The translations under genes were made by a program, and so were the position numbers. From positions 1-64,000 of IMG/VR virus record IMGVR_UViG_3300028384_001071: a stretch of DNA of 64,000 nucleotides; one strand, given 5' to 3'. Of the stretch, positions 1 to 64,000 are shown one piece after another. The notes beneath the pieces were generated by a model. That model searched no databases. It saw only the letters and a list, made by a program, of their open reading frames with translations, and was not told the DNA's origin. Origin of the DNA: a virus. How positions within the stretch are numbered: the stretch's first letter is position 1; every line of letters begins with the position of its first letter.

Positions 1-18
1 TTCGCCAGGAGCGGGAAA

Positions 19-471
19 ATGCTGATCAACAAGCTGCTGGAGACTCCGGAGAGTCAGGCGAACCTGATGCCGATTCTGTCGGGCCAAGCTCCGAAGAAGA
101 TTCCTGAGTTTGAAATAGCGGGTAAGTGGACCCGCTACTTGGATGGTATGTTCATCGCCAATGGATCTACACCTATCAGTGATAATCCGAACGATGTAGC
201 ATTCATCAGGTGGGTAGACCGCGAGCCTGAGCCTGAGCCTGAACCGCATCCACACGGTCCTCATGTTCCGGTAGAAATGTGGACTGATCTTCAAGCTCTG
301 CATGATGAACTGGCAGCGATGATGAATGGTCAGCCGGAGTTACTAACTCCTGCTGATCTCGCTCAACAGGAGCAAGCATTCTTCCAGACTCCTCAGATGC
401 CAGAGCTACCGGGGATGCCGACATTAGACTTTGGGGCGATTATCAATGACATCCAAAATCGGCAGAAATGA
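19..471 (+). CDS. Hypothetical protein (may be truncated by the window edge)
   Basis: 150-aa ORF with Pro/Glu-rich linker, in a co-directional gene run. Confidence 0.6.
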   Translation: MLINKLLETPESQANLMPILSGQAPKKIPEFEIAGKWTRYLDGMFIANGSTPISDNPNDVAFIRWVDREPEPEPEPHPHGPHVPVEMWTDLQALHDELAAMMNGQPELLTPADLAQQEQAFFQTPQMPELPGMPTLDFGAIINDIQNRQK

Positions 472-628
472 TAAATGCTTCTGCGGTAGTGGTAAGAAGT
501 ACAAGAAGTGCCATTTACCGATTAAGCAGGCAATTGAGCAAGACATCCGAAACGGGGCTAAGTACGTTTCAGGTCCGGGGGAATTCGGACTTGTCAAAAT
601 AGCGGACGCTCCACCTGCGGATGATTGA
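446..628 (+). CDS. SEC-C (SecA C-terminal zinc-binding) motif protein
   Basis: KIGRNDKCFCGSGKKYKKCH matches the SEC-C motif; ATG at 446 preferred. Confidence 0.85.
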   Translation: MTSKIGRNDKCFCGSGKKYKKCHLPIKQAIEQDIRNGAKYVSGPGEFGLVKIADAPPADD

Positions 629-848
629 CAAGGCTTTACAAGCTATAAGATTCCTATCGGAAGACGGTCCAAGACGATTAAGCATCGGTGAGGATATACT
701 GGACCGTCTTCGTGTCAAAGGACTAATCACATACCATGATAGGACATCAGGGACATGGAAGTTAACACCCTACGGTCGGGGTGTCTTACGACAAATAAAC
801 AAAGCAGGAGTCGCCGCAATGCGTGACAAGATGGGAACCTTTCTGTGA
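621..848 (+). CDS. Hypothetical protein, possible winged-helix
   Basis: LDRLRVKGLI...WKLTPYGR pattern; overlaps neighbouring genes. Confidence 0.5.
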   Translation: MIDKALQAIRFLSEDGPRRLSIGEDILDRLRVKGLITYHDRTSGTWKLTPYGRGVLRQINKAGVAAMRDKMGTFL

Positions 849-1432
849 AATGGTTCACAGCCGACCCTCACTTTGGGCACGAAGGTGTCCTCACGATGTG
901 TGGTCGGAAGTTCGACAACGTAGACCAGATGGGTCATGAGATCATAGACCAGTACAACAAGTGTGCTGCCCGTAGTGACACTCTGGTAATACTGGGAGAC
1001 TTCGCATGGAGGGACGCCGCCAAATGGCGACGACTAATCAAGTGTAAGGACGTCCACTTAATCCGAGGTAATCACGATAAAGCATCGGATACTCGGAACT
1101 TCAACTTCGTACGTGATACTCACATGTATCGCTTAGGCGATTCAAGATTCAAGTGTTGGGCATCACATTACCCACATGCGATATGGCCCGCGAGTCATTA
1201 CGGATCGTTCCATATCTACGGGCACTGCCACTGGCAACGAGAAGGTTATCTTGACGACAGACTGCCGAACAGACGTTCGATGGATGTCGGCGTGGATACA
1301 GCCTTCATGACCCTTGGGAAGTATCGCCCATTCTCCGAAGTGGAGATCATCAACATTCTCGGAAATCGGCAAGGTCATCATGACCTCGATCATGAGAAGT
1401 CATTACAAGAATGGCTGAACAGTGAATGCTAG
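845..1432 (+). CDS. Calcineurin-like metallophosphoesterase
   Basis: DxHFGH, LGDF, GNHD, SHYP, GHxH motifs. Confidence 0.9.
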   Translation: MKWFTADPHFGHEGVLTMCGRKFDNVDQMGHEIIDQYNKCAARSDTLVILGDFAWRDAAKWRRLIKCKDVHLIRGNHDKASDTRNFNFVRDTHMYRLGDSRFKCWASHYPHAIWPASHYGSFHIYGHCHWQREGYLDDRLPNRRSMDVGVDTAFMTLGKYRPFSEVEIINILGNRQGHHDLDHEKSLQEWLNSEC

Positions 1433-1850
1433 AGACTACGCAGTACAAATCATAATGAATGGGCAGCATTCTGCCCTTCAGATGTTCATGACTGGTATGC
1501 AAGCTGCGATCCAGACTCAATATGCTTCAGCCAACGCGGCTGAAGCCATGCTGATTAACACTCCACTGGATGGAGTGTTCCAAGTGAATCCAACCTCAGA
1601 GGAGTTCTTCTGGGATGTACTAGTTCCTAACTTGCAGGAAAGGAAAACTGGAGAAGAATGGGCCGGACTGTTTGGCGTCACAGTTATGGACCCTGACGGA
1701 TGGAGACGTCATGACTTGTCGTTCTGCGACACGAAGATCACAATGTTCGACTTTATCGAATTCACACGACATTCCACATGCAAAGGACCGCGACGTGGCA
1801 ACACGACCGACCAAATCTGTAACCTCGAATCAACTCGCGACAACTCTTAA
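1422..1850 (+). CDS. Hypothetical protein
   Basis: 142-aa ORF overlapping the upstream stop. Confidence 0.55.
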   Translation: MNARDYAVQIIMNGQHSALQMFMTGMQAAIQTQYASANAAEAMLINTPLDGVFQVNPTSEEFFWDVLVPNLQERKTGEEWAGLFGVTVMDPDGWRRHDLSFCDTKITMFDFIEFTRHSTCKGPRRGNTTDQICNLESTRDNS

Positions 1851-2292
1851 GAAGACAACAAGAGGTCAGAAGGTAGGGCTGTCCTATCGGAAGCCTCTCG
1901 ATATGCGGAAGAAGGGCAACAAGTACCACGGTCGCGTGGAAGTCCTTCAAAACGTCAGCGGGTACATCAACGCCAAGTACGAGGAAGGCGTCCGCCGGGC
2001 TACTGGCAATGCCGACTTCAAAGCCCAAGGCCGAACCTGGGGTAAGCGAAAGGACGGCACTCCATATGTCGAACACAAGGGTGAACACTACATCCAAGTG
2101 AAATGTGAAGGCAAGGGTGCCGTGTCTTACTTCCTCGATGGGAAGCCTGTTACTGACAAGACCATGATCGATGAGTTCCTGAAGCACAAGAAGGTGACAC
2201 GTGACGGAGGGTACGTCGTTCGAACCTTCAAGCTCACGTCTCTCACAGAGCTACGGATGGGTGGGACGACCTACTTCGTCAAGAAAGGATAA
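1795..2292 (+). CDS. Conserved phage hypothetical protein, paralog of 16606-17004
   Basis: GTG start after AAGGA; shares RxWGKR, VEHxGxxYI and VRxFxLT with the minus-strand gene. Confidence 0.65.
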   Translation: MATRPTKSVTSNQLATTLKKTTRGQKVGLSYRKPLDMRKKGNKYHGRVEVLQNVSGYINAKYEEGVRRATGNADFKAQGRTWGKRKDGTPYVEHKGEHYIQVKCEGKGAVSYFLDGKPVTDKTMIDEFLKHKKVTRDGGYVVRTFKLTSLTELRMGGTTYFVKKG

Positions 2293-2316
2293 GGCACGGA
2301 GGCTCTAAACAGAGCC

Positions 2317-2622
2317 ATGCTAGATCACGACAGAGTGGAGCAGGTGGGGTTAGAGTTGGGCCAATACCTGACAACCCCACATGCTCTCTCCGTTCTGTGT
2401 AATCTGAATGGGCAGGCGTTATACACGTCTTGGGTCAATGCAACACCTGATGAATTAGTCACGTTCTGCATCGGCCTGTTAGACACAGCTATTGACGCGG
2501 GAGCTCATGACGATAATGTACTTGAAGCTCAAACCAAGCTGAGACAGTACATCGGTAACAAGGGTGCAGGTCTAAGACCTGCTAATGAGCAGGATTTCGA
2601 TGAGAGTCCTGAAGAACGGTAA
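2317..2622 (+). CDS. Hypothetical protein
   Basis: 101-aa ORF with GGAGG upstream. Confidence 0.6.
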   Translation: MLDHDRVEQVGLELGQYLTTPHALSVLCNLNGQALYTSWVNATPDELVTFCIGLLDTAIDAGAHDDNVLEAQTKLRQYIGNKGAGLRPANEQDFDESPEER

Positions 2623-2875
2623 GATAGCCTTCCCGATTAAAGGGCGGAATCCTCCGCCATGTCCGGATGGCTACTATCCCGATCCGAAGAACAAATGGCA
2701 ATGCATCCCTAATGTTCCTTGCGTGTTCCGACAATTAGCACCAGTTGAATCATGCTGTAGTAGTCATGAAGGTCTGTATTGTATGGAACTCGAACAGATC
2801 ATAACATTAGCGGACTGCAAAGATTGTGACTTGAGAAAGGGCTCTCATGGTGATACGATGGATGATGCGACGTGA
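2585..2875 (+). CDS. Cys-rich hypothetical protein
   Basis: Multiple Cys including CxxC; overlaps both neighbours. Confidence 0.5.
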   Translation: MSRISMRVLKNGKIAFPIKGRNPPPCPDGYYPDPKNKWQCIPNVPCVFRQLAPVESCCSSHEGLYCMELEQIITLADCKDCDLRKGSHGDTMDDAT

Positions 2876-3314
2876 CATACCTGAAGTATTGGAGGTCGAA
2901 AACGAGACCAGTGCGAATCCACTAACCAGAGAGGGGTTACTGTGCCATCTACGGCGACGGAACTGCATCGGTATGGTGGAAGAAGTGGACGATGAGATCA
3001 GGGGATTCATGCTGTATGAACTCCATCGCACTAGCTTGGCAATACTCAAGCTATCTGTCCATCCGAATCACCAACGTACTGGGGTGGCGAAGTCGATGAT
3101 ACGACGTCTGAAGGATAAGCTGACACAGCAACGCCGGAGGGCGATCGACATCGAGATTCATGAAGAGAACATGGAAGCTCAGCGTTTCTTGAAAGAGATG
3201 GGCTTCCGAGCCTACCACGTCCAGCGTGATTACTACGACGATGGACGGTCGGCGTATTACTTCCGATACGCTCTCCCAATGGAAGCACCTGAGATGGAGA
3301 GAATCGCTGCATAG
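2847..3314 (+). CDS. rimI: RimI-like GNAT N-acetyltransferase (Planctomycete-like)
   Basis: IRWMMRRDIPEVL, RNCIGMV, GFMLYELH, HPxHQRxGVA acetyl-CoA loop, ExNxxAQxF, xGF. Confidence 0.8.
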   Translation: MVIRWMMRRDIPEVLEVENETSANPLTREGLLCHLRRRNCIGMVEEVDDEIRGFMLYELHRTSLAILKLSVHPNHQRTGVAKSMIRRLKDKLTQQRRRAIDIEIHEENMEAQRFLKEMGFRAYHVQRDYYDDGRSAYYFRYALPMEAPEMERIAA

Positions 3315-3618
3315 ACGGACATTCATCAAATCAATACTCGCGGGAGCAGTCACCTTGACTATCCCGCGACGAATACTGACTCCCGCAGGAATCGAACATG
3401 TCAATCCTAATCGACTTGTCACTATTCTTGGTCGACCTCATGATGTCGATCTTCTGGAAGCCTTGGAAGAATCTATTCGATTACAAGGGGTGATGCACCC
3501 AGTCATAATCTCACCTGACGGTCAGGTTATTGACGGGAGCCTAAGAGTGAGGGCGTCAGTCCTTGCGGGCCGAACAACCATCCCTGTTCTGTATATGGAT
3601 AACCCTCGCGATGTTTAA
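3307..3618 (+). CDS. ParB/Srx N-terminal-like domain with twin-arginine-like N-terminus
   Basis: LEESIRLQGVMHPVII...IDGSLRVRA; N-terminal HRRTFIKSILAGA; start uncertain (CTG 3307 after GGAG). Confidence 0.6.
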   Translation: MHRRTFIKSILAGAVTLTIPRRILTPAGIEHVNPNRLVTILGRPHDVDLLEALEESIRLQGVMHPVIISPDGQVIDGSLRVRASVLAGRTTIPVLYMDNPRDV

Positions 3619-3835
3619 GTACACGTTCAAAATCGATGGTGCAAGTCCCGGACCGGGAACCTTGGTTGTAATTCAAGGCCATCGGAATCTCAGGAACGCG
3701 AAAGCCAGAGCCGAGGCCACACTCGAAGAAGCCAAAGCCGACGCTACATACAACTACGAGTGGCGATTGGGTGAAGTGGAAGTCGAGGCAGTGGAAGTAC
3801 CGTTCATTGCCTTCTTCGATAGTGGTGAACGGTGA
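3611..3835 (+). CDS. Hypothetical protein
   Basis: ATG overlapping the upstream stop. Confidence 0.5.
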   Translation: MFKYTFKIDGASPGPGTLVVIQGHRNLRNAKARAEATLEEAKADATYNYEWRLGEVEVEAVEVPFIAFFDSGER

Positions 3836-4080
3836 GTCTACTTGACTTCATAATACGATGCATGGCAGTCTCTGCTGTCTCGATGACGGTTACGAAGAGC
3901 ACACTTCCGATACCGAGGAAATGGAAAGTCTTGAAGTGTCCGTATTGCTTTAGCCATTGGGTTGCAGCCTGCGTCTCACCTTGGGACTCATCCTATGTAC
4001 TACACACCTTCGCCATCGTGGCTGGGTCTATACCGTTCTCAATGTGCATTATGAAGTTCATGTGGATGAGTGATGATTGA
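3832..4080 (+). CDS. Small membrane protein with CPxCxSxW motif (DUF1360-like)
   Basis: LKCPYCFSHW flanked by hydrophobic segments. Confidence 0.55.
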   Translation: MSLLDFIIRCMAVSAVSMTVTKSTLPIPRKWKVLKCPYCFSHWVAACVSPWDSSYVLHTFAIVAGSIPFSMCIMKFMWMSDD

Positions 4081-4285
4081 TCTCAGACAGCAAATAGACG
4101 AGAGGGTCAAGCAACTCGCAGCAGGATTCCGAGATCAAGTGCAGGCCAAAGGGCCGCAGGCGAAGATTGATGAGGAATTCATGGCCTTCGTGACCGAGCG
4201 TTTAGCTCAACTGGAAGTAACATGTCAAGGTGTCTTAGCTATACTCGATGGTAAAGCTGACAAGCGACCAACAGGCGGCAGTTGA
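4070..4285 (+). CDS. Hypothetical coiled-coil protein
   Basis: 71-aa helical ORF. Confidence 0.5.
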   Translation: MMIDLRQQIDERVKQLAAGFRDQVQAKGPQAKIDEEFMAFVTERLAQLEVTCQGVLAILDGKADKRPTGGS

Positions 4286-5321
4286 TCGGGCTGTTGAAGC
4301 CTTATCAACTAATCAACCACTATTTCGAATAGGTGGTTATGCGGGGACCGGTAAGACTACCGTTCTCAAAGAGATCATTGAACGTGTACCCGGCGGTGCC
4401 CCGTGTGCTTACACAGGGAAAGCCGCATCGGTTCTTGTCAAGAAAGGCATACAAGCCACTACGGTTCACTCTCGAATCTACAAGTGGGTTGAAGCCCTCG
4501 GTGAGTTTCAAAGGGTGCCGAAAGAGGAAGTCAGATACAAGCACTTCGATCTTGATGAAGGATCAATGATCGGTGGAGACATCTTCGCAGATATGCAGTT
4601 CTACGGACTGCCGATCCTTGCAGTAGGTGACCCCGGTCAGTTGGAGCCTATCTCCAAGAGTGATGTCAACTTGATGAAAGATCCTGACGTTGTTCTCACA
4701 GAGATCCACCGTCAGGCTCAGGATAATCCAATCATCGACCTTGCCACCCGTATCCGACTAGGTCAGGATTGGGGTTTGCAAGACGATGATTCGAGATGCG
4801 TCGTCGCTCGGCAAGCCGAAGCGTACGGCAGTTTGGATTGGGCAGACGTCATAATCTGCGGATACAACCGGACGCGGGTCGAGATCAACAAGCGTAAGCG
4901 TCAGAACCTCGGACACACAGCGGAACTGGAAGAGGGTGACAAGATCATCTGCCTCCAGAACGACAAAGGCATTGGCATCTTCAACGGATTGATGTTCGAC
5001 GTACTCAAGATCAAGAGTGCGGGGAAGATCATTACGAGGGCGGATGTCAGAGCCGACGACGGTCGAACATACGAGAGTATGCCAATTTGGATGGGTCACT
5101 TCAATCGTCCAAAGTCGGCCAATTGGAAGACGACTCGTAAGTATCGCGGTAAGGCGATGATCGCTGACTATGGCTATGCCATCACTTGTCACAAGAGCCA
5201 AGGCTCCGAGTGGGACAAGGTAGTCGTGATCAATCAAGCTGCCGAGAAGTTATGGAACCAGGTCCGATGGTTGTACACAGCAACCACCCGAGCCTCCAAA
5301 GAGTTAAGGTTGTTCAAATGA
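4248..5321 (+). CDS. SF1B helicase (Dda/RecD-like)
   Basis: GYAGTGKT Walker A, DEGSM, GDPGQLEP, EIHRQA, YAITCHKSQGSEW, LYTAxTRA. Confidence 0.92.
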   Translation: MVKLTSDQQAAVDRAVEALSTNQPLFRIGGYAGTGKTTVLKEIIERVPGGAPCAYTGKAASVLVKKGIQATTVHSRIYKWVEALGEFQRVPKEEVRYKHFDLDEGSMIGGDIFADMQFYGLPILAVGDPGQLEPISKSDVNLMKDPDVVLTEIHRQAQDNPIIDLATRIRLGQDWGLQDDDSRCVVARQAEAYGSLDWADVIICGYNRTRVEINKRKRQNLGHTAELEEGDKIICLQNDKGIGIFNGLMFDVLKIKSAGKIITRADVRADDGRTYESMPIWMGHFNRPKSANWKTTRKYRGKAMIADYGYAITCHKSQGSEWDKVVVINQAAEKLWNQVRWLYTATTRASKELRLFK

Positions 5322-5547
5322 GAACTCAACTACCGCCGAATGCATCAGGCATCTTCTGGTTCATACCAATTGTGATTAGCTTGGTAGCGGCGGTGCCGTT
5401 GATAACGACCCGTGAACATCGATACTATCTATCTGCGTGGTTCCTTGTGGCGACCACTCAGAAGTGTCGAATCCCACAACTATGCTCAGGAAGGGGATGG
5501 TACATGCGTCAAACACTGTTCTGGCTGATCGCCGTATGGTTGCTGAC

Positions 5548-5745
5548 ATGAGTCTCGATGCTTATGTACAACTTCACAAGATCATCCAGATTCACTACTT
5601 GGGGGATTGCTACGAGGCTGAGTTCTATACTCACAATGGCAATCATCTCGCAGAGTCTGCAACCGGTGAAACAGTCGATGCAGCTTTGAAAGCCCTTGAA
5701 ACTAAGTTGCAAGCGAAAACATTCAAAGAATGGAGAAACCAGTGA
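5548..5745 (+). CDS. Hypothetical protein
   Basis: ORF in a tightly packed run; start uncertain. Confidence 0.45.
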   Translation: MSLDAYVQLHKIIQIHYLGDCYEAEFYTHNGNHLAESATGETVDAALKALETKLQAKTFKEWRNQ

Positions 5746-6098
5746 CACAAGAGGAACTGGAAGCATTACAACATGGTGATATCATTCGCCATATTTCCAG
5801 AGCCGAGTCCCTTGTGGTCTTAACTGGCTTTGATGGGACATCGGCTCAAGCTGGTCGTGTGTACGACATCAGCAATCCTGACGAATGGCTGCTTATAAGG
5901 AGCGGAAGTGGAAGGAATGAGAGAACTACTCGAGAAGGGACTGACGGTCCATGTGACGGGGACACGTCGAGTCAGGAATCTGGCAGTGGATCTGGCTCAT
6001 GAAGTCTCGTCTGAGACTCCGGGGTCCAAGGGTGTAATCATCGGTGGTATCGCCGACCCTGAAGGATGTCGCATTTCAGTGTGGTTACCTGACGACTA

Positions 6099-6293
6099 AT
6101 GAACGCATACGTCTATAAGTTCCGTGGCGAGACAATCATCGTCAAGGAGCTTCGAGAAGACTTAGCTCGTCCGTTTGTGTTAGCACATCTGGCTGAGAAT
6201 GATTTCGACAATGTCGAAGAAGAATTAACGTGTGTCGATCAGTACGACATTCGAGATCGCGAAATCATCTACAGTACGATGGGCAATTCATGA
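6099..6293 (+). CDS. Hypothetical protein
   Basis: TAATG coupling with the upstream ORF. Confidence 0.5.
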   Translation: MNAYVYKFRGETIIVKELREDLARPFVLAHLAENDFDNVEEELTCVDQYDIRDREIIYSTMGNS

Positions 6294-6592
6294 ACGGTGG
6301 AAAGATAATCACACCGGGCGGTGACGACCCGATGATGCAACAAGTCATGCAAACGCAAATGCAAGAACAGCAAGTGCGAATGCAGGCTCAAGCCATGATG
6401 GTCCAGTCAGAAGCAGCCATCTTCGGGAGCCTTCTGGCTGCTGAGTTGCATGCTCGAACCGACAGCAGTAAACCACTGGACCCTGAGACAGTTCGCCGAT
6501 GTGCACAGCAAGCACACGGCTATGGTCCTTACTTCGCAGAAGCTTACGGGCTGTTGCAAGTTCAAACGAAGGACGAATCATCTGATGGGTGA
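6290..6592 (+). CDS. Gln/Met-rich hypothetical protein
   Basis: ATGA coupling at 6290. Confidence 0.5.
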   Translation: MNGGKIITPGGDDPMMQQVMQTQMQEQQVRMQAQAMMVQSEAAIFGSLLAAELHARTDSSKPLDPETVRRCAQQAHGYGPYFAEAYGLLQVQTKDESSDG

Positions 6593-6845
6593 GATCTGGT
6601 CAGTTCGGATATGGTTTCATACAGGTGAATCGGTGGTCATCTGCATGAGGGACGAAGGGTCGGCGGAAGCCGCTCGTGATGAGTGGGAAGAAGCATTCAA
6701 CGACTTCTCAGAAGAAAGTGAGACACCCCTCAAGGTTGAAGGGTTCTGTGACACCGCAGATCGAGCACCATTACGGCTATCGTACCTGCCTAGCAGTGCA
6801 CGTTCCGTAGGTGTCTGCCGAATGTACGGAGAAGCTAAGTCATGA
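6585..6845 (+). CDS. Hypothetical protein
   Basis: Acidic ORF coupled to neighbours. Confidence 0.5.
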   Translation: MGEIWSVRIWFHTGESVVICMRDEGSAEAARDEWEEAFNDFSEESETPLKVEGFCDTADRAPLRLSYLPSSARSVGVCRMYGEAKS

Positions 6846-7579
6846 AACGGAGATCATTTCTAAAGTCGATGACAGCCGGTGCTGCGGCACTAATCTTGCC
6901 ATCGACTGTCCAAGGACGGGCAAAGGTATCTCTTCCACGAGTCTATGGCTTGAAGGGATACCCACCTTTAGGCGAGGTACACCAGTTGTATCTTGTCAAC
7001 AGTGTGTCCCGGCTGCATCGATATTACGGTGCACCTGCGGGTAATTGGGTAGCACTCAATAAGAAGAACCCAATGCGGTGGCGTGATCTTGGTAAGAACA
7101 TCAAGATCAGACCGCTCCACGCTAATCCGATAGCAGCAGAATACGGGTCCAATGGTTCCCTATTCTGCTTTGATGTTGAACATCCCAAGTTCAATGAAGT
7201 GGTACAGCAATCTGACTCCCCTGATGGTCGTCTCAAGTACGGTTATGGCGGTGTGATGTATTGCGAGTTTGAAGGCAACGTAGTAGCACTACCTTGTTTG
7301 AACAAGAGCAAGCGTCGGGTGATGACTGAGATCCATAGGGATCGAGGCATCAGCCCTGACGCTGAGCAAGTCGTACTCGGATCGAAACACATGACGATCG
7401 AGCGTAAGCCTGAAATCCAGTGGTATGCACCTATCCTACAGGATGGTGAGTCTTTCGAGGTCAACGAACTACCACTCCCTCAATACAACGACATGTTCGA
7501 AGGAGTCCTGAAACGTGAGCCGAATCGCCTTGCTCTTACTGCTAGCCGTACCGCTTCAAGAAACGAAGTATCTAAATGA
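6842..7579 (+). CDS. Twin-arginine signal-bearing protein
   Basis: MKRRSFLKSMTAGAAALILP matches the RRxFLK Tat consensus. Confidence 0.65.
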   Translation: MKRRSFLKSMTAGAAALILPSTVQGRAKVSLPRVYGLKGYPPLGEVHQLYLVNSVSRLHRYYGAPAGNWVALNKKNPMRWRDLGKNIKIRPLHANPIAAEYGSNGSLFCFDVEHPKFNEVVQQSDSPDGRLKYGYGGVMYCEFEGNVVALPCLNKSKRRVMTEIHRDRGISPDAEQVVLGSKHMTIERKPEIQWYAPILQDGESFEVNELPLPQYNDMFEGVLKREPNRLALTASRTASRNEVSK

Positions 7580-7880
7580 AGTCGGCCACAGCGAACGGAT
7601 CGCCGAAGAACGAAGCATCGCCTCCGAAGTGAGGATGCCTGATCACACGAGATGTGATCTGGTCAGCGACACCCACGCCTACGAAGTGGAGTGGGCACAC
7701 AAGTGGAAGGAAGCCCCGACCCAAGCTATACTCTACTCGATCTGGACGGGCAAGAAGCCCGGAGTGATCTTGTTGAGTAAGAGTCGAACCCAGGACAAGC
7801 TGCACATTCTCAGGTGTAAGCTGGTCTGTCAGAAACTGAACATCGACATGGAGGTTTACGATGCAGTCAAAGAGCCTTGA
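7515..7880 (+). CDS. PD-(D/E)xK-like nuclease-fold protein with hydrophobic N-terminus
   Basis: RCDLV...AYEVEW..KW.EA..QAxxY. Confidence 0.55.
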   Translation: MSRIALLLLLAVPLQETKYLNEVGHSERIAEERSIASEVRMPDHTRCDLVSDTHAYEVEWAHKWKEAPTQAILYSIWTGKKPGVILLSKSRTQDKLHILRCKLVCQKLNIDMEVYDAVKEP

Positions 7881-8271
7881 CGATATTGCCAGTGAGATAG
7901 CGGCAGAAGCCGATCGAGTACGTCAACTGGCTGAAACCGTCCACGAACTTCGTAAGAAGGCGGGAGTCGTAGAGGAACTCATTACCAAGGAGCGAGTTCA
8001 CGTCACGATCAAACGCTCAGGGTGGATGTACGCCGACTTCGTAGATGCACCCGATTCAAGCCGAGATAAGTTGAACGAGTTCATGGTGTCGGAGATCGAA
8101 CGGTTGCAAGAATTGGCTAATAAGACCGAACGGGAAGCCGCGCAGAAGACAACATTCACCATCGAGGAGTTCAGAGCATATCTCGAAACGCAAGACTCTC
8201 GGGGTGACATCTACTCCAATCTCTCTGAAGAGAACGTAAGGAAAGCGAGTGAGGTACAAGTACAAGGCTAA
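7861..8271 (+). CDS. Hypothetical coiled-coil protein
   Basis: GGAGG RBS, 136 aa. Confidence 0.6.
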   Translation: MQSKSLDDIASEIAAEADRVRQLAETVHELRKKAGVVEELITKERVHVTIKRSGWMYADFVDAPDSSRDKLNEFMVSEIERLQELANKTEREAAQKTTFTIEEFRAYLETQDSRGDIYSNLSEENVRKASEVQVQG

Positions 8272-8572
8272 GCCTGAACTGATGCATCCAGCCTTCATCC
8301 CTGAAGACGACGCCGAGAGGTTGGAAGCATTGAAGCAGTTCATCCAAATCTACGCCGATCCGGGTAACTGGAGGAGATCGACAGGACATCCACCTCATAA
8401 CTTGAGAGAAGGTGTCCATCTTGATTTCCACCCGTTAAAGGTATGTGATGGGTGGAATTTCGCAGAAGAAGCACTTGACTTTATCAATCGCCATTTCAAA
8501 CCACAACCTAAGAAGCTGACGTGGTGGCAGTTGATACTTCGAATCCTAACCGTAGGTGGTCGCATTCGATGA
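8249..8572 (+). CDS. Hypothetical protein
   Basis: ORF overlapping neighbours. Confidence 0.5.
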   Translation: MRYKYKAKPELMHPAFIPEDDAERLEALKQFIQIYADPGNWRRSTGHPPHNLREGVHLDFHPLKVCDGWNFAEEALDFINRHFKPQPKKLTWWQLILRILTVGGRIR

Positions 8573-8784
8573 GTGATAAGTTCAAGCCGAGACTGTTTCG
8601 GCATTGGCAGAAGAAGTACGATATCCCGTACGAAACTATCAACAACTGTATCGTTATCGATGACGGGATGGTTGAAGGTGACAAGCGAATAGAACTCTAT
8701 GAGCTTGGCGATTACAAGATTGCCTATATCGAGGATCACAAGATATGGCTAGTCCCAACAGGCTTGGAGGTGAAACGGCAATAG
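8569..8784 (+). CDS. Hypothetical protein
   Basis: ATGA coupling. Confidence 0.5.
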   Translation: MSDKFKPRLFRHWQKKYDIPYETINNCIVIDDGMVEGDKRIELYELGDYKIAYIEDHKIWLVPTGLEVKRQ

Positions 8785-9054
8785 ACTTCGCGACGTGAAA
8801 CACTCAACTCAACTCCAGACAGATGCCGAGAAGGATGGGTTGTTCAAACGACTCGCCGGACGTGGTGCAGCTATGATTGCAGCAAATGCCATAACCAGCA
8901 AAGCCGGTCAATAAGCCCGGAGCCGAGGATTGGGAATGGTTCCCCGAGGGTAGATGCCATGCGACTGTAATGGCTATGTAACTATCCAGTGTCAAAATGA
9001 AGTGTGGTTCGATTCCACCCTGAGGCATTTACTAACCATTGGGAAGGAAGTCTA

Positions 9055-9249
9055 ATGCGAGAGAAGACATTCAATCGACTGTTCAAATGTGTCGTCGTGT
9101 TCATCATCTTAGGACTAATCGTACCGCCTTTGGCGATGGTTGGTGCCTACTGGTATGGTGGTGAAGAAGCGGTCTTCAAGATGAAGCGACTGATGGCACC
9201 TGCGGGAGATCACTATCTTACCATTGAGCCGAAAGTTCCTGCTGAGTAG
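9055..9249 (+). CDS. Small single-pass membrane protein
   Basis: GGAAGG RBS; hydrophobic CVVVFIILGLIVPPLAMVGAYW. Confidence 0.55.
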   Translation: MREKTFNRLFKCVVVFIILGLIVPPLAMVGAYWYGGEEAVFKMKRLMAPAGDHYLTIEPKVPAE

Positions 9250-9673
9250 AGGTTACTGTTGTGACTTCGGATGTATGAACTGCCCTTATAAGGACAAGAC
9301 AATGCAACATTGCTTTCAGGTATATCCTGAGCATTGTAACCCGTTGGAAGTAGACGGGAAGATGATGGTTCACGGTGGAGCGATGCTCACTCAGATGGAT
9401 CGTGTAGTAGCGATCTATGTGCAACGCCTGCTCGTACCAACTGATTGCGACGAGATCCGAACAGTCAATGTCAAGGTCAACTTCCTGGCACCAGCCAAGC
9501 TCGGTGATCTAGTAGACATCGAAATGAGCGTGAAGCGATACGGTCGAACAAGTATCGCAGTCCTCTGCAATTGTACTGTTGGTGATAACCACATCTCCAG
9601 CGGTGAGATTACCTTCGTGTCATTCAAGAGTGGAAAGGTTCATCCTCATGGACTTACTGGGACGACTGATTGA
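9224..9673 (+). CDS. Hotdog-fold acyl-CoA thioesterase with N-terminal Cys-rich (DUF5522-like) segment
   Basis: HGGAML..MD, FLAPAKLGD, GRTSI; N-terminal LLSRGYCCDFGCMNCPY. Confidence 0.75.
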   Translation: MSRKFLLSRGYCCDFGCMNCPYKDKTMQHCFQVYPEHCNPLEVDGKMMVHGGAMLTQMDRVVAIYVQRLLVPTDCDEIRTVNVKVNFLAPAKLGDLVDIEMSVKRYGRTSIAVLCNCTVGDNHISSGEITFVSFKSGKVHPHGLTGTTD

Positions 9674-9876
9674 ATGGCTGTTCCCTTGGGAATACTTCAA
9701 TTGGTCAACTGACCCTTCCTACGGGTTATGTGGAAGTTACTACAGACAATTCCGACGCAACAAACACACCGGTGAGTGGCAGGGCGATTGGTTCAGTGGA
9801 GGTATCCCGTCCTTCTGGCCTTTATGGGTGCATATCCACAATCCTGTACTCTTAGAACAATTGGAGCATACCTACC

Positions 9877-10281
9877 GTGGAAATTAAGCTTTACCCTGAT
9901 CCGATCTTGAGTGAATTGATGCCTCTCGGCGACATGCCGAGCCAAGATGAACTCCATGAGTTCCATCAGTTCTATAATAGCATCCCAAATGCTATAGGAT
10001 TGGCAGCCCCACAAGTCGGCATTCGGAACCGATACTTCCTGTTCGATGGATACTTCGCCTTCAATCCTGTGGTCATCCAATGGGGTGATATTATGATCGA
10101 TGGTTATGAATCATGTCTGTCGATCCCTGGATTCAAAATCAAGAAGAGCCGCTCGAAAAAGATCAAGGTTGTATTCACAGACCCTGACGGTGTACGTGTT
10201 ACCCGTCAGTTGGTCAGACGTGAAGCCGTGGTCTTTCAACATGAACTTGACCATCTTAATGGAGTCCTGCTGAATGACTAA
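9877..10281 (+). CDS. def: Peptide deformylase
   Basis: GLAAPQVG, ESCLSIPG and QHELDHLNG motifs. Confidence 0.93.
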   Translation: MEIKLYPDPILSELMPLGDMPSQDELHEFHQFYNSIPNAIGLAAPQVGIRNRYFLFDGYFAFNPVVIQWGDIMIDGYESCLSIPGFKIKKSRSKKIKVVFTDPDGVRVTRQLVRREAVVFQHELDHLNGVLLND

Positions 10282-10367
10282 AGCCGCCGTGCCAAGGTCG
10301 GGATCTCTGACCGGGAGCTATGAAGCAACAGCCGCAGCCCACTTAGCCGACGTACAGAGAGGATTGG

Positions 10368-10754
10368 ATGCTATTCAAGGAAACGATCCGAGTTGGCGGT
10401 GAGGTCTATCTGCACCGTCGTATGTTGTTCCCGAAGAACCGCTGGTTCAACGTCTACTATCACAAGTTCATGCGAGATGACGATCATCGAGCCCATCATG
10501 ATCACCCATTCATCTCCCTGTCCGTGTGTCTGAAGAATGGGTACTACGAAGAGTTCCCAGATGGGACAGTTAAGAGGCGGAGAGCCGGGAGCCTAGTCTT
10601 CCGACGTGCCATCCACAAGCACATTATCAAGCTGGTCAATGGAAGACCAGCCCACACTATCTTCATTGTCGGACCTATGATCCGGGAATGGGGATTCTGG
10701 TGTAACGGAACATTCAAACACCATCAGGAGTATCACGATGATCACGGCTGCTGA
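10368..10754 (+). CDS. Cupin-fold protein
   Basis: HDHPF...GYYEE...H, REWGF phage cupin pattern. Confidence 0.7.
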   Translation: MLFKETIRVGGEVYLHRRMLFPKNRWFNVYYHKFMRDDDHRAHHDHPFISLSVCLKNGYYEEFPDGTVKRRRAGSLVFRRAIHKHIIKLVNGRPAHTIFIVGPMIREWGFWCNGTFKHHQEYHDDHGC

Positions 10755-10956
10755 AAGACTCGTGGAGTATATCGGACCTATTGAAGGTCTGCAAGGTGAA
10801 CGAGCCTTGATGAAGTCAGACGGAACGGTTCAATTCAACCGTCACGATCTGACAAGAGCAGGTGTCCTACCTGATGTAGATCAGCACATCGACATAGGAG
10901 TGCTGCTCGCCTACAACTGGCATGAGTTCCCCGAGGGGAGTTTCGCCCTGTTATGA
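10738..10956 (+). CDS. Hypothetical protein
   Basis: AGGAG RBS. Confidence 0.5.
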   Translation: MITAAERLVEYIGPIEGLQGERALMKSDGTVQFNRHDLTRAGVLPDVDQHIDIGVLLAYNWHEFPEGSFALL

Positions 10957-11090
10957 GATTGCGAATTAACCAATGGGCTGAACGACTATGCGTCGAACAG
11001 TTCAAGCAACGGTACAAGAACCCCGACCATAAGTGGCCGTGGTGGTTGCCAATCATCTCCAAGATAGAACTCTGGACAAGGTAATACAAG

Positions 11091-11561
11091 ATGCGTAGAA
11101 GAGCATTCTTGAAGTCGATGGCAGCCGCAGTTGTGGTTACCACGACTCCAATCGTACTGACGCGTTCAAAAGACGTGACACTGGAAGGTGTCCGAATCAA
11201 ACCGTTCTACACAAATCACCAGTGGCGTGGGATGCAGACGCGTCTTTACGAACTTGCAGAACGTGTACCGGACCATTGGCATTATCCAAAGCAGCGAGAC
11301 ATCGCACTCACTAGCACAAATAACTCGCTCGCTGGGCACTCTCTCGGTAACACAAACAATCCCCTCCACCCTTACATTCAAAAGTATGGGTATTATGAGA
11401 TGGACTGGCAGCAACAACGTTCACCTGAAGTAATCGAGTACATAACACTCGAACGACTCCTCGCATGTGTCTGTGTCCTACCGACTGCTGAGACCATCTC
11501 AACGAAACGACTCATTGAGAGTCACGGGCTGGTGGGGATTAGAAAGCGAATCGATGGATAA
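11091..11561 (+). CDS. Twin-arginine signal-bearing protein
   Basis: MRRRAFLKSMAAAVVV. Confidence 0.6.
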   Translation: MRRRAFLKSMAAAVVVTTTPIVLTRSKDVTLEGVRIKPFYTNHQWRGMQTRLYELAERVPDHWHYPKQRDIALTSTNNSLAGHSLGNTNNPLHPYIQKYGYYEMDWQQQRSPEVIEYITLERLLACVCVLPTAETISTKRLIESHGLVGIRKRIDG

Positions 11562-11746
11562 GAAGCAAGCACTCAGTGGTGCTCTAGCCGCCTACGTGAT
11601 AGCCATTGATATGAAGCTGGCAGGCCACGACCCCTCAGAATCAGTCGATGATCTTGTCAAGGACTTCGGAAGGAACTCTACAACACCTGAAGCCATAGTC
11701 GAGGTCGGCGAGTGGTTCAACTGGGAACCAATACTGGACGCAATCG

Positions 11747-12277
11747 ATGATCGATAACTTCGAACACCTACGAGGTCTGATGACCTTCGACGAAGAGCAC
11801 TTCTACTGGTGTCAAGTGATCAAGCGTCGCAAGGAGAATCCCGGCCAACACAAGAACTCGGTGGTCGTGCGGGAATACTACTTCGGGAGTAGTGAGAACT
11901 ACGACTCGAAAGCCGATGAGATTCGAGACCTGTGCCTGAAGCTAAATGCAAGGGCATACGTCAACATCAATCGCCGGAACTGGGAAGACTGTGCACTGAC
12001 AGCCTTGGAGGCACAGGCCAAGTACATACGCAATGGTGATTACAAGGCATCTCGAAATGCCTTCAGCAAGGCGTGTGGGAAGCGACGATCTGAGAAGCGA
12101 TGGATCATTGATGTAGACGATCGTAATCAAGAGGTTGAACCTCCTACAGATGTGATCGCAAAGGTACTGACTCCTAACGGTTACCATCTGATCGTCAAAC
12201 CATTCGATCTCCGTCAGTTCCCGACAGATGAGTTCGATGTTCACAAAGACAATCCGACTGTGGGCTACTGTCCGTAG
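11747..12277 (+). CDS. Conserved phage protein with DxD and TxNGYH motifs (AEP/prim-pol-like catalytic signature)
   Basis: WIIDVDD...TPNGYHLI. Confidence 0.5.
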   Translation: MIDNFEHLRGLMTFDEEHFYWCQVIKRRKENPGQHKNSVVVREYYFGSSENYDSKADEIRDLCLKLNARAYVNINRRNWEDCALTALEAQAKYIRNGDYKASRNAFSKACGKRRSEKRWIIDVDDRNQEVEPPTDVIAKVLTPNGYHLIVKPFDLRQFPTDEFDVHKDNPTVGYCP

Positions 12278-12539
12278 CGGATTTCGATGTGAAATCACCC
12301 AGTCGTCAGACACTCTCTACAGTCCAGTTTCAGAACGTGACCTACCAATCGCACAACTAAATAGAACGTCTCACGTGAGCCGACAGCCGCCTTAAAACGC
12401 ACGTTAGCTGATCGTCAGCCGACAGCCGAACGCTACAGGTTTACGTATACAACTTCCCCTATATTCCCACTATGTTTCTCTACTATTTAATGAGAAGACG
12501 AAAGTTCTGGAGTTAAAGTAGAAGTAGAAGACGTAAGAA

Positions 12540-12566
12540 GTAAACCCTTTGAGAATAAGGGTTTAC
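12540..12566. repeat. Perfect 10-7-10 dyad in a non-coding gap
   Basis: GTAAACCCTT-tgagaat-AAGGGTTTAC. Confidence 0.7.
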
Positions 12567-12645
12567 GACGAGCCTACAATTATCTCGTATATGACGATTG
12601 TACGGATTACCTCCTGATCCTAGCCGATGCGGAATCCGCCCAGCC

Positions 12646-13344
12646 ATGAAATATGTATCAATCGACATCGAGACAACAGGTCTCGACCCTTACTGGCATG
12701 ACCTGCTTGAGATAGGTATCGTCCTTGACGAACTGTTCGTGTCGAACCCTCAACCAGTTGATCAGTTGCCAACCCTCCGAATCATCACGCCTGACCCGCT
12801 CGATCTGTACTGCACGAGTGCCTACTGTGCCTCGATGCACGCAGAGTTGTGGCACCTGTTGAAGATGATGGATCTCACAGAACTCGATGAGCGTATCGCG
12901 GAGTGGTCTGAGTATGTGCGTACTCTTGGTGAGATCGAGTACTGCAAAGAGAACGGCTACCCGTTGATGCCGGAACTCACACCCAATCACTTGCCAGCCG
13001 TCCGAATGAAGACTGGTGAGTTTGTGACATACCCAGCACATGCCGGAGTGGTCATCCGAAGCTTCCTCCAATCATGGCAGTACAATCCTGACAAGATCAT
13101 TGCCGCTGGCAAGAATGTCGCAGGTTTCGACTTGCCGTTCTTGGAAGAACATCTAGACCCGATGATCAACTTCCGACACCGAACACTCGACCCGGCAATC
13201 CTGTACATGGAACCGGGTGACGAAGCCCCTCCAAACCTAAGCCTTTGCAAAGAACGAGCAGGCATGGAGAACACTACTGTAGCCCATGAGGCTCTTCAAG
13301 ATGCGAAGGATGTATGCCACGTACTACGTCACAAACTGTGCTAA
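12646..13344 (+). CDS. DEDDh 3'-5' exonuclease
   Basis: SIDIETTGLD, GKNVAGFDLPFL, HEALQDA. Confidence 0.88.
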   Translation: MKYVSIDIETTGLDPYWHDLLEIGIVLDELFVSNPQPVDQLPTLRIITPDPLDLYCTSAYCASMHAELWHLLKMMDLTELDERIAEWSEYVRTLGEIEYCKENGYPLMPELTPNHLPAVRMKTGEFVTYPAHAGVVIRSFLQSWQYNPDKIIAAGKNVAGFDLPFLEEHLDPMINFRHRTLDPAILYMEPGDEAPPNLSLCKERAGMENTTVAHEALQDAKDVCHVLRHKLC

Positions 13345-14159
13345 CTGACACAGTTGAAGCAGTACGAGCTTGCAAGGGCGATTACGAAGCCGCAGCAAGG
13401 AAGCTAGGCGTTTCGACACAGACTGTGGAGGAACGCCTCAAGGTGCCAGTTGGATACCAACTGCCAAAGCAGAACCCTGAACTCTGGCTGGCCTATTGGG
13501 ACAGCCCGAACATCGAAACGAGAAACGCGTTAGTCGAGGAATACCGACCCTGGGCCGAAAGGTATCTCAAAGCCAAACTAACCCGACTGCCGGAACAGGC
13601 CGACACGGAAGCAATGATCCAAGCAGCCATGATCCGACTGATGGAAGCCATTAGCCGTTACAATGGGTCAACTAAGTTCACAACCTTCATGGCACCTCAT
13701 ATCCGAGGCGGTTCCCTCGATGAGCTACGTCAGCAGGACTGGGTGCCTCGCTTAGCAAGAAGCAAGGAAAGGAAGCGTACGAAGCTGGAAGACGCGGGCC
13801 TGAATCCGAAGGATCATCTAACAGTCAAGGAGTGGGAAGAGTCATTCCCAATCCACGTGAAGTCACTAGCTCAGAAGATCCGAACACGACACAGTAGCAA
13901 TGAGTCCCTCTATCTGGAAGATGTACAAGTCGGAGTCGAGGACGACGATCCTGTTGAACGGTTAGACATCCTACGAACCGTGACAAAGGGTCTGAACAAG
14001 GACGAACGCCTCATCATTATCCTGTACTACTACGAGCAGGTAACAATGAAGGAAATCGGGAAGACCCTAGGGGTGAGCGAATCCCGCGTGAGTCAGATAC
14101 ACTCGAACATCATCGCAAGGCTCAAGCAATTACCTCATGTAGTCGAAGCATTCCGATGA
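13314..14159 (+). CDS. FliA/WhiG-family (sigma28-like) RNA polymerase sigma factor with extra N-terminal HTH
   Basis: IRGGSLDELRQQDWVPR (region 2); ERLIIILYYYEQVTMKEIGKTLGVSESRVSQIH (region 4). Confidence 0.9.
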   Translation: MPRTTSQTVLTDTVEAVRACKGDYEAAARKLGVSTQTVEERLKVPVGYQLPKQNPELWLAYWDSPNIETRNALVEEYRPWAERYLKAKLTRLPEQADTEAMIQAAMIRLMEAISRYNGSTKFTTFMAPHIRGGSLDELRQQDWVPRLARSKERKRTKLEDAGLNPKDHLTVKEWEESFPIHVKSLAQKIRTRHSSNESLYLEDVQVGVEDDDPVERLDILRTVTKGLNKDERLIIILYYYEQVTMKEIGKTLGVSESRVSQIHSNIIARLKQLPHVVEAFR

Positions 14160-14542
14160 GACTATACATCTTGAAGAATGGGCTGGTGATCAATCCCAAC
14201 ACTGATTGCGTCGTGACCAATGACGCAGTCATGGCGAACATTCCGATCAACTGGTCGTATCAGGATGTAGCCGGTCACTACGAAATCCCCACAGTAATCG
14301 ATGTGTATTCACACAGACCCAGCCCCGGACTCTTGAATAGTCTGAGGTGGATGTGCATATACATCTCAGAGAAAGTAGATAGGAAGGAGAAGTTCAACAC
14401 CGAGGTCGTAATACCATTGCCAGCTCTGTATAACACATTCAGAACCCGCTGGTCCAATAACGCTATCCTAGAAGTCTACTTCCCTGAGGACTTCGGCGGG
14501 CTTCCCCAACCCGAACATGACGCATTCTTGGAGTTACTATGA
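14156..14542 (+). CDS. Hypothetical protein
   Basis: ATGA coupling. Confidence 0.55.
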   Translation: MRLYILKNGLVINPNTDCVVTNDAVMANIPINWSYQDVAGHYEIPTVIDVYSHRPSPGLLNSLRWMCIYISEKVDRKEKFNTEVVIPLPALYNTFRTRWSNNAILEVYFPEDFGGLPQPEHDAFLELL

Positions 14543-14937
14543 GGGACCAAGCTAGGTGATCCTCCAACTACGGATAGATCACATCAAGAACGGTACTGCA
14601 TTCTGCAACTACGAGGACACCTACCTCGAAGTACCGCATAATAACTACGAAGCCGGGCAACTGGTGGAAGTAGAAGTTACAACTGACACTGTCCAGATTA
14701 ACCGAACCGTCACGTATCGTGAGTGGTTTGATAACGCCGGGAGGATAATGTGAAGATTGAAGACCTTAAGGAGAAGATCGGCCTGAGAACCGCAGCCGTA
14801 TGCGGGAACTGCAAGAACTACACACCTCCCGATAGTGTAGAGAAACCCAACGGTCATTGCGGGAAGTGGCTGCCACTCGTACACTTCGTCGTCGGATCTC
14901 TCGAAGTCTGCGTAAACCACGAATTCCGATTCCGATC

Positions 14938-15417
14938 ATGATCGGAACCCCAAATGATGAGCTTCGCGACGAGCTGTATACCCAGAACATCGATGGCGGT
15001 ATGTCGCACGAGGAAGCAGAAGCCGAAGCTCTAGGCATGATCCCACGCTCATGGTGGGAACGACTCTTCAAGATGCACTGGGTACCGCCAACATTGTGCC
15101 AAGCCTGCCGTGGCATAATGGAATGGGACGGACCCACATTAACCTGCTGGCATTGTGATGCTGACGAGTACGAATCGCTGGGAGCCGTACCTGTAAAGCC
15201 GACAGAGCATCCTCAGGATTACGGGAGGTTCAAGCTGTACTTCCCAACTGGTGATCCTGTAGTCCGTGCGATGTTAGTGTGGGATGACCATGACTTCTAC
15301 TTTGAAAACCTAGCCGATGGTGGTCGCATTTCGGATAAGCCCAGCCGCATAGTTAAGGATAACCATGATCTTCTACACTCAACGTCGGGCCGATGTTCCG
15401 TACACACTCAAGAGTAA
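14938..15417 (+). CDS. Zinc-ribbon-containing hypothetical protein
   Basis: CQAC...CWHC; ATGA coupling at 14938. Confidence 0.55.
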   Translation: MIGTPNDELRDELYTQNIDGGMSHEEAEAEALGMIPRSWWERLFKMHWVPPTLCQACRGIMEWDGPTLTCWHCDADEYESLGAVPVKPTEHPQDYGRFKLYFPTGDPVVRAMLVWDDHDFYFENLADGGRISDKPSRIVKDNHDLLHSTSGRCSVHTQE

Positions 15418-15634
15418 AGGCTACGTCAAAGTCCGCCGAGTCTGGGTGGATGGTAACTGGCAAGGTTACAACAAGCACACCCAACAGTGGGAAGAGATCC
15501 GCAATCTCGATAGCTGGTATGACACCGGACCCTATGACGATCCAGCCAAGGTTATGCTCTACGGAGCCTTGACATTCACAGCCCTAATCGCAGGAGGCAT
15601 AATCGCATGGCACTTAGCCCTCAAAGACTGTTAA
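15365..15634 (+). CDS. Hypothetical protein with C-terminal transmembrane segment
   Basis: Hydrophobic C-terminus. Confidence 0.5.
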   Translation: MIFYTQRRADVPYTLKSKGYVKVRRVWVDGNWQGYNKHTQQWEEIRNLDSWYDTGPYDDPAKVMLYGALTFTALIAGGIIAWHLALKDC

Positions 15635-15870
15635 ATTACCATATCTGCCAGGCCGAAGGCCTACTACCTCCACGCCTGAAGGAGACAGTCAGAGTTCTGG
15701 CAGATGCACAAGCAAAGCTAGCCCACTACTCGAAGCTAGTCAATGGCCTGTCTATCCATCTAGCCTATCAATCTCCAGACAGCAAGCATGTCGTCGAGAC
15801 TGATGACGGCACCTACATAGTCACCACAACCGGCAGTACCGCCAGCATCCGAAAGGTCGGGAAGTCATGA
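15607..15870 (+). CDS. Hypothetical protein
   Basis: GGAGG RBS. Confidence 0.55.
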   Translation: MALSPQRLLNYHICQAEGLLPPRLKETVRVLADAQAKLAHYSKLVNGLSIHLAYQSPDSKHVVETDDGTYIVTTTGSTASIRKVGKS

Positions 15871-16085
15871 ACGCTCAGGAAGTTCAAGAAGCCACCCAAC
15901 TGTTCTATCGAATGAACAACCTCATCAACAGGACACGAGAGCGGAAGCTACGTGAGATGACCGAGTCAGATGAGGTAGCCCACGGCGAAGATTACAGGGC
16001 AGGATTCGAGGCAGCATCCAAACTGCTACTAATCGAGGCCAGAGACATCGACGTGGATGAACTGATGGCAGCCGTCGGCTCGTGA
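15867..16085 (+). CDS. Hypothetical protein
   Basis: ATGA coupling; last gene before the terminator. Confidence 0.55.
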   Translation: MNAQEVQEATQLFYRMNNLINRTRERKLREMTESDEVAHGEDYRAGFEAASKLLLIEARDIDVDELMAAVGS

Positions 16086-16168
16086 CTGTCGAGACAAATA
16101 GAGAAAGCCCCGCATCAGCCATCGGCTCGTGACTGTCAAGACAAATAGAGAAAGCCCCGCATCAGCCA
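16075..16168. repeat. 47-bp tandem duplication (1 mismatch) covering the left arm of the terminator
   Basis: tcggctcgtgactgtc(g/a)agacaaatagagaaagccccgcatcagcca x2. Confidence 0.9.
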
Positions 16169-16189
16169 CAGTGGCTGATGCGGGGCTTT
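16151..16189. terminator. Bidirectional intrinsic terminator between convergent operons
   Basis: aaagccccgcatcagcca-cag-tggctgatgcggggcttt, perfect 18-bp stem. Confidence 0.85.
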
Positions 16190-16195
16190 GTTCGT

Positions 16196-16609
16196 TTACG
16201 AAGACCGGTACGATAAGCCAGGGCCGTGAGCCGAGACCGTATCGCCGAGAGCCGTGTGCCGAGCTATCACGCCAAGCACGTAGTTGATGCCGAACGTCCC
16301 TTTAAGGAACTGATTCCCAGACTCCGACTTAATGTCGATAGTGTAAGTATCCCCACGATCCGCGAGATCAACACCATCCTTCCAAGCCAGAACCGTACCA
16401 ACCGAAGCCCGTGAACAGGGCAAGTGGTAGAACTCGATAGTGTCACCGTTAGATGCAACACTGCCGACAATACCATCTTCGATCTCGATGAAGACTTGGT
16501 CGTCACCTTGAAGCCGAAGCTGGACATTGGGGCCAGCCCGTACGATGATGTCGGCCTCGAAGTCCGAGTCCGAGGACGCACAAGCATATTCAGATATCTT
16601 CAACATTAT
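16196..16609 (-). CDS. Hypothetical early protein
   Basis: GGAGG RBS, ATG overlapping the upstream stop. Confidence 0.6.
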   Translation of the reverse strand: MMLKISEYACASSDSDFEADIIVRAGPNVQLRLQGDDQVFIEIEDGIVGSVASNGDTIEFYHLPCSRASVGTVLAWKDGVDLADRGDTYTIDIKSESGNQFLKGTFGINYVLGVIARHTALGDTVSAHGPGLSYRSS

Positions 16610-17004
16610 CCCTCCAATGATAAGTGAGTGACCTTGGTCAGTTCGAATGACCTGACCCCTGCTGGTGAACCAATCACCGGCTTCTTGGCTGATGGCCCCA
16701 GCCAATCGACTAGGTCTTCGAACGTAAGTTCATTACCGGCCGCGTCAATGTAGGAATCCTTACCACGAACCAAGTCAGCCAGTTCGATGTAAGTCTTCCC
16801 ATTGTGCTCGACAATGTTGCCGTTCCGTTTGCCCCACTGTCGGACACCAGTCCCCGGAGGTCGAAGATAGCCAATAAAGGCCGATGTCTTGATAACGCCA
16901 TCCCAAGGGCATGACTTCTTCAACCGGGGTGAGGACTGGTAGCCAATAGCGAGACGACAAGGAACAGATAGTTGCTGCACCTGAGCCACGCTAACGTTCA
17001 TTGA
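16606..17004 (-). CDS. Conserved phage hypothetical protein, paralog of 1795-2292
   Basis: GGAGG RBS; RQWGKR, VEHNGKTYI, VRSFELT. Confidence 0.65.
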   Translation of the reverse strand, partial: SMNVSVAQVQQLSVPCRLAIGYQSSPRLKKSCPWDGVIKTSAFIGYLRPPGTGVRQWGKRNGNIVEHNGKTYIELADLVRGKDSYIDAAGNELTFEDLVDWLGPSAKKPVIGSPAGVRSFELTKVTHLSLEG

Positions 17005-17224
17005 TAACCTCCACTCGAAATCCACATTGTGTAACATCCATGAGCATCAACATCTGACCGTTACGTACAGCCAGACCTTCAAGTCCTCCGTCGTCATTCA
17101 GAATACGAACCTCTTCCCCGTTCCCGAGGTAGTGGGCATTCTGAAACAAGTCGGTAACCGCCGACTCGTAATCAGGATAAACCTGATCACAAGTGTAGGC
17201 CCCGAATGCATCGATAACAATCAT
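16991..17224 (-). CDS. Hypothetical early protein
   Basis: ATGA coupling. Confidence 0.55.
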   Translation of the reverse strand: MIVIDAFGAYTCDQVYPDYESAVTDLFQNAHYLGNGEEVRILNDDGGLEGLAVRNGQMLMLMDVTQCGFRVEVINER

Positions 17225-17433
17225 CGTCCCAACTCCCGACCATCCATCTGGCGTTCAATCTCCCGCTTGGCACGATACGAACGGTAAGGTTCGATCACAA
17301 CCGGGCGGTAACGCCGGCGGTGAGACTGGAGCAGGGTAGCCGTACTCGCAGCCATCACACATAAGACTAAGATCGCAACGATCCCAACCTTAACATCGTG
17401 GATGGTGGAGCCGGCAAGCTTACGCCTTGCCAT
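17221..17433 (-). CDS. Small membrane protein
   Basis: GGAGGTG RBS; hydrophobic VGIVAILVLCVMAASTA. Confidence 0.6.
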   Translation of the reverse strand: MARRKLAGSTIHDVKVGIVAILVLCVMAASTATLLQSHRRRYRPVVIEPYRSYRAKREIERQMDGRELGR

Positions 17434-17452
17434 GTGGCACCTCCGCAAATAC

Positions 17453-17521
17453 TGCACTGAATCCCGCTCACCAACCCTATCACGTTACGAACGTGATGGG
17501 TCCGTTAGCCGAATCAGTGCA
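17453..17521 (-). promoter_or_regulatory. Long imperfect RNA hairpin, RNase III-like processing site candidate
   Basis: tgcactga...atcacgtt-cgt-aacgtgat...tcagtgca. Confidence 0.55.
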
Positions 17522-17556
17522 TGGGAAACCTCAGCGTACTGCTGGAGCCATGAAAT

Positions 17557-18096
17557 TCAAACAAGTCGTGTTACGGCTGACAACGTAGCAGCCACCGACC
17601 CTGTAACATACGCACCTCCATCTTCATAAGTCGCGGCGTACAACAGTGCTTCCCACAGATTGTAAGTCCTGAGGTCAGCACCAAACTGGATGTACGCCCC
17701 TTGATCCAGACAATTACTCGACAGACAATGTCGAGCAGCATCTTGAACGTTACCAGCCACACCTCTGACAGCCCTGAGCTTGTCCTTGACTGTGGTATAT
17801 TCATCGAGGAACACACGAGCCTTCAAGAACCAGACAGGAGCCGTCACAAACCCGGAATCAATACTCCGACCCTCGGGGTCGACAGTACAGATCTGAGTAG
17901 CAGCCTCTTCCCACCATTCGGAGTGAGTACTCCAAGTCTTGATGAGAACCGAACCCGGCGGAATGTCAGCTTCACTCACGGAAGTCGTGAGTGTTGCGAA
18001 TGGTTCTTCACCATCCAGCAAGCAGATAGCTGGCTTCCCCGTAGCTTGATACGTTTCATACTTCACTGTGAGCTTACGCCCGAGTACAGTAATCAT
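17557..18096 (-). CDS. Early protein (N-terminus DUF4313-like), enclosed by stem 18116-18130/17535-17549
   Basis: GAGGTG RBS before ATG 18096; Y...G.PAI.L...EPFATLT pattern. Confidence 0.65.
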   Translation of the reverse strand: MITVLGRKLTVKYETYQATGKPAICLLDGEEPFATLTTSVSEADIPPGSVLIKTWSTHSEWWEEAATQICTVDPEGRSIDSGFVTAPVWFLKARVFLDEYTTVKDKLRAVRGVAGNVQDAARHCLSSNCLDQGAYIQFGADLRTYNLWEALLYAATYEDGGAYVTGSVAATLSAVTRLV

Positions 18097-18139
18097 AGGA
18101 CACCTCATCTCTAAAGGCTCCAGCAGCACGGTACTTCCA

Positions 18140-18293
18140 ATATTGCAAGGCTCTCAGCCCCGGACAACACATCCGGGAGCCGAGAGCCCTGTAATATAAA
18201 TAACCGGACCCCAACTCTCGGCTCACGGCTAACCGCGATTCCGACCAGTGAATTGGTCTACAGACTTGCTGGTCAAGCAGTCAAGCCCGGTTA
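18140..18293 (-). ncRNA. Structured intergenic RNA (multi-hairpin domain plus a long hairpin)
   Basis: Stem 18201-18216/18279-18293 enclosing small hairpins; about 25-bp hairpin 18140-18197 with G-U pairs. Confidence 0.45.
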
Positions 18294-18308
18294 AATAACC
18301 CTCCTTGG

Positions 18309-18422
18309 TTATCGATCGATTTGTGGAACCCGTGGACCCCAGTCCCATTGCGTAGGGTGCTGTATTCCAGCACACCCGCTAAGACACGAGATTGTGATCA
18401 GGGCGATGATGAGTCGTTTCAT
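18309..18422 (-). CDS. 37-aa lipoprotein (not in the ORF track)
   Basis: MKRLIIALITISCLSG|CAGIQHPTQWDWGPRVPQIDR; lipobox LSGC; AAGGA RBS. Confidence 0.75.
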   Translation of the reverse strand: MKRLIIALITISCLSGCAGIQHPTQWDWGPRVPQIDR

Positions 18423-18475
18423 GATATCCATTCCTTTGGTTAAGTGGTGAGTGCCGAGAATCCGGGAGCTTGCAA

Positions 18476-18595
18476 TTAGTCATTCGTAATCATGCGGATA
18501 CAGTGTGAAGACCTTGGTATTTGACCCCACCTCTGCAGCATATCATCCTCACCGTAGTGAGCGACAACTTCGAGTAGGTCAGCACGTTTACGCAT
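18476..18595 (-). CDS. 39-aa early peptide enclosed by stem 18614-18638/18449-18473
   Basis: GAGGTG RBS, ATG 18595; flanked by 25-bp inverted arms. Confidence 0.55.
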   Translation of the reverse strand: MRKRADLLEVVAHYGEDDMLQRWGQIPRSSHCIRMITND

Positions 18596-18672
18596 AGGGC
18601 ACCTCGCTTTCCAGCAAGCTCCCGGATTCTCGACACTCGTACGATGCTTCCATTGACAGCTCCAAGCCGATA

Positions 18673-18942
18673 CTACTCACCGTCTGAAGACATCGCTCCT
18701 GCTACAGCTTGGACAGCTTCGACCGCACGTTGCGACGAACCAGCCAGCTTTATCAACTCACGAGCAGCCGTGAACAGTGTCTTTGAGCTAGGCATTCCCG
18801 GCATACGTTCATCTAGCAGGAACTCCTGCACGCTTCGACCACTGTCCAGAATCATCTGACGCAATAGTTTGCACTCGGCTATTGACGCACCTGTCCGGCG
18901 GACAAGTGACGCCACCTCTGGCATTTCACGTGGATCGCTCAT
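18673..18942 (-). CDS. Early protein, paralog of 19014-19304
   Basis: GAGGTG RBS; shared SVQEFLL and LFxAAxxLxxLAG. Confidence 0.7.
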   Translation of the reverse strand: MSDPREMPEVASLVRRTGASIAECKLLRQMILDSGRSVQEFLLDERMPGMPSSKTLFTAARELIKLAGSSQRAVEAVQAVAGAMSSDGE

Positions 18943-19013
18943 AGGCACCTCACATTCTAGGTGAGAGCATCGGACTCGGAACTGCCAATTAGCAGTTCTG
19001 GCTTGACTGTCGG

Positions 19014-19304
19014 TTAGTCGTTTCTGAACTTAAGATAAGACTCAAGAACTTCCCGAGCCATCGCATAATCATTCCCTGCAAGAATGACCAATCTCTCAGC
19101 GGCATCGAATAAGGCCAGCACATTGCTGGCCTCAGACTCACGATCCTTCATTGTTAGCAGGAACTCCTGCACCGAGCCGCCCTCACTCACAATATGCGAA
19201 CGTAGGGCTTTGGCCTCAGCCAGTGGACACTGGCATTGTCGCATGATTTCCGCCAACTCCAAGGGTTCGTAGTTGACGTCGATCTCATCAGTAGATTTGG
19301 ACAT
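19014..19304 (-). CDS. Early protein, paralog of 18673-18942
   Basis: AGGAGG RBS; shared motifs. Confidence 0.7.
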   Translation of the reverse strand: MSKSTDEIDVNYEPLELAEIMRQCQCPLAEAKALRSHIVSEGGSVQEFLLTMKDRESEASNVLALFDAAERLVILAGNDYAMAREVLESYLKFRND

Positions 19305-19373
19305 ATAGCGTCCTCCTGTCTAGACAGTCAATCGAACCAGAACTGCCAATCACAGGCACCCGCGAATTGGGAA

Positions 19374-19808
19374 TTATTCGGGTAGGTTAATCACTTTGAC
19401 CGCACCTAAGCCTTGCAACTTTCGATCGTTGAAGGCTTGAGATGTGTCAGGGTTCATGAATGACCCATGAACCTTGAGGGCACCGCTGGTCGTTGTTACG
19501 ACAGCGTACATTGGCTGATCTGTACGGCTCACGACGAGCCGACCATCCTCACGATAGAGGACAGTTCCAACCGCACGTGAACCCTGCCAGATGATGAAGC
19601 ATTCGACTTTATGCTCCTGAGCATTGAAAGCGTTGAGAGCCTGACGCAGTGCGTCTTCGAATGTCTCGAATTCAGCCCGAATGTTCAGGCTGTCGATTAG
19701 TCCAGACATCCCATCTAATAGGCCGGCAATCGGGTCAAGTGACCCGACCGAACCGTACGTTTTCTGAGTGGCAGCGGTCACGGTGTATTTGATGCGTTCT
19801 GAAATCAT
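19374..19808 (-). CDS. Hypothetical early protein
   Basis: GAGGTG RBS; enclosed by a 25-bp stem. Confidence 0.7.
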   Translation of the reverse strand: MISERIKYTVTAATQKTYGSVGSLDPIAGLLDGMSGLIDSLNIRAEFETFEDALRQALNAFNAQEHKVECFIIWQGSRAVGTVLYREDGRLVVSRTDQPMYAVVTTTSGALKVHGSFMNPDTSQAFNDRKLQGLGAVKVINLPE

Positions 19809-19849
19809 AGACACCTCGCGTTTCTAGCGGGTGCCCATGATTGGCAGTT

Positions 19850-20064
19850 CTGCCTATATCGAGCGTCGATTTCGATGTTGTCGAGTGTCGACTTGCGAAA
19901 TCTCGTGTTTAGGCTCTCGGCTGTAGGCTGGTTTGACCCTCAATGGGCATCTCAGAGAAGACGATTCCAGCCCTAAATGAGCCGAAATCACTAAGAAACG
20001 CGGCATATCGGGACAAACCAAGCCTACATGACGAGGTGCCTACCACGTCCGCTCGACTGGGCAG
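19850..20064 (-). ncRNA. Structured non-coding element
   Basis: Nested inverted repeats 19850-19865/20050-20064 and 19922-19939/20010-20028; no ORF in the track. Confidence 0.4.
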
Positions 20065-20094
20065 GTCCGATGTAAATCACAGTACGGAGCTTAA

Positions 20095-20139
20095 ACCGCC
20101 GGGTGGGAATTGAACCCACCGATACGCCATGTCAGCGGT
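20095..20139 (-). ncRNA. Minimal tRNA-like element (acceptor stem plus T-arm, no anticodon arm)
   Basis: accgctg-acatggcgtatc-ggtggg-TTCAATT-cccacc-cggcggt. Confidence 0.55.
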
Positions 20140-20172
20140 AAGCCGGAGCCGAGAGCCGGGAGCCGAGCCTAG

Positions 20173-20517
20173 TTAAACCGCAGGTTCAATTGTGTACACC
20201 CCATCCTCCTCAACTACGCGATGCTTACCCATCAGTTGCGGGTCAAGCTGGTGACACGTCAACATCACGGCATTGAAAGCATCGCAAGCATCTTGCGAAC
20301 TCTGCACCCGATGAACAGTCGGCTCCCACTTCGAGGCACCGTGGTCATACGAGAACACAACCTGAATCCGCACTTCGGGATTCAGATCTGTACGAGCTTG
20401 CTGAAGACGACCAATCAGCTTGGTCATCTCCACACGTCGAGCATGTGGCATGTCCAACCGATTAGTAGCAATCAACATTTCGATAGCGTCAGTCACTACT
20501 TGCTGTAAGTCAGTCAT
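20173..20517 (-). CDS. Hypothetical early protein
   Basis: GAGGT RBS; enclosed by a 17-bp stem. Confidence 0.7.
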   Translation of the reverse strand: MTDLQQVVTDAIEMLIATNRLDMPHARRVEMTKLIGRLQQARTDLNPEVRIQVVFSYDHGASKWEPTVHRVQSSQDACDAFNAVMLTCHQLDPQLMGKHRVVEEDGVYTIEPAV

Positions 20518-20600
20518 AGGTACCTCATTTCTAAGGCTCCCATCTCTCGGCAGTACGGCACTTTCAGAGGAGTTCCCGGTGAAGGGAGCAGAGCTACTGA

Positions 20601-22091
20601 CTAAGCCGAGGCATCCGACGTATCGGGTGTCTCTGAGGAGGCGTCTACATCGCCAGTAACAGGGTCCGAGGCAGCGGCGGCTTCAGTCACAGCTTCTTGG
20701 AAGCTGCTCCAAAGTGTCCGCTGTGTTTCCTCTTCCAGGTCACCGAGAGATGCAAATGTCATCTCGATTTGCTGGTACGTAACATCATCGACGCCGATCA
20801 GGTACTGACAAGCGGGAGCACGGGTAACCGTCTCCGTGAGCTTGGTAGCATCGTCCTGATCGACCGCTTGCATCGCGAGCTTGACGAACGGATTGGCGTG
20901 AGTGTCGGCCATCGAGTTGATGGAGTCACGCTCCATCTGCTTCGACCGCGTCTTCTTGCCAGTCAGTTGTCGCTCGATCCACGCGTTCATAATGTCAGGC
21001 GTCGGCCGAACCATTTCCGGCTTCGGCGGATTCAAGCCCGTACGACGAGTATTCTCGTCGTTGAACTTTCGATCAGTTTCGCACATGTTGCCCATTGGAT
21101 AGATGAAGTCGGGGTGGCCAATGACCGTGCCCTGACCTTGGAAGGCGTACTGGTTGAACGAGGTCCACGGAAGGTGGTCCGGGTTCGGGTACGACTTGCC
21201 GTCATCGTCCTTGAGCGTGGCGGGTTGCTGGATACGCTCGGCGAACCGAATAGCAGCCCACGCGTCTCGCTCTTCCTTGGATAGCGACCCGTCCGCTGCC
21301 CTTTGTCGAGCATAGATGTCGACCTTGGAAGCGAAGTAGAATCGCAGCCCCTTGGTTGAGCCACCAAGCTCCCGGCGGACCTGCGTTTGAGACTTGCCAT
21401 AGTTCTCAACGAGATCGAGAACCGTAGCGAGCGTCTCACCCGCAGCCATCTGCTTGAAGCCTGCATCCTTACCGTGATTCTCACGGAGTTGAGCCATCCG
21501 ACGTGAAGCCACATCGAGATAACGCTTCTCCTTGTTGTGAGGCACGATTGCATGGATATGCGTGGGAATCTTGTCAGCGACCTGCTCCGGCTGGAGCTTC
21601 GGGTCACCGGCAGCATTGACCGCGTTAAGGTAGTTCATGACACAAGCGTCAAGCACGACCGAAGCACGACGATTCGCCGTGACCCCAACGTACTTGGGCT
21701 TCTTGAACTTGACCTTGCCGTCACCCCCAATCGACTCGATGTAGAGCCATTCGAAGGTGGCGACCGCAGCCTGTGCGTATTCCAGCCCAGGAATACGAAC
21801 CGTCTTGCCATCGCGGGTGATCGGCACAGCGTCCAACTTGTCCTCGGTTTTGAGGATCGAGTTGAGCCGGTTCCATTCGTTCTGGCGAAGCTCCAAGATA
21901 CGAGCGACCTCGTCCTTGTTTGCCAGTTCGACGATTGCCGGATGCTGAGCATCCCATCCCGGTGCGATCTGGTCACGGATTTCGCGAAGCTGAGCCGCTG
22001 AACCGTAGTCCACGCGGATGTTGCGAGCAGGGTCGTGACCGACGAGAGCGAACTCGTTGCATTTCGGTTCAGGAGTTGTTGGTACTGTCAT
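20601..22091 (-). CDS. Large ParB-like protein (ParB/Srx-like domain plus HTH)
   Basis: RNIRVDYG..LREI...I..GW...P; YVGVTANRR (GxRR-like); AQLRENH; E.LA...L...YGKSQTQVRRELG; AAGGA RBS at ATG 22091. Confidence 0.55.
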   Translation of the reverse strand: MTVPTTPEPKCNEFALVGHDPARNIRVDYGSAAQLREIRDQIAPGWDAQHPAIVELANKDEVARILELRQNEWNRLNSILKTEDKLDAVPITRDGKTVRIPGLEYAQAAVATFEWLYIESIGGDGKVKFKKPKYVGVTANRRASVVLDACVMNYLNAVNAAGDPKLQPEQVADKIPTHIHAIVPHNKEKRYLDVASRRMAQLRENHGKDAGFKQMAAGETLATVLDLVENYGKSQTQVRRELGGSTKGLRFYFASKVDIYARQRAADGSLSKEERDAWAAIRFAERIQQPATLKDDDGKSYPNPDHLPWTSFNQYAFQGQGTVIGHPDFIYPMGNMCETDRKFNDENTRRTGLNPPKPEMVRPTPDIMNAWIERQLTGKKTRSKQMERDSINSMADTHANPFVKLAMQAVDQDDATKLTETVTRAPACQYLIGVDDVTYQQIEMTFASLGDLEEETQRTLWSSFQEAVTEAAAASDPVTGDVDASSETPDTSDASA

Positions 22092-22380
22092 CAGAGTGTC
22101 CTTTCGGGACGTGCTGACAAGCACCAGTAGCCGAGAGCCGAGTAGTTGTACCGCCGTCGTCAAATCCGCCGCTAGGGCTTGCACAACGCGAGGCCGAGTA
22201 GAGTGTGTGTCGATGCTAAGATCGACCGAGCTTCGAGAACCAAGACTAGGCTCCCGACTACCAGTGCCTGCCAGCAGGGTTTCGGAAGATGCGACTCGAC
22301 GTTGAGCCGCAAGGATACCGGGAACCCCTCTGGAAGCACCGTACTGCTATCAAGAGGATCATTTCGAGGCACCGCGTTGA

Positions 22381-22755
22381 TCAGATAGCCTTGCCATACT
22401 TAGCAAGGAACGCGAGCATTTCCTGCCGGGTTTGCGTGTACCGTACCTTCACTTTCCGCGTAGTGTTATGGTGGAAGGTAGTCCGTACTGGACCGGCGAA
22501 GTCTTGGTGCATCCGCACCGGGTGGCGATTCGTGCCCGTGTGATTGTGCAGCATGAACCGCGTACGTCGGTGGGTTTCCACCGGAATCGTACGCTCTTCG
22601 TTGCGTGCCCAACCTTCGGCACATTCGTACCACGATTTCGTGTCGAATAGCGTACCGTTGCGGTAGTAGTAGATATCGAGATACCTGCGACCCCACACGA
22701 AACGCTGGTCGATTGTTATCGTCAACTTACGTCGTGAGCGTTTGGATCGTTTCAT
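22381..22755 (-). CDS. Basic early protein
   Basis: GAGGTG RBS; Arg/Lys-rich N-terminus. Confidence 0.65.
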   Translation of the reverse strand: MKRSKRSRRKLTITIDQRFVWGRRYLDIYYYRNGTLFDTKSWYECAEGWARNEERTIPVETHRRTRFMLHNHTGTNRHPVRMHQDFAGPVRTTFHHNTTRKVKVRYTQTRQEMLAFLAKYGKAI

Positions 22756-22810
22756 TGCACACCTCAATTCTATCGGTGTGCAGTACCTCACCCCTTGCGG
22801 GGCTTAGCGG

Positions 22811-22897
22811 CTAGAATGGCCACCACCATCGGCGGGACCGAGCCAAGCGTCGAAGAGCAGGTTGTTCAACAGTGCGAACCCAGTTCTCGAAAGTCAT
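22811..22897 (-). CDS. 28-aa Arg/Trp-rich peptide, first ORF of the early operon (not in the ORF track)
   Basis: GAGGT RBS; MTFENWVRTVEQPALRRLARSRRWWWPF; enclosed by a 27-bp stem. Confidence 0.65.
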   Translation of the reverse strand: MTFENWVRTVEQPALRRLARSRRWWWPF

Positions 22898-22940
22898 AGC
22901 GTACCTCATTCATTGCAAGGAATAGGGTACTGCACACCGA

Positions 22941-23645
22941 TTCGGGATTGCCCGGCCCTTGAATCTATCCCCAGCCGGCCCACACTTCTGTTGGTACGTT
23001 GGAACCCACCTGTCCGGATTGTCAGGCTGCCGGGACAAGTCAACCGGGATTCCTGAACTCAGGTAAAGAACACGGGGAACCCGTACGGCTAAGCAGGGAG
23101 CACTCCGGAGAGTGCATCAGGCTGGCGGTTATTAGCTGGCCAGCGTGCTCGCACGAGGGATAGATTCAAGAGCCGGGGCGGTGCCCCGAAAAGATCCTCT
23201 TGATTATTTGCATCGGTGGTTATTTGCCTACTCACGCCGCAATGGATACCACCAAACCTGCTGCCCTTGCGTGAGTTGCTAGCCTTAAACCTTTCACGTG
23301 AGGAACCTGATACCCGCATGCATCATTGATCGGATGCACCGGTAGCCGGGACGGCACGCTAGTAGCTTTATAGTTGACTAGCTCGTGGATCACAGTACGG
23401 ATCTTGCGTATTCGTGCGCCCGTAAGGGTTTCGAGATACGCGACAACGCGAACCGTGAGACGATTATGTAAGCCGCTTGCCTGAGTGCGTACGGATTCTA
23501 TCCGCACTGAGGGAAACTGGTGTAATCCCTCCAGAGGCAGTTGCAGCGTGTACGTCTAGCCCATAACCAGCCGGGTTACGACGCACGCCAACATCAGATT
23601 GTACCGGGAGCGTACCTTTCACATAAGGGAACGAACAACACGCAA
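22941..23645 (-). ncRNA. About 700-nt structured leader or large ncRNA
   Basis: No SD-led ORF seen; 21-bp stem 23157-23177/22951-22971 and many short hairpins. Confidence 0.5.
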
Positions 23646-23651
23646 TGTCAG

Positions 23652-23680
23652 ATTGTACGCGGAGACCCTCCGCGTGTCAA
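23652..23680 (-). promoter_or_regulatory. Sigma70-type early promoter
   Basis: TTGACA-cgcggagggtctccgcg(17)-TACAAT. Confidence 0.85.
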
Positions 23681-23847
23681 CCCCGTTGACGCGGAATTTC
23701 GAAAATGGCGGAACATCGGTCACGCCGTCACCGATAGGTGAACACCCGTCGACCGAGTCCCCGTTTCCGGTTTCCCGCGTCACCCGCAGGCGACACCCTA
23801 GTATACAAACCCCCTATTTTAACACTGTTGGTGAACATTCGCTCAAA

Positions 23848-23894
23848 CCACAATATGTTGTGTCAAAACGAATGTTCACCACTATATGTTGTGG
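23848..23894. promoter_or_regulatory. Tandem NrdR-box-like sites
   Basis: ccacaatatgttgtgt (23848) and ccactatatgttgtgg (23879), 31 bp apart. Confidence 0.65.
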
Positions 23895-23964
23895 TCGAAA
23901 TTATTCTAAGATTTTACTGGACATGCCTGGTATACGAGAATGTCGTCATAAAGATTCACGAAAA

Positions 23965-24245
23965 TAATCACCTTGACGACACATGTCATAATGGCAGTCG
24001 TCATTCCGAGGACATCTGTCAAGATGGCAGTATCATATTGATCACACTGCCATTATGACATGTCATAATGGCAGGTGGCATAGTCACTGTGACACTGTCA
24101 CAATGGCAGTTGTCGTCACTTTGAGTACACTGCCACAATGGCAGTCATCACAATGACGACAGCCATAATGGCAGGTGTAGTCATAATGAGGACAGGGTGG
24201 GTCAAATTGACCTGTCAAAATGGCAGTGTTGTCAGTATGATACAA
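23965..24245. repeat. Array of about 17 short dyads (YCA-N3-TGR; best copies TGTCAnAATGGCAG)
   Basis: Copies near 23984, 24017, 24048, 24061, 24096, 24131, 24161, 24213, with weaker copies in between. Confidence 0.8.
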
Positions 24246-24460
24246 CGCCCCATCGACTCTGAATTATACGGAATTTCCGCAGGCCGTTTCGCGGAGCGGT
24301 GAGGCTCTCGGCTCCCATCTCAAGGGCCGTGACTCTTAACCTGCGACTCTCGGCTCCCATCTCAGGGAGGGTGGGTCAAATGGAGCGAGGAAGCATCGAA
24401 GCGTAGAAGCAAGTAAGCGAAGTCCGCAGAGCGAATATCTCTAAGAATCAAGAGCCGAGA

Positions 24461-24636
24461 GCCTGTAGCACATCAAATACACCCAATCCGCGGAAGCCTG
24501 TAGTACATCAAATACACCCAATCCGCGGAAGCCTGTGGGTGGGTCAAATACACCCAATCCGCGGAAGCCTGTAGCACATCGTAGGCACCCAATCCGCGGA
24601 AAGCCATACTACACCATCCATACCCAATCCGCGGAA
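24461..24636 (+). repeat. Five iteron-like direct repeats, about 35-bp period
   Basis: Invariant ACCCAATCCGCGGAA at 24481, 24516, 24552, 24587, 24622. Confidence 0.9.
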
Positions 24637-24778
24637 ACGGTGGCTGGGCGTATTCCGATGTGGCAAGAATCTGTGCAATTATTTCTGAGACTTAGTCTAG
24701 TATACTATAGAGGGAGTAGTGGAGTCACCCACCTGGGCGAACCCGATGTGGATTCCGTACAGCCATCGAGAGGTCAAT

Positions 24779-26233
24779 ATGAGAAACATCGTCTTTGTTG
24801 CGGCATTCCTGATAGGATTTCCCAACGCAGTATTAGCACAGAATTTCATCTGCCCAGATGCAGAAGTAAGACAAGCCGCAGAGCAGTACCGGAAAACACT
24901 AGCCGTAAAGTGGCTAGGTAAGGAACTCCCTCAATGGTCGAGACCGTGCCCCATCCGGGTGATCCCCGCCCAGAAATCTGAAGGATCTACAAGATACACC
25001 ATCGGAAAGCGTCCCACTGGTAACGTCGTTTACGGATGGGATATGACAATCCGAGGCAGTCGGAAGCGGATGTTGGACTCGGTACTCCCTCACGAAGTGT
25101 TACACACAGTTTTGGCATCTCATTTCGCGGAGAAGCTACCACGCTGGTTCGATGAAGGTGCAGCCAGCACTGAGGAGCATCCAGAAGAGATCGCCAAGTT
25201 GAAGCGTAATCTTTTAAGTTACGCCAACAACAGGCAACTGATTCTGTTCAAGAACATCATCGGTGAACTTGAATACCGCAAAGACGCCGGACCGACGTAT
25301 GCTCAAGGGCGTGGAATGGTCCAGTTTTTGATCCATCACAAGTGTCATCGGGTTGTAGTCGATTTCATCGACACCGGACTGGAAGACGGATGGCCATTGG
25401 CTTTACGACAGCACTATGGCTACGAGTCAGTCCAGCAGTTTCAAAACCGATGGTCGTCGTGGTATCGGGCAGGTGAACCTATCCCACGTGAATCTGGTAA
25501 GCCTCAGCAATGGGACTGCACTGGGACTGGATGTCGAATTCCACGAGGACTACCTTGCGACGGCCGCTCATACATCTGGGACGGTCGTCGATGGCGTCCA
25601 CTGGATGTGCAATCACTACAACCACCTCCGACACAACAGCAGTGGACACCTTCGACTCAGCAACCGCCGATTCAGATGGAAGACTGGCCAGCACCGGCAC
25701 AACAGCCTCCGGTGCAGCAACCATCCGGATGCAACTGCAACATGGAAGCACTCATCAAGGAGATCCGGGAACTCCGGAAGCTCCTTGAATCGAAACAAGA
25801 CAACACCGCAGTTCTTCGGAAACTGAATCAAGCCACCACGATCCTTGCAGCACTGGAAGGCCGCAAGACTCAGCTTGACCTAACCCCTTTGACTGAGGCA
25901 TTGAAACATAACGCTGGCTTGTTGGTGGAGATTCAACGCTCCATCGCAAGTCAGCCACCGGCCAATGATAACTCGGATCTCAAAGAGTACCTAAGTCAAC
26001 ACACTCAGTTACTCACACAGATCACCCGCTCACTCGATGCACTGAGTCAGCGGGACAATTCCGATGTCATTGCCCGTATCGAAGCACAGAATCGTCTCAC
26101 ATTGAAATCAATTGAGACGAACAACACGAAGCTTCTTGGCCGACTATCCCAACTGGGAAGCCACCGGTGTTCCGAAGAGAGTCACCAAATGGCTTCTGAC
26201 TTATCCACTCTCTTCAATTTGATAGAGGAATGA
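24779..26233 (+). CDS. Secreted gluzincin (peptidase MA-like) with Pro/Gln linker and coiled-coil tail
   Basis: Signal peptide MRNIVFVAAFLIGFPNAVLA; LPHEVLH...PRWFDEGAA; GAGGT RBS. Confidence 0.8.
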   Translation: MRNIVFVAAFLIGFPNAVLAQNFICPDAEVRQAAEQYRKTLAVKWLGKELPQWSRPCPIRVIPAQKSEGSTRYTIGKRPTGNVVYGWDMTIRGSRKRMLDSVLPHEVLHTVLASHFAEKLPRWFDEGAASTEEHPEEIAKLKRNLLSYANNRQLILFKNIIGELEYRKDAGPTYAQGRGMVQFLIHHKCHRVVVDFIDTGLEDGWPLALRQHYGYESVQQFQNRWSSWYRAGEPIPRESGKPQQWDCTGTGCRIPRGLPCDGRSYIWDGRRWRPLDVQSLQPPPTQQQWTPSTQQPPIQMEDWPAPAQQPPVQQPSGCNCNMEALIKEIRELRKLLESKQDNTAVLRKLNQATTILAALEGRKTQLDLTPLTEALKHNAGLLVEIQRSIASQPPANDNSDLKEYLSQHTQLLTQITRSLDALSQRDNSDVIARIEAQNRLTLKSIETNNTKLLGRLSQLGSHRCSEESHQMASDLSTLFNLIEE

Positions 26234-26237
26234 CACA

Positions 26238-26513
26238 ATGCGTTTTGCTGTTGCAACCCCTGTAGCTACAAGCTATGATTCTGCGGCCCGTCTGGAAGAA
26301 ATCGGCAACTTGTCGGTCCAACAGGCTGTTGAGAACGCTGGCCGTCTGTCCGCCATGTTCGGCGTACGTGCCGCCCAAACGAACCCGATTGAGGCTCACG
26401 CCATCGGGGCTCTGAATCGATCCGCCGCTCCTGGCGACGGTCAGGCTGGTAGCCTTGCTACCGCTCTCGCTGCGATGATGATGAATATTGCCACTCGCAC
26501 GCCAACGTCCTAG
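26238..26513 (+). CDS. Ala-rich 91-aa protein, Reb-like, with capsid-type leader
   Basis: Paralog of 26557; NLSVQQAVEN...NPIEA. Confidence 0.7.
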   Translation: MRFAVATPVATSYDSAARLEEIGNLSVQQAVENAGRLSAMFGVRAAQTNPIEAHAIGALNRSAAPGDGQAGSLATALAAMMMNIATRTPTS

Positions 26514-26556
26514 AGTCTCGATGACGAGGCTCGTATCACCCTGAAGGAGTGATACT

Positions 26557-26832
26557 ATGAAGTTTGCAATCGCTACCTCGTTTGCGTCCAGCTTCGATGC
26601 CGCGACCCGCCTGGAAGAAATCGGCAACCTGTCGATCCAGAACGCGACTGAGAACGCTGGCCGTCTGTCAGCAATGATGGGTGTCCGAGCGGCACAAACG
26701 AATCCAATTGAAGCACACTCCATCGGCACTTTGAACCGCTCTGCGTCAGCCGGTGACGGTCAGGCTTCAGCACTCACAGCTGCACTTTCAGCTATGATGA
26801 TGAACACAGCTAACCGTACTCCTACGGCATAG
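26557..26832 (+). CDS. Ala-rich 91-aa protein, Reb-like, with capsid-type leader
   Basis: Paralog of 26238; AAGGAG RBS. Confidence 0.7.
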   Translation: MKFAIATSFASSFDAATRLEEIGNLSIQNATENAGRLSAMMGVRAAQTNPIEAHSIGTLNRSASAGDGQASALTAALSAMMMNTANRTPTA

Positions 26833-26836
26833 TTGA

Positions 26837-27532
26837 ATGACTGAACTGTCTTTGCAAGACTTGCAATCTCTGATGACAACCAACTCAGGCGACGGCCAAG
26901 ACGTCTTGAGTTGGACCAAAGAGATGCTTCAGGCAAAGTCAGCGATGGACCAAGCCATAGGAACCTTCCACAGCGTCTCTGATAAAGAGGTCGCGTTGAA
27001 GGCTTCCTATAAGGCTATGGGGTTAGATCCTAGAGATGCACCCACCTTCGGGTGGAACATGTCCGAACGGCCACGCCAGTCGGTCACTCAAGTCATCAAT
27101 AATCCGACCCCGCCACAACCCACGGCTTCGGAGCAGCAGCCGGAACGACCTACGCCATCTGATTCGTCAGATGGCGTGGTGTCATCACCGTCTGATGTTC
27201 AAGTCGAAGCTAACAAGCCAGTTCTTGAAGAACCAGCTCGTCCGGGTATTCCTTATTGGAAATCATCACTCGTGGGGCTAGCATCTGCTGCCGCCCTGTA
27301 TTTCGGAGTTAATGCGATAAATGGTCGCGATACAACACCGGTACAACAGGACATTCAGCCAGCAGTACCCACGCAGGTCCAAGCTGCAATGCCTAATACT
27401 GGACTCCAATCCTTAATCTGCGAAGAGTTAGATTCCGATCCCGACTTGAAAGCCGAGATCCAAGCTTCGCTAAAAGAGATCGCGAACAAGATCAAGAACC
27501 ACCGTACACTACGATTGGAGGGTGGCCCATGA
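26837..27532 (+). CDS. Membrane-anchored hypothetical protein
   Basis: Central TM segment SLVGLASAAALYFGV. Confidence 0.6.
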   Translation: MTELSLQDLQSLMTTNSGDGQDVLSWTKEMLQAKSAMDQAIGTFHSVSDKEVALKASYKAMGLDPRDAPTFGWNMSERPRQSVTQVINNPTPPQPTASEQQPERPTPSDSSDGVVSSPSDVQVEANKPVLEEPARPGIPYWKSSLVGLASAAALYFGVNAINGRDTTPVQQDIQPAVPTQVQAAMPNTGLQSLICEELDSDPDLKAEIQASLKEIANKIKNHRTLRLEGGP

Positions 27533-28218
27533 AACATCTAATCCGACAGTTGTTGTTGGACTTTCTCCGAACTCCGGGTCAACCCGGCCCAATATATGTA
27601 ATGAACAGAGGAGCAAACGGTACCATGCTACGATATTCAGTCCTCTTCCCACCAGTTGTGGATCGAGACACAGTCAGCCGTAAATTCACGTACTCTTACG
27701 TGAGTGACGAAGATGAGACGGTATCAGAAACCGTCGACATTCCGAAAGATCAACCTGATCTCCATTTCGATGTCCCTGAGCAAGTCGAGGTAACACTCGA
27801 ACTTCGCAACGTGGACAACGCGGGTAACCTCTCGACACCAGCCGTGTCAGTCTTTACCTCGCAGGATACTATCCCACCCGCCCAACCGGGCGACATGCGA
27901 GTTACACTCGTGGACGAAGTATTTTCCGATGGTGACAACGAAGGGGGTGATCAGGAATCTGATACTGGAGCGGATGATCCAGTTGGTGACGGTGATGGAA
28001 CATCGGAAGGCGACGACACAGTCGAAGGCGACGACGACGATGAAGTCGTAGTTGACGAAGGCGACGACACAGTCGAAGGCGACGACACAGTCGTAGCTGA
28101 TGAAGGCGACGACACAGTCGTAGCTGATGAAGGCGACGACACAGTCGTAGCCGACGGAGGCGACGATGAAGTCGAAAGCGACGATGAAGTCGAAGGTAAC
28201 GGCACTACCATCAGCTAA
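27529..28218 (+). CDS. FN3/Ig-like protein with acidic repeat tail
   Basis: VDNAGNLS...DTIPPAQPG; EGDDTVVAD repeats. Confidence 0.6.
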   Translation: MKHLIRQLLLDFLRTPGQPGPIYVMNRGANGTMLRYSVLFPPVVDRDTVSRKFTYSYVSDEDETVSETVDIPKDQPDLHFDVPEQVEVTLELRNVDNAGNLSTPAVSVFTSQDTIPPAQPGDMRVTLVDEVFSDGDNEGGDQESDTGADDPVGDGDGTSEGDDTVEGDDDDEVVVDEGDDTVEGDDTVVADEGDDTVVADEGDDTVVADGGDDEVESDDEVEGNGTTIS

Positions 28219-28242
28219 TCAATAACGCAGGAGCTTGACACC

Positions 28243-28794
28243 ATGTCAGATAATAAGTTCGAGAGATGCGAACCAGATGATCCACATCGGTGTCAAGCAT
28301 CCGGCAAGCATGGGCAATGCCCCTACAAGGCAATGGAGAAGCCCGATGGTTCGGGCTACTTCAACCACTGCCCAAGACACAATGCATCCAGAGTCAAGGA
28401 ATTTGAGAGGGCAAGCATGAGAAACTACCGCCTTGGCAAATTCCAAGCCCGCGTCGAGGAATTCGCCGATAATGATCAGGTGAAGTCACTCCGCGAGGAA
28501 GTAGGCATCACGCGAATGATGCTCGAAGAGACAGTGAATCAGTGTCAATCAAATACTGACTTCGTACTTGCATCTAACAAGATTAGCGATCTCGTAATGA
28601 AGATCGAGAAGCTTGTTGCAAGCTGTCACAAATTGGAACAATCAACGGGCTTCCTTTTGGACAAGGCATCAATCACACGCCTTGCTGACTCAATCATCGA
28701 GATCGTTTCTGAACGCGTCGACGAAGACGTGGCCCGAGACGTCGCAATGGCAATCATGGCTGAAATAGTCGGTGCCGATAACTCGGAGGAATAA
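28243..28794 (+). CDS. Probable terminase small subunit
   Basis: Cys/His N-terminus, SLREEVGITR helix, position upstream of TerL. Confidence 0.6.
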   Translation: MSDNKFERCEPDDPHRCQASGKHGQCPYKAMEKPDGSGYFNHCPRHNASRVKEFERASMRNYRLGKFQARVEEFADNDQVKSLREEVGITRMMLEETVNQCQSNTDFVLASNKISDLVMKIEKLVASCHKLEQSTGFLLDKASITRLADSIIEIVSERVDEDVARDVAMAIMAEIVGADNSEE

Positions 28795-28796
28795 GT

Positions 28797-29075
28797 ATGA
28801 TTCATCGTACAAGCGCAGCAGGCGAGGACATTAAGGTCATTCTCAATAATGGCCGAATGAATGATGTCGACTTCATCTATGTCAGCTTTGACTCCGCACC
28901 AAGCAATGCTGAGATTCGAATCAGTGAGGGTGATGATATCGTGTTCAGTGTTGATGTAAGACAGGTCGGCATCATCCCGATTGACCTGACGAAGTATTCG
29001 ACTCAGGAAGATGTGACGATCGAGGTTCTGAACTCTTCCGGCGTCGTCGCGAAGTTGAACGTCGTTACTCAGTAA
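28797..29075 (+). CDS. Hypothetical virion-associated protein
   Basis: GGAGG RBS; beta-rich. Confidence 0.55.
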   Translation: MIHRTSAAGEDIKVILNNGRMNDVDFIYVSFDSAPSNAEIRISEGDDIVFSVDVRQVGIIPIDLTKYSTQEDVTIEVLNSSGVVAKLNVVTQ

Positions 29076-30754
29076 TGGATCTGAAGAAGCTCTTCGCTGA
29101 GCGTATAGCAAACGGACTACAACGAGCGTCGATTACGTCGCCGTCGTTGTGGGCAGAGATGTACCGTGTCATGGGTGGTAAGTCATTCCCCGGAAAGTGG
29201 GGATTCAAATACCACCCGTGGTTACGGGATATGCATGACTCCACAGCCCAATTGAATTGCGGCCAGAAAGCCGCACAGATGGGTTATACAGAATGTATGT
29301 TGAATCTGGTGTTCTTCCATATGGACATCAACTCGACAGACTGCTTGTATGTTCTACCGTCGAAGACTCCCGACGCGACTGACTTCTCTGCCTCTCGATT
29401 CGATGCAGCGTTGGACCTCAGTCTACATCTGGAGAGAATGTTCTCCGATGTTAAGAACGTTGGCCACAAGAGAGCGGGAGCCGCTAACTTGTACATTCGT
29501 GGTGCTAACTCAAAGGCAGGTTTGAGATCAATCCCTGTTGGATTCATGGTCATCGACGAGATGTCCATTATGAATCAAGACAATGTGGCACTGGCACTCG
29601 AACGTGTTAGTGGTCAGTTGGAGAAGCAGGTGTGGATGATATCCACTCCAACCATCGACGACGAGAACATCAACAAGGAATTCAACAAATCAACTCAAGA
29701 GCATTTCTTCTTCAAATGTCCGAGATGCAGTCAATACGAGGAACTGACTTTTCCTGACTCGATCAAGATCATCGGTGAAGACCCGACTGATCCCCGACTA
29801 GGTGAATCACATCTGATCTGTAAGAATACTGGATTAGAACTCCCTCACATCGTATCCGACGATCCAAGAAAGAATGCCGACGCAAAGGCTGAGTGGTTGA
29901 GCGGTGCCATCTGGACTCCCTCTCACCCTGACCGTGACATGCGTGGATTCCTAATCCCGCAACTTTATTCAGTGACCGTTAAACCGGGTGATATCGCACT
30001 TTCTTACCTCAAAGGCCTGACAGATCCGGCCGACGAACAGGAATTCTTCAATTCGAAGTTAGGCGTAACACATGCCGTTGAAGGGTCACGAGTAACAGAC
30101 AAGGAAATAGCGGATGCCAAAGGTAGCCACTCTCGCAAGGACAAGATACCCCGCAACGCCATAACAACGATGGGCGTTGATGTAGGTAACAAGTGCAACT
30201 ATGAGATCTGCCAATGGTTCTTTCCGAAGGACTTTCGACCTGAACGCCCCTCGACCGCGAGGTGTAAGGTTCTCCGATTCGGAACAATTGAAGAAATGGG
30301 CATGTTGAATAAGTTCATGGCCCAATACAACATTGCGCATTGTATCATTGACTCTCAACCTGAACGCCGTGCCGCGATCGCCTTTGCATCGAGATGGCAT
30401 GGCCGTGTGAACTTGTGCTTCTATGCCAAAGGCATTAGTGGCAAGTCGATCAACGTCCCGAAAGATCATGCCGACTATCTGATCACAGTCGATAGAACAA
30501 GCTGGCTCGATGTGTCACTTGGACGGTTCCGTGACGGGACCATCAAGATACCTATCGATGTCGATTTCGAATATCGTGAGCAGATTAAGGCACCGCAACG
30601 TGTCTACTCGAAAGACAAGAACGGTAATCCTGTAGGTACTTACGAGAGTGGTTCGAAACCGGACCACTATGCTCATTCCCGTAACTACGCAGAGATCGCG
30701 ATGGCCTTTGTTTGTAATCGTGGTCGCTCTCAGAGCATGACTGGAGTATTGTAA
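29075..30754 (+). CDS. terL: Terminase large subunit (lambda GpA-like)
   Basis: QKAAQMGYTE Walker A, MVIDE Walker B, ISTPT, CPRC, MGVDVG nuclease, DHYAH. Confidence 0.9.
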   Translation: MDLKKLFAERIANGLQRASITSPSLWAEMYRVMGGKSFPGKWGFKYHPWLRDMHDSTAQLNCGQKAAQMGYTECMLNLVFFHMDINSTDCLYVLPSKTPDATDFSASRFDAALDLSLHLERMFSDVKNVGHKRAGAANLYIRGANSKAGLRSIPVGFMVIDEMSIMNQDNVALALERVSGQLEKQVWMISTPTIDDENINKEFNKSTQEHFFFKCPRCSQYEELTFPDSIKIIGEDPTDPRLGESHLICKNTGLELPHIVSDDPRKNADAKAEWLSGAIWTPSHPDRDMRGFLIPQLYSVTVKPGDIALSYLKGLTDPADEQEFFNSKLGVTHAVEGSRVTDKEIADAKGSHSRKDKIPRNAITTMGVDVGNKCNYEICQWFFPKDFRPERPSTARCKVLRFGTIEEMGMLNKFMAQYNIAHCIIDSQPERRAAIAFASRWHGRVNLCFYAKGISGKSINVPKDHADYLITVDRTSWLDVSLGRFRDGTIKIPIDVDFEYREQIKAPQRVYSKDKNGNPVGTYESGSKPDHYAHSRNYAEIAMAFVCNRGRSQSMTGVL

Positions 30755-32532
30755 TGCCAAAGACAACATTAACAGTCGATTCTCTGACGCATCCAGATTA
30801 TCTTGCCCGATTGAACGACTGGCAGAAATGGCGATACACCTACGAGGGTGGTCGCCCTTTCATCGACAAGTACCTGAAGCGATTCTCAAATCGAGAAGAT
30901 TATCAGGATTGGCTCGATCGCAAGTCTATCACATACTGCCCCGCATTCGCGAAGGCAGGGATCAATGAAGTCAATGACTCAATCTACCAGCGAATGGTGG
31001 ACATCACCCGAGTAGGTGGAAGTCAGGCTTACAACAACGCCATGCTCGGTCTTGAGAACGGGGTCGATCTACAAGGCAACTCGATGAACAGCTTCATCGG
31101 TCAGGAAGTCTTGCCTGAAATGCTGATGATGGGTAAGGTCGGCGTCTACGTTGACATGCCTGTACTACAAGGTCAGAGTCTTGCACACACTAAGGGTAAG
31201 CGTCCATACATTTACCTGTACAAGATCGAAGACATCCGAAACTGGGTTCTGGACGACAAGTCAGAAGATCAGTTCCAATCCATACTGCTCCGAGATCACT
31301 CTTTCGTCTTCGATGAAGAGACTGGGTTTCCAATATCAATTGAAGACCGGTACCGGCACCTGTGGAAGCAGGACGGTGTAGTCTGGGTTCAGATGTATAA
31401 CTCAGTCGGCAATAAGATGGAAGACCCAGTCATACTGAACATCCCGAAGATACCATTCGTACTCTTCGAACTCAGCGACTCGTTGCTGACAGATATTGCC
31501 GATTATCAGATTGCTCTGATGAATCTGGCATCATCAGATATCGCTTTCACACTGAAAGCTAACTTCCCATTCTACGTCGAACAATACGACGCACGTGCGG
31601 AAGGGTCACCATACATCCGAGGGTTCGAAGGCGAGCCTGAGTATGATGACGATGGCAATGAAGTCAGTGCTGGTGAAGGTGAACGTGCCGATGAGGCTCA
31701 AGAGAAGTCAATCAAGGTAGGTGCTTCAACCGGACGTCGTTATCCTAAGGATCTCGATGCACCGGCATTCATTCACCCTTCATCGGAACCGATGAAGGCA
31801 TCAATGGAGAAGCAAGAGCAACTCAAGCGTGAGATCCGTCTACTCCTGAATCTTGGACTATCAAATGTGAAGACTGTAGGTATGCAGTCAGCAGAGTCCA
31901 AGAAGGAAGACAATCGAGGTCTTGAGGCTGGCCTATCGAACATCGGAATGACATTGGAGAAAGGCGAACGTGAAATCGCCCACATCTGGTCGATGTACGA
32001 AGGTAACAAGACACCTGGCACTGTGAAGTATCCGGTCAACTACTCACTACGTAGTGAGGATGATCGGCGAGCAGAAGCCAAGGATCTCGAATCTCTGATG
32101 TCATCGATTCCTTCAGGTACATACCAGGAAGAGATCGGTAAGCAGATCACACGAGTCATGCTCGGACACTACGTCAGTCCAGAAACACTGGCCAAGATCG
32201 ATGACGAGATCATGGCAGCACCTAACATGGTTGCTGATCCTGCAATCGTCGCTCAAGATGTTGAGAACGGATTAGTCTGCCCCGAGACAGCTTCGATGTT
32301 ACGAGGCTATCCAGAGGACGAGGCTAAGAAGGCTGAGGAAGCACATGCGAAACGACTGGCTCGTATCGCGGCCGCTCAGAGTAACGTACCGACCGATGCC
32401 GTAGACGGTGCACGGGGCGTTCCCGATGCAGACGGCGATCCAAAGAAAACAGGTAAAGTTGAGAAAGAAGAGAGTCGAGACACTGACCAAGACGATGTTG
32501 TTTCTGACAAAACAAGGGGAGAAGGTAAATGA
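30754..32532 (+). CDS. Portal protein
   Basis: HPDY...W..WR..YEGG N-terminus, 592 aa, immediately after TerL. Confidence 0.85.
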   Translation: MPKTTLTVDSLTHPDYLARLNDWQKWRYTYEGGRPFIDKYLKRFSNREDYQDWLDRKSITYCPAFAKAGINEVNDSIYQRMVDITRVGGSQAYNNAMLGLENGVDLQGNSMNSFIGQEVLPEMLMMGKVGVYVDMPVLQGQSLAHTKGKRPYIYLYKIEDIRNWVLDDKSEDQFQSILLRDHSFVFDEETGFPISIEDRYRHLWKQDGVVWVQMYNSVGNKMEDPVILNIPKIPFVLFELSDSLLTDIADYQIALMNLASSDIAFTLKANFPFYVEQYDARAEGSPYIRGFEGEPEYDDDGNEVSAGEGERADEAQEKSIKVGASTGRRYPKDLDAPAFIHPSSEPMKASMEKQEQLKREIRLLLNLGLSNVKTVGMQSAESKKEDNRGLEAGLSNIGMTLEKGEREIAHIWSMYEGNKTPGTVKYPVNYSLRSEDDRRAEAKDLESLMSSIPSGTYQEEIGKQITRVMLGHYVSPETLAKIDDEIMAAPNMVADPAIVAQDVENGLVCPETASMLRGYPEDEAKKAEEAHAKRLARIAAAQSNVPTDAVDGARGVPDADGDPKKTGKVEKEESRDTDQDDVVSDKTRGEGK

Positions 32533-33104
32533 TCTCTGATCTAATTCTGCAACTAGATCTACAAGATCTTGCAGACGCCGGTAAGTATGATGAAGTTGCC
32601 GAAGCATTAAATGCGAAGACTATCGATGTGCGTGACAACAAGAGTTGGACGTTGTCTGAACTCGGCTCAGAATGCGGGGTCCGACTAGGTAGCGTCATGC
32701 AAGGTTACTTGGCACGTCGACTAGTCTCTGATTCGTTGCAAGGTGCGATCGAAGCTAAAGTAACAGGTTATTCTGAGTTGATCATGGCTCAGCATGCCCT
32801 TGCTACAAAAGGTCTTGATCTCAGCCCTCCCGATGTTCAAACGACACTCGATCAACTTGGTGAGACTTGGCCTGAAGCTATCCTTGACGTTGTGAAATCA
32901 CTGGGAGTCTCAACAATAAGTCCGGCAACACAAGCCGGCATCGAGGCAACAGAGATCACCGTCAAAGAAGGTTGGGAGGACTACCGCTTCCAGCAGAAAT
33001 TGACCAACGCCATAGCATTGGCCCGCAGCACAATGTCATCAGAATTATCCGATGAGGATGCGACATCAGTATGGAATGATGCGTGGATTAAAGTGAGAGG
33101 GTAA
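32529..33104 (+). CDS. Hypothetical structural-module protein
   Basis: ATGA coupling to the portal gene. Confidence 0.6.
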   Translation: MISDLILQLDLQDLADAGKYDEVAEALNAKTIDVRDNKSWTLSELGSECGVRLGSVMQGYLARRLVSDSLQGAIEAKVTGYSELIMAQHALATKGLDLSPPDVQTTLDQLGETWPEAILDVVKSLGVSTISPATQAGIEATEITVKEGWEDYRFQQKLTNAIALARSTMSSELSDEDATSVWNDAWIKVRG

Positions 33105-33107
33105 ATC

Positions 33108-33920
33108 ATGGCAGCTATTGACGACGCAATTGCAGCTTATATTGGAGCAACGCCTACCCCGGTTAATTATCCAGATAGTATTGGAGGTCAAGATGGGTCT
33201 TTTCAAGGTTTACTCTCAACCTACCCTGCACCATCTTGGGTATCAGATACTGATATAAACCGGGATGTACTGAATTTCTCTGATACGAGCAGTAGGGCGG
33301 GCAATGATATTGTCCCCGGTGTTGAGATTCTTGGACCGCCGCCCTTTGGCCATTCGGACTTCACTGTTGTGATTTGGATCAAACGATCTGCATTACAAAG
33401 TGGGAATCTCACTTTATTCTCAATGCAATATGCTGCAGGTTACAGTTCTAATGGTGTGAATTTTGAAATAGATACGGTAAGTCGACCTCGGGCTTATTTT
33501 CAAAGTAGTGTGGGTTCAGATTTACTATTCGCTTCAACACCAATTACTAGTAACACATGGGCAGCAGTAGGCCTTACATATACAAAATTAACATCTACCG
33601 CTGCCATATATGTAAACGGTACCGAAAGTGGATACTTTTCAGGGCAAGGGCCTTCTGATGTTGCCACAAATATCGGCCCAGACGCGGATGTGAGGGTGTT
33701 AACGGATGACTGGGAGCGACATCGATGGTATGTCGGGTGTGATGGGATGAACGCATCTGGATATAATGGAGGTACACAGCCTAATAATGACTCACGGCTC
33801 ATAGGTCCGGTTATATGGGACAGGGTATTAACCGGTTCTGAGCTAACTGAAATGAACACGATCCCCAGCGCTCCGTCCGCCCCAGCAAACGGATACTCTG
33901 CGTCAAGACTAGTCACTTAG
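33108..33920 (+). CDS. LamG/concanavalin-like domain virion protein
   Basis: FTVVIWIK, W.AVGLTY, IYVNG, IWDRVLT. Confidence 0.75.
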   Translation: MAAIDDAIAAYIGATPTPVNYPDSIGGQDGSFQGLLSTYPAPSWVSDTDINRDVLNFSDTSSRAGNDIVPGVEILGPPPFGHSDFTVVIWIKRSALQSGNLTLFSMQYAAGYSSNGVNFEIDTVSRPRAYFQSSVGSDLLFASTPITSNTWAAVGLTYTKLTSTAAIYVNGTESGYFSGQGPSDVATNIGPDADVRVLTDDWERHRWYVGCDGMNASGYNGGTQPNNDSRLIGPVIWDRVLTGSELTEMNTIPSAPSAPANGYSASRLVT

Positions 33921-33936
33921 GCTTGGAGAATTAAAT

Positions 33937-34386
33937 ATGAGACAAGTATTGAAAGGCACTGCCCGGAAGTTCAAGATCTACATGGCCGATGATTCTGATC
34001 CTACAGCGGGTAAGACCGGCCTAACAACATTCACAGTTTATCTCGCCAAAGACGGTACTGCCGAAGCGACCGTATCACCGACTATCGCTGAGCGAGGTCG
34101 AGGATGGTATGAAGTAACCCCTGCAACATCCCACCGGGATACTGAAGGTTACAATGCTTGGACCTTTGTAGCGTCAGGGGCCAAAGATGCCTTGTGGCTT
34201 GAAGAAGTTATCCCTGTAGATTTTCGAGATGCGGCAGGTTTGGGTCTCGCAGTTCTTCAGAACGAAGTCAGTGCCACTGACAATAGCGATGGTACTTTTG
34301 ACTTGGCATTTCGTAATGCTGCTGACGACGCCACATTACTAACAGTTCGAGTTACACCAGCAACTGGAGAGCGTGAGGTGCTGTAA
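33937..34386 (+). CDS. Virion protein
   Basis: GKTGLT...E.GRGWY motif typical of phage structural proteins. Confidence 0.6.
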   Translation: MRQVLKGTARKFKIYMADDSDPTAGKTGLTTFTVYLAKDGTAEATVSPTIAERGRGWYEVTPATSHRDTEGYNAWTFVASGAKDALWLEEVIPVDFRDAAGLGLAVLQNEVSATDNSDGTFDLAFRNAADDATLLTVRVTPATGEREVL

Positions 34387-35120
34387 TGACTGTAGGTTAT
34401 CTTGGTATTGGACCTGAGGGAAGTGTCCCGTATTCCGGGATAGGTCCAACATCAGGCGACCCGGGCGGGAATATAACCCAAACAACAGCATCAATAACTC
34501 AGTCGGCTTCCGGTAAAGTCGATGTCCAAGGTGACATTAGTCAGACATTACCAGCCACGAATCAATCGTTAGCTGGTGAAGTCGATGTCCAAGGTGACAT
34601 TAGTCAGACATTAGCCTCGACAACTCAGTCAGCATCTAGTTCGACTGAGAGTAATGGCGACATCGCTCAAACATTATCATCTGCGACTCAATCAGCCTCA
34701 GGCAAAGCCACTTTCATATCTAGCGGTGTCATCACTCAAACAACTTCTTCTACGACTCAGCAGTTATCAGGTGGGCCTGTCGAGTCTGGGGCGATAATCC
34801 AATCCACTCTAAGTGTTACTCAAAGTGGTAATGGTCAAGTAGTTGTTCAAGGTAATATCACTGGTACAGTCGGTGATATTAGTCAAGAATTAGTTCAAGG
34901 CCGCGTGGCCACCGGCACAATAACATCGACCGTAGCCGCCACAACTCAAGACCTTCGCGAATCTGTAGTTCAAGGTAGTATTACCTCAAGTGTACCTCGA
35001 ACTCAACAATTAGCATTAGTGTTGGGTAATGTTAAGATCCCTGTGTTAACAGTCTTCGCATCAATTTTGAGTAAATCTACAACTAGAGTTTCAAAGCCCA
35101 TAATAGTCAGGGAGCGTTGA
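34386..35120 (+). CDS. Thr/Ser/Gln repeat virion protein
   Basis: G[DN]IxQT repeats, shared with 49507-53700. Confidence 0.65.
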   Translation: MTVGYLGIGPEGSVPYSGIGPTSGDPGGNITQTTASITQSASGKVDVQGDISQTLPATNQSLAGEVDVQGDISQTLASTTQSASSSTESNGDIAQTLSSATQSASGKATFISSGVITQTTSSTTQQLSGGPVESGAIIQSTLSVTQSGNGQVVVQGNITGTVGDISQELVQGRVATGTITSTVAATTQDLRESVVQGSITSSVPRTQQLALVLGNVKIPVLTVFASILSKSTTRVSKPIIVRER

Positions 35121-35121
35121 A

Positions 35122-35874
35122 ATGCTGCAAAAGCAGTCAGATGAAACCCGATCTTATATCTTAGATCTGGCAGGTATCTTACCTTCAGGTGTTACTGCTA
35201 CAAGCGTCTCAACCGCAACTGTTAACCCTTCAGGATTAACGGTAGCCAATGAGGCTGTCTTGAGCACTGAGACTGAAGGGGTGGAATCTTTGAGGGGTGT
35301 ATCTTTCGAAGCGAGTGGAGGTACCGATGGTTATGAGTATCGATTGCTCTTAACAATTACTGGATCAAATTCCATAGACTACGAAGTTATCTCACTTCTT
35401 GTTGTTTCTGATTCCTTGATAATCGATGACACTCATTACTACGGATCAGTCTGGGAAGCAAGCGAGTATCTTAGAAATGTGGCAAACACAAGTTCATGGG
35501 ATACTGCCGACAATAATGTTCAAAGATCAGCTTTGCAGCAAGCCACTCAGATGATCGACCGTTTGAACTTTAAGGGGTCAAAGAGTGTTAGCACTCAAGC
35601 TCTGCAATTCCCAAGATCAAAAGACACCGCAGTACCGAGTCAAATCAAACAAGCGACATACCACATTGCTGTGCAAATACTTGACGACATCGATGTCGAA
35701 CTTGAATATGCAGACATTAGAACAACTGAGGAATGGTATGCAAAAGTAAGAACCAAGACGGATACTACTTTTGCACAAGAACACACGTTAGCAGGCATAC
35801 CAAGTGTGCAGGCTTGGCACTTACTTAAACCGTTTCTGAGAGACGGTAGGCGACTCACAATTCTGAGAGGATAA
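35122..35874 (+). CDS. Head-tail connector-like protein (DnaT-like domain)
   Basis: ALQQAT..IDRLNFKG......QALQFPR. Confidence 0.65.
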   Translation: MLQKQSDETRSYILDLAGILPSGVTATSVSTATVNPSGLTVANEAVLSTETEGVESLRGVSFEASGGTDGYEYRLLLTITGSNSIDYEVISLLVVSDSLIIDDTHYYGSVWEASEYLRNVANTSSWDTADNNVQRSALQQATQMIDRLNFKGSKSVSTQALQFPRSKDTAVPSQIKQATYHIAVQILDDIDVELEYADIRTTEEWYAKVRTKTDTTFAQEHTLAGIPSVQAWHLLKPFLRDGRRLTILRG

Positions 35875-35876
35875 CA

Positions 35877-36290
35877 ATGCGAATTTCAAACGCAGCTGCT
35901 TTGGCGATGTGTGATGCCTTAGTAGACTTGCTTGATGCAGGTTCTGCCGCAGGCTATATCGAGATTCGAACAGGATCTCAACCGGCCACTGTTGAAACTG
36001 CAGCATCAGGCACTCTTTTGGCGACACTACCACTTAGTGATCCTGCTTTTGGATCTGCCGCCGACGATGATCCAGGTGGGACGGCGACCGCTGGCTCAAT
36101 CACCGATGACTCATCAGCAGATGCCACGGGTACTGCAGGGTGGTTCCGAGCGTACGACAGTGATGGCACTGCCATCATCGATGGTACTGCTGGAACTTCT
36201 GGAACTGACTTGATTCTCGACTCTGCGTCAATTACATCAGGTCAGACTGTTAAAATCAATTCATGGACAATCACAGTCCCTGAAGCGTAA
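35877..36290 (+). CDS. Virion structural protein
   Basis: GTLLATL.L..PAF, ADATGTAGWFR conserved phage family pattern. Confidence 0.7.
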   Translation: MRISNAAALAMCDALVDLLDAGSAAGYIEIRTGSQPATVETAASGTLLATLPLSDPAFGSAADDDPGGTATAGSITDDSSADATGTAGWFRAYDSDGTAIIDGTAGTSGTDLILDSASITSGQTVKINSWTITVPEA

Positions 36291-36375
36291 ACAACTTCAA
36301 CCTAGTCACTATGTGACGTAATCAGACGCCATCTTGCAAGCGTCATGATTTATCAAAACAGCAAGGGAGAACACG

Positions 36376-37254
36376 ATGAAGATTACTCTTATGCCTCAGT
36401 GGCAATTGGCACTTCCATTCAGCACTTTCTTCGAAGGTGAAGGTGATGGAGGTACTGGAGAAGGTGGAGGTACTGGAGAAGGTGGCGGCACCAGTGAAGG
36501 TGGCGGTACTGGCGAAGGTGGTGGCACCGGTGAGGGTGGCGGTACTGGAGAAGGTGGCGGTGAAGGTGGCGGTGAGAAGACCTTCACCCAAACAGAGTTG
36601 AACAAGATCCTCTCCCGCGAGCGTAAGGCTCAGCAAGACAAGACGAAGGCAACCATTACCGAGTTGGAAGAGCTTAGGAAGTCCAAGTCTCTGACAGAGC
36701 AGGACCGAGCGAAGCTCTCGACTCGAATCGAAACACTTCAGGATGAGTTGCTAACGAAGGAACAGTTGGCGGCCAAGGACAGGGAGAAGCTCAAGAAGCA
36801 GCACGGTGAGCAACTCGAAAAGGTGACCAGTGAGCGGGATACGTGGCAACGCCGCTTCCAGCAAGCTGAGATTCGTCGATCTATCGCAGACGCAGCATCC
36901 GACGCGGGTGCATTCTCTACTCGAGATATTCAAGCATTGCTGCAACCAAACACAACACTGCAAGAGGATCTGGACGATGACGGTGAAGCCACCGGAACGT
37001 TCACTCCCCGCGTCAAGTTCGCTGACACGGACAAGGACGGGAAGCAGATCACTCTTGACTTGACGGTAGCGGATGCTGTCAAACGTATGAAAGACCGAGT
37101 GGATGATTATGGTCACTTATTCCAGTCGACGGCCCAATCAGGGATGGGGTCAAGCGGCGGTGCCGGACGCGGGTCGGCCAAAGACGTCTCCAAGATGTCA
37201 CCCGCGGAATACCGAGAATATCGAAAGAAGCAGGGCATTGGTACCGTTCGGTAA
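36376..37254 (+). CDS. Capsid scaffolding protein
   Basis: GEGGGT repeats, KTFTQ.ELN motif, coiled coil, MSPAEYREYRK C-terminus; directly upstream of the coat gene. Confidence 0.85.
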   Translation: MKITLMPQWQLALPFSTFFEGEGDGGTGEGGGTGEGGGTSEGGGTGEGGGTGEGGGTGEGGGEGGGEKTFTQTELNKILSRERKAQQDKTKATITELEELRKSKSLTEQDRAKLSTRIETLQDELLTKEQLAAKDREKLKKQHGEQLEKVTSERDTWQRRFQQAEIRRSIADAASDAGAFSTRDIQALLQPNTTLQEDLDDDGEATGTFTPRVKFADTDKDGKQITLDLTVADAVKRMKDRVDDYGHLFQSTAQSGMGSSGGAGRGSAKDVSKMSPAEYREYRKKQGIGTVR

Positions 37255-37303
37255 CCACTATTAAGCCCATCTGAAACTCAATTCCTGAAAAGGTACAACT
37301 ACG

Positions 37304-38710
37304 ATGAAGATGATCAATCAGTACGCACTCGGTACTCCGTTTGCAACGTCCTTCGACAACGATCTCGATGCACTGGTCCCAGAACACTGGGCACAGGAAT
37401 CGCTCGCAATTCTTGAAGAGAACATGGTCGTGGGTATGCTCGTACACCGCGACTTCGAAAATGAGATCGCCTCTTTCGGTGATACAGTTAACACTCGCAA
37501 ACCGGGTGAGTTCAAGGGTAAGCGAAAAGGCGTCAATGACGATGTCACCGTACAGGACGCTACCAGCACGAACATTCCTGTCAAACTGGATCAGCACGTT
37601 CACACGTCCTTCCTGATCCGTGACGGTGAAGAGTCGAAGTCCTTCAAGAGCCTGATCGAAGAGTACCTCGGCCCTGCGATGATCGCACAGGCTCGATTCG
37701 TCGATCAAGTCGTTCTCGGCCAGTTCCCGCAGTTCTTCGCGAACAGCTACGGTGGTCTCGGAACAATCAGCGAAGATAATGCCAAGGATCGCATCTTGGG
37801 TATTCGCAACGTCATGAACCAGACCAAGGCCCACACCAGTGGTCGCAACTTGATCTGGTCGCCAGACGGCGAAACGGCAGCTTTGGGTGCGGAACTGTTC
37901 ATCAGTGCTGAGAAGCGTGGTGACGAAGGTACTGCACTCCGAGAAGCCAGTCTCGGCCGCCTGTTAGGTATGGACCACTGGATGGCTCAGAACATGTCAG
38001 CGTACGCTGACGGTGACGTCGCTGCTTCCGGTGCGGTCAACAGCGCTAATGGCTATGCCAAAGGCACTACGAGCTTCGCAATCGACGGTTTCTCAACCGC
38101 AATCGGTGCGAACTCTTGGATCAAGGTTGAAGGCGATGACACCCCTCTGCGAGTTGTCACCACAGTCGGCGGTTCAACGCCAACAAGCGTGACAGTCGCT
38201 TCTCCGGGCCTCGGCAAAGCTGTGAGCGATGACGCTGTCGTCACTCACTACGGCTCTGGTGCTGTGAACCTCGCTGGCGGTTACTCTGTTGGTTACGACA
38301 AGTACATTGCTTTCGATGGCTTCACCGTGACCCCTCAGGTTGGCCAGTTTGTCACATTCGGCACTTCTGCGTCGTCTGCGGTCTACACGATCGTCGATGT
38401 CGAAGGTGCAACTCTCCTGCTGGACCGTCCGCTCGAAGCGGGTCTTGCTGACGACGATGTCGTCAACTTGGGTCCGGGTGGAAATTACAACTTCGCGTTC
38501 CATCGCAATGCAGTTGCTCTGGTCACTCGACCACTTGCTCAGCCTCGAACCGGTGCTGGTGCGTTGTCTGCCGTTGTGAACTACAACGGTCTGTCAATGC
38601 GTGCCGTCATCACGTACGACGGTAACAAGCAGGGTCACTTGGTGACGCTCGACATGTTGTGCGGTGTGAAGGTACTGGATACCGACTTGGGTGCAGTTCT
38701 TTACGGCTAA
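37304..38710 (+). CDS. Major capsid protein (P22 coat-like) with inserted domains
   Basis: PE.WA.E.L..LE, GDTVN.RKP, FHRNA.ALVTRPL, D.L.GVK.LD. Confidence 0.9.
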   Translation: MKMINQYALGTPFATSFDNDLDALVPEHWAQESLAILEENMVVGMLVHRDFENEIASFGDTVNTRKPGEFKGKRKGVNDDVTVQDATSTNIPVKLDQHVHTSFLIRDGEESKSFKSLIEEYLGPAMIAQARFVDQVVLGQFPQFFANSYGGLGTISEDNAKDRILGIRNVMNQTKAHTSGRNLIWSPDGETAALGAELFISAEKRGDEGTALREASLGRLLGMDHWMAQNMSAYADGDVAASGAVNSANGYAKGTTSFAIDGFSTAIGANSWIKVEGDDTPLRVVTTVGGSTPTSVTVASPGLGKAVSDDAVVTHYGSGAVNLAGGYSVGYDKYIAFDGFTVTPQVGQFVTFGTSASSAVYTIVDVEGATLLLDRPLEAGLADDDVVNLGPGGNYNFAFHRNAVALVTRPLAQPRTGAGALSAVVNYNGLSMRAVITYDGNKQGHLVTLDMLCGVKVLDTDLGAVLYG

Positions 38711-38723
38711 GATTCGCGGCTGG

Positions 38724-38752
38724 GTGAGGCCCATTTCGGTGGGCCTCACTTT
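38724..38752 (+). terminator. Intrinsic terminator after the capsid gene
   Basis: gtgaggccca-tttcgg-tgggcctcac-ttt. Confidence 0.8.
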
Positions 38753-38773
38753 AACCCTTAGTCGGAGGACACA

Positions 38774-39043
38774 ATGGGAGATAACCATCCAAACCCCGTC
38801 ACTCGGGTCATGACTCACAGTACTCCTATTACAACAGCACTGGCGATTGCTATCGCCGCCTTATGCTTCTGGATCGGACAAGAATCTGCCACATTGAAAG
38901 CCGGTGTGTCTCAGAATTCAGTTTCGATAGAGTCAGAGACGCGTGAGTCACGTGAGTGGCGTAAGGAAGTCCAACTTATCATATCCAAGCTGACATCGTT
39001 GTCAGAAGATAACAAACGTCGATTGGATCTGTTGGAAGAGTAA
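38774..39043 (+). CDS. Single-TM coiled-coil protein (possibly holin-like)
   Basis: GGAGG RBS; TM segment TALAIAIAALCFWIG. Confidence 0.5.
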   Translation: MGDNHPNPVTRVMTHSTPITTALAIAIAALCFWIGQESATLKAGVSQNSVSIESETRESREWRKEVQLIISKLTSLSEDNKRRLDLLEE

Positions 39044-39047
39044 CCCG

Positions 39048-39527
39048 ATGCCATCCAACCAGCTTCAGTTTATAAGACGGACGCTATACCGGCTGAAGCA
39101 TCGGTATGGTGCCGAGGCGGAATTCTACGTTGAAGGTGAGCTAGTCGTCGATGAGGAAGCAGGGACTGCTACCAAGGCGAGGGCGAAATACAAGATACGT
39201 AAAGTCATTCGATTACCTGAAGATCAAGAGAGATTTGATCCAAGGTACTTGCAATTCACGAGTCCGAACGGAACCACCTTTGATGGTTCCGTTCGGTCAT
39301 TCATAGTTGACGGTAGAGATCTCTCCGGCTTTGAGCCGAACACCGCAACGTATCTGATATGCAATGGACAGCGGTACAACATCAAGGCTGTGGAAGAGTT
39401 GGACTTCAATGCAGGGTACATGTTCGTCGGTAAGTATACCGAAGGAGCCCCACTTGAACGTATATTGGAAGAGTCTCTCTCAAATCAGGTTAGTCTGACG
39501 CAGGGGGTGACTAATGAGTTCGATTAA
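39048..39527 (+). CDS. Head closure/adaptor protein
   Basis: Position; C-terminal GQRYNIK.VEE motif. Confidence 0.55.
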   Translation: MPSNQLQFIRRTLYRLKHRYGAEAEFYVEGELVVDEEAGTATKARAKYKIRKVIRLPEDQERFDPRYLQFTSPNGTTFDGSVRSFIVDGRDLSGFEPNTATYLICNGQRYNIKAVEELDFNAGYMFVGKYTEGAPLERILEESLSNQVSLTQGVTNEFD

Positions 39528-39984
39528 CGAGAATTGGGTCAGATGGTGTCACCACTCTATAGTGAAGCACTTCTACGACATTCTCAAAGATGAAGGTGAA
39601 TGGTATGTTGAAGGCCGGATGCGTCCGGAGAATGAAACATACCCTCGCTATGAACTCCGTATTGATGGACCTCACTTCAATGAAATATCAAATGCGTATT
39701 GGTACATAGACGTTGAAATCAACATCGCCATTTTGACGGTGCGTGATGACAAGGATATGTACCAACATCAGAGATTAGTTGGTAAAGCCACTACGTGCTT
39801 TACTGATGACATACTCGTATACCAATTCGGTGAGACAGATAATCCTCTCCTTGGATGTTTCCGGGAGATGACAACGAGCAAGTTCGGTGAGAAGATTGTA
39901 GTGACAAACTATGGCGTCATCGGTGCCACAAGAATCACAGCTTCAACAGCCGAGGGTCACTACCGCATGTGTCTAAAAGGGTGA
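39514..39984 (+). CDS. Tail terminator-like protein
   Basis: Position immediately before the tail tube gene. Confidence 0.5.
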   Translation: MSSINENWVRWCHHSIVKHFYDILKDEGEWYVEGRMRPENETYPRYELRIDGPHFNEISNAYWYIDVEINIAILTVRDDKDMYQHQRLVGKATTCFTDDILVYQFGETDNPLLGCFREMTTSKFGEKIVVTNYGVIGATRITASTAEGHYRMCLKG

Positions 39985-39990
39985 TCGACA

Positions 39991-40476
39991 ATGGCACAAA
40001 TTGATTTCAAGAAAGCTACCGTCAAAATCAAAGACGGTACTACTCCGACGCCGAATGAACTTACAGTAGTCATTGGTGAAGGAAACCTGACTTACACTGA
40101 GCGAGTCAATCGTGAATACACTCTCGACCGAGGTGTCATCTACGGTGTCCGTGACGGTGATGAAGAGCCGATGGATGTCTCTCTCGAATTCCTCTGGGAA
40201 TTCCTGACTGCTTCCACGGGTGAAACTCCAACGATTGAAGACGCCTTTAAGAATCGAGGCGAAGCAAGCGCTTGGGTGACGAGCGGGGACGACCCGTGTG
40301 AGCCGTTCGCCGTGGACATTGAAGTGGTTTACACTCCAGACTGTCCCGGCGTCGAGAATGAGACAATTGTCTTGCCGGAATTCCGATACGAAGAGTTGGA
40401 GCATGACTTCGATGCCGGTTCGGTCTCTGTCTCCGGTAAGTGTAACGCCAAAGAAGCAACTGTCAGCCGGGCGTAA
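39991..40476 (+). CDS. Tail tube (major tail) protein
   Basis: Acidic, beta-rich, 161 aa, upstream of chaperone and tape measure. Confidence 0.7.
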   Translation: MAQIDFKKATVKIKDGTTPTPNELTVVIGEGNLTYTERVNREYTLDRGVIYGVRDGDEEPMDVSLEFLWEFLTASTGETPTIEDAFKNRGEASAWVTSGDDPCEPFAVDIEVVYTPDCPGVENETIVLPEFRYEELEHDFDAGSVSVSGKCNAKEATVSRA

Positions 40477-40482
40477 TTCGCG

Positions 40483-40973
40483 ATGGCAGCAATCTCTTCA
40501 GTTAATGTTGTCGCACGCCTCACGGCTACCACAACGAAACCTGTCGCAGACGGATCATCTGTAGTACTGGGATACACGCAGGGCATCTACAAAGGTGCCC
40601 TGACGATGCTGATCTCTTCTACAATGATCGTCTGACAATTACGAACGGTGGTGCAACCGACCTCGACCTCTCAGGCACGCTTGAGAATCAGCTTGGCGAA
40701 GTTCAAACCTTCGTCACATTGTTCGGGATCTATGTGTACAATCGATCGACAACTGCGCCTGACGTTCTTCACGTCGGCGGAGACGCCAATGCTGTACCCC
40801 TGTTCGGTGCGGTGGCAGACTACCAGATCGTCGGGCCGGGTGGAGTTCTTCTCCTCGTGAACCCAACGGATGGCTGGGCTGTCACTGCCACAACAGGCGA
40901 CATCATTGAAATCGCGAATCCAGGCGGAAATGACATCGACTGTGATGTCGCCCTGCTGGGCCGCTCAACGTAA
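40483..40973 (+). pseudogene. Virion protein split by a -1 frameshift near 40600
   Basis: ATG 40483 frame (MAAISS...YKGALT) continues in the -1 frame as DADLFYNDRLT...DLDLSG...VGPGG...GWAVTATTGD. Confidence 0.65.
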
Positions 40974-41031
40974 TCTGAACGCACGGCACCTCACTTGAGG
41001 TGTCGTGCATATTTCCCATCGGAGACTTATC

Positions 41032-41508
41032 ATGAAATTCGGCGGACGCGAAGTCAAACCCAATATCGTACTCGTTCCTATTCCACGCGACAACGACGAC
41101 GATTTCATCTTCCAGTTGAAAGCAGTTCCTGACCTTGAGAAGTTCATCGAACTGTGCCCTGAACCAAAGCCACCGAAGAAGACCTTCCCAGGTGGCCGGA
41201 CGGCAGTGGATCGTGAAGATCCAGAGTTCACCAAGAAGCTCGAAGAACACGCAGAATACCGATTCCATTACATGGCCATCGAATCCCTCAAGGCAACAGA
41301 AGCCTTGGAGTGGGATACTGTCGACCATCTGAATCCTGAAACATGGTCCAATTGGATCGATGAGATGAAGGAAGCTGGCTTCACTGAGGTGGAAGTCAAC
41401 AGAGTGGTCAATGGAGTGATGGATGTAAACTGCCTAAATGAAGAGCGAGTCGAGGAGGCAAGGGCTCGTTTTTTAGCTGGACAACAGGCAGACCCAGAAA
41501 GCGAATAA
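41032..41508 (+). CDS. Tail assembly chaperone (G)
   Basis: GGAG RBS; ends EEARARFLA at the slippery site. Confidence 0.8.
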   Translation: MKFGGREVKPNIVLVPIPRDNDDDFIFQLKAVPDLEKFIELCPEPKPPKKTFPGGRTAVDREDPEFTKKLEEHAEYRFHYMAIESLKATEALEWDTVDHLNPETWSNWIDEMKEAGFTEVEVNRVVNGVMDVNCLNEERVEEARARFLAGQQADPESE

Positions 41509-41714
41509 CTCCGAAAGGCCGGACACAGCTCTACACTCTTTGGCGAGCCTGTGAACGACTGAACATCCGACCGCCCGGTGTTAAGCCCAATCTCGATGAT
41601 TGTAGCTTCGAGACTTTGACAAATATCATAGCCTTTCATCAAATCCGTGAATTGGAAGAAGCGGATGAGTTTGAGGCTATGGTCAAAGCATCAGCCGGAG
41701 GTAAGTTGAAATGA
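41469..41714 (+). CDS. -1 frameshift extension (GT) of the tail assembly chaperone
   Basis: T TTT TTA at 41469-41475; -1 frame open (WRACERLNIRPP...) to TGA 41714. Confidence 0.8.
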   Translation, partial: FFSWTTGRPRKRITPKGRTQLYTLWRACERLNIRPPGVKPNLDDCSFETLTNIIAFHQIRELEEADEFEAMVKASAGGKLK

Positions 41715-42409
41715 GTTTCGTCAGTATGCAAGCTGACCTGTTGAAGATTAAGGAAGACGTGGCCATCAAGTTGATAAGAGCAGCGGTGCGGCAGCAAATG
41801 CGTGTTGCCGCCCGTGCTTTTATCAGAGCAGCATTTCCTAGAGTGCCGGTTGATACCGGTATGTCTCGGGGTGCTTTCCTTGGGGTAGCTAAAGCCTTGA
41901 GAGTCAAGGTGCCGATCGCCCCGAGAAGATTCCGAACAGTAACGATTGACGGTAAGAACTACAAGCTCGATAATACCAAGCAACGGTATAAGAACGGGCA
42001 AATCAAGTCTCCCGATTTAGGTACGAGACTAACTGATGTGAACAGTGTTCCGAGTAAGGGAATATCACAAGGCGGTGTGATACTTACACGTGGTAGCAAG
42101 TTCACCTTTAGATTGAATGTGAACATCTTGCAATATGACATACATGATGCTGGTACTTGGAGGGCATTAGAAGCAGGCCGTGCCGCCTTCACTCAGCATA
42201 TGTTGACAGTTGCATCGACCCGACTTCCTACAATTGACAAGTACCTTGTCAAGAGTACGTTGAAAGTGAACGGTCAAACTATTACAAAATCGAAGGAACA
42301 ATTCCTACGACGACGCATACCTAACTTGAGAGACAGAGAACGCTCTGCTTTCGAGTTGGGACTGACAAGCGGTGAAGGTCTCGGTGATCTTCCAGTTGAT
42401 CAAATCTGA
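41711..42409 (+). CDS. HK97 gp10-like tail completion protein
   Basis: RVPVDTG motif, basic. Confidence 0.6.
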   Translation: MSFVSMQADLLKIKEDVAIKLIRAAVRQQMRVAARAFIRAAFPRVPVDTGMSRGAFLGVAKALRVKVPIAPRRFRTVTIDGKNYKLDNTKQRYKNGQIKSPDLGTRLTDVNSVPSKGISQGGVILTRGSKFTFRLNVNILQYDIHDAGTWRALEAGRAAFTQHMLTVASTRLPTIDKYLVKSTLKVNGQTITKSKEQFLRRRIPNLRDRERSAFELGLTSGEGLGDLPVDQI

Positions 42410-42417
42410 GGTGACCC

Positions 42418-45400
42418 ATGACACAGAATGTGCAATTTGGAGGTAACACCGCAGGCTTGGAATCCGCATTGAAGCGGGTGAATAAGTTCTTCGATGCGAC
42501 TAACAACAAGATCAAATCTGTTAGTCGAGCATCGGTATCACTTAACAAGCGTGGCGGCGAACTCCGAACAACAATCAGTGGATTGACAGTCGATGGTCAA
42601 CGATTCACTGCGACACTTGACCGTGTCAAGACCAAAACCGGGAAGCTGACGAAGGATTGGAAGGTGATGAGAGTCGCCACCGACTCCGCCGCTGAAGGTC
42701 AGAAGCGTCTTCAAAAGGAATTGAAACGAACATCGGCTGAGGCAGCTAAAGTCAGTGCCCAGCAAGCAAAGATCAATAACAGGAAGGAAGCATCAAGATT
42801 CCTGAGAAGTAACATCACAGGTAACAGGCAATTGTTCCCTGATGGTTTTGGCTCAGGTACTACCGATGCTCAAAGGGCTAATGTCCAAGCTGCGATTGCA
42901 GCCACTGGTCGACTTATCGAACGTGGCGAGTTCACTCGGCAGCAGTTCGCACGGGTCGGCAACGACATCCGGAATAACTTGAACGCAGCGTTCACAGGTC
43001 CGGAGGCTAAGGCGGCAGCAGCCTTCCGTCGAATTGACGCAGCGATGCGGAACACTGGGACCACGGCTCAAGAGGCCGCGAAGAAGGTGATCTTGACATG
43101 GACTGGTGTAATTAGGCTGTTTGCAGTTCAAGCCTTGCACTTGGTTATCGGACGGATAATAAGCAGCTTCCGGGAAATGGTCACAACAACCGTTGACCTT
43201 TCGAAACGGATTGCGGAGATAGGGACGATCTCGCGTAACGCAAACGCAGGATTCGGGGAATGGTCAAGTGTGTTGAAGGAAGTATCCAATAACTTTGGAT
43301 TGGATCTTCTAGATGTGGCCGAGGGTGCATATCAAGCACTGTCAAACCAAGTAGCGAATGCCGCAACTGTTCAAGGCTTCTTAAACGAAGCCGCGTCATT
43401 CGGTCGAATTACAAACTCTAGTTTGACAGACTCTGTAAACCTTCTGTCGTCAGCAGTCAATGCTTATTCGTCACAAGGATTGTCAGCCGCCCGAGCATCA
43501 GAAGTCTTCTTCAAGACTATTGAACTTGGCCGTGTTCGTGCATCTGAACTAGCCAACACGTTAGGTACATTACTGCCGCTTACTTCACAGTTAGGTGTGT
43601 CGGTTGAAGAAGCCGCAGCAAGTGTTGCGACTCTGACCATTCAAGGTATCAGATCTGACACAGCGTTGACACTCATGCGTAATGTCATGCTTGGCCTTAT
43701 TAAGCCAACCGACAGCATGAAGCAGTTGATGGAAGAATGGGGTGTTAGCACTGGTGAAGCGGCGATCGCTACATTCGGATTGTCCGGAGTTCTTGAGCGA
43801 TTGAACCAAGAAGCCCTTAGCGGTGGGATTACTCGTATCGGTGAACTAGCGGGCCGTCTGCGAAACATTCAAGGTGTCATCGGTACTACCGGTAACGCCT
43901 TTGGTAAATTCAACGACAACCTTCGTGAAATTCAAGAAAATGCAGCCTCGTCATTCGACATTGCAGATCGCATAGCATCGAACTCACTGGGCAATCGACT
44001 GTCGGTACAGTTCCGGGAATTCCAGAACTTCTTCCGGACAGAACTAGGCCCTGCACTTTCGAGAAGTATCGCAGACCTTGTTGATAGGTTCGGAGGTGTT
44101 GATACAATCTTGAAGAATCTGATCGGACCATTCCAATCATTCTTCAATATCATGTCATCATTCACCGAAGTGATCACAGCAGTCATAACTCCCATCGCGG
44201 ATATGGCAAGTAGTTTAGGATTAGTCTCAGCCGGTGGAAGCCTACTCGGACCAATCTTAGCGGCACTGACTGTTCGATGGGTTACAATGCGTGCCCAAGT
44301 CGTGGCATCGTCTGCTGCGACATTGTTAGCAGCGGCAGCTAAAGGTAAGCTCGGAGTATCTGCCCGTAGACTCGGTGCAATAATCCGATTGAATCGAATC
44401 CGGTTCAAGAATCTAACAGCATCTATAAGAGCCAACGCTCAAGCGGCAACTCTTCTGAATGCTGGTAGTAGAGCTTTGAGTGTCACAACTAGACTACTCG
44501 GATCTGCCTATCAGAGGGTGACAGCCTTCTTAATCCAGAACCGGATAGCTCAAGGCGTCTCGAATTTCACTACTAAGATTGCAACCACAACTCAGAGTTT
44601 GTTCAGAACTGCCCTTCTTGCGACGACATTTCAATTAGGCATTTTCCGAGCAGCGTTACTTCAAACAAACATCGGCACGAAGCTGGTAAACGTATCCTTG
44701 AACATCGCAGCAATTGGTACGAGGTTGTTTGGTTCGAGTTCAGCGATCGCAGCCGGTGGGGTGTTAGCTCTGACAGTTGCTACACGAGCGTTGGCTATCG
44801 CAGTCAATTCGGCATTCTTCTTCCTACCATTACTGATTGGATTCTTCATTGAAGCCGGTCAAGCGGCGGAAATGGAGTTTGCTAATAAGCTCGATGTCGC
44901 AGTCGAAGAGTCTCGAAGGTTAGGTCAGGAATCCTTAAAGGAACTGAACAAGAGTCTCGATGAGAACAAAGTAGCCTTCACGGATGTGGCAGATGCAATA
45001 TCTGGTAAGTATCTGAAGGCCATCGCTGAGGTCCGTCGAGAAGCATTGAAGCTGTCAGGTGAAGAACTTAACGGAGCCTTTGATGGTTCTCTGGGTTCTA
45101 TCAATCCTGATGATCTTGCTCAAGAACTAGGATTCGACAACAAGACAGCCAAGGATGCGGCTAAGGAAGCTGTTAAGTCGATCGAAGATAGCCGCTCGAA
45201 AGTCGAGAAGCTATTGTCGTCTATCACCGAGCTGCAAGAAGGAATTGCAGATCGTGCGTTGACGACGACCGCTGATAGTATCAAAGCAGCATCTGGTAAT
45301 CTTGAAGAAGTCGCCTTCTTGCAAGGCGAGCTTGAGAAGCTACTGACTCGTTCAGATACCTTCTTCGCATCAGGCGACCTTGACTCTGCAGAGCGAACCC

Positions 45401-46995
45401 TTGACAGGGCTGCTCGTTTGGCAGATCGAATCGATAAGGTCGATGCGACGATCGGGACTGAAGGTCTTGAAAGCGACCTCAAGAGTCTGAATGAAGCCAT
45501 CAAGGTCACTGCTAAGCTGATTGAAGATGCTGACAAGCTCCTCAATGTTGAGCAGAAGTTCACGATCCCTGAGCTATCAGTTAAGATTCGTGGTACTGAT
45601 GATCTGAAGGAAGCAATCAATCTGTTCGGGAAGTTCACCGATCAGGTCGAGAAAGCAATGAAGACTGTTGACGATCTCATTAAGAGTACACGTCAGCAAG
45701 TCATCGAGTTCGATCGACTAGGTGATGCGGAAGACCCGTTTAAGCTTGAGCAGGATGCTATCGAGCTATTCAATCTTGGTAACATCGATCAAGCCAAGAC
45801 ACTGTTTCAACAAGTTGACAAGCTCATCAATGGTATCGTTAAGAATGAACGTAAGGTCATCCGTTCAGCGGAAGCCCTTGGTGTCCGATTCCGTTCAGGT
45901 ATCCTGAATAGATTCCGTAACGTATTCTCAGATCGACTTAACACTCTGAATCAGGGTCAAGGTCGTCTACAGGGTATACGGGGTCAGACAACAGGTGCCT
46001 TCCGAGGCTTGGTTGATCGTAACCGATCTAACCTAGAATCGAATCGAACGCGAGCCACTGACCTAGCCCGTCAGATTGCAGCGAACCCGAATGCGGCATC
46101 ATCAGATGCAAGGGATCGTGTCGATCAAGCTCGTATCCGTTTACTACAGTCGGAAGTCGATAATCAGAAGAAACAGCAAGAACGTCAAGCTGAACTGTCT
46201 CGATCATTCCAAGCAATTGCGAATAGTCAAGACGAGATTGTACGTAAGACTAAGGAAGCCAACGAAGCGCAGGCGGCTTACAACAAGAGAATCCAACAGA
46301 CTGCCGAGAATTACGAACTAGCTCGAACCAACCTTAACAAGTTGGTAACCGACGGTGGTCGTCTTCAATTCGGTAAGGGATTCTTCGGCTTCGGATCGAC
46401 AGACCTGACAGGTATTGAAGCTGCATCTCAACAAGCCGCAAGTGCGGCAGGTGCATTGTTTAGTGATCAAAGCGTTCCTGCTTTGAACCGCTACACTCAG
46501 TCTCTTAACAGGCTTGTGTCAGAGATTGAGAAGTCTCTTCTGATTGAGGAAGGTCTTAACCCTGATGGTAATCGGGCGGAACTGCTAAAGCAGATCCCAT
46601 CGATTAGCGTTGGAGGGCAACCTCAATCAGCGTCGTTGTTCATTAAGGACTTCCGAGATTCGATTCGAGAGTTCGACAAGAACTTCCGAGCGAACTTCTC
46701 AAGTAGCCGAGGCGGTGTGCGTCCCGATGGGCCTGCTGCGTTGGAACGTGCAGTTCGAGATGAACTGAAGAAGGCAAACCAGTCATTGGATGTCATTCGA
46801 AATCGTGGAACTTTCACACCTCAGATCCGATCAGGTTCTAGTGGTATTGGGCCTCAAAGTAATGCCGGTGCAATCACTGTCGGTGATATTGTTCTGAACA
46901 TTGACGGGGCTGACGCTAGTGAAGGTGAAATGTACGAACGAATTACCCGTAGATTACGACGCGATGTTCTTCGCGGAAATGTGAGGTTAGGATGA
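42418..46995 (+). CDS. Tape measure protein
   Basis: 1525 aa helical protein with TP901-type core and hydrophobic central segment. Confidence 0.9.
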   Translation: MTQNVQFGGNTAGLESALKRVNKFFDATNNKIKSVSRASVSLNKRGGELRTTISGLTVDGQRFTATLDRVKTKTGKLTKDWKVMRVATDSAAEGQKRLQKELKRTSAEAAKVSAQQAKINNRKEASRFLRSNITGNRQLFPDGFGSGTTDAQRANVQAAIAATGRLIERGEFTRQQFARVGNDIRNNLNAAFTGPEAKAAAAFRRIDAAMRNTGTTAQEAAKKVILTWTGVIRLFAVQALHLVIGRIISSFREMVTTTVDLSKRIAEIGTISRNANAGFGEWSSVLKEVSNNFGLDLLDVAEGAYQALSNQVANAATVQGFLNEAASFGRITNSSLTDSVNLLSSAVNAYSSQGLSAARASEVFFKTIELGRVRASELANTLGTLLPLTSQLGVSVEEAAASVATLTIQGIRSDTALTLMRNVMLGLIKPTDSMKQLMEEWGVSTGEAAIATFGLSGVLERLNQEALSGGITRIGELAGRLRNIQGVIGTTGNAFGKFNDNLREIQENAASSFDIADRIASNSLGNRLSVQFREFQNFFRTELGPALSRSIADLVDRFGGVDTILKNLIGPFQSFFNIMSSFTEVITAVITPIADMASSLGLVSAGGSLLGPILAALTVRWVTMRAQVVASSAATLLAAAAKGKLGVSARRLGAIIRLNRIRFKNLTASIRANAQAATLLNAGSRALSVTTRLLGSAYQRVTAFLIQNRIAQGVSNFTTKIATTTQSLFRTALLATTFQLGIFRAALLQTNIGTKLVNVSLNIAAIGTRLFGSSSAIAAGGVLALTVATRALAIAVNSAFFFLPLLIGFFIEAGQAAEMEFANKLDVAVEESRRLGQESLKELNKSLDENKVAFTDVADAISGKYLKAIAEVRREALKLSGEELNGAFDGSLGSINPDDLAQELGFDNKTAKDAAKEAVKSIEDSRSKVEKLLSSITELQEGIADRALTTTADSIKAASGNLEEVAFLQGELEKLLTRSDTFFASGDLDSAERTLDRAARLADRIDKVDATIGTEGLESDLKSLNEAIKVTAKLIEDADKLLNVEQKFTIPELSVKIRGTDDLKEAINLFGKFTDQVEKAMKTVDDLIKSTRQQVIEFDRLGDAEDPFKLEQDAIELFNLGNIDQAKTLFQQVDKLINGIVKNERKVIRSAEALGVRFRSGILNRFRNVFSDRLNTLNQGQGRLQGIRGQTTGAFRGLVDRNRSNLESNRTRATDLARQIAANPNAASSDARDRVDQARIRLLQSEVDNQKKQQERQAELSRSFQAIANSQDEIVRKTKEANEAQAAYNKRIQQTAENYELARTNLNKLVTDGGRLQFGKGFFGFGSTDLTGIEAASQQAASAAGALFSDQSVPALNRYTQSLNRLVSEIEKSLLIEEGLNPDGNRAELLKQIPSISVGGQPQSASLFIKDFRDSIREFDKNFRANFSSSRGGVRPDGPAALERAVRDELKKANQSLDVIRNRGTFTPQIRSGSSGIGPQSNAGAITVGDIVLNIDGADASEGEMYERITRRLRRDVLRGNVRLG

Positions 46996-47537
46996 ACGAA
47001 CTGAATGTTCAACAGAAAGTAGGCGTCCAAGTCCTACGGCGTCGGCCGTTGGTGGATGTCTTTCAACCGAAAGGTCTATTCAGCGTAGATCACATGCGTG
47101 CGGGCGAATTGCTTGCTCGATATGAATTCCCAAACGGTGTAACAACTGTCGGGAAGAATCATGCTCTCGATGTCGTATTCGGTGGAACCACTCAGGTTTC
47201 TGAATGGTACATTGGAATGATCAATGGCTCAGGGTTCACCTCAGTGTCTGCGACAGATACGATGTCGAGTCATGCGGGCTGGACCGAGTTCACGTCTTAC
47301 AGTAACGCGACAAGGCTAGCATGGACTGATTCCCCTACTTCCAGTGGATCAAAGACAAGTGCATCAACAGCAGACTTCACGTACAATGCCACAGGTACTC
47401 TGAAGGGTATCTTCATCGCAAGTGATAACACTAAGGGTGGCACAACTGGCACCCTGTGGGCGACAGCATTGTTCTCAAGCGATATTGGAGTTGTCAACAC
47501 TGACATCTTGAAGATCACCTACACGGTGGCTGCTTGA
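46992..47537 (+). CDS. Tail protein, paralog of 47534-48013
   Basis: NG.TT.GK, WYIG.IN, DTMSSHAGW.E. Confidence 0.7.
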   Translation: MNELNVQQKVGVQVLRRRPLVDVFQPKGLFSVDHMRAGELLARYEFPNGVTTVGKNHALDVVFGGTTQVSEWYIGMINGSGFTSVSATDTMSSHAGWTEFTSYSNATRLAWTDSPTSSGSKTSASTADFTYNATGTLKGIFIASDNTKGGTTGTLWATALFSSDIGVVNTDILKITYTVAA

Positions 47538-48013
47538 TGCTTGATTTAATTGGTCAGTTTGAGATCCAGCTTATCCGTAAGGATGAGCTGGTTTTCTCAC
47601 GTACAATCAATAACGGCATTGCTACTGCCGGTAAGGACTATCTGCTGAACGCATGTTTTGGGCTAGTTACCCCAGCATCAACCTGGTACATTGGCTTGAT
47701 CAACAATGCGGGATTCTCAACCTTAGCTCCATCTGACACGATGAGTAGTCATGCCGGTTGGTCTGAGTTGATTGATTATAACGAAGGTAGTCGCCAATTA
47801 TGGACCCCGGTTTTTGCATTAGCGGGAACTATCACAGGTATCAGTACTGTTAGCTTTGACATAAATGCCACAGTGGATGTTCGTGGTATGTTTCTTGCGA
47901 GTGACAGCTCGAAAAACGGTACTGCCGGTAGGTTATGGTCAACTGCTTCCTTTCCAGCCGAATCCTTGACCGCTACTGATGAGTTCCGTGTCAATTACAC
48001 TCTGAATGCTTAA
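47534..48013 (+). CDS. Tail protein, paralog of 46992-47537
   Basis: Shared DTMSSHAGW and G.LWSTA motifs. Confidence 0.7.
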   Translation: MMLDLIGQFEIQLIRKDELVFSRTINNGIATAGKDYLLNACFGLVTPASTWYIGLINNAGFSTLAPSDTMSSHAGWSELIDYNEGSRQLWTPVFALAGTITGISTVSFDINATVDVRGMFLASDSSKNGTAGRLWSTASFPAESLTATDEFRVNYTLNA

Positions 48014-48426
48014 TGGCTACTGTTACTGTTGACGTTTCCCAAGAACTCTCGTTGAGTCAATTAGGTGAAGGGTTTGGTTCTGGAACACTCATTTCACAAT
48101 TAGACTTCCAACAAACTGCGGAAGTCAACAGAATCTCCAACATTAGTGTTTTGTCACAGCTTGTAATCATCGACTCTGGCTTGGTCCCAAGGCTTGTTCA
48201 TGTCAACCAGCAGTTAGGTTTATCTGATAATGTTGTTCAACACGTGATAGATGTAAATCAATCACTAAGCCTGGACGACTCTGTCTATATCGAAAGACGC
48301 ATAGCACCTTCCAGCACACTCACCTTCACGTCCGGAATAGGACTCAACATTAATCAGAATCTCTCAGTCACATCGATGATCGACTTCCAACAGGTCGCGA
48401 TTGGCTACTCAGAATACACTTGTTGA
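48013..48426 (+). CDS. Tail-associated repeat protein
   Basis: V.Q.L.L periodicity. Confidence 0.55.
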   Translation: MATVTVDVSQELSLSQLGEGFGSGTLISQLDFQQTAEVNRISNISVLSQLVIIDSGLVPRLVHVNQQLGLSDNVVQHVIDVNQSLSLDDSVYIERRIAPSSTLTFTSGIGLNINQNLSVTSMIDFQQVAIGYSEYTC

Positions 48427-48435
48427 GGTGCAATC

Positions 48436-49497
48436 ATGGCATTAAGATGGATAGAGGGTTTCGAACTGTTCGGAACCTCAACTGACATTGACACTACTCT
48501 GGGTTATAAGTACCCTTCCTTTATTAGCACAATTACCGACTATGACATATCGTCAGTCGTAAGATATGCATCAGGGTCGGGCCAGTCACTTCTGGTCGAA
48601 TCGATATCTGATTTCTACCTTGAGACCCCCACACTAAGTGCCCAGTCTCACTGGTTTATTGGATTTGCATTCAATGTGTCCGACACTGAAAGTAGCTTTA
48701 AACCGGTGTTCAAGTTAGTAGACGAGAATGGTGATGTCCAAGTCCGTATCAATTGTGGTACTGGATTAACCCCAGCATTCAACGTCTACAGAGGTGACAA
48801 TACCTCATTACTCGGTACGACTCAAGTCTTCGCGCTCAGTGAATGGCATTATGCTGAATTTGAGATTGTCATTGACAATTCAACGGGTATTGTCCGTAGT
48901 TGGTTGAATGGGGTTCAAGATCTCAATCTGACGGGCCTAGATACTCAACAGTCAGCAATCGCAACGGCCGACAAGGGTCAAATGTGGTTAGGCTGGGGTG
49001 ATACTAATTCTGATCTTTACCTTGACGATTGGTACATGTGTGACAACACAGGATCAACTAACAACAGTCGTTTGGGTAACGTCCGAATTGAAGGACTCCT
49101 ACCTGCCGGTGCTGGTAATTCAGCCCAATGGACTCCGGACTCAGGTAGCAATTACGACCGTGTGAATGAAGCCACTGCCGATGCAGATACTTCATATGTT
49201 GAGTCTCAGACTGTGTCCGAGAAAGACACATACACATTTGACAACCTCACTGATATTAATTCGAACATCTTGGGAGTGCAAGTTTCAGCAATAGCTCGCT
49301 TGTCGGATACTGATGTAGCACCGGACTTCCGGACCGTCGCTCGAAGCAACGGCATTGAATCAACAGGCAACACTCATACTCTGAACAGTACAACTTACTC
49401 TTGCAAGGCGGACGTATTTGAAACAGATCCGGATACCGGGTCCGCTTGGACAGACACTGCCGTGAATGCGGCTGAATTTGGTGTTGAAACCGTTTAG
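48436..49497 (+). CDS. Tail protein with lectin-like domain
   Basis: MALRWIEGFE, WHYAE, YLDDWY, DPDTG.AWT...VNAAEFG. Confidence 0.7.
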   Translation: MALRWIEGFELFGTSTDIDTTLGYKYPSFISTITDYDISSVVRYASGSGQSLLVESISDFYLETPTLSAQSHWFIGFAFNVSDTESSFKPVFKLVDENGDVQVRINCGTGLTPAFNVYRGDNTSLLGTTQVFALSEWHYAEFEIVIDNSTGIVRSWLNGVQDLNLTGLDTQQSAIATADKGQMWLGWGDTNSDLYLDDWYMCDNTGSTNNSRLGNVRIEGLLPAGAGNSAQWTPDSGSNYDRVNEATADADTSYVESQTVSEKDTYTFDNLTDINSNILGVQVSAIARLSDTDVAPDFRTVARSNGIESTGNTHTLNSTTYSCKADVFETDPDTGSAWTDTAVNAAEFGVETV

Positions 49498-49506
49498 GGG
49501 TGAATC

Positions 49507-52500
49507 ATGGCTAGAGTAACACAACTTGGTGCGGAAGTTCTAGCCACCGCTACTGCGGGTGCTGCCCGCGTCACGCAACTCGGTGCAGAAGTCCTTGCAA
49601 ATCAACCAGCGACGGCTGCCCGCGTCACGCAACTCGGTGCAGAAGTCCTTGCAAATCAACCAGCGACGGCTGCCCGAATCACGCAACTCGGTGTTGAAGT
49701 TCTGGCATCAAGTACTTCGGTCGAAGTGTCGGGAGACATTGCAGCTACGACGCCCTCTGTTGTTCAAGCTTTGACTGGCAGCGTCGAAGTCCAAGGTGAT
49801 ATCACCCAGACAACACCATCAGCAACTCAGAAGGCATCGGGTTCAGAAGGAGCAATTGGGAACATTGCTCAGACAACCCCATCAATAACACAATCAGCTA
49901 CCAACGTCCCGAACGCACCAGTTCATGAAGATACTCAAAGCACGGATTATGCAACAGGTACTAGCCATACGGTAACGAAACCTACTGGAACTGTTGAGGG
50001 TGATCTACTTATCCTCACATTCCACGTGACAAACAACAGTTCCTCAACTAACACCGTACCTACTGGCTTTGTCCCGCTGTTCAACGGTCATGGTACTGCG
50101 AACTACAGATCTTCAGGTATCTATTGGAAGCTTGCTACCGATTCTGAACCTACTGATTACACCGTCACAACCAGCACTAGTGCTGCTGCGTTTGTGTCAA
50201 TCTCTCGATTCTCTAACGTCGATCAAATCTGCCCTATCGGGCCTGTGAGAGCGTCATCCGCACAGACTACCGACTGGAATACGCCCGCACTGGATATCGA
50301 TGGTGAGTGTATCGTTTACCGAGCCATACTGGTTAACGATAACACGACGATTACCGAAGATGCAGAAGTCACTGAACTAGCGACAGGTGTCACTTCTCTC
50401 GGGAGTGATGGTACGATTGGCGTAGGTATTGATAACGATACCTACTTTGATGGTGATACGACTCCGAGTCACGGTTGGACTTCATTTGGAAATGAAAATG
50501 GCAATGGCAATGGATTCTTAGTCAGTGCTGCAATCTACGGCACCGGTGAATCCGGAGCAGTCACACCTGTCCCGGTCATTGAATCGCAATCTGATCTTAA
50601 TCAAGTAGTAACCACCACAGTTCAGGTCACTCCTCCGACGGGGATAGAACAGAATGATCTCATCCTATTCCTTCTGACGATCGCGGATGATGTCGACTTC
50701 AGCATTACCGGATTCACGACTCTTGCAGAAAGTTCCTTCGGTACTAGTACTGATCGCTACCAGATCATGTACAAAATAGCAACCGATAGTGAGCCTGCAA
50801 CTTACACACTGACTAATGTTCCCGGTTCTCAGTCTGAGTATGTAGGAACTATGCTCAGGATCTCAGGAGTCGACATCGTCTCTCCAATTGAAGATCACGT
50901 GTTAGACCCTGCTGTATCTGCCGTAGAGGATACGTACCCTTCAGTCACTTCGTCATCTGGTAGCTTGATCATTCGTGGTGAGTTTCACGATAATGACACC
51001 AGTGCATTGGCGACTTATATCAGACCTCAATCATCAACAACTGTGCATTTCGATGATGATAACTTTGGGGATGATTATGGAATCGTCGTCACTCAAGGTC
51101 CGGGTGTTGACTCTGGTACCGAGCCTGAGCGTTACTTATACACCAGCGACGGCGGTGTTCAAGAAGTACTCCCGTTCACGCTCTCACTCCGTCCATTAGC
51201 ACCGGTAGTAGCTGGTGATATAATTCAAACCACTCCGAGTGTCACTCAGGAGGTGTTTGAAACATCTCGTGAATCCGATGCTTCTCAAACTACCCCGAGT
51301 GTAACATCAGCAGCATCAGGGCAAGTCGGTTACTTCCCAGTATTCGAATCAGCAACAACATCAGGGCCAACATCAGGCACATCTTACGTAATTACAAAAC
51401 CATCAGGTACTGTTGAAGGTGATCTACTCATCTTGACATTTACTGATAACGATCTCCTACAGAACCTTTCTAGTGATGTCACAATACCATCTGGCTTCAA
51501 TGTTGCAATTGATGACAGGTACGATTCTGAAAGGAACCGGTTTACTGCGTGGAAGTTAGCAACAGCTTCTGAGCCCACTGATTATACCATAACTGGGACA
51601 GTTTCTAAAGTAGGGATGGTAAGTCTGAGTCGATTTTCGAATGTCGATCAAAACGCACCTATTGGAGAAGTTCGAAGGTATACTGATGTTACTGCTAACA
51701 ACACATCGGACCTCGATACGCCAGCATTGACTGCTGATGGTGATTGTCTAATCTTCCGTAGAGGATTGATCGAAGCCTTTGATGATTCTATAGTGGCAGA
51801 CTCAGGCGTCACAGAGATTGCCAACCTCAATACATCAGGAATCAGTGTATCTATGATCGCTGGTTACGATGATGTTGCTTATGTTTCAGGGACAGCAGTC
51901 CCGGCTCAAGGCTGGACTGCTAGTATTGCGGATGGTACTGACACTGCTACGTTAGCAATATATGGGCCAAATCAGTCGCGTGTCACAGTTCCTGTCCCTG
52001 TTGTCGAATCTCAGACGGATTTCGAGGAATTAGCAGCATCAAGCTTCACTGTCGATAAACCTACGGGTACAGTCGAGAATGATCTGCTACTGATCGCAGG
52101 TATTGATGTTGATTCAGAGACGGCGTTGTCTGTTTCAGGATTCACAACAATCGGATCAGGTGATGTTGATGGTTTCAGTTATTACCTCGCGTACAAGGTT
52201 GCTGGGGCTTCAGAGCCTGCAAGCTACACTGTTACTGCTAATAGTGTAGGTAGTTTCAGTGTAGGATCATTGTTCAGGATATCAGGGATTAATACGACAG
52301 ATCCTATCGATGCGTCTGTGTTCAACCCAACGGTATTGACTCGAACTGACATTCCTTCACCAGCAATCACTACAACAGGTCGTGCCCTCATAATGAGAGG
52401 TTTGCTGGTTGATGACCTAGGCCCTGATGGAGTGGGTAATGTCAATGATTCAGGTGTCCAACTGTTTCGAGATAAGACTAACTCAGGGAATGGTAATGTA

Positions 52501-53700
52501 GGTAATATGTTCTTGTACGCTGCACCAGGGCCGGATACTGGTATTGCTAGTGAGAGAACATTTACACCTTTTAGCTCAGGTTCGACAGGCGAATTCAACT
52601 ACAAAGCGTTCACAATAGCTATCGCCGGTGGGGTAGTTGAACCTACTGGTGATATTTCCCAAACAACACCATCGACAGTTCAAACCTTAACAGGTGAAGT
52701 AATTGTCGAAGGTGATATATCTCAGACAACTCCGCCAGCAACTCAGCAAGCAAATGCTGGTGCTAATGTTATTGATATCATCACCCCATCAGTAGTCCAA
52801 TCTTTGACTGGAGGCTCTGATAGGTTAGGTGATATTGTCCAAACAACACCACCTATTACACAAGCCTTAATTAGTGAAGATGATGTAGTTGGTGACATTG
52901 GCCAGACCACATCGGGTGGATATACTCAATCTCTTATAGGGGCATCATACTCTCAAGCCGTAGTCACTCAGACTACGCCAATGGTTAGTCAATCTTTAAC
53001 AGCAGGGATTGATGCCTTAGCAGTCGCGGGTAATGAGTTCGAGTTCACGCAGAATGCTCAGTTTGAACATGGGCGAGGATTTGTCAGTGATCTTGAGTTC
53101 ACACAACTTGTGGAATTCAGCACTGAGACTAGCGATGCTCTAACCTCGACAGTGGTGTTTGAACAGTCAGTACAAGCCACACGTCCGGTTCCGGATGGTG
53201 CTTGTCCGACCAAGTATTACTCACCAATTTCAACGACTCTGTCAGATGCAACTCTGAAAGGTTCTCGATTCCGTGTCACTAGCTCAGGCATTGCGTGTCC
53301 GGATGTTGTACCTATTCAGAACACTGTGTTCGGATATCCTTACGGAAGCCCAACCACAACTCTGACTCTGTCGAATCCTGAATTCGGTAACGCTACGGTT
53401 CTTGAAGAATCAACGTCAATAGTCCGTCTACGAAACGGGAAGGTGACAGTATTCCGTGATCCGCAGTGGCCGTCGTACTTCAAACACTCGTATCAATTCA
53501 ATCTTGGATGTCGTGATCCTTCGATTCAATCGATCCTAGACTTCCTTAAAGAAAGTCTTGGTCAAGAAATCCAGATCACAGATTACGAAGGTCGTCTATG
53601 GAAGAGTGTTATCACAAATCCGAATACTCCAGTCTCTCAACAACACACTAATCTGGTGGTGTTTGGGCTGGATGTTGAGGGAGAACTCATTGCATGGTGA
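49507..53700 (+). CDS. Large repetitive tail fibre/adhesin
   Basis: N-terminal ARVTQLGAEVLA x4; four KP.GT.E.DLL...WKLA...EP..Y domains; GDI.QTTP repeats. Confidence 0.75.
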   Translation: MARVTQLGAEVLATATAGAARVTQLGAEVLANQPATAARVTQLGAEVLANQPATAARITQLGVEVLASSTSVEVSGDIAATTPSVVQALTGSVEVQGDITQTTPSATQKASGSEGAIGNIAQTTPSITQSATNVPNAPVHEDTQSTDYATGTSHTVTKPTGTVEGDLLILTFHVTNNSSSTNTVPTGFVPLFNGHGTANYRSSGIYWKLATDSEPTDYTVTTSTSAAAFVSISRFSNVDQICPIGPVRASSAQTTDWNTPALDIDGECIVYRAILVNDNTTITEDAEVTELATGVTSLGSDGTIGVGIDNDTYFDGDTTPSHGWTSFGNENGNGNGFLVSAAIYGTGESGAVTPVPVIESQSDLNQVVTTTVQVTPPTGIEQNDLILFLLTIADDVDFSITGFTTLAESSFGTSTDRYQIMYKIATDSEPATYTLTNVPGSQSEYVGTMLRISGVDIVSPIEDHVLDPAVSAVEDTYPSVTSSSGSLIIRGEFHDNDTSALATYIRPQSSTTVHFDDDNFGDDYGIVVTQGPGVDSGTEPERYLYTSDGGVQEVLPFTLSLRPLAPVVAGDIIQTTPSVTQEVFETSRESDASQTTPSVTSAASGQVGYFPVFESATTSGPTSGTSYVITKPSGTVEGDLLILTFTDNDLLQNLSSDVTIPSGFNVAIDDRYDSERNRFTAWKLATASEPTDYTITGTVSKVGMVSLSRFSNVDQNAPIGEVRRYTDVTANNTSDLDTPALTADGDCLIFRRGLIEAFDDSIVADSGVTEIANLNTSGISVSMIAGYDDVAYVSGTAVPAQGWTASIADGTDTATLAIYGPNQSRVTVPVPVVESQTDFEELAASSFTVDKPTGTVENDLLLIAGIDVDSETALSVSGFTTIGSGDVDGFSYYLAYKVAGASEPASYTVTANSVGSFSVGSLFRISGINTTDPIDASVFNPTVLTRTDIPSPAITTTGRALIMRGLLVDDLGPDGVGNVNDSGVQLFRDKTNSGNGNVGNMFLYAAPGPDTGIASERTFTPFSSGSTGEFNYKAFTIAIAGGVVEPTGDISQTTPSTVQTLTGEVIVEGDISQTTPPATQQANAGANVIDIITPSVVQSLTGGSDRLGDIVQTTPPITQALISEDDVVGDIGQTTSGGYTQSLIGASYSQAVVTQTTPMVSQSLTAGIDALAVAGNEFEFTQNAQFEHGRGFVSDLEFTQLVEFSTETSDALTSTVVFEQSVQATRPVPDGACPTKYYSPISTTLSDATLKGSRFRVTSSGIACPDVVPIQNTVFGYPYGSPTTTLTLSNPEFGNATVLEESTSIVRLRNGKVTVFRDPQWPSYFKHSYQFNLGCRDPSIQSILDFLKESLGQEIQITDYEGRLWKSVITNPNTPVSQQHTNLVVFGLDVEGELIAW

Positions 53701-54059
53701 TATTGCAAGCACCTGCCAGACTACCAGAAACCACGACGTTCCTAAAGAACCCAGAGTTCGGGGACGCTCGTGGTTTGTCTGCATCTGTCAGCTTGAAGCG
53801 TGCTATGAACGGCACGGTCTACACTACTGTTAAGACAACAGGTGATGAGCGGTTAGAGTTGTCATTCGAGAATGTCACAAGACAGAAGGCACTGGAAATC
53901 GAAGACTTCTACCGACTATACGCTGCCGAGGAAATTAGGCTGACGACTCACAACGGTGACGTCTATGTCGGTAAGTTCATTGAAGGTATTGAGATCACGC
54001 CTGTCGGGCGTGGTGAGCATTGTCAGTTTCAGATCGTATTCGAAGGGACCAAGCAATGA
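53694..54059 (+). CDS. Distal tail-like protein
   Basis: L.NPEFG motif shared with the C-terminus of the upstream gene; position. Confidence 0.55.
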   Translation: MVILQAPARLPETTTFLKNPEFGDARGLSASVSLKRAMNGTVYTTVKTTGDERLELSFENVTRQKALEIEDFYRLYAAEEIRLTTHNGDVYVGKFIEGIEITPVGRGEHCQFQIVFEGTKQ

Positions 54060-57000
54060 GAGAATTGAACAGCACAGCACAGGCTGAGATTCTCAAGAAG
54101 CTCGGCACGGAACCAGTCAGTGTGATCGAAGTAGTCTGGAATGACACATCGACATTCTACGCTGATAAGGATCTTGACTGGGCCGACGGTCGAATCAAGA
54201 CCATCAGTTCATTGGACGAAGTCATCCGTTTGGAAACAGGAGGTACATCTAGTCAGATCGCTGTTGAGATCGTCGATACTGATGGTAGCTTCTTGGAACT
54301 CTTCAACAGTATCGACCTGCACAAGCGACCTTGCCGCGTCTATCAAGCGTACGAGGGATTAGCTAAGGAAGACATGTTCCTATTGTTGGAAGGTGAAGTC
54401 CTTACACCTATCCGATGGAACGAGGCAGACCGAACCTTCGGTTTTGAAATCGCGAACCAGTTGATCAGTAACGAAGTCGGGTTCTCTCCAGAGTCAGGTC
54501 AATTGCCTGATACCGTAGACCCATTTGCAATTGGTAAGCCGTGGCCTTTGTGCTTTGGCAAGCCAGTACACGTGCCGGGTACTAAGATCGAGGAAGTGGC
54601 AGTCGGTTCGAATGCCACTTACTTCATGATCCCCGATCCTGCACTTTCAGTGAAGCAGATCGTCATCCTGGGCAGGCTCAACGACATCGCCAACAACTGG
54701 GTATATATTCTAAGTCTGATACAATCTGAAGACCTGTTTGGGATTCAACCTCAAGAAGTCATCGCCAATTACACTTCAGTTATTGTCAATGAAGATACAT
54801 TGAAACAGCAGCGTGAAGACTTACTGACCGAGATCAGGGACATTGAATCCGTAATCGATGACCTCAAGCAACTTCAACAAGAAGCGTTGACTCAGGAAGT
54901 CTCGGACGCTATTGGAGATCAGATCGCATCTGAGGAAAATCGACGTGATGCTCTGAAAGCACAACTAGCAGCTATCCTTGAAAGCCTTACTGATGTTATT
55001 ATCAGTAAGGCTTTCATTGAAGTTGATGTGGATGTTGCAGAATACGAGTATAACCTTGTAGGTCGGATGCGTCAATACCTTGAACGGTTGATAGGTGAAT
55101 ATCGTACCCTGATTGAAGAATACAACATCATAACCACCATCATCGATTCTGCGAATTCATCTACTGTGGGCAGTTTCACAATGGTCAATTCTGAAAGATT
55201 CGAACAAGGCACTCTTGATTTGATTGTCAATGGTGTGCGGATGTCAGGTGTGTTATCTGGTAATGAGTTCACAGTCTCTAAGATCCTACCAAACTACACA
55301 AACGTCGAGATCGCTGACCGCCCGAATCGTGACTCTTTCATAATCTCTGACACAACCATCAATCTGGAAGGTATGTATTGCCTGACAGATGATAGTCGAA
55401 TCTTTCAAGTACGTGAGCAGATTGGTCAGACGTGCTACGTCGACCCTGTGTCATTGAAACGAATTGATAATCGTCGCTCTAACAGTAATCTCCCGGACTT
55501 GAATAGGTTGAAAGATCTCGACCCGTTTACTTGGGGATTGCTTAACGATGCAAGTGAGAAGACTTCAGGAGAACGTCAGCAAATCCTTGAATCTTCAGTA
55601 TTGCAAGGTGATGATGGGGAAGGCATCCGTGAACTTAAGAAGAAGATCGAGGGATTGTCAGAACTAGCAGAGCAATCTGAAGACGAAGAAGTATTCAGAA
55701 CTCTTCGAGATGCTATCTTCCGAAATATGCGACACTACAACTCACTTGTGAGTAATAGCCGCATCCCAGAGAATGTACTTCAAGAAGCTAACGCTTTGAT
55801 TTCACAGCAGGAGTTTGAGACACTCTTACGATTGGTGAATCTAGATGCAGTAGAAACGGAACGCCGTGGTACTCCTCTGGAAGCCGAGATCGATCTTGAA
55901 CTCTACTACTTGACCGCTGATCAAATTGAGAATATCGTAGAAGTAGCTCCGATCATTCTTCCTGATTGGATGACAGCATACACTGGTTATGCTGCGAACC
56001 CGTACTTCGGTTACGACGGCTCAACTGGTGGATTCTACAATCCGATCTACTACTTACCAAACACCGGACATTGGATCGCTCAACCGGGATCATCGATTAA
56101 GGACAATTCCAACTTCCAAGAGAAGTTCGTCGCTAACATCCTTGAGTCAGAAGTCAAGACCGTATACGCCTACCGAGGCGTTGAAGGTGTCAGACAACTG
56201 TTCCCTGTACCTTCAAGTTACTACGATGTAACATCACCTGAGAGCTTCGGTGAAATACTACTGGCTGATGAAACTACTACCCCTCTCAATGCCACTACCA
56301 TCTCATTTAAGCGTCCTCTATCTGAGTACGTCGATGAAGGTTGGGAGGGCGATGACATATTCGTTACACTATCATCTAGTGTTGGTCAGAACGTTGTCGA
56401 TGTTATTCGACACCTATTAACGACCTACAGCGATGTCACCATTGACGAAACATCCTTCGATACTGTTCACGGTCAAGTGGCAGCCTTCCCTGTCAACTTC
56501 GCAGTATTGGATCGTCCGGATGTACTGGACCTCGTAAGATCCATAGCCTTTCAGGCTCGCTGCGAAGTCCGGATAGTCAACAAGGTAGCAACGATGGTAT
56601 ATCTGCCGAAGCTACCGGTTCCAATTCGGACTTTCAATGAGACAGACATCGAGTTCCAAACGCTCGTCGTCGAGACAGTGGAAACCGAGGATATTGTCAC
56701 GAAGTTCATAGCTCAGTGGAAACCACACTATGAGCAGCAAGTAGACAATCAAGAGATCGTCCGCTTCAACATTCGGAAGTACGGCGTTCAGGAAGAGTCG
56801 TATCCTTTCAACATCTACAATAATCAGGACTTAGTACAGCACGCCGCAACCTTCTGGTCCATGAGAAAGGCTAATGTGTGGAAGCGTCTGACATTCAAGA
56901 CATTCCTCACTAACCTTGACCTTCAAACCGGCGATGCCATCACAATAAACCTGACAAGTGACTACTTCGCTACTGAACCTGTCATTGCACTCGTTGACAA

Positions 57001-57799
57001 GATCACGTACGATTCCTCTGACCAGTCCATTACTCTTCGCGTTGACTTGCCCGTTCGTTTAGGTGAGACAACGACGTTCGAGCATTACTGGCCAGCCGAC
57101 ATCGAAACCATCTATCCGATCATCAATGATCAGGCGGCAGGATATGCGGGAGATCCGTTCCACTTCTACATCCGACAAGACTCACAGTTCAACATTACTC
57201 CAGGGCTGCCTATTGAGCCTTTTACGGATAGCAATCGTCCTCGTGATTATGGTGCTGTACGGATCGACGATTCTGCGAACCTTGATACAGGTTCGATCTT
57301 TGATTCGGCATTGGCTCTCCCAACTAATGTGACCTTCCAAGGTTTGACAACGTCGAACACGGGCGGTAACGATATCTTCCGGGAGGTGGAGACTACGGAG
57401 CCTGCTGAATACCTAGGTTCACCTCCTAAACCCCAAGGCCGAGGTTCAACAACCCCTAGGGAGACTCCTGAGAAATATCCTTCCTTCATCGGGACTGTTG
57501 AAGGTCACGCACAAACTGAAGGTGCGGACGAAGTCAAGTCCCGATTACAAGGTAATATCTCTGGGGATAAAGACGCCGACAACAATGTCAGCGATGGGGT
57601 GTCTTCGGTAGATTCTGTGATTGACGCGAAAGTGGCTGATCCCAAATACTACCGCGTAAGGCGGGAAGATGGTACTTCAGTGTTAGTCCGTCAGATGCAG
57701 ATTCGCCAAGATTGTATCATTCCAAACGGAACTAAAGTGAACGTCAATTACAACACAAGCACGGGTGATTATGAAATGCAGGTGCCAGTATGGCTTTAA
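54056..57799 (+). CDS. Baseplate hub/central tail protein
   Basis: WPLCFG, L..GD.I tail-hub pattern; about 1250 aa. Confidence 0.7.
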   Translation: MRELNSTAQAEILKKLGTEPVSVIEVVWNDTSTFYADKDLDWADGRIKTISSLDEVIRLETGGTSSQIAVEIVDTDGSFLELFNSIDLHKRPCRVYQAYEGLAKEDMFLLLEGEVLTPIRWNEADRTFGFEIANQLISNEVGFSPESGQLPDTVDPFAIGKPWPLCFGKPVHVPGTKIEEVAVGSNATYFMIPDPALSVKQIVILGRLNDIANNWVYILSLIQSEDLFGIQPQEVIANYTSVIVNEDTLKQQREDLLTEIRDIESVIDDLKQLQQEALTQEVSDAIGDQIASEENRRDALKAQLAAILESLTDVIISKAFIEVDVDVAEYEYNLVGRMRQYLERLIGEYRTLIEEYNIITTIIDSANSSTVGSFTMVNSERFEQGTLDLIVNGVRMSGVLSGNEFTVSKILPNYTNVEIADRPNRDSFIISDTTINLEGMYCLTDDSRIFQVREQIGQTCYVDPVSLKRIDNRRSNSNLPDLNRLKDLDPFTWGLLNDASEKTSGERQQILESSVLQGDDGEGIRELKKKIEGLSELAEQSEDEEVFRTLRDAIFRNMRHYNSLVSNSRIPENVLQEANALISQQEFETLLRLVNLDAVETERRGTPLEAEIDLELYYLTADQIENIVEVAPIILPDWMTAYTGYAANPYFGYDGSTGGFYNPIYYLPNTGHWIAQPGSSIKDNSNFQEKFVANILESEVKTVYAYRGVEGVRQLFPVPSSYYDVTSPESFGEILLADETTTPLNATTISFKRPLSEYVDEGWEGDDIFVTLSSSVGQNVVDVIRHLLTTYSDVTIDETSFDTVHGQVAAFPVNFAVLDRPDVLDLVRSIAFQARCEVRIVNKVATMVYLPKLPVPIRTFNETDIEFQTLVVETVETEDIVTKFIAQWKPHYEQQVDNQEIVRFNIRKYGVQEESYPFNIYNNQDLVQHAATFWSMRKANVWKRLTFKTFLTNLDLQTGDAITINLTSDYFATEPVIALVDKITYDSSDQSITLRVDLPVRLGETTTFEHYWPADIETIYPIINDQAAGYAGDPFHFYIRQDSQFNITPGLPIEPFTDSNRPRDYGAVRIDDSANLDTGSIFDSALALPTNVTFQGLTTSNTGGNDIFREVETTEPAEYLGSPPKPQGRGSTTPRETPEKYPSFIGTVEGHAQTEGADEVKSRLQGNISGDKDADNNVSDGVSSVDSVIDAKVADPKYYRVRREDGTSVLVRQMQIRQDCIIPNGTKVNVNYNTSTGDYEMQVPVWL

Positions 57800-59295
57800 G
57801 TTTACCGACATTGGTTGAAGGGCCGCACAAGAAGTATGCCTTCAACAGGCCACTGTTCCATGAAGAGGTATATGGATTACCTCCTAAGAATCTGTCAGAC
57901 GATCCGGCTAATGATCCGGCAAAGACTGTCACAATCTTAGGTGAAGTGTCTAGAGGGACGTATAGTCGAGCCGATTTGTATGGGAACATACTATCATTTC
58001 GAACGAATCACGATGTTAAACGCACCATTCATTTCAACGTCTCAAACTCCTACGTAGGTGTAAATATCGACGTATTGAATTCAGGCTTGCTTATAGGGGA
58101 TGCGTGGACTCCAACCATAGATGTTAGCTATGCCCCATCAACCCCGATGTCCACTGTTGTCGATGCCATAAACAATCACTTTATCTTAGGTGAATGGTTG
58201 ACAGTGGAATTACTGGATTCTAATTCATGGCATGTCGATAGGCTTTCACCTGTAACGGAAAGTGAACTCATTGGCATCGAAGGTACTCGTTATAGAATAA
58301 CACTGTCGACCATATCTTACTTGGACAGGTGTTACGCTTTCAATCCGATGAATGAACAGCCAAGAGTCTTGTTCATATTGTCTGCTCTAGATCAGGTTGA
58401 GAACGGTCCTGTGTTCTCTAAATACTTCAGGAACGTCGGTCTAGGCTACGACTACTATCACAGTGGAATTGTGACTGATGACCCTCAAGTAGGCGGGCCT
58501 TACAACCAACGAGCCCTTAATGAGAGTGAAGAAGATCGATGGGAGAGATATCTTGATTATGTCGATGTCGCTAGTGATCTTGAAGATCAAATAGGCTCAC
58601 AAGCAATTGTTAACCTGTACTATGCGGAGTTTCCTAGCTATCTAATGTTCGGAGGGATTGACTACGCCTTTAGTGGGAGTTACGGTCCTCTAGAATATGA
58701 CTCAGGATCATTCGAGATTATCGCAGATTCGATGACTACCGGTGATTACGATACATCGATAGCGTCAACAATGCCGGTTACAATCGTGTGGGTTCGCACA
58801 GGGTTGTTCACACTAATCCCAAATCATCCTGATCGTGACGCTGAGATGATTGCTTATGAGGCTCTCATACTTTCAATCATCAATGAGATGTCAAAGTACT
58901 CCGATCTTCGGATCTTCATGTATCTAGACGTTGGTCCGCCTAAGCTAGGTGAGCGAACATACTCAGCCTATCTAGGTTTCGACACAGACCCTAAAGGATT
59001 TGCCGGTCAGGTTGGAGGTCTGTCTATTCCAGATACATTTCCTACTGTGTACTCGAATTCAGATGCGCTTGATCTGAAATACTGGGAACATCATGGTAGC
59101 CAACTACTAATAGGCTCACTGGAAACTGTCAGGCCTGTTAACGTCTTCTCAACCGATCTGGCAGCAGTTCGGGCTTCATGTGAACGATTGGCTGCAGCCA
59201 GTAAGAATATCTTGTATAAAGGGGAAATATCCTCTGCAAGTTCACTCGATGTAAGTGACTTGGCATCAGATCTCAAGACGAGGTACAATGTATGA
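57790..59295 (+). CDS. Hypothetical tail-associated protein
   Basis: 501-aa ORF coupled to the hub gene. Confidence 0.6.
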   Translation: MALSLPTLVEGPHKKYAFNRPLFHEEVYGLPPKNLSDDPANDPAKTVTILGEVSRGTYSRADLYGNILSFRTNHDVKRTIHFNVSNSYVGVNIDVLNSGLLIGDAWTPTIDVSYAPSTPMSTVVDAINNHFILGEWLTVELLDSNSWHVDRLSPVTESELIGIEGTRYRITLSTISYLDRCYAFNPMNEQPRVLFILSALDQVENGPVFSKYFRNVGLGYDYYHSGIVTDDPQVGGPYNQRALNESEEDRWERYLDYVDVASDLEDQIGSQAIVNLYYAEFPSYLMFGGIDYAFSGSYGPLEYDSGSFEIIADSMTTGDYDTSIASTMPVTIVWVRTGLFTLIPNHPDRDAEMIAYEALILSIINEMSKYSDLRIFMYLDVGPPKLGERTYSAYLGFDTDPKGFAGQVGGLSIPDTFPTVYSNSDALDLKYWEHHGSQLLIGSLETVRPVNVFSTDLAAVRASCERLAAASKNILYKGEISSASSLDVSDLASDLKTRYNV

Positions 59296-59882
59296 GGTAT
59301 GAAGACGTAAGGCTACAAATACAGACAGGGGACATCCTCTCTTGTCAAGGGACAGCCATCTACTCCAACATCATACGGAAGTGGGGAGGTTTGAAGAACT
59401 GGTTCTGGCGTGGGGATTGGAAGGAGGATCAATTCACGCACACAGGAATCGCAATCTGGATTCAACTAAATGGGGATGATCGACTCTGCATCCTTGAAGC
59501 TCACATCTTCAAGGGCATCCGGCTTAACCCGCTCAGCGAAGTGCTGAAGGAATACTGGAAGCCGGGCGGTAGGGTGTACTGGCAGGCTGTGCACGGGATC
59601 GACGGTACAGTCGTCGCTCAAGAAGCGTTGAAGAACTGGACCAAGGCTTACCCGAGCCTATTCCAATTCCTAATCGCCGGGTCGAGTGTGGCCCGTTGGA
59701 TTCGTAAGAGGGTGTTCCGGAAAGGAGCCGACACCAATGGTGACAAGTACCACTGCTCGGAACTAGCGAGCCGTTCACTCATCCATGCAGGATTCAAGTG
59801 GAACATGCCCCCTGCTGCGACGACTCCGCAGATGGTTTCTGAATTCAGTTGCCTGACCTCCCCGGTCGAACTCGAAGCATAA
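59292..59882 (+). CDS. Permuted papain-like NlpC/P60 (YiiX/YebB-like) enzyme
   Basis: GDIL, FTHTGI, LEA, CSEL (His before Cys). Confidence 0.75.
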   Translation: MRYEDVRLQIQTGDILSCQGTAIYSNIIRKWGGLKNWFWRGDWKEDQFTHTGIAIWIQLNGDDRLCILEAHIFKGIRLNPLSEVLKEYWKPGGRVYWQAVHGIDGTVVAQEALKNWTKAYPSLFQFLIAGSSVARWIRKRVFRKGADTNGDKYHCSELASRSLIHAGFKWNMPPAATTPQMVSEFSCLTSPVELEA

Positions 59883-59884
59883 AG

Positions 59885-59921
59885 AAAGCCCCGTACTGGC
59901 ACTTGCCGGTACGGGGCATTT
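59885..59921. terminator. Bidirectional intrinsic terminator
   Basis: aaagccccgtactggca-ct-tgccggtacggggcattt between convergent genes. Confidence 0.8.
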
Positions 59922-59922
59922 G

Positions 59923-61188
59923 TCATTTACGGGCATCGGCATTGAACGTGCCGACATACCCTCTGTCAAAGTTCCACAGCCATGCTTCCGCACAGCGATT
60001 ACCTTTCACGTAGCCTTTCTTGTAGTGCCACGCATCTGTACCACTCAACGATGGTAGGATCTGCACCCTGACCCCGTTGAAGGTATCACCGGCGTTGTGC
60101 CGAGTCTCCTTCTTCTTGTGGAAGTGCCCGAGATGCCAGTACAACGATGACGCCTTAGCGAACTGCTCAGGTCTCTCGCGAGCCATGATCAGTGGCAAGT
60201 CGGCATGCTTCTCTTCGTTGCCGTGTGTGAACCCGATCAGCGATGCTCCGTATGCGACATACTTACGCATCATCGGTGTGGAGTTGACACGGACAGCATT
60301 CACATTTCGATACCAAGCATCTACGATCTTCGCCATGTAGTATGACGTCTCAGGGTCGTGGTTACCCGGAACCCAGAGGACGTTGACAGGTGCCACAGCA
60401 ATGCACGCTTCGATCGCTCGAATCACAGCTTGACAACCTGCATCGAATATCTTCGCCATACGACTGTCCACATCCTGCGGAGTGTCGTTGACCGTCGTGT
60501 TCTTCCAACTGTTCACGTGGAAGAAGTCGTTGCCGATTGGGAATAGTATCTGTTCGATACTGTATCCTGATGTCAGATCCAACAGATCGCGTATGGCGTT
60601 GGCATACAACAAGGACGCGAGTTCCATGTCATAGTCAGTGCCGGTCTCCGGACCCCATGCCAACTTACCGAAGTGGGCATCAAACAGTGACACCTCTAAC
60701 AAGTGACGTTCACTTGTGATTGGCATGAATGTCGGTTCAGGTATGGGTGTCCAAGTTCCGATGCGATCGAATAATGACTCGACTGCGTGCTCGACGTGAT
60801 CAACTTCACGCTTCTTGAGCCAGATCTTGACTTGCCATAGATCCTGAACCTCTGCCGACTCTGCACCTTTAGGGACATAACCCATGTCCCATTTGTTGAT
60901 GATGTAGCGTTCGACTTCCCACACTTCCAGATCGACTTCAGCGATCTTGAGTGCGACTTCAAGAGTCTTGACTCGTGAGTTGACAGTGAGAGTCTTCTCG
61001 TCCTCACCGCTGCCTTCCTCCTTGACAAGACCCTCTTCAGGACTTACGTCAAAGTCAGATGCACGTTGAACTCGACCTCTTACGGTACTAGCGGATAAGC
61101 CTAATGCTTGTCCTGCTTTTGCGTAAGACCCGTACTGCTCGTAGGCATCTACTGCTTCTTGAACTTGCTCAGGTGTGAGCTTAGCCAT
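59923..61188 (-). CDS. HTH-fused metallophosphoesterase/nuclease
   Basis: N-terminal HTH; DAHFGK, GNDFFH, PGNHD, FTHG, GHFH. Confidence 0.8.
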   Translation of the reverse strand: MAKLTPEQVQEAVDAYEQYGSYAKAGQALGLSASTVRGRVQRASDFDVSPEEGLVKEEGSGEDEKTLTVNSRVKTLEVALKIAEVDLEVWEVERYIINKWDMGYVPKGAESAEVQDLWQVKIWLKKREVDHVEHAVESLFDRIGTWTPIPEPTFMPITSERHLLEVSLFDAHFGKLAWGPETGTDYDMELASLLYANAIRDLLDLTSGYSIEQILFPIGNDFFHVNSWKNTTVNDTPQDVDSRMAKIFDAGCQAVIRAIEACIAVAPVNVLWVPGNHDPETSYYMAKIVDAWYRNVNAVRVNSTPMMRKYVAYGASLIGFTHGNEEKHADLPLIMARERPEQFAKASSLYWHLGHFHKKKETRHNAGDTFNGVRVQILPSLSGTDAWHYKKGYVKGNRCAEAWLWNFDRGYVGTFNADARK

Positions 61189-61197
61189 CTAATCACC

Positions 61198-61857
61198 TTA
61201 AATTGGAGTATCGCGTATTCGGGAACGCTTGATCAACCTCCTGTAGACTTCTGCTGTTGCCACGACATCATCCAACGCCGTGTGAGCCCTTGTACGTTCA
61301 ATCCCAAGTGTGGTGCATAGGTATTGCAGGTTACACTTCGGGTACTCGAAAGGTTCGGATCGCCAATCTGCCACATCATTCTCATACAGTGCCATCGACA
61401 TTACATCGCGATACTGAGGATGGAAGTAATGGTGGAAACCTTCGGCACCGAGCCAATCAATCATGAAGGGTCTGTCATACGCCCAATTACAAGCGACGGG
61501 CATGATCTTCTTGAACGGTGCCAGTTTGAGTTGATCAAACCAATCACTGAACAAGTCTGCCGCACGGTCTGCATCGCAACCATTTGTCGCGATCCGAACC
61601 ACACGTTTACGATCCTCGCATAGCTTCTCCCGAACTACCTTGTCCAGAGTCTTGCCTTGAATCCTCAAGGCTTCTAAATCGATGTTATCCAGCCTACGAG
61701 GTTGAAGTTCCATCGAAAATGGCATGATGTTCTGAGCCGGTTTCAAATCCGGACCCAGAATAAGCACGCATACTTCGATAACGTCATTGAAGCCAGGAGT
61801 GAAACCAGTGGTCTCAGTATCGATGACCCCAATGACATTTCCATTCAGATGTTTGAT
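61198..61857 (-). CDS. DEDDh 3'-5' exonuclease (extended upstream to an ATC codon)
   Basis: IDTETTG lies upstream of the ORF-track start; NWAYDRPF, HTALDD; GGAGG 8 nt before ATC. Confidence 0.8.
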   Translation of the reverse strand: MKHLNGNVIGVIDTETTGFTPGFNDVIEVCVLILGPDLKPAQNIMPFSMELQPRRLDNIDLEALRIQGKTLDKVVREKLCEDRKRVVRIATNGCDADRAADLFSDWFDQLKLAPFKKIMPVACNWAYDRPFMIDWLGAEGFHHYFHPQYRDVMSMALYENDVADWRSEPFEYPKCNLQYLCTTLGIERTRAHTALDDVVATAEVYRRLIKRSRIRDTPI

Positions 61858-61860
61858 AGG

Positions 61861-62469
61861 TTAATCCTCCCAGAACTGTGAGTACTGCTCTGCCAGTTCG
61901 ATATCCTCCTCTGGATAGTCCGTCGTCATCAGGAACTCACGAACCGTCAAGCCTGAAATCATCAGCTTAGGGAATCCATACTTCCAGCCGTCGGGTGGAT
62001 CTATCCACATCTGAGGTTTGTACAAGACAAGTTCAACACCCGCCTCATCAAACTGGTCGGTGGCCATCTTGAATGCATCAGCCCAACGGCTCATCGCATC
62101 TTTCGAAGGCTCAGGTGCCACGCACCTCTCCACACCAGCCTGAATCATCTTGGCCGCACATCGTGAACACGACATAAACGGATGAGTGTATAGGCAGGAA
62201 CCTGCCACACTCCCTTGAGCCGAGATCAGTGCATTCTCTTCGCAGTGAATGACCATCTCATACTTGATTGACCGGTCTTGATAACGCTCATCCGTGTCTT
62301 CCACTCCCGCCGCAAAGCCGTTGTATCCAACAGAGATCACTGAACGATCAGGTCGCACAAATACAGCACCCGTTTGAGTGCTAGGGTCTTTAGACCAAGT
62401 CGAAACCAACTTAGCCATCTTTAGGAATCGTCGATCCCACTTCTCAGTTAGCAGCTTCATACCTGCCAT
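61861..62469 (-). CDS. dCMP deaminase
   Basis: SKDPSTQ.GA, GYNG, HCE.NA, CSRC. Confidence 0.9.
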   Translation of the reverse strand: MAGMKLLTEKWDRRFLKMAKLVSTWSKDPSTQTGAVFVRPDRSVISVGYNGFAAGVEDTDERYQDRSIKYEMVIHCEENALISAQGSVAGSCLYTHPFMSCSRCAAKMIQAGVERCVAPEPSKDAMSRWADAFKMATDQFDEAGVELVLYKPQMWIDPPDGWKYGFPKLMISGLTVREFLMTTDYPEEDIELAEQYSQFWED

Positions 62470-62530
62470 GTTGCAGTGTTATCTCCTGACCGTCGAAGAT
62501 CATGCAATTCCTTAGCTGGTCTCGCCGTAC

Positions 62531-63433
62531 TCACTCGTAAGCCTCCTTGATCCAAAGGAACTCTTTCCGAACACCACGCTCCATTGTACCTTGACGGTCT
62601 TCCATGTTGTTGTTCTTGTCGAACGCACGAGCCGTGACTCGATTGTCGACTTGATCATTCATGTGAACGCCATCCCAAGGGAACTGATCGTAGATAGGAT
62701 TCTCGTAACCTGATAGGACTACTGCCCCTTCGGTTGAGAAGATCCTCTCACACATTTCAATGTGATCCTTCTTGGTGAAGCCTGTCCCATACACGTCCCG
62801 CCCGTAGTAGGGTGGATCGAGATAGAACAGAACATCCGGACCGTCGAAATCTTCAACACATTGCTGCCAGTCGAGGTTCTCGATCTGAACGCCTTGCAGT
62901 CTGCGATGGACCGCAGGGAATAATGGCAGGCCGACTCGGAGCTTGTTAGGGATGTTGTTGTGATTGTTCACAACTCGCCCGAACATTTCAGCACGGCCAG
63001 CGAATGACGCCTGCACCAAGTAGTAATACTTGAGTGCCCTCATCACTACATCATCTTCAGTTTCCCAAGTGTCCCGACACCACGCAAAGTATTCACGTGA
63101 GTGTGGTAACAGTTGGACCTTTTCGGTCAACTGCCTCAACAGTTCATCGTCTTGGATGCATTGGTACAACGCAACAGTCCCTGAGAACCGATCGTTAAAT
63201 ACTTCCAATTTCGATGCTGCTTTGGAAAGCAAGACCGCACCGCTACCACCGAACACTTCGACATACGTCTCATGCCAAGGTAGTAGTGGTAGTATCCAAT
63301 CCAGTTGACCACACTTGTTACCCATGTAATTCAAAGGAGGATGGATATACTCACCAGCAGCACGGGAACCGTGATCGGAATCAAGAAATGCGAACATTGC
63401 TTCGAGATGCTGAGCATCTTCCTTCTTACTCAT
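62531..63433 (-). CDS. D12-class N6-adenine DNA methyltransferase (Dam-like)
   Basis: Y.G.K, YVEVFGGSGAV, FYLDPPY. Confidence 0.9.
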   Translation of the reverse strand: MSKKEDAQHLEAMFAFLDSDHGSRAAGEYIHPPLNYMGNKCGQLDWILPLLPWHETYVEVFGGSGAVLLSKAASKLEVFNDRFSGTVALYQCIQDDELLRQLTEKVQLLPHSREYFAWCRDTWETEDDVVMRALKYYYLVQASFAGRAEMFGRVVNNHNNIPNKLRVGLPLFPAVHRRLQGVQIENLDWQQCVEDFDGPDVLFYLDPPYYGRDVYGTGFTKKDHIEMCERIFSTEGAVVLSGYENPIYDQFPWDGVHMNDQVDNRVTARAFDKNNNMEDRQGTMERGVRKEFLWIKEAYE

Positions 63434-63854
63434 CGAGACCCTCCATTACTTCTGATAAGTCACACCAGCGTTCGTAGCAGTCCTTCATGATTTCGTAGGA
63501 ACCGCCAAAGTCACTGGTAAACAGATCATGCCAGTATGCTATATGAGTTCGACCTTCAGGAGTCTTCCGTCCGATCTTAACATCACTCAAACCAGTGACA
63601 ATGAAGGTGTTGACGAAGGCCCCGTCATGGTACATCCCTGAACAGAGGAATTCAGCATGACTACCGATGATCCCTGTCTCTTCCTTAAGCTCTCGAAGAG
63701 CTGTCTCTTTGAAAGTCTCACCTTCCTCCCATTTGCCGCCGGGTAGGATGATTCCTCGCCCTTTAGCACATTCGATTGAGATGAAGCCTTCCGATGAATA
63801 CATGCCCGCAGGCGTGTAAGGGCATAAAGCCACGCAGCCAATCTTATGTGTCAT
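63426..63854 (-). CDS. NUDIX hydrolase
   Basis: PGGKWEEGETFKETALRELKEETG Nudix box. Confidence 0.9.
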   Translation of the reverse strand: MTHKIGCVALCPYTPAGMYSSEGFISIECAKGRGIILPGGKWEEGETFKETALRELKEETGIIGSHAEFLCSGMYHDGAFVNTFIVTGLSDVKIGRKTPEGRTHIAYWHDLFTSDFGGSYEIMKDCYERWCDLSEVMEGLDE

Positions 63855-64000
63855 AGTTCTGTATGTTGTATCCTTGAGGCGGATGAATGCACATGGATAT
63901 TAACCAGTGCAGATTATCCAGAGAATGAGACGGGAGGTTATTGACCCGATGAATAGATACCGGCTCGTCCCGCTCCTTAGTATTGTGAACGGCTTGCAAA

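Follow-up and report, generated by a model that had tools for sequence, protein, structure and literature searches.

In an uncultured 101-kb phage, a minus-strand operon (16.2–23.7 kb) was found in which almost every gene is flanked by mutually complementary arms. The analyzed window comprised 64,000 nucleotides (positions 1 to 64,000 of the IMG/VR record IMGVR_UViG_3300028384_001071). The arms of a pair lie on either side of an ORF, 116–1,736 nt apart, rather than forming a local hairpin, and neighboring helices abut or overlap, some of them being nested. The sense RNA is thus a chain of stalks, each generally containing one gene or a non-coding stretch. The observation of gene-enclosing stems was confirmed, and the arms act by pairing in the sense RNA. 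The data support selection on the sense RNA strand for this layout, which recurs in related phages. A literature search revealed no published description of gene-enclosing RNA stems for phage messages, in line with an earlier note on this DNA, which did not recognize the layout as a described one. On balance, the stems are probably rRNA-style stalks that are cut by host RNase III, releasing monocistronic mRNAs with paired ends.

The operon extends leftward from ~23.65 to 16.15 kb (Table 1) and is presumably an early one. The promoter is followed by a leader of ~440 nt without a convincing ORF; the leader and the gaps of the operon are long and untranslated. All units have the same orientation and abut each other, with inter-arm gaps of −2 to 14 nt between adjacent units, leaving no space for internal promoters; therefore, the operon should be one transcript. 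Each intergenic region holds a 3′ arm from the preceding unit and a 5′ arm from the following one, both with partners across a gene, and arms occupy nearly all intergenic sequence. Stem lengths, determined for 20 stems of four phages, ranged from 15 to 34 bp with a median of 27. Relative to the stop codon, the 3′ arms are positioned from −9 to +20 nt, and the gap between the 5′ arm and the ATG is constant at 16–19 nt in the window, the exceptions to this short spacing being unit D and the units L001_3 and G002_c of related phages (93–225 nt). The enclosed ORFs (28–496 aa) are diverse and have conserved ribosome sites, and a search of the enclosed stretches against Rfam yielded no family matches. 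The last three or four overlapping genes (16.2–17.4 kb) are without enclosing stems. One T7-like local hairpin is present in the operon, at ~18140–18190.

Table 1. Stem units and flanking elements of the minus-strand operon (WC, Watson-Crick pairs)
Feature	Span	Strand	5′ arm / 3′ arm	Pairing	Content and remarks
Promoter, sigma-70-like, likely operon start	23652..23680	-		TTGACA, 17 nt, TACAAT	11/12 consensus matches
Unit A, outer stem	22349..23204	-	23178-23204 / 22349-22375	27 positions: 25 WC, 1 G·U, 1 central mismatch	Units B and C and a 124-aa gene (22381-22755); present in MFE of 5.9-kb sense RNA
Unit B	22951..23177	-	23157-23177 / 22951-22971	21 bp: 20 WC, 1 G·U	185-nt interior without convincing gene; the only ORFs either run across the arms or have no ribosome site
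Unit C	22772..22941	-	22915-22941 / 22772-22798	27 bp: 23 WC, 3 G·U, 1 A·C	28-aa ORF (22811-22897)
Unit D	20550..22347	-	22317-22347 / 20550-20580	31 bp: 27 WC, 3 G·U, 1 A·C	496-aa gene (20601-22091) with 225-nt 5′ UTR; arms 1736 nt apart
Unit E	20148..20551	-	20535-20551 / 20148-20164	17 bp: 15 WC, 1 G·U, 1 other	114-aa gene (20173-20517); 3′ arm overlaps 5′ arm of K
Unit F	19339..19851	-	19827-19851 / 19339-19363	25 bp: 23 WC, 2 G·U; extendable to 41 nt at 78%	144-aa gene (19374-19808)
Unit G	18988..19350	-	19324-19350 / 18988-19014	27 positions: 21 WC, 3 G·U, 3 other	96-aa gene (19014-19304)
Unit H	18653..18988	-	18960-18988 / 18653-18681	26 WC and 5 G·U with bulge allowed	89-aa gene (18673-18942), paralog of the unit G gene (41% identity); G and H arms homologous
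Unit I	18449..18638	-	18614-18638 / 18449-18473	25 bp: 24 WC, 1 G·U	39-aa ORF (18476-18595)
Unit J	17535..18130	-	18116-18130 / 17535-17549	15 bp: 14 WC, 1 G·U	179-aa gene (17557-18096)
Unit K, second outer stem	18206..20168	-	~20135-20168 / ~18206-18236	28 MFE pairs, -60 kcal/mol	280-nt non-coding gap, units F to I, and a 37-aa lipoprotein-like ORF (18309-18422) without a stem of its own
Terminator-like hairpin, two-way, likely operon 3′ end	16151..16189	.		18-bp stem	

The earlier note had listed nine arm pairs, all of which are present and eight of which are strong. The second one (22780–22789/22366–22375) exists but is weak (8 Watson-Crick and 2 G·U pairs only), since its 3′ arm belongs to the 27-bp stem A. 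This stem was missing from the list, as were two further ones, B and K, the latter of ~30 bp. The proposed gene-in-a-loop layout is real throughout the operon, but instead of nine genes each in its own stem, there are units that lie inside or overlap others: stem A surrounds B, C, and a second gene, stem K surrounds F to I, and F/G and E/K share bases. Stems F and G cannot both be complete, because 12 nt of the F 3′ arm also belong to the G 5′ arm; F wins in the MFE structure, where stem G is absent. Stem K is less certain than the others, as it competes for shared bases with the 3′ arm of E. Stem J, too short to be significant alone, gains support from where its arms lie, 19 nt ahead of the ATG and 7 nt past the stop codon. 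The arms are mostly unrelated to each other, consistent with the statement that they do not form a single repeat family; the exceptions are a 13-nt motif common to stems F, G, and H, the sequence GCCGAGAG shared by E and K, and GAGAATCCGG shared by the unit I arm and two L001 arms.

Long-range inverted repeats were counted in whole genomes and in shuffles. The genome containing the window has 10 stems scoring at least 19 compared with 0.05 in 20 dinucleotide shuffles, and the values for the related phages G001 and G002 were 10 versus 0.10 and 5 versus 0, respectively. Nine of the 10 stems of the window genome fall within 16.1–24.3 kb, and three of these nine do not enclose genes: two at 23968–24243 are copies of an operator-like motif and the third, at 16096–16197, corresponds to the terminator hairpin. 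When the whole genome was scanned with strand taken into account, gene-enclosing stems were confined to the minus-strand operon. Neither of the two findings named beforehand as arguments against the layout, equally frequent stems in shuffled sequence and around late genes, was thus obtained.

Evidence for pairing at the RNA level comes from the nature of the imperfect pairs. On the sense strand, the 20 stems of the four phages contain 43 G·U versus 12 A·C (p = 3e-5 against 0.5 and p = 2e-4 against operon composition), an excess to which strand-biased mutation could contribute; the operon as a whole has no T>A skew. For the ten stems recounted in the window, the numbers were 21 G·U and 4 A·C, and the sense-strand bias reported earlier (18 G-U versus 2 C-A) holds. 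In all 14 stems compared, the duplex formed by the sense strand has the higher stability, and the whole-transcript MFE is lower for the sense strand both in the window (−2487 versus −2263) and in L001 (−1391 versus −1198). Eight of the ten stems A–J, plus K, are kept in the MFE structure of the 5.9-kb sense RNA, and the L001 fold keeps four of four. True mismatches were found in 12 of the 20 stems, mostly at relative positions 0.37–0.67; they cluster at the center or the inner end and never break the outer 8–16 bp.

The only homologous locus, L001, carries four abutting stems. In the stem around its homolog of the 496-aa gene, 15 pairs are identical to those of unit D, 9 have changed on both sides in a compensatory manner, 2 have changed on one side only, and 1 is broken, with the mismatch at position 15 kept. 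In the paralogous units G and H, pairing has survived 5 one-sided and 3 double changes within 16 positions. Covariation is based on this one homologous locus and one paralogous pair; compensatory change in homologs, the third check suggested in the earlier note, was thus observed at L001, and together with the G·U excess it bears out the proposed selection on the sense single strand. In G001 and G002, assigned to the same terminase group, the layout is present around non-homologous genes. Two G001 stems have no enclosed ORF, and the helix of G001 unit a extends into the ribosome site and, if uncut, would block translation.

The operon would be transcribed as a single long RNA, probably by the host polymerase as in the case of T7 early genes, and the flanks of each gene would pair into a near-perfect helix of 15–31 bp. 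Host RNase III would then cut each stalk near the middle, as for the 16S and 23S rRNA stalks, and release each gene as a separate message, whose 5′ and 3′ ends would be held paired by the inner 8–16 bp and so be shielded from end-dependent nucleases. After cutting, the expression of each gene would be independent of its neighbors. As a secondary effect, the 5′ arm of some units may, while still free, fold onto the ribosome site before its 3′ partner has been transcribed; this masking is partly supported. The lack of an enclosed ORF in stem B and the two G001 stems argues for processing rather than for an exclusively translational role. Since some arms overlap (F/G and E/K), the stalks cannot all exist simultaneously. 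We infer cleavage, protection, and gating, and the presence of host RNase III and its cutting rules are assumed; no RNase III or dsRNA-binding domain encoded by the phage itself was found. Circular mRNAs, suggested in the earlier note as a possible product, gained no support: RtcB, the only RNA ligase family searched, had no match in G000 (86% complete), and cutting by RNase III leaves ends with 2-nt overhangs, not a nick that could be ligated. A role for RNase III is plausible given the median stem of 27 bp, the uninterrupted outer 8–16 bp, and known cases: in vivo, the enzyme of Bacillus subtilis cuts mRNA duplexes of 10–36 bp, the cuts lying up to 505 nt apart (PMC11780869), and stalks around rRNAs are the classic example (PMC6582327).

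There is a small but appreciable probability that the helices remain uncut and serve as cis switches or closed loops for translation, in which the free 5′ arm would mask the ribosome site in the nascent RNA, the 3′ arm, available only after the gene has been transcribed in full, would capture the 5′ arm and open the site, and the closed stem would place the stop codon beside the start codon. The mean energy required to open the ribosome site (−16 to +6) drops from 10.2 kcal/mol in the nascent unit to 7.1 in the completed one, and it is 4.8 when the arm is absent; the cost falls upon unit completion in 12 of 14 units (Wilcoxon p = 0.0017). Compared with shuffled arms, real arms gave stronger masking of the site in 11 of 15 units (combined Z = 5.4; 3.5 when F is left out), so the translation gating proposed earlier has partial computational support, but masking is uneven: it is strong in only three units (F, E, and G001_a, the last being confounded because its arm overlaps the tested region) and absent in four. 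The constant arm-to-ATG gap in the window also suits a switch, as does unit F, where the 5′ arm can also pair, through its inner half, with the ribosome site of the same gene (z = 8 versus shuffled arms) and the 3′ arm looks like a degenerate copy of the ribosome-site region. On the contrary, this gap is long in D, L001_3, and G002_c, and stems B, K, and two in G001 enclose non-coding RNA or several genes; gating cannot account for stems around non-coding RNA. In most bacteria, moreover, RNase III would be expected to cut near-perfect RNA duplexes of 25–31 bp. In an elaborated version, which we regard as unlikely, the stems would form a cis strand-displacement program: the 5′ arm would keep its gene silent during transcription by occupying its own ribosome site, and the 3′ arm, made once the gene is complete, would displace the ribosome site and license translation. 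Since neighboring arms share bases (F 3′/G, G 3′/H, and E 3′/K), closing or cutting one stalk would free the next arm, and activation and excision would proceed along the transcript as an ordered 5′-to-3′ relay.

Uncut helices might instead provide structural insulation, with double-stranded intergenic RNA blocking the entry of Rho or RNase E and preventing cross-gene misfolding in an operon whose genes are frequently swapped. Such a role is consistent with the layout being kept in related phages while the genes are unrelated, with arms filling nearly all intergenic sequence, and with the length of the untranslated leader and gaps; nevertheless, it is quite unlikely, because local hairpins would insulate equally well and fold faster, leaving the across-gene arms unexplained, and such duplexes should be cut. 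It appears highly improbable that the repeats function at the DNA level, whether by forming cruciforms, by bounding invertible segments, or by serving as terminal inverted repeats of small mobile cassettes. Every gene is bounded by its own inverted repeat, and G and H look like a duplicated cassette, arms included. However, the mismatches are strand-specific G·U wobbles, a flanking direct repeat of at least 3 bp was found in none of 20 units (no target-site duplications), and ten scanned proteins, including seven enclosed genes, had no transposase or invertase match in Pfam or PHROGs. All units abut in the same direction, and their arms differ, so that one recombinase could not recognize all of them. 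Terminal inverted repeats of the IS/MITE type and invertible segments were rejected on the lack of duplications, the lack of recombinase matches among the scanned proteins, and the G·U bias.

Among known systems, promoter-early stem-loop (PeSL) cassettes, located between orphan genes of T4-type phages, are likewise repeated regulatory elements bordering fast-changing orphan early genes. PeSLs are mutually similar, directly oriented, and local, and include a promoter, whereas the phage stems comprise a unique complementary pair per gene and no internal promoters. T7 early RNase III sites (R0.3, R0.5, R1, R1.1, and R1.3), whose expected role is separating and stabilizing messages, share the double-stranded element at gene boundaries of a polycistronic early transcript, and the central mismatch of many phage stems may be comparable with T7 internal loops. 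The T7 sites, however, are local hairpins within one intergenic region and protect only the upstream 3′ end, while the phage helices are built from the two sides of a gene and would clamp both message ends; arm partners lying across genes preclude assignment to the T7 type.

Pairing between the two ends of one mRNA that alters ribosome access is known from icaR of Staphylococcus aureus, where the 3′ UTR pairs with the Shine-Dalgarno sequence, represses translation, and creates an RNase III site (PMC3868564), and from hok-type fold-back. In the phage, the 3′ arm instead targets a segment upstream of the ribosome site, and its pairing tends to leave that site accessible: the targeted segment ends 16–19 nt before the ATG, and closing the stem makes the site easier to open in 12 of 14 units, which rejects icaR-type repression, with G001 unit a as the exception. 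Toxin mRNAs of the hok/AapA type were rejected too, as the enclosed proteins are diverse (28–496 aa) and are not toxins paired with antisense RNA; no antisense promoters were flagged inside the units. The B. subtilis duplexes, cut in vivo at a 2-nt offset, are similar in length and in bridging hundreds of nucleotides, but they are scattered single sites, often within coding regions and tied to decay (PMC11780869), whereas the phage stems succeed one another regularly from gene to gene, lie in untranslated flanks, and span up to 1.7 kb.

The closest resemblance is to the stalks of rrn operons. No boxA signal, unlike in rrn, was detected in the phage operon. In rrn operons, the flanks of 16S and 23S rRNA pair over hundreds to thousands of nucleotides into helices of ~20–30 bp, with several stalks in series per transcript, and cutting by RNase III leaves the product ends paired (PMC6582327, PMC10250234). 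The phage helices are likewise formed from the flanks of the enclosed RNA and retained in the whole-transcript MFE, and with a median of 27 bp these RNA-level duplexes reach the two helical turns or so (20 bp or more) of such stalks. Since they enclose ORFs without Rfam matches rather than stable non-coding RNA, they are stalk-like in working and not members of this class. Phage stalks hold protein-coding genes, ten or more in a row and partly nested or overlapping.

All nine arm pairs that the earlier note had reported in the minus-strand operon are present in the sequence, and eight are strong, with 15–31 positions of which 78%–96% are Watson-Crick pairs and the rest mostly G·U. The pair 22780-22789/22366-22375 exists but is weak (8 Watson-Crick and 2 G·U pairs over 10 bp), and the segment 22366-22375 belongs to the 3' arm of a 27-bp stem missed by the earlier note, stem A, whose partner arm lies at 23178-23204. 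Stem A contains a 124-aa gene and two further stems, namely the 21-bp stem B, whose 185-nt interior seems to be non-coding, and stem C, which holds a 28-aa ORF. Instead of nine separate loops, the operon therefore carries a chain of abutting, overlapping or nested stalks, designated here as units A–K, with a prime marking a 3' arm. The distance between neighboring arms, −2 to 14 nt, is too small for internal promoters, so both arms of each stem must be carried on one transcript. Bases shared between neighboring units were confirmed for F'/G, G'/H, and E'/K; units F to I would lie inside helix K (−60 kcal/mol), which competes with E' (−35 kcal/mol).

The stems are 15–34 bp long (median 27). The 5' arm ends 16–19 nt upstream of the ATG in eight window units, the exception being unit D with a 225-nt UTR, and the start of the 3' arm ranges, relative to the last base of the stop codon, from 9 nt upstream to 20 nt downstream. 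The outer helix is unbroken for 8–16 bp; true mismatches are absent from the outer third of the stems and cluster at the center or near the inner end. Ribosome sites in the window are strikingly uniform, consisting of UAGAA or a near variant, 2–5 nt, GAGGU(R), 4–5 nt, and AUG, a pattern shared by the sequences that lead into the ATGs at 22897, 22755, 20517, 19808, 19304, 18942, 18595, and 18096.

The virus record is a single contig of 101,564 bp, estimated by CheckV as 86% complete; the window covers its initial 64 kb. The leftward operon probably extends from the sigma-70-like promoter to the terminator hairpin, as judged from sequence motifs (see the table). It would be an early operon, because of the promoter type, the orphan genes, and the repeat-filled control region between two divergent modules. 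The leader lacks both an Rfam match and any ORF preceded by a ribosome site, the minihelix following unit E was not called by ARAGORN or Rfam, and an Rfam search over 15.8–24.9 kb gave zero matches. Seven enclosed proteins were scanned, with no significant Pfam or PHROGs family, and nothing of use on the 496-aa protein of unit D came from the ESM Atlas. The copies of the ~14-nt motif in the control region have the look of operators or of reiterated promoter elements, and analogous repeated motifs of their own are present in G001 (TTTAGCACACTTTTTTGACAA) and G002 (CGTGCACGCTTTTTGGCCCA), two phages related by terminase. In L001, a 3.8-kb metagenome contig with a homologous locus, tandem 28-nt units occupy the relative place that the ~36-nt tandem copies have in the window, and would be a stack of promoters.

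Coordinates of features in the leftward operon, its surroundings, and contig L001
Feature	Position	Strand or direction	Remarks
Packaging and structural genes	from 24.7 kb	rightward	
Lambda gpA-type terminase	29075-30754		within rightward module
Sigma-70-like promoter (TTGACA, 17 nt, TACAAT)	23680-23652	minus	consensus match
Two-way terminator hairpin	16151-16189		probable end of leftward operon
Leader, ~440 nt	23205-23645	minus	promoter-like site to stem A
boxA-like UGUUCUUUACCU	23061-23072	minus	loop of stem B; similar to boxA in the rRNA operons of some bacteria
tRNA-like minihelix	20095-20139	minus	canonical T-arm (GGTGGGTTCAATTCCCACC); in 280-nt non-coding gap after unit E
Helix K	~20135-20168/~18206-18236		
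37-aa ORF	18309-18422	minus	lipoprotein signal peptide and lipobox (MKRLIIALITISCLSGC...); sole small gene of that stretch without its own stem
Local hairpin, ~20 bp	~18140-18190		−40 kcal/mol; after the 37-aa ORF
Unit with TTCCGCGGATTGGGT, ~5 tandem copies of ~36 nt	24460-24660	minus	upstream of operon
~14-nt motif (CTGCCATTATGACA and variants), at least 8 copies	23968-24243	both	between divergent modules
8-mer GCCGAGAG and complement	11 of 14 sites in 16244-24461 (operon and control region)		7 + 7 in genome against ~1.9 expected per strand; includes arms of E and K
GAGATGGGAGCCGAGAG, two tandem copies	24.3 kb		among GCCGAGAG sites
35-nt palindromic-hairpin element, two copies	68290-68324, 68751-68785		426 nt apart; outside window
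L001, four tandem 28-nt units	1-110		each TTGACA, 17 nt, TAGACT
L001, ~10 tandem TTAG units	2970-3008		from stop codon of 474-aa gene, before the gene's 3' arm

The stems are far more numerous than expected by chance. A whole-genome inverted-repeat scan (arms 30–4,000 nt apart, score of at least 19) found 10 stems in the window genome, whereas 20 dinucleotide shuffles averaged 0.05, and nine of the 10 lie within 16.1–24.3 kb. Three of these nine enclose no gene and represent two motif copies (23968-24243) and one terminator hairpin; the inverted repeats at 23968-24243 were rejected as stalks, since the matches arise from copies of the operator-like ~14-nt motif in both orientations. The tenth stem (68290/68751) was likewise rejected as gene-enclosing, being two palindromic hairpin copies with no ORF between them. 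A strand-aware scan revealed no stems around late genes, and stems enclosing an ORF of the same strand were found in this operon only; the outcome that the earlier note had named as refuting was thus not observed.

The sense-strand bias described in the earlier note is also evident in a fixed register: ten window stems contain 21 G·U and 4 A·C pairs, in addition to 210 Watson-Crick and 9 other positions. An A·C pair on the sense strand would be G·U on the opposite strand. Across 20 stems of four phages, the counts were 466 Watson-Crick, 43 G·U, 12 A·C, and 13 other, and the excess of G·U over A·C was significant both against 0.5 (p = 3e-5) and against the base composition of the operon (p = 2e-4). 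The sense duplex was more stable than the antisense one in all 14 stems compared. In predictions that leave out co-transcriptional kinetics and ribosomes, the 5.9-kb RNA folded at −2487 kcal/mol in the sense and −2263 kcal/mol in the antisense orientation, and the minimum free energy (MFE) structure of the sense RNA retained stems A, B, C, D, F, H, I, J, and K. Selection at the RNA level is well supported.

Comparison of a single homologous locus and a single pair of paralogous units points to compensatory change. Among 5.8 billion proteins, the 496-aa protein has only one homolog (41% identity), encoded on L001, where four abutting stems of 25–29 bp each enclose one ORF and all four appear in the MFE structure. 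The L001 stem at the homologous gene could be aligned with stem D over 28 pairs, of which 15 are identical, 2 carry one-sided changes, and 9 carry double compensatory changes, with 1 broken pair and 1 mismatch retained at position 15. In the paralogous units G and H, whose proteins are 41% identical, the homologous arms stay paired despite 5 one-sided and 3 double changes over 16 positions.

G001 and G002 have only the terminase (~50% identity) in common with the window, but their stem clusters also sit in an operon divergent from the packaging genes. With scores of at least 19, 10 stems were counted in G001 (0.10 in shuffles) and 5 in G002 (0 in shuffles). Because the genes enclosed there are not homologous to those of the window, and three further relatives (G003–G005) have few stems or none, the layout is a property of the operon and not of particular genes, and is not universal in the group. 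The region had no blastn match among cultured phages, and the 496-aa and 179-aa proteins had no relatives in IMG/VR. The terminase was found in no prophage among 185,579 genomes and its best cultured relative is at most 24% identical, so there is no cultured stand-in. The host-takeover region of SPO1, used as a cultured control, contained no gene-enclosing stems; the only inverted repeats there are copies of the early promoters.

Several readings of these stems can be weighed. Inverted repeats around genes might act in DNA, as borders of mobile cassettes or invertible segments. Such readings are very unlikely in view of the strand bias, the greater stability of the sense duplexes, the absence of flanking direct repeats of at least 3 bp at any of 20 units, and the Pfam and PHROGs scans of ten proteins, seven of them products of enclosed genes, which gave no significant recombinase match; mobile cassettes were rejected on the missing target-site duplications and the strand bias. 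Antitermination of the boxA or rrn type was dropped, since the window has no more boxA matches than chance would give (44 observed, 47 expected). Gating of translation, mentioned in the earlier note, would mean that a 5' arm covers the ribosome site for as long as the gene is unfinished; in the models it appears as a real secondary feature of some units and not as the general function. Opening the ribosome site would cost a mean of 10.2 kcal/mol with a free 5' arm, 7.1 in the complete unit, and 4.8 without the arm, and the cost drops on unit completion in 12 of 14 units (p = 0.0017). In 11 of 15 units, real arms masked the site more than shuffled ones did, with a combined Z of 5.4 that falls to 3.5 when unit F is left out. 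The effect is very uneven, strong in F and E and absent in four units, and the strong value of G001 unit a is confounded by an overlap between the arm of that unit and the region tested. The shared arms F'/G, G'/H, and E'/K would make an ordered relay possible.

No single gene lies inside stem B, stem K, or two of the G001 stems, which favors a role in processing or stability over a purely translational one. In vivo, RNase III of B. subtilis cleaves mRNA duplexes of 10–36 bp whose two cuts lie as much as 505 nt apart (PMC11780869), and the stalks that arise from pairing of the sequences on either side of 16S and 23S rRNA are classic RNase III targets (PMC6582327). Since the phage stems have the dimensions of RNase III substrates, the host enzyme probably cuts each stalk; single-gene messages would thereby be set free, with both ends held paired by the inner half-helix. 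We infer every step beyond helix formation, with such excision and end clamping as the probable function, possibly beside a licensing of translation that the models suggest for some units. Searches of the 86% complete genome turned up no gene of the phage's own for RNase III, a dsRNA-binding domain, or an RtcB ligase.

The stem observation is thus confirmed and extended. If the proposed function is true, every gene would bring or fill its own insulated socket, which would account for predictable expression in operons full of fast-swapping orphan genes. Such genes are often involved in host takeover or anti-defence. The layout could also be a natural design for insulating and stabilizing genes in engineered operons. 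In full-text literature searches, no description was found of gene-enclosing stems in phage mRNAs, nor of a gene-by-gene helix series in a phage operon. Single features are shared with the cellular 5'-3' pairing of icaR and hok and with the long-range RNase III sites that are scattered among mRNAs of B. subtilis. The closest known system in form is the processing stalks of rRNA, and the closest in setting is the early RNase III sites of T7, which are local hairpins. In T7, only the 3' end of each message is protected, whereas the stalks described here, if cut, would clamp both ends and provide a second, more complete phage route from one transcript to stable single-gene messages.

Follow-up and report, generated by a model that had tools for sequence, protein, structure and literature searches.

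Gene-enclosing RNA stems in an early operon from an uncultured phage and a possible three-strand switch at the ribosome-binding sites

Introduction

In the early transcript of the phage studied here, a separate long-range RNA stem encloses each of the majority of genes, which raises the question of whether these stems also govern the access of ribosomes to the genes that they enclose. The original prediction held that the 5' arm of most stems folds over the Shine-Dalgarno sequence (SD) of its own gene and that the 3' arm displaces this hairpin, switching translation on once the 3' end of the gene exists. The window, i.e., the whole stretch of 64,000 nucleotides analysed, makes up the initial 64 kb of the genome of an uncultured phage, 101.6 kb in total. 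The support given throughout comes from nearest-neighbour folding predictions, in which the opening energy was taken for positions -14 to -4 in a -45 to +12 context and compared with that of 300 sequences in which the upstream part had been dinucleotide-shuffled.

Results and discussion

The early operon and its gene-enclosing stems

The early transcript is a polycistronic minus-strand RNA of about 7.5 kb, bounded by one promoter and one terminator:

23652-23680, minus strand: sigma-70-like early promoter heading the operon (TTGACA-17-TACAAT, 11 of 12 consensus matches)
16151-16189, minus strand: intrinsic terminator at the operon end (18-bp stem and U tract)

In a consensus scan, the minus strand showed no comparable internal promoter as far as position 16200, and no strong plus-strand promoter was seen opposite the operon genes. 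The operon proteins are all orphans. Across the whole 101.6-kb genome, long-range inverted repeats with a length of 18 nt or more were clustered at 16-24.3 kb. The enclosing helices are near-perfect duplexes of 15-41 bp, formed by the following arms:

22915-22941, minus strand: 5' arm of the stem of the 28-aa gene 22897-22811, partner 22772-22798 (27 nt, 85% complementary; MFE fold)
22349-22375, minus strand: 3' arm of an outer stem, partner 23178-23204 (27 nt, 93%; MFE fold)
20550-20580, minus strand: 3' arm of the stem of the 496-aa gene 22091-20601, 5' arm 22317-22347 (31 nt, 87%)
20551-20535, minus strand: 5' arm of gene 20517, partner 20164-20148
19867-19827, minus strand: 5' arm of gene 19808, partner 19363-19323
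19324-19350, minus strand: 5' arm of gene 19304, partner 18988-19014 (inverted-repeat search)
18989-18966, minus strand: 5' arm of gene 18942, partner 18674-18652
18638-18614, minus strand: 5' arm of gene 18595, partner 18473-18449 (25 nt, 96%)
About 18130-18116, minus strand: 5' arm of gene 18096, partner about 17549-17535

The outer stem encloses a leader domain together with genes 22897 and 22755. The 5' arm of gene 22091 is located 225 nt upstream of its AUG, and that of gene 19304 shares positions with the 3' arm of gene 19808. Adjacent stems abut head to tail (23177/23178 and 22347/22349), and the inner ends of the 3' arms are themselves SD-like. Because the mismatches in the stems of the 64-kb stretch include nine G-U pairs in the minus sense and only one in the plus sense, the stems are best read as structures of the sense-strand RNA. 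Moreover, proteins 19304 and 18942 belong to paralogous cassettes (41% identical), and a comparison of their stems revealed three double (compensatory) and five wobble-compatible changes among 16 pairs, with none broken. No published description of gene-enclosing stems in phage early operons was found.

Bacterial rRNA operons carry leader-trailer processing stalks that are RNase III substrates. As in those stalks, the flanks of each product here pair across hundreds of nucleotides into a long enclosing helix, and neighbouring helices abut; unlike them, the enclosed products are protein-coding genes with their own ribosome-binding sites (RBSs), and an RBS-masking alternative fold is present that rRNA stalks lack. 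The stems might accordingly be stalks that serve processing or stabilisation and are cleaved by the RNase III of the host, with the RBS hairpins mattering only after cutting, an explanation that we consider unlikely. It draws on the near-perfect, head-to-tail abutting helices, which resemble those of rRNA, and on the 7.5-kb RNA with a single promoter and terminator, which would gain from being cut into units; against it, no RNase III or dsRBD protein was found among the phage-encoded proteins.

Local hairpins over the ribosome-binding sites

The seven local pairings quoted in the original prediction are all present in the minus-strand (mRNA) sense at the genes named:

22901-22930, minus strand: RBS-masking hairpin of gene 22897 (5' strand 22930-22920, loop 22919-22912, 3' strand 22911-22901)
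22756-22782, minus strand: RBS hairpin of gene 22755 (5' strand 22782-22775, 3' strand 22763-22756)
20516-20551, minus strand: arm and RBS hairpin of gene 20517 (GCCUUA 20537-20532, GAAA loop 20531-20528, UGAGGU 20527-20522)
19803-19867, minus strand: arm and RBS hairpin of gene 19808 (GGCACCCGC 19835-19827, loop 19826-19820, GCGAGGUGUC 19819-19810)
18600-18638, minus strand: arm and RBS hairpin of gene 18595 (CUUGCU 18618-18613, GGAA loop 18612-18609, AGCGAG 18608-18603)
18946-18989, minus strand: arm of gene 18942 and weak pairing of CACCU (18963-18959) with AGGUG (18950-18946)
18101-18130, minus strand: arm of gene 18096 and weak RBS pairing of GGAGCCUU with GAGGU.UCC

Their predicted strength over the SD differed markedly. 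Masking was strong in four genes: 22897 (10.2 kcal/mol against 5.6-5.8 in shuffles, p about 0.04), in which the SD GAGG (22907-22904) lies in the 3' strand; 22755 (10.0 against 4.0-4.3, p<=0.007); 20517 (9.3 against 3.3-3.4, p<=0.01), in which the hairpin is lengthened by pairing of 20543-20539 with 20520-20516; and 19808 (14.0 against 5.0-5.1, p<=0.003), in which a hairpin of about 19 bp and -24 kcal/mol covers the AUG too. Gene 18595, with its SD at 18605-18600, was marginal (8.5 against 5.4-5.5, p about 0.08-0.10). The pairings at genes 18942 (5.9 against 5.5-5.8) and 18096 (6.5 against 4.7, p=0.15) showed no excess over chance. Among genes not named in the original prediction, masking was non-significant in 22091 (6.0 against 4.6, p=0.22) and not above chance in 19304 (5.8 against 7.8), and genes 18422 and 17433 showed no excess opening energy over shuffles.

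The hairpin strand was expected to be the inner part of the gene's own 5' arm, which holds for genes 22897 (22930-22920), 20517, 19808 and 18595. In gene 22755 this strand comes instead from the stem of the upstream 28-aa gene, as part of its 3' arm, and in gene 18942 the CACCU strand sits outside the 5' arm, in the stretch leading from it to the SD. The hairpin of gene 22755 is pre-empted by the upstream stem in the polycistronic fold, in which the opening energy stayed at 4.7 kcal/mol throughout; the gene is masked only when the upstream stem is missing and never in its native polycistronic context. Three GNRA caps had also been proposed as the reason for a recurring UAGA(A) motif. The MFE folds give two (GAAA in 20517 and GGAA in 18595) and a 7-nt loop in gene 18096, and GNRA capping does not account for the motif.

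Several genes do carry TAGAAT or TAGAAA in the loop of the hairpin, where it could serve as a -10 box. In the T4 genes e, soc, 49 and I-TevI, translation is masked in a transcript-specific manner: in some transcripts RNA further upstream pairs over the RBS, much as is predicted here, but in T4 relief comes from a promoter inside the hairpin. PeSL cassettes of T4-type phages combine an early promoter with a stem-loop (PMC2839356). A promoter in or beside each hairpin, giving transcripts without the masking strand and leaving only read-through RNA silent, would therefore have precedent, and the loop motifs fit it. However, the consensus scan revealed no minus-strand promoter-like site at any hairpin, the -35 partner is absent, and transcripts begun 5-9 nt past the motif would lose the SD, their first nucleotide lying within or beyond it, making such a design highly improbable in this operon.

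Masking compared with chance

The summed opening energy of 11 genes was 86.7 kcal/mol, compared with 58.1±6.8 in shuffled sequences, and 0 of 300 shuffles reached this value. For 12 enclosed genes from three phages, the sum was 114.4 against 67.1±6.7, and eight of the 12 had opening energies of 9-14 kcal/mol. When arms were swapped between genes, the mean for the gene's own arm was 9.5 kcal/mol and that for swapped arms 5.6 (0 of 20,000 permutations, p<5e-5), with the cognate arm ranking first or second in 8/12 genes. By comparison, 206 other SD-led genes of the three phages had means of 3.9-4.9 kcal/mol with no difference between cognate and swapped sequences, and only 2-10% of them reached at least 9. 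The SD pairing probability was no different from shuffles (0.70 vs 0.61); the masking signal is the stability of the pairing, not its mere existence. In these models, RBS masking in the enclosed genes is non-random and gene-specific.

A stable local helix over the SD or start codon (9-14 kcal/mol) was predicted in four genes of the window and five genes of relatives. Masking was absent in five of 14 enclosed genes from five phages (19304, 18942, 18096, 22091 and L045), and it is therefore an optional layer rather than the reason for the stems.

The local hairpins might instead be incidental, or folding guards that park the 5' arm until its partner has been transcribed and so prevent it from mispairing with the ORF, with translation not meaningfully controlled; the SD would then be involved because it is the nearest purine-rich stretch. 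The unremarkable pairing probability and the five unmasked genes agree with this account, as do three hairpins of the window in which a generic CCU...AGG module stands beside the UAGA motif that they have in common and which lack arm specificity (ranks 2, 6 and 8 of 12). On the other hand, the masked genes, at 9-14 kcal/mol, lie well beyond the range spanned by the 206 control genes, the masking is cognate-specific and recurs in related phages, and a guard hairpin needs no cover over the SD, nor over the AUG as in gene 19808. On balance, we regard a role restricted to guarding or chance as improbable.

Release of the SD by the 3' arm

In cofolding, the cognate 3' arm lowered the SD opening energy by a mean of 5.4 kcal/mol, and non-cognate arms by 0.45. 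Specifically, with the cognate 3' arm or in the full-cistron fold, the energy fell from 9.8 to 1.4 kcal/mol in gene 22897, from 8.1 to 2.4-5.6 in 20517, from 14.0 to 2.9-4.2 in 19808 and from 11.2 to 2.3-3.4 in 18595. The proposed displacement thus has a counterpart in the folds of these four genes, in which an exclusive and more stable alternative pairing frees the SD; no meaningful switch was seen in genes 18942 and 18096 on adding the 3' arm. Folding of a growing transcript agreed with this for gene 22897, whose SD opened only once the 3' arm (down to about 22780) was present. The estimated refolding barriers were 6-12 kcal/mol in five of six cases.

These folds suggest a three-strand switch. 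A long-range helix of 15-41 bp between the 5' and 3' arms loops out each gene, and the gene-proximal end of the 5' arm is, in roughly two of every three cassettes, complementary to the gene's own RBS as well. When unpartnered, whether because the RNA is nascent or truncated or because the 3' arm has been lost, the 5' arm would fold locally with 9-14 kcal/mol and mask the SD, together with the AUG in 19808. The enclosing helix, being longer and more stable, would pull the arm off and leave the SD single-stranded 6-9 nt from the helix end, so that translation would depend on helix closure. We consider such a switch a real possibility, somewhat short of an even chance. The masked state would presumably be populated in vivo and block initiation, and one might speculate that translation is off during synthesis and on afterwards, silencing truncated mRNAs of toxic genes. 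Completion gating and the masking of RNAs lacking the 3' arm would be two sides of one switch. Gating should carry a cost, namely exposure of the untranslated nascent ORF to Rho-dependent termination, for which no offset was found.

The processing-stalk explanation gives the reverse timing, on first and off later: after trimming of the 3' arm, the freed remnant of the 5' arm would snap onto the RBS and either shut off the early message or provide it with a protective 5'-terminal hairpin. The three-strand geometry favours it to the extent that masking is predicted whenever the 3' arm is missing, from any cause, but the inner half-stem left after a central cut would still compete with the local hairpin. 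Should RNase III cut the stems rapidly in vivo, the modelled equilibrium may never apply.

Comparison with known translational switches

The E. coli hok mRNA is a type I toxin mRNA with metastable SD-sequestering hairpins. In the H. pylori aapA3 mRNA, such hairpins form on the nascent transcript and are later replaced by 5'-3' pairing (PMC6733600). The proposed three-strand switch resembles both in that local hairpins hide the SD on nascent RNA until long-distance 5'-3' pairing replaces them. In hok and aapA3, however, the final pairing holds the mRNA in an inactive form that is relieved by 3' trimming, whereas the long-range stem here is predicted to expose the SD; when RNAs are folded at full length or cofolded, the SD is accessible (1.4-5.8 kcal/mol), in disagreement with an untranslatable lock. 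Additionally, no antisense RNA was seen here, and the device is repeated over many cistrons of one operon.

Pairing of an mRNA 3' end with its own 5' region has been described in the S. aureus icaR mRNA, in which the 3' UTR pairs with the 5' UTR at the SD and represses translation (PMC3868564), and in the B. subtilis hbs mRNA, in which a single 14-bp contact between the UTRs modulates RNase Y access (PMC5737220). In contrast to icaR, the 3' arms here pair with the 5' arm, i.e., the anti-SD strand, and not with the SD, and are predicted to de-repress.

The three-strand logic itself, in which a better partner draws off the strand that masks the SD, is that of rpoS, activated by the anti-antisense action of DsrA, RprA and ArcZ, and of the sequestor/anti-sequestor platforms of translational riboswitches. 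The partner proposed here differs from a trans-acting sRNA or a ligand-controlled aptamer strand in being the cistron's own 3' flank.

Recurrence in related phages

Related phages were located via the terminase (47-51% identical). Searches for orthologous copies of these cassettes found none, and the arms and genes of the relatives are unrelated to those here. It is conceivable, if doubtful, that early-gene translation is conditional on helix closure across this phage family, with the 5' arm acting as an anti-SD and the 3' flank as an anti-anti-SD. If true, this would be a bacterial translational control mode without earlier description, in which stems are more than processing or stability elements and translation is coupled to RNA completeness or integrity by a check on each cistron, repeated along one polycistronic RNA. 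It would also offer synthetic biology a compact, modular, cis-acting translation gate requiring neither ligand nor sRNA. In the relatives, an equivalent design was found in five of six enclosed genes (G2 60418, G2 60955, G4 42048, G4 44296 and L020), and four related phages with unrelated sequences show masking.

Organization of the early operon

The whole record is 101,564 bp long, the window being its first 64 kb, and the packaging and structural module lies on the plus strand, beginning near 29 kb. A consensus scan identified one strong sigma-70-like promoter and one strong intrinsic terminator for the early operon, whereas no comparable internal minus-strand promoter was found in it. Therefore, the operon is transcribed as one unit, roughly 7.5 kb long. 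Downstream of gene 17433, tightly packed genes continue to 16196.

Features of the early operon (all minus strand; genes are named by their start positions)
23680-23652, sigma-70-like promoter, TTGACA-17-TACAAT, the only strong one
22897, gene, 28 aa
22755, gene, 124 aa
22091, gene, 496 aa
20517, gene, 114 aa
19808, gene, 144 aa
19304, gene, 96 aa
18942, gene, 89 aa
18595, gene, 39 aa
18422, gene, 37 aa
18096, gene, 179 aa
17433, gene, 70 aa
16189-16151, intrinsic terminator, the only strong one

Pfam and PHROGs searches suggested a function for no operon protein except that of the 37-aa gene, where a Cor-like lipoprotein signal peptide gave a weak match. This ORF (18309-18422) carries a lipoprotein-type signal peptide (MKRLIIALITISCLSGC...) and weakly matches the Cor superinfection-exclusion family in PHROGs; it sits between two enclosed cassettes and is not itself enclosed by a stem. 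The Rfam search returned only sub-threshold chance matches, and ARAGORN found no tRNA genes.

Gene-enclosing stems act as RNA

Long-range inverted repeats each bracket one gene or a gene group. In a whole-genome scan, inverted repeats of at least 18 nt were concentrated at 16-24.3 kb.

Inverted repeats from the repeat search
22941-22915 with 22798-22772
23204-23178 with 22375-22349
23177-23157 with 22971-22951
22347-22317 with 20580-20550
19867-19827 with 19363-19323
19350-19324 with 19014-18988
18638-18614 with 18473-18449

Additional enclosing stems were found around 20517, 18942 and 18096. Among the stem mismatches, nine are G-U pairs in the minus sense, one is G-U in the plus sense and two are of other kinds. 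Moreover, the neighbouring genes 19304 (19014-19304) and 18942 (18673-18942) are paralogues, with 41% identity over 63 aa and a common SVQEFLL core, and each has one enclosing stem. Between the outer 16 pairs of these two stems, there are three double (compensatory) and five wobble-compatible changes, and no pair is broken. On the grounds of the G-U asymmetry and the compensatory changes, we rejected a DNA-level reading, in which the repeats would delimit cassettes or serve recombination. These sequence patterns show genuine enclosing stems that function at the RNA level.

At the operon head (22951-23204), the stems are nested: the outer 27-bp stem (23204-23178 with 22375-22349) contains a 21-bp stem together with genes 22897 and 22755, so stems are able to enclose other stems. 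The inner 21-bp stem surrounds about 185 nt of non-coding hairpins. The only other long inverted repeat of the genome (arms >20 nt, spacing >100 nt) lies beyond the window, at 68295-68324 and 68751-68780; it is 30 nt long with 26 matches and arms 426 nt apart, and in contrast to the early-operon stems, all four of its mismatches are non-G-U.

Predicted local hairpins over the ribosome-binding sites

According to the original prediction, most 5' arms of the enclosing stems can fold locally over the SD of their own gene. We calculated the opening energy, i.e., the free energy needed to make positions -14 to -4 single-stranded in the context -45 to +12, with 300 dinucleotide-shuffled versions of the upstream part as the reference. 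All seven local pairings cited in that prediction are present in the mRNA sense, but not all are above chance, with 18942 and 18096 failing.

Opening energy of the seven cited genes, observed versus shuffled (kcal/mol)
19808: 14.0 versus 5.0, strong
22755: 10.0 versus 4.0, strong
20517: 9.3 versus 3.3, strong
22897: 10.2 versus 5.8, strong
18595: 8.5 versus 5.5, marginal
18942: 5.9 versus 5.8, not above chance
18096: 6.5 versus 4.7, not above chance

Specifically, the 19808 hairpin comprises about 19 bp (-24 kcal/mol) and covers the AUG as well. The uncited genes 22091, 19304, 18422 and 17433 were not above chance. Summed over the 11 genes, the opening energy was 86.7 versus 58.1±6.8 in shuffles and was reached by none of the 300. 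The SD pairing probability did not differ (0.70 versus 0.61 in shuffles), and opening energy was used instead. In this G+C-rich RNA, an SD is usually paired with something; the unusual part here is the stability.

An arm swap was also performed, in which the upstream part (-45 to -16) of each of 12 enclosed genes was joined to every other RBS part. Cognate combinations averaged 9.5 kcal/mol versus 5.6 when swapped, the observed sum being reached by none of 20,000 permutations, and the cognate arm ranked first or second in 8 of 12 genes. Therefore, masking relies on gene-specific nucleotides near the SD, beyond a generic CCUC. Among 206 other SD-led genes of the three phages (this one, G002 and G004), the mean was 3.9-4.9 kcal/mol, cognate equalled swapped, and only 2-10% attained 9 kcal/mol.

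Within this phage, the recurring YUAGA(A) ahead of GAGGUG is confined to these early genes. It had been attributed to GNRA loops capping the hairpins, an explanation that did not hold, as MFE folds show tetraloops in two genes only. We also considered the motif as a -10 box in a hairpin loop and dropped this idea because no promoters were found there and a start past the motif would remove the SD. YUAGA(A) is single-stranded in both states; it seems to be part of a shared, A-rich RBS module and perhaps serves as a standby or S1 site.

Predicted masking in related phages

A terminase search yielded 39 related viral contigs. Two of these phages, G002 and G004, have terminases about 50% identical to that of the window phage. 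Their equivalent operon contains stems that enclose genes and abut one another, with arms and genes unrelated to those of the window. In each of the four clear cassettes of these two phages, the RBS is masked by the part of the 5' arm nearest the gene (10.7-11.3 kcal/mol); in one G004 cassette, the 5' arm has CCUCCUUG at its end, the SD region reads AAGGGAG and the 3' arm starts with CAAGGGGG. L020, a fourth phage, pairs CCUUUGC at the end of its arm with GCAAAGG in the RBS, and the latter segment repeats the initial 7 nt of the 3' arm. The enclosed 68-aa gene of a fifth phage, L045, showed no masking. Across the five phages, 9 of 14 enclosed genes are masked. Based on the folding calculations, the predicted masking design is statistically solid and recurrent in related phages.

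Predicted opening by the 3' arm

For the relief test, either the cognate 3' arm was supplied by cofolding or the whole cistron was folded.

Opening energy (kcal/mol) with the 5' arm alone, then with the cognate 3' arm or full cistron
22897: 9.8, then 1.4-2.6
20517: 8.1, then 2.4-5.6
19808: 14.0, then 2.9-4.2
18595: 11.2, then 2.3-3.4
G002 60418: 10.3, then 1.4
G002 60955: 8.7, then 2.4
G004 42048: 11.3, then 6.5
G004 44296: 10.9, then 5.3
L020: 7.4, then 2.2

The mean drop was 5.4 kcal/mol with cognate and 0.45 kcal/mol with non-cognate 3' arms. In growing transcripts starting at 23204, opening the 22897 SD costs 5-9 kcal/mol before the 3' arm (to about 22780) exists and 1.4 kcal/mol thereafter. 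In five of six cases, findpath gave a barrier of 6-12 kcal/mol for passing from the masked fold to the open one; therefore, refolding by strand displacement should be fast.

These models partly support the proposed switch. Displacement of the hairpin by the 3' arm, freeing the SD, is seen in the predicted folds of 22897, 20517, 19808 and 18595, but not for 22755 or 18096. For 22755, masking would come from 22782-22775, which forms the 3' arm of the upstream 28-aa gene's stem and is not part of the gene's own 5' arm. The 22755 SD stays at an ordinary 4.7 kcal/mol throughout the growing-transcript series because this strand has already found its partner when the SD is transcribed, and the folds suggest that 22755 would be masked only upon loss of the upstream stem. 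For 18096, the cognate 3' arm produced no switch (3.6 to 4.2 kcal/mol). The 18942 hairpin is weak, and its CACCU strand is not part of the arm.

Possible mechanism and comparison with known systems

The modelled energies are best read, for most cassettes, as a three-strand switch, in which a 5' arm without its partner would mask the RBS and closure of the enclosing helix would open it. Such a switch would have two consequences: completion gating, and masking of RNAs that lack the 3' arm through truncation or through an RNase III cut and 3' trimming. Completion gating might itself be the purpose of masking; however, the delay would be merely seconds for genes of 28-179 aa, nascent RNA left untranslated would be exposed to Rho and would seem to need protection, perhaps through an antitermination role of the structured leader of ~700 nt, and masking is absent from a third of the cassettes. 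No phage-encoded RNase III or dsRBD protein was found, so any stem processing would fall to the host. The predicted three-strand switch is directly testable in a cell-free system.

Sequestor/anti-sequestor platforms and rpoS anti-antisense activation are known forms of translational control, and the switch logic proposed here is the same. T4 transcript-specific masking is relieved by a promoter that lies within the hairpin or beside it. The same holds for T4-type PeSL cassettes (PMC2839356), whereas no promoter was found at the hairpins here. Transient SD hairpins like those predicted here occur in hok and aapA3 (PMC6733600), but the final 5'-3' pairing there keeps the RNA inactive, opposite to our prediction. 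Bacterial 5'-3' UTR pairing exists in icaR (PMC3868564) and hbs (PMC5737220), although the icaR 3' UTR pairs with the SD itself and represses. When the literature was searched for an anti-anti-SD supplied in cis by the 3' flank, icaR, hbs and aapA3 were the nearest cases, and the gene-enclosing architecture is apparently undescribed.

Conserved protein and repeated motifs

The 496-aa early protein (20601-22091) has no Pfam or PHROG family and no close relatives were found, yet 36 remote homologues were detected in metagenomes, nine of them at E<1e-30 and the most distant at 25% identity. A very diverse alignment retains invariant N, R, P and G positions, indicating an uncharacterised conserved protein family, as judged from sequence. 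Scans of viral, metagenome and genome contigs found no DNA copies of these homologues, and the protein is missing from ten terminase relatives. Neither relatives of the 179-aa and 144-aa proteins in viral contigs, nor a cultured phage relative, nor orthologous cassettes usable for covariation were found.

The region 23965-24243, which separates the early minus-strand operon from the divergent plus-strand one, contains dense direct and inverted copies of a ATAATGGCAGT / ACTGCCATTATGACATGT motif, overlapped by several weak promoter-like sites, and probably represents an operator or iteron array. G002 (63978-64324) and G004 (48076-48553) have analogous arrays built from different motifs. The 10-mer GGCTCTCGGC (at most one mismatch) occurs 18 times in the window versus 3.4 expected; 12 of the 18 copies, on both strands, are within or beside the early operon (16223-24463), several at or in stem arms (e.g., 20148-20164, 18179-18188 and 22130-22139). 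In G004 (also L053), at about 42470-46330, several 5' arms and RBSs are preceded by a conserved motif, AACCATCC(CC), and three tandem small genes have a near-identical leader, CCATCCCTAACAGAAAGGAC; this may be a processing or recognition site particular to this phage.

Follow-up and report, generated by a model that had tools for sequence, protein, structure and literature searches.

Capsids of the P22 type are the textbook example of assembly without proteolysis. The internal proteins of phage T4 carry a capsid targeting sequence, which directs them into the prohead core and is removed there by the S77 protease gp21. Known C39 enzymes cleave small secreted peptides behind a Gly-Gly, and most of them form fusions with ABC exporters. 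To our knowledge, the leaders common to capsid and scaffold that have been described so far belong to Firmicute phages exploiting the L27/Prp system of the host, with a purpose that is not yet understood. In the staphylococcal phage 80alpha, capsid and scaffold share a leader that is cut between Phe and Ala, and the same motif is also present on a major tail protein in a second staphylococcal phage; 80alpha cannot assemble without the scaffold leader, and cleavage of either capsid or scaffold is dispensable (PMC5744158). The Prp dependence of this leader is attributed to Wall et al. 2015, as cited in PMC5744158.

A leader of comparable design was found in the stretch of 64,000 nucleotides analysed here (positions 1 to 64,000 of IMG/VR virus record IMGVR_UViG_3300028384_001071, hereafter the window). 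The original prediction described a 12-residue signal shared by the N-termini of the capsid, the scaffold and two 91-aa proteins (p91a and p91b). Six-frame translation of the window gave exactly four matches to this pattern, all on the + strand, 6 to 17 codons downstream of a stop and at the N-termini of real ORFs (residues 3-14 in p91a and p91b, 9-20 in the scaffold and 7-18 in the capsid; Table 1), and a looser pattern revealed no extra sites. When the capsid nonamer was compared with all six-frame positions of the 101-kb genome, the 91-aa proteins scored 28 and 27 and the scaffold 26, against a 99.99th percentile of 20, with the next best match (24) in a non-coding frame. Since p91a and p91b are paralogs (74% identity), they represent one independent case of the motif, not two. 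In most pairs of the four sites 1-4 of 12 third codon positions are identical, indicating that the likeness is one of protein sequence rather than of a DNA or RNA element; p91b and the capsid have 7 of 12 in common. A fifth tag, on a 239-aa protein (genome 70064-70783), was rejected, being within chance and having homologs that lack it.

Table 1. Features considered in the analysis. Coordinates refer to the window unless the genome is named.
Feature	Coordinates	Strand	Evidence or remark
p91a, 91 aa, leader at residues 1-13, predicted helical	26238..26513	+	motif match
p91b, paralog of p91a, leader at residues 1-13	26557..26832	+	motif match
Head scaffolding protein, 292 aa	36376..37254	+	phrog_206 E 1.2e-16
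Leader of scaffolding protein (residues 1-19), then Gly/Glu-rich low-complexity linker	36376..36432	+	motif match
Major capsid protein, P22-coat family, 468 aa	37304..38710	+	PF11651 P22_CoatProtein E 1.4e-30; phrog_283 E 3e-59
Leader of major capsid protein (residues 1-17)	37304..37354	+	motif; phrog_283 and PF11651 alignments start downstream of leader
Probable major tail protein, no leader here	39991..40476	+	between connector genes and tape measure
Tape measure	42418-46995		neighbour used to place major tail protein
157-aa stand-alone cysteine-peptidase-like protein	genome 88167-88640 (outside window)		conserved core gene

The capsid belongs to the P22 coat protein family (106.9 bits to PF11651, cut-off 24) and has 428 relatives in IMG/VR. 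The phrog_283 profile alignment begins at residue 19, directly past the motif, which bears out the proposal that the canonical capsid N-terminus starts right behind it. In the leaderless capsid relatives a Met takes the position of residue 17, immediately before the conserved block that starts at residue 18, and from these alignments the capsid junction is predicted to lie between Phe17 and Asp18.

The original prediction hinged on conservation of the motif in homologs, and in related phages the leader is both conserved and co-varying. Among the capsids of related viral contigs, 75 of 78 distinct N-termini have such a leader; its bearers make up a large group of uncultured Planctomycete phages, a siphophage clade with a P22-type coat. 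The leader sequence is highly variable between phages, yet alike between the capsid and scaffold of one phage, the scaffolds of related phages bearing the leader of their own capsid. The best match of the capsid leader is its own scaffold in 27 of 79 phages, and the own scaffold is within the top three in 37; the mean score is 24.6 for self pairs versus 13.6 for cross pairs. Identity at first, second and third codon positions over 43 capsid/scaffold pairs is 0.70, 0.78 and 0.46, which points to selection at the protein level. Leaders that are near-identical within a phage and very different between phages argue, at the level of sequence comparison, that the leader must be read by one common partner co-evolving with it. 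Most leaders are 12-15 residues long counted from Met; P5 is aromatic, P2 is usually Val, and P1 is Tyr, Phe or Gly (38, 20 and 6 of 71 leaders, respectively). Those of the G009-type phage end in Trp-Tyr-Gly, those of the phage of the window in Ser-Phe. Only the P side is common to the tagged proteins, the P' side varying with the protein family, and the leader abuts the conserved N-terminus without a linker. In two phages (G037 and L042) the capsid is untagged and the scaffold still tagged.

The leader is not restricted to head proteins. The major tail protein bears the leader of its own phage in 5 to 7 of 22 related genomes, with a match at or above the 99th percentile of cross pairs in five of them (G009, G014, G019, G020 and G021) and a weaker one in G018 and G028; the remaining 15 have a Met at the junction. 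The tail-protein leader sits directly ahead of the residue that aligns with residue 2 of the untagged protein of the window. In G009 a tape measure and a fibre-like protein are tagged as well, a paralog of the latter being untagged. With this distribution, the original reading of the motif as a head-targeting signal fails. The suggestion that the 91-aa proteins are head cargo found no support. The leader is present in only the closest 11 of 29 p91 members, most being leaderless, and the cassette in which p91 lies, together with genes for a secreted peptidase and a membrane protein, is also found in phages of an unrelated type.

Compared with the described systems, the locus resembles 80alpha in having a leader common to capsid and scaffold (13-14 residues in 80alpha) with an aromatic residue before the junction, in encoding no prohead protease, in having relatives whose tail proteins can bear the motif, and in that processing would be cytoplasmic. 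It differs in its P22-family capsid, in a phage-specific co-varying leader instead of one conserved motif, and in a candidate enzyme that is phage-encoded and of another fold. As in the T4 capsid targeting sequence, a short N-terminal peptide is common to unrelated proteins of one phage; the T4 peptide is removed on maturation, whereas here removal is what we infer. Unlike in T4, tail tube, tape measure and fibre-like proteins are tagged too, so the leader is not limited to proteins that enter the prohead, and no S77 protease was found in ten genomes.

Several searches for a processing enzyme were negative. Pfam and PHROG scans of every ORF from portal to capsid gave no prohead protease; family searches for S78, ClpP, S77 and S49 prohead proteases in 9-10 related genomes gave none; no match to the gp21-like S77 family PF03420 came up in ten genomes, of which seven have a completeness of 97% or more; and Prp was absent from the phage. 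The earlier remark that the head module holds no recognisable prohead protease was thereby confirmed, and extends to ten related genomes. The papain-like gene at 59292, named in the same prediction as a possible leader enzyme, was discarded on account of a sub-threshold Peptidase_C92 match and the lack of homologs in four related genomes. A 504-aa protein (24719-26233), which begins much like a signal peptide and has a zinc-peptidase-like His-Glu-x-x-His site, was also rejected, as it appears to be an exported protein and three related records contain no homolog of it. Apart from the 157-aa protein, the scanned core genes contained no further peptidase and encode replication enzymes.

The AF2 model of the 157-aa protein (pLDDT 92) has a papain-like fold and aligned best with the C39 domains of PCAT1, leader-bound LahT150 and ComA (VIA-align Z 11.9, 11.6 and 11.2; rmsd 2.5-2.7 over 118-123 residues), with PeiR (C71, Z 11.4) and staphopain (Z 10.5) nearly as close. 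Cys12 and His119 are invariant in the family, and Gln6 and Asp-Pro 130-131 are present in most sequences; the Gln lies six residues ahead of the Cys, the spacing of the oxyanion Gln in ComA. The candidate has the C39 fold and the Gln/Cys/His/Asp set of PCAT1, ComA and LahT150. Unlike known C39 enzymes, it stands alone and lacks a Pfam C39 match: no Pfam family was assigned at E 0.05, PF03412 had no match at E 1 in nine genomes, and the ESM Atlas gave a weak C39 lead. Recognition wholly in a short N-terminal leader, leaving the mature part free to vary, is a likeness to the double-glycine systems; in contrast to the Gly-Gly and Gly-Ala/Ser ends of C39 substrates, the phage leaders mostly end in Val-Tyr or Val-Phe, those ending in Gly being the six mentioned above.

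Of 22 related genomes, 20 carry the gene, and truncation of this part of the genome accounts for the other two. The stand-alone C39-like family is widespread (1861 cluster representatives), and no member of the 157-aa type was found among the isolated phages of a phage collection. Leader distance is correlated with peptidase distance (partial Mantel r 0.32, p 0.007); since it correlates equally with DNA polymerase distance, the relationship is not specific. No column of the peptidase alignment was seen by eye to track the P1 class. The contig of the leaderless relative G023 ends just past the DNA polymerase gene and so is uninformative about peptidase loss, and G037, despite an untagged capsid, keeps the peptidase gene along with its tagged scaffold. 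A capsid of the same clade is encoded on at least 14 of 17 large peptidase-bearing contigs, so they do not provide an independent lineage test. The gene sits in the replication module and overlaps an NYN nuclease gene, and in one homolog it is fused to such a gene, an arrangement that may indicate another role. A complex prediction of the peptidase with capsid residues 1-40 returned a score of 0.00 and no answer, speaking neither for nor against binding. From its fold, its conservation and the lack of alternatives, we infer that the 157-aa protein is the best candidate for the partner removing the leader.

The model proposed here is that of a portable N-terminal leader, carried clade-wide by scaffold and capsid and in some members by tail tube, tape measure, fibre-like and p91 proteins, which would be read on all tagged proteins of one phage by a common, co-evolving partner. 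This partner would remove the leader, cutting between P1 and the following Ala, Asp or Glu, and leave an N-terminus identical to that of the untagged orthologs, although a junction at residue 2 of those orthologs is expected for any N-terminal add-on. It would be the phage's own C39-fold cysteine peptidase, acting in the cytoplasm on self-assembling late proteins and not inside the prohead, as a phage-encoded counterpart of the Prp step. As a whole, with the 157-aa peptidase as best candidate for the removal of a co-evolving leader, the model is tentative and falls a little short of being probable. Regarding its parts, removal by a common partner appears the most likely use of the leader, a putative scissile bond before Asp, Glu or Ala is more likely than one after it, and the leader is probably a removable assembly tag as in 80alpha, without the link to the host ribosome.

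The best surviving alternative is that the leader is an uncleaved docking or chaperone tag, permanent or transient, by which the tagged proteins bind one phage factor, such as a chaperone of assembly or a scaffold site, that maintains their solubility or recruits them to where assembly takes place, proteolysis being inessential. The behaviour of the 80alpha scaffold, whose leader is essential and its cleavage dispensable (PMC5744158), is consistent with this explanation, the retention of the scaffold leader in the two phages with untagged capsids suggests a separate role for it, and co-variation requires just a common binding partner and no protease. We nevertheless consider it unlikely, if a serious contender, given that the tag is found as well on tail tube, tape measure and fibre-like proteins, none of which assembles with the scaffold, that the leader abuts the conserved mature N-terminus with no linker, and that a conserved leader-peptidase-like enzyme is encoded.

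Removal by a host protease, as by Prp for 80alpha, with a leader that mimics a host propeptide and varies as the hosts do, has that precedent in its favour. Large contigs from several Planctomycete families contain prophage copies, which shows that the hosts differ. However, 80alpha copies the N-terminal extension of its host's L27 and uses the host Prp, and the Planctomycete hosts appear to have neither: in five genomes carrying related prophages L27 has a canonical start with no extension, and no Prp (PF04327) was above the cut-off (best E 0.08), these being metagenome-assembled genomes in which absence is not absolute. A scan of two host genomes with one degenerate leader pattern returned the prophage scaffold and capsid copies plus one match at the level of the reversed-pattern control, and no host mimic. 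Within these limited L27, Prp and leader-pattern tests, the idea of a mimicked host substrate in the original prediction gained no support. In addition, the leaders are far more variable than a conserved host substrate would permit, and this explanation is quite improbable. As judged from the motif and the hosts, this is not the 80alpha/Prp system, in line with the earlier observation that the motif differs from the 80alpha/L27 one. It is very improbable that the likeness belongs to the nucleic acid, whether as an element of late genes that serves translation initiation or regulation or as a product of gene conversion. The sites do lie at the 5' ends of late genes with high expression, and p91b and the capsid have third positions in common, but third positions are the least conserved in the 43 capsid/scaffold pairs and mostly differ in most window pairs, and Shine-Dalgarno sequences and start codons lie upstream of the leaders, with no start codon at the junction in the listed cases.

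Returning to the removable leader, the same leader design is found here in phages that are unrelated to the Firmicute ones and infect another phylum, with no connection to the ribosome and in dozens of natural variants. Its repeated moves onto tail proteins argue that the leader serves virion assembly generally, and is not an accident of L27 mimicry, and the co-varying pairs provide a ready specificity table for whatever reads the tag. That the stand-alone C39-like family as a whole consists of phage leader peptidases, stripping phage-specific, co-evolving tags from late proteins such as scaffold, capsid and tail tube, is a possibility we regard as rather doubtful; if true, it would represent a new kind of virion maturation protease, acting outside the prohead, with a private assembly code for each phage. 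Should the tag be read by the C39-like protein, a large family of phage genes that now lack annotation would acquire a function, and the P22-type capsids would gain a proteolytic branch.

The original prediction of a shared N-terminal motif on four proteins of the window was confirmed. A six-frame search with its pattern gave exactly four matches. All of them fall within a few codons of the start of genuine ORFs, which encode the capsid, the scaffold and the two 91-aa paralogs p91a and p91b. When the capsid nonamer was used as query, the remaining sites scored 26-28 (whole-genome 99.99th percentile, 20), and third codon positions mostly differ between the four sites. The window covers the first 64 kb of an IMG/VR virus record of 101,564 bp that is about 86% complete, and its tape measure gene indicates a long-tailed phage. 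Two early-region ORFs, whose translations open with twin-arginine-like signal peptides, may encode exported phage proteins.

Coordinates of the main features in the window
Feature	Position	Family match
ORF with twin-arginine-like signal peptide	6842-7579	
ORF with twin-arginine-like signal peptide	11091-11561	
Secreted zinc-peptidase-like protein	24719-26233	
p91a	26238-26513 (+)	
p91b	26557-26832 (+)	
Membrane protein	26837-27532	
229-aa protein	27529-28218	PF00353 (weak, E 3.8e-6)
Terminase large subunit	29075-30754	
Portal	30754-32532	
Head-tail adaptor	35122-35874	
Scaffold	36376-37254	phrog_206
Capsid protein, P22 coat family	37304-38710	PF11651
Probable major tail protein, untagged ortholog	39991-40476	
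Tape measure	42418-46995	

Capsid searches found 428 relatives in IMG/VR, among which 90 loci were read. Prophage copies lie within 0.1 to 6.6 Mb contigs of Pirellulales, Thermoguttaceae and Planctomycetaceae assemblies, which places the hosts in the phylum Planctomycetota. The feature is kept in homologs, since a leader, mostly 12-15 residues long when counted from Met up to the junction, is present in 75 of 78 distinct capsid N-termini and is thus general across the clade. Its last residue (P1) is Tyr in 38, Phe in 20 and Gly in 6, preceded usually by Val at P2 and by Trp or Phe at P5; past the predicted junction, P1' is Ala in 39, Asp in 15 and Glu in 7, and P2' is an invariant Asn. Because the capsids of the clade members L042 and L089 have Met directly before the conserved block, that of a third, L095, has an extension of only four residues, and the distant isolated relatives Streptomyces phage Hiyaa, Dinoroseobacter phage R5C and Vibrio phage SSP002 have no leader, the leader is an add-on peculiar to this capsid clade. 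In the closest relative (74% identity; IMGVR_UViG_3300034152_000094, L002 1950-3010) the capsid gene is interrupted after about residue 35 by a ~1 kb insert holding a LAGLIDADG-type ORF; the insert is probably a group I intron that encodes a homing endonuclease. The first exon still encodes the leader, the last six residues of which are identical to those of the scaffold leader of the same phage.

Leaders differ greatly between phages, but within one phage the scaffold leader mirrors that of the capsid. Their endings include Trp-Tyr-Gly, Lys-Trp-Val-Gly, Leu-Thr-Tyr-Cys, Thr-Tyr-Tyr, Leu-Leu-Ala-Tyr, Pro-Val-Tyr and Pro-Val-Phe, with Thr-Ser-Phe in the window phage. The own scaffold was the best of 79 candidates for the capsid leader in 27 phages, against about one expected by chance, and among the top three in 37; mean scores were 24.6 for self pairs and 13.6 for cross pairs. 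Identity between capsid and scaffold leaders was 0.70, 0.78 and 0.46 at codon positions 1, 2 and 3, respectively, which indicates selection at the level of the leader peptide rather than of DNA or RNA and argues against recent gene conversion as the source of the sharing. Both proteins are without the leader in L089, while in L042 and genome G037 the scaffold keeps it and the capsid does not.

In 22 assembled genomes of relatives, of which seven are at least 97% complete, additional copies of the leader of each phage were sought. The probable major tail protein bears it in G009, G014, G019, G020 and G021, with scores at or above the 99th percentile of cross-genome pairs, and G018 and G028 gave weaker matches. 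The leader in all of these immediately precedes the residue aligned with residue 2 of untagged orthologs, among them the window gene at 39991-40476. G009, a complete genome, also has a tagged tape measure, as is a 535-aa fibre-like protein whose adjoining paralog is untagged. With the tail protein, tape measure and fibre-like protein all bearing the leader, a head-targeting role is unsupported, and the tag is portable, marking late, mostly self-assembling proteins of head and tail. Small ORFs with the leader of their own phage were also seen in G016 (a 109-aa ORF and a second one, at 41292 and 56503) and in G020 (an 81-aa hydrophobic ORF at 34541). A 239-aa protein beside ParB, outside the window (genome 70064-70783; L013:6064-6783), has a leader-like start and then, like the scaffold, a stretch rich in Asp and Gly; it was rejected as tagged, because it scores no better than chance and the homologs in G003 and G009 carry no tag.

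The p91 proteins had been regarded as head cargo. Their family has 29 members in a large protein collection, and only the 11 closest have leaders, which vary in the same style; the structural model consists of two helices at low confidence. In the window they lie between the secreted zinc-peptidase-like protein (His-Glu-x-x-His type) and a membrane protein, just upstream of the terminase genes (cassette 24719-27532). An untagged member in an unrelated phage type, whose locus has an HK97-type protease-like gene, likewise lies between a secreted peptidase, there trypsin-like, and a small membrane protein (L148 8324-10888). In both cassettes the peptidase has a coiled-coil tail. Conservation of this gene order points to a lysis or envelope cassette and, with the restricted distribution of the leader, leaves the cargo role unsupported; in Planctomycete phages the cassette may serve for lysis or for breaching the envelope. 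The 229-aa protein, encoded between the membrane protein and a small terminase-like gene, has an acidic repeat as its C-terminal half and a weak match to RTX calcium-binding nonapeptides.

Several proteases were rejected as leader enzymes. The zinc-peptidase-like protein at 24719 appears to be exported, and three relatives have no homolog of it; the papain-like enzyme at 59292, originally proposed, is unlikely, having no homolog in four related genomes. The absence of a recognisable prohead protease was borne out, as S78, ClpP, S77 and S49 proteases were not found in 9-10 related genomes. The host protease Prp was likewise rejected: PF04327 gave no match in the phage and none above threshold in five Planctomycete genomes with related prophages, and L27 in these begins at its canonical N-terminus. 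A degenerate scan of two hosts for the leader of their own prophage returned prophage copies only, plus one chance-level hit, and so did not support mimicry of a host substrate.

Among clade-shared genes one peptidase-like gene was found, the other core genes scanned being replication enzymes. It encodes a 157-aa protein (genome 88167-88640, outside the window) with no match in Pfam or PHROGs, and occurs in 20 of 22 genomes, the two exceptions being contigs that end before that region. Its alignment shows invariant Cys and His, with Gln six residues before the Cys and Asp-Pro after the His. The best structural matches of its AlphaFold model (pLDDT 92) are C39 leader-peptidase domains, namely PCAT1 (Z 11.9), LahT150 in complex with its leader peptide (Z 11.6) and ComA (Z 11.2), with PeiR and staphopain close behind. 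Known C39 enzymes cut after Gly-Gly, whereas leaders ending in Gly are a minority here. On the basis of fold, conservation and lack of alternatives, we regard this protein as a better candidate processing enzyme than the one at 59292. A profile search gave 1861 cluster representatives, and contigs with the peptidase are mostly from the same capsid clade. In many relatives its gene overlaps the 3' end of an NYN-domain nuclease gene, as in this phage (genome 87683-88640, outside the window; L014:3683-4640), and one homolog (P0031, 266 aa) is an NYN-peptidase fusion, which could point to a different role. Across the 22 genomes, leader dissimilarity was not correlated with the divergence of capsid, terminase, portal or tail tube (r -0.09 to 0.15); it tracked the peptidase and the nearby DNA polymerase equally (r about 0.32), so the correlation is not specific to the peptidase. 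It may be a hint that, in these mosaic genomes, the leader travels with the replication module.

The closest known system is phage 80alpha, in which capsid and scaffold share a 13-14 residue leader, cut by the host enzyme Prp between Phe and Ala. Assembly requires the leader on the scaffold, whereas cleavage is dispensable, and the motif is also found on a tail protein of another phage (PMC5744158). The layout is the same, with a leader common to capsid and scaffold. As originally predicted, the motif is distinct, since L27 mimicry and Prp, features of 80alpha, both fail here, and each phage has its own version of the leader. Literature searches yielded neither a description of leaders of this kind in phages of Planctomycetes nor one of a C39-like enzyme that acts in phage assembly. 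It is plausible that the leader is a maturation signal, with cleavage predicted.
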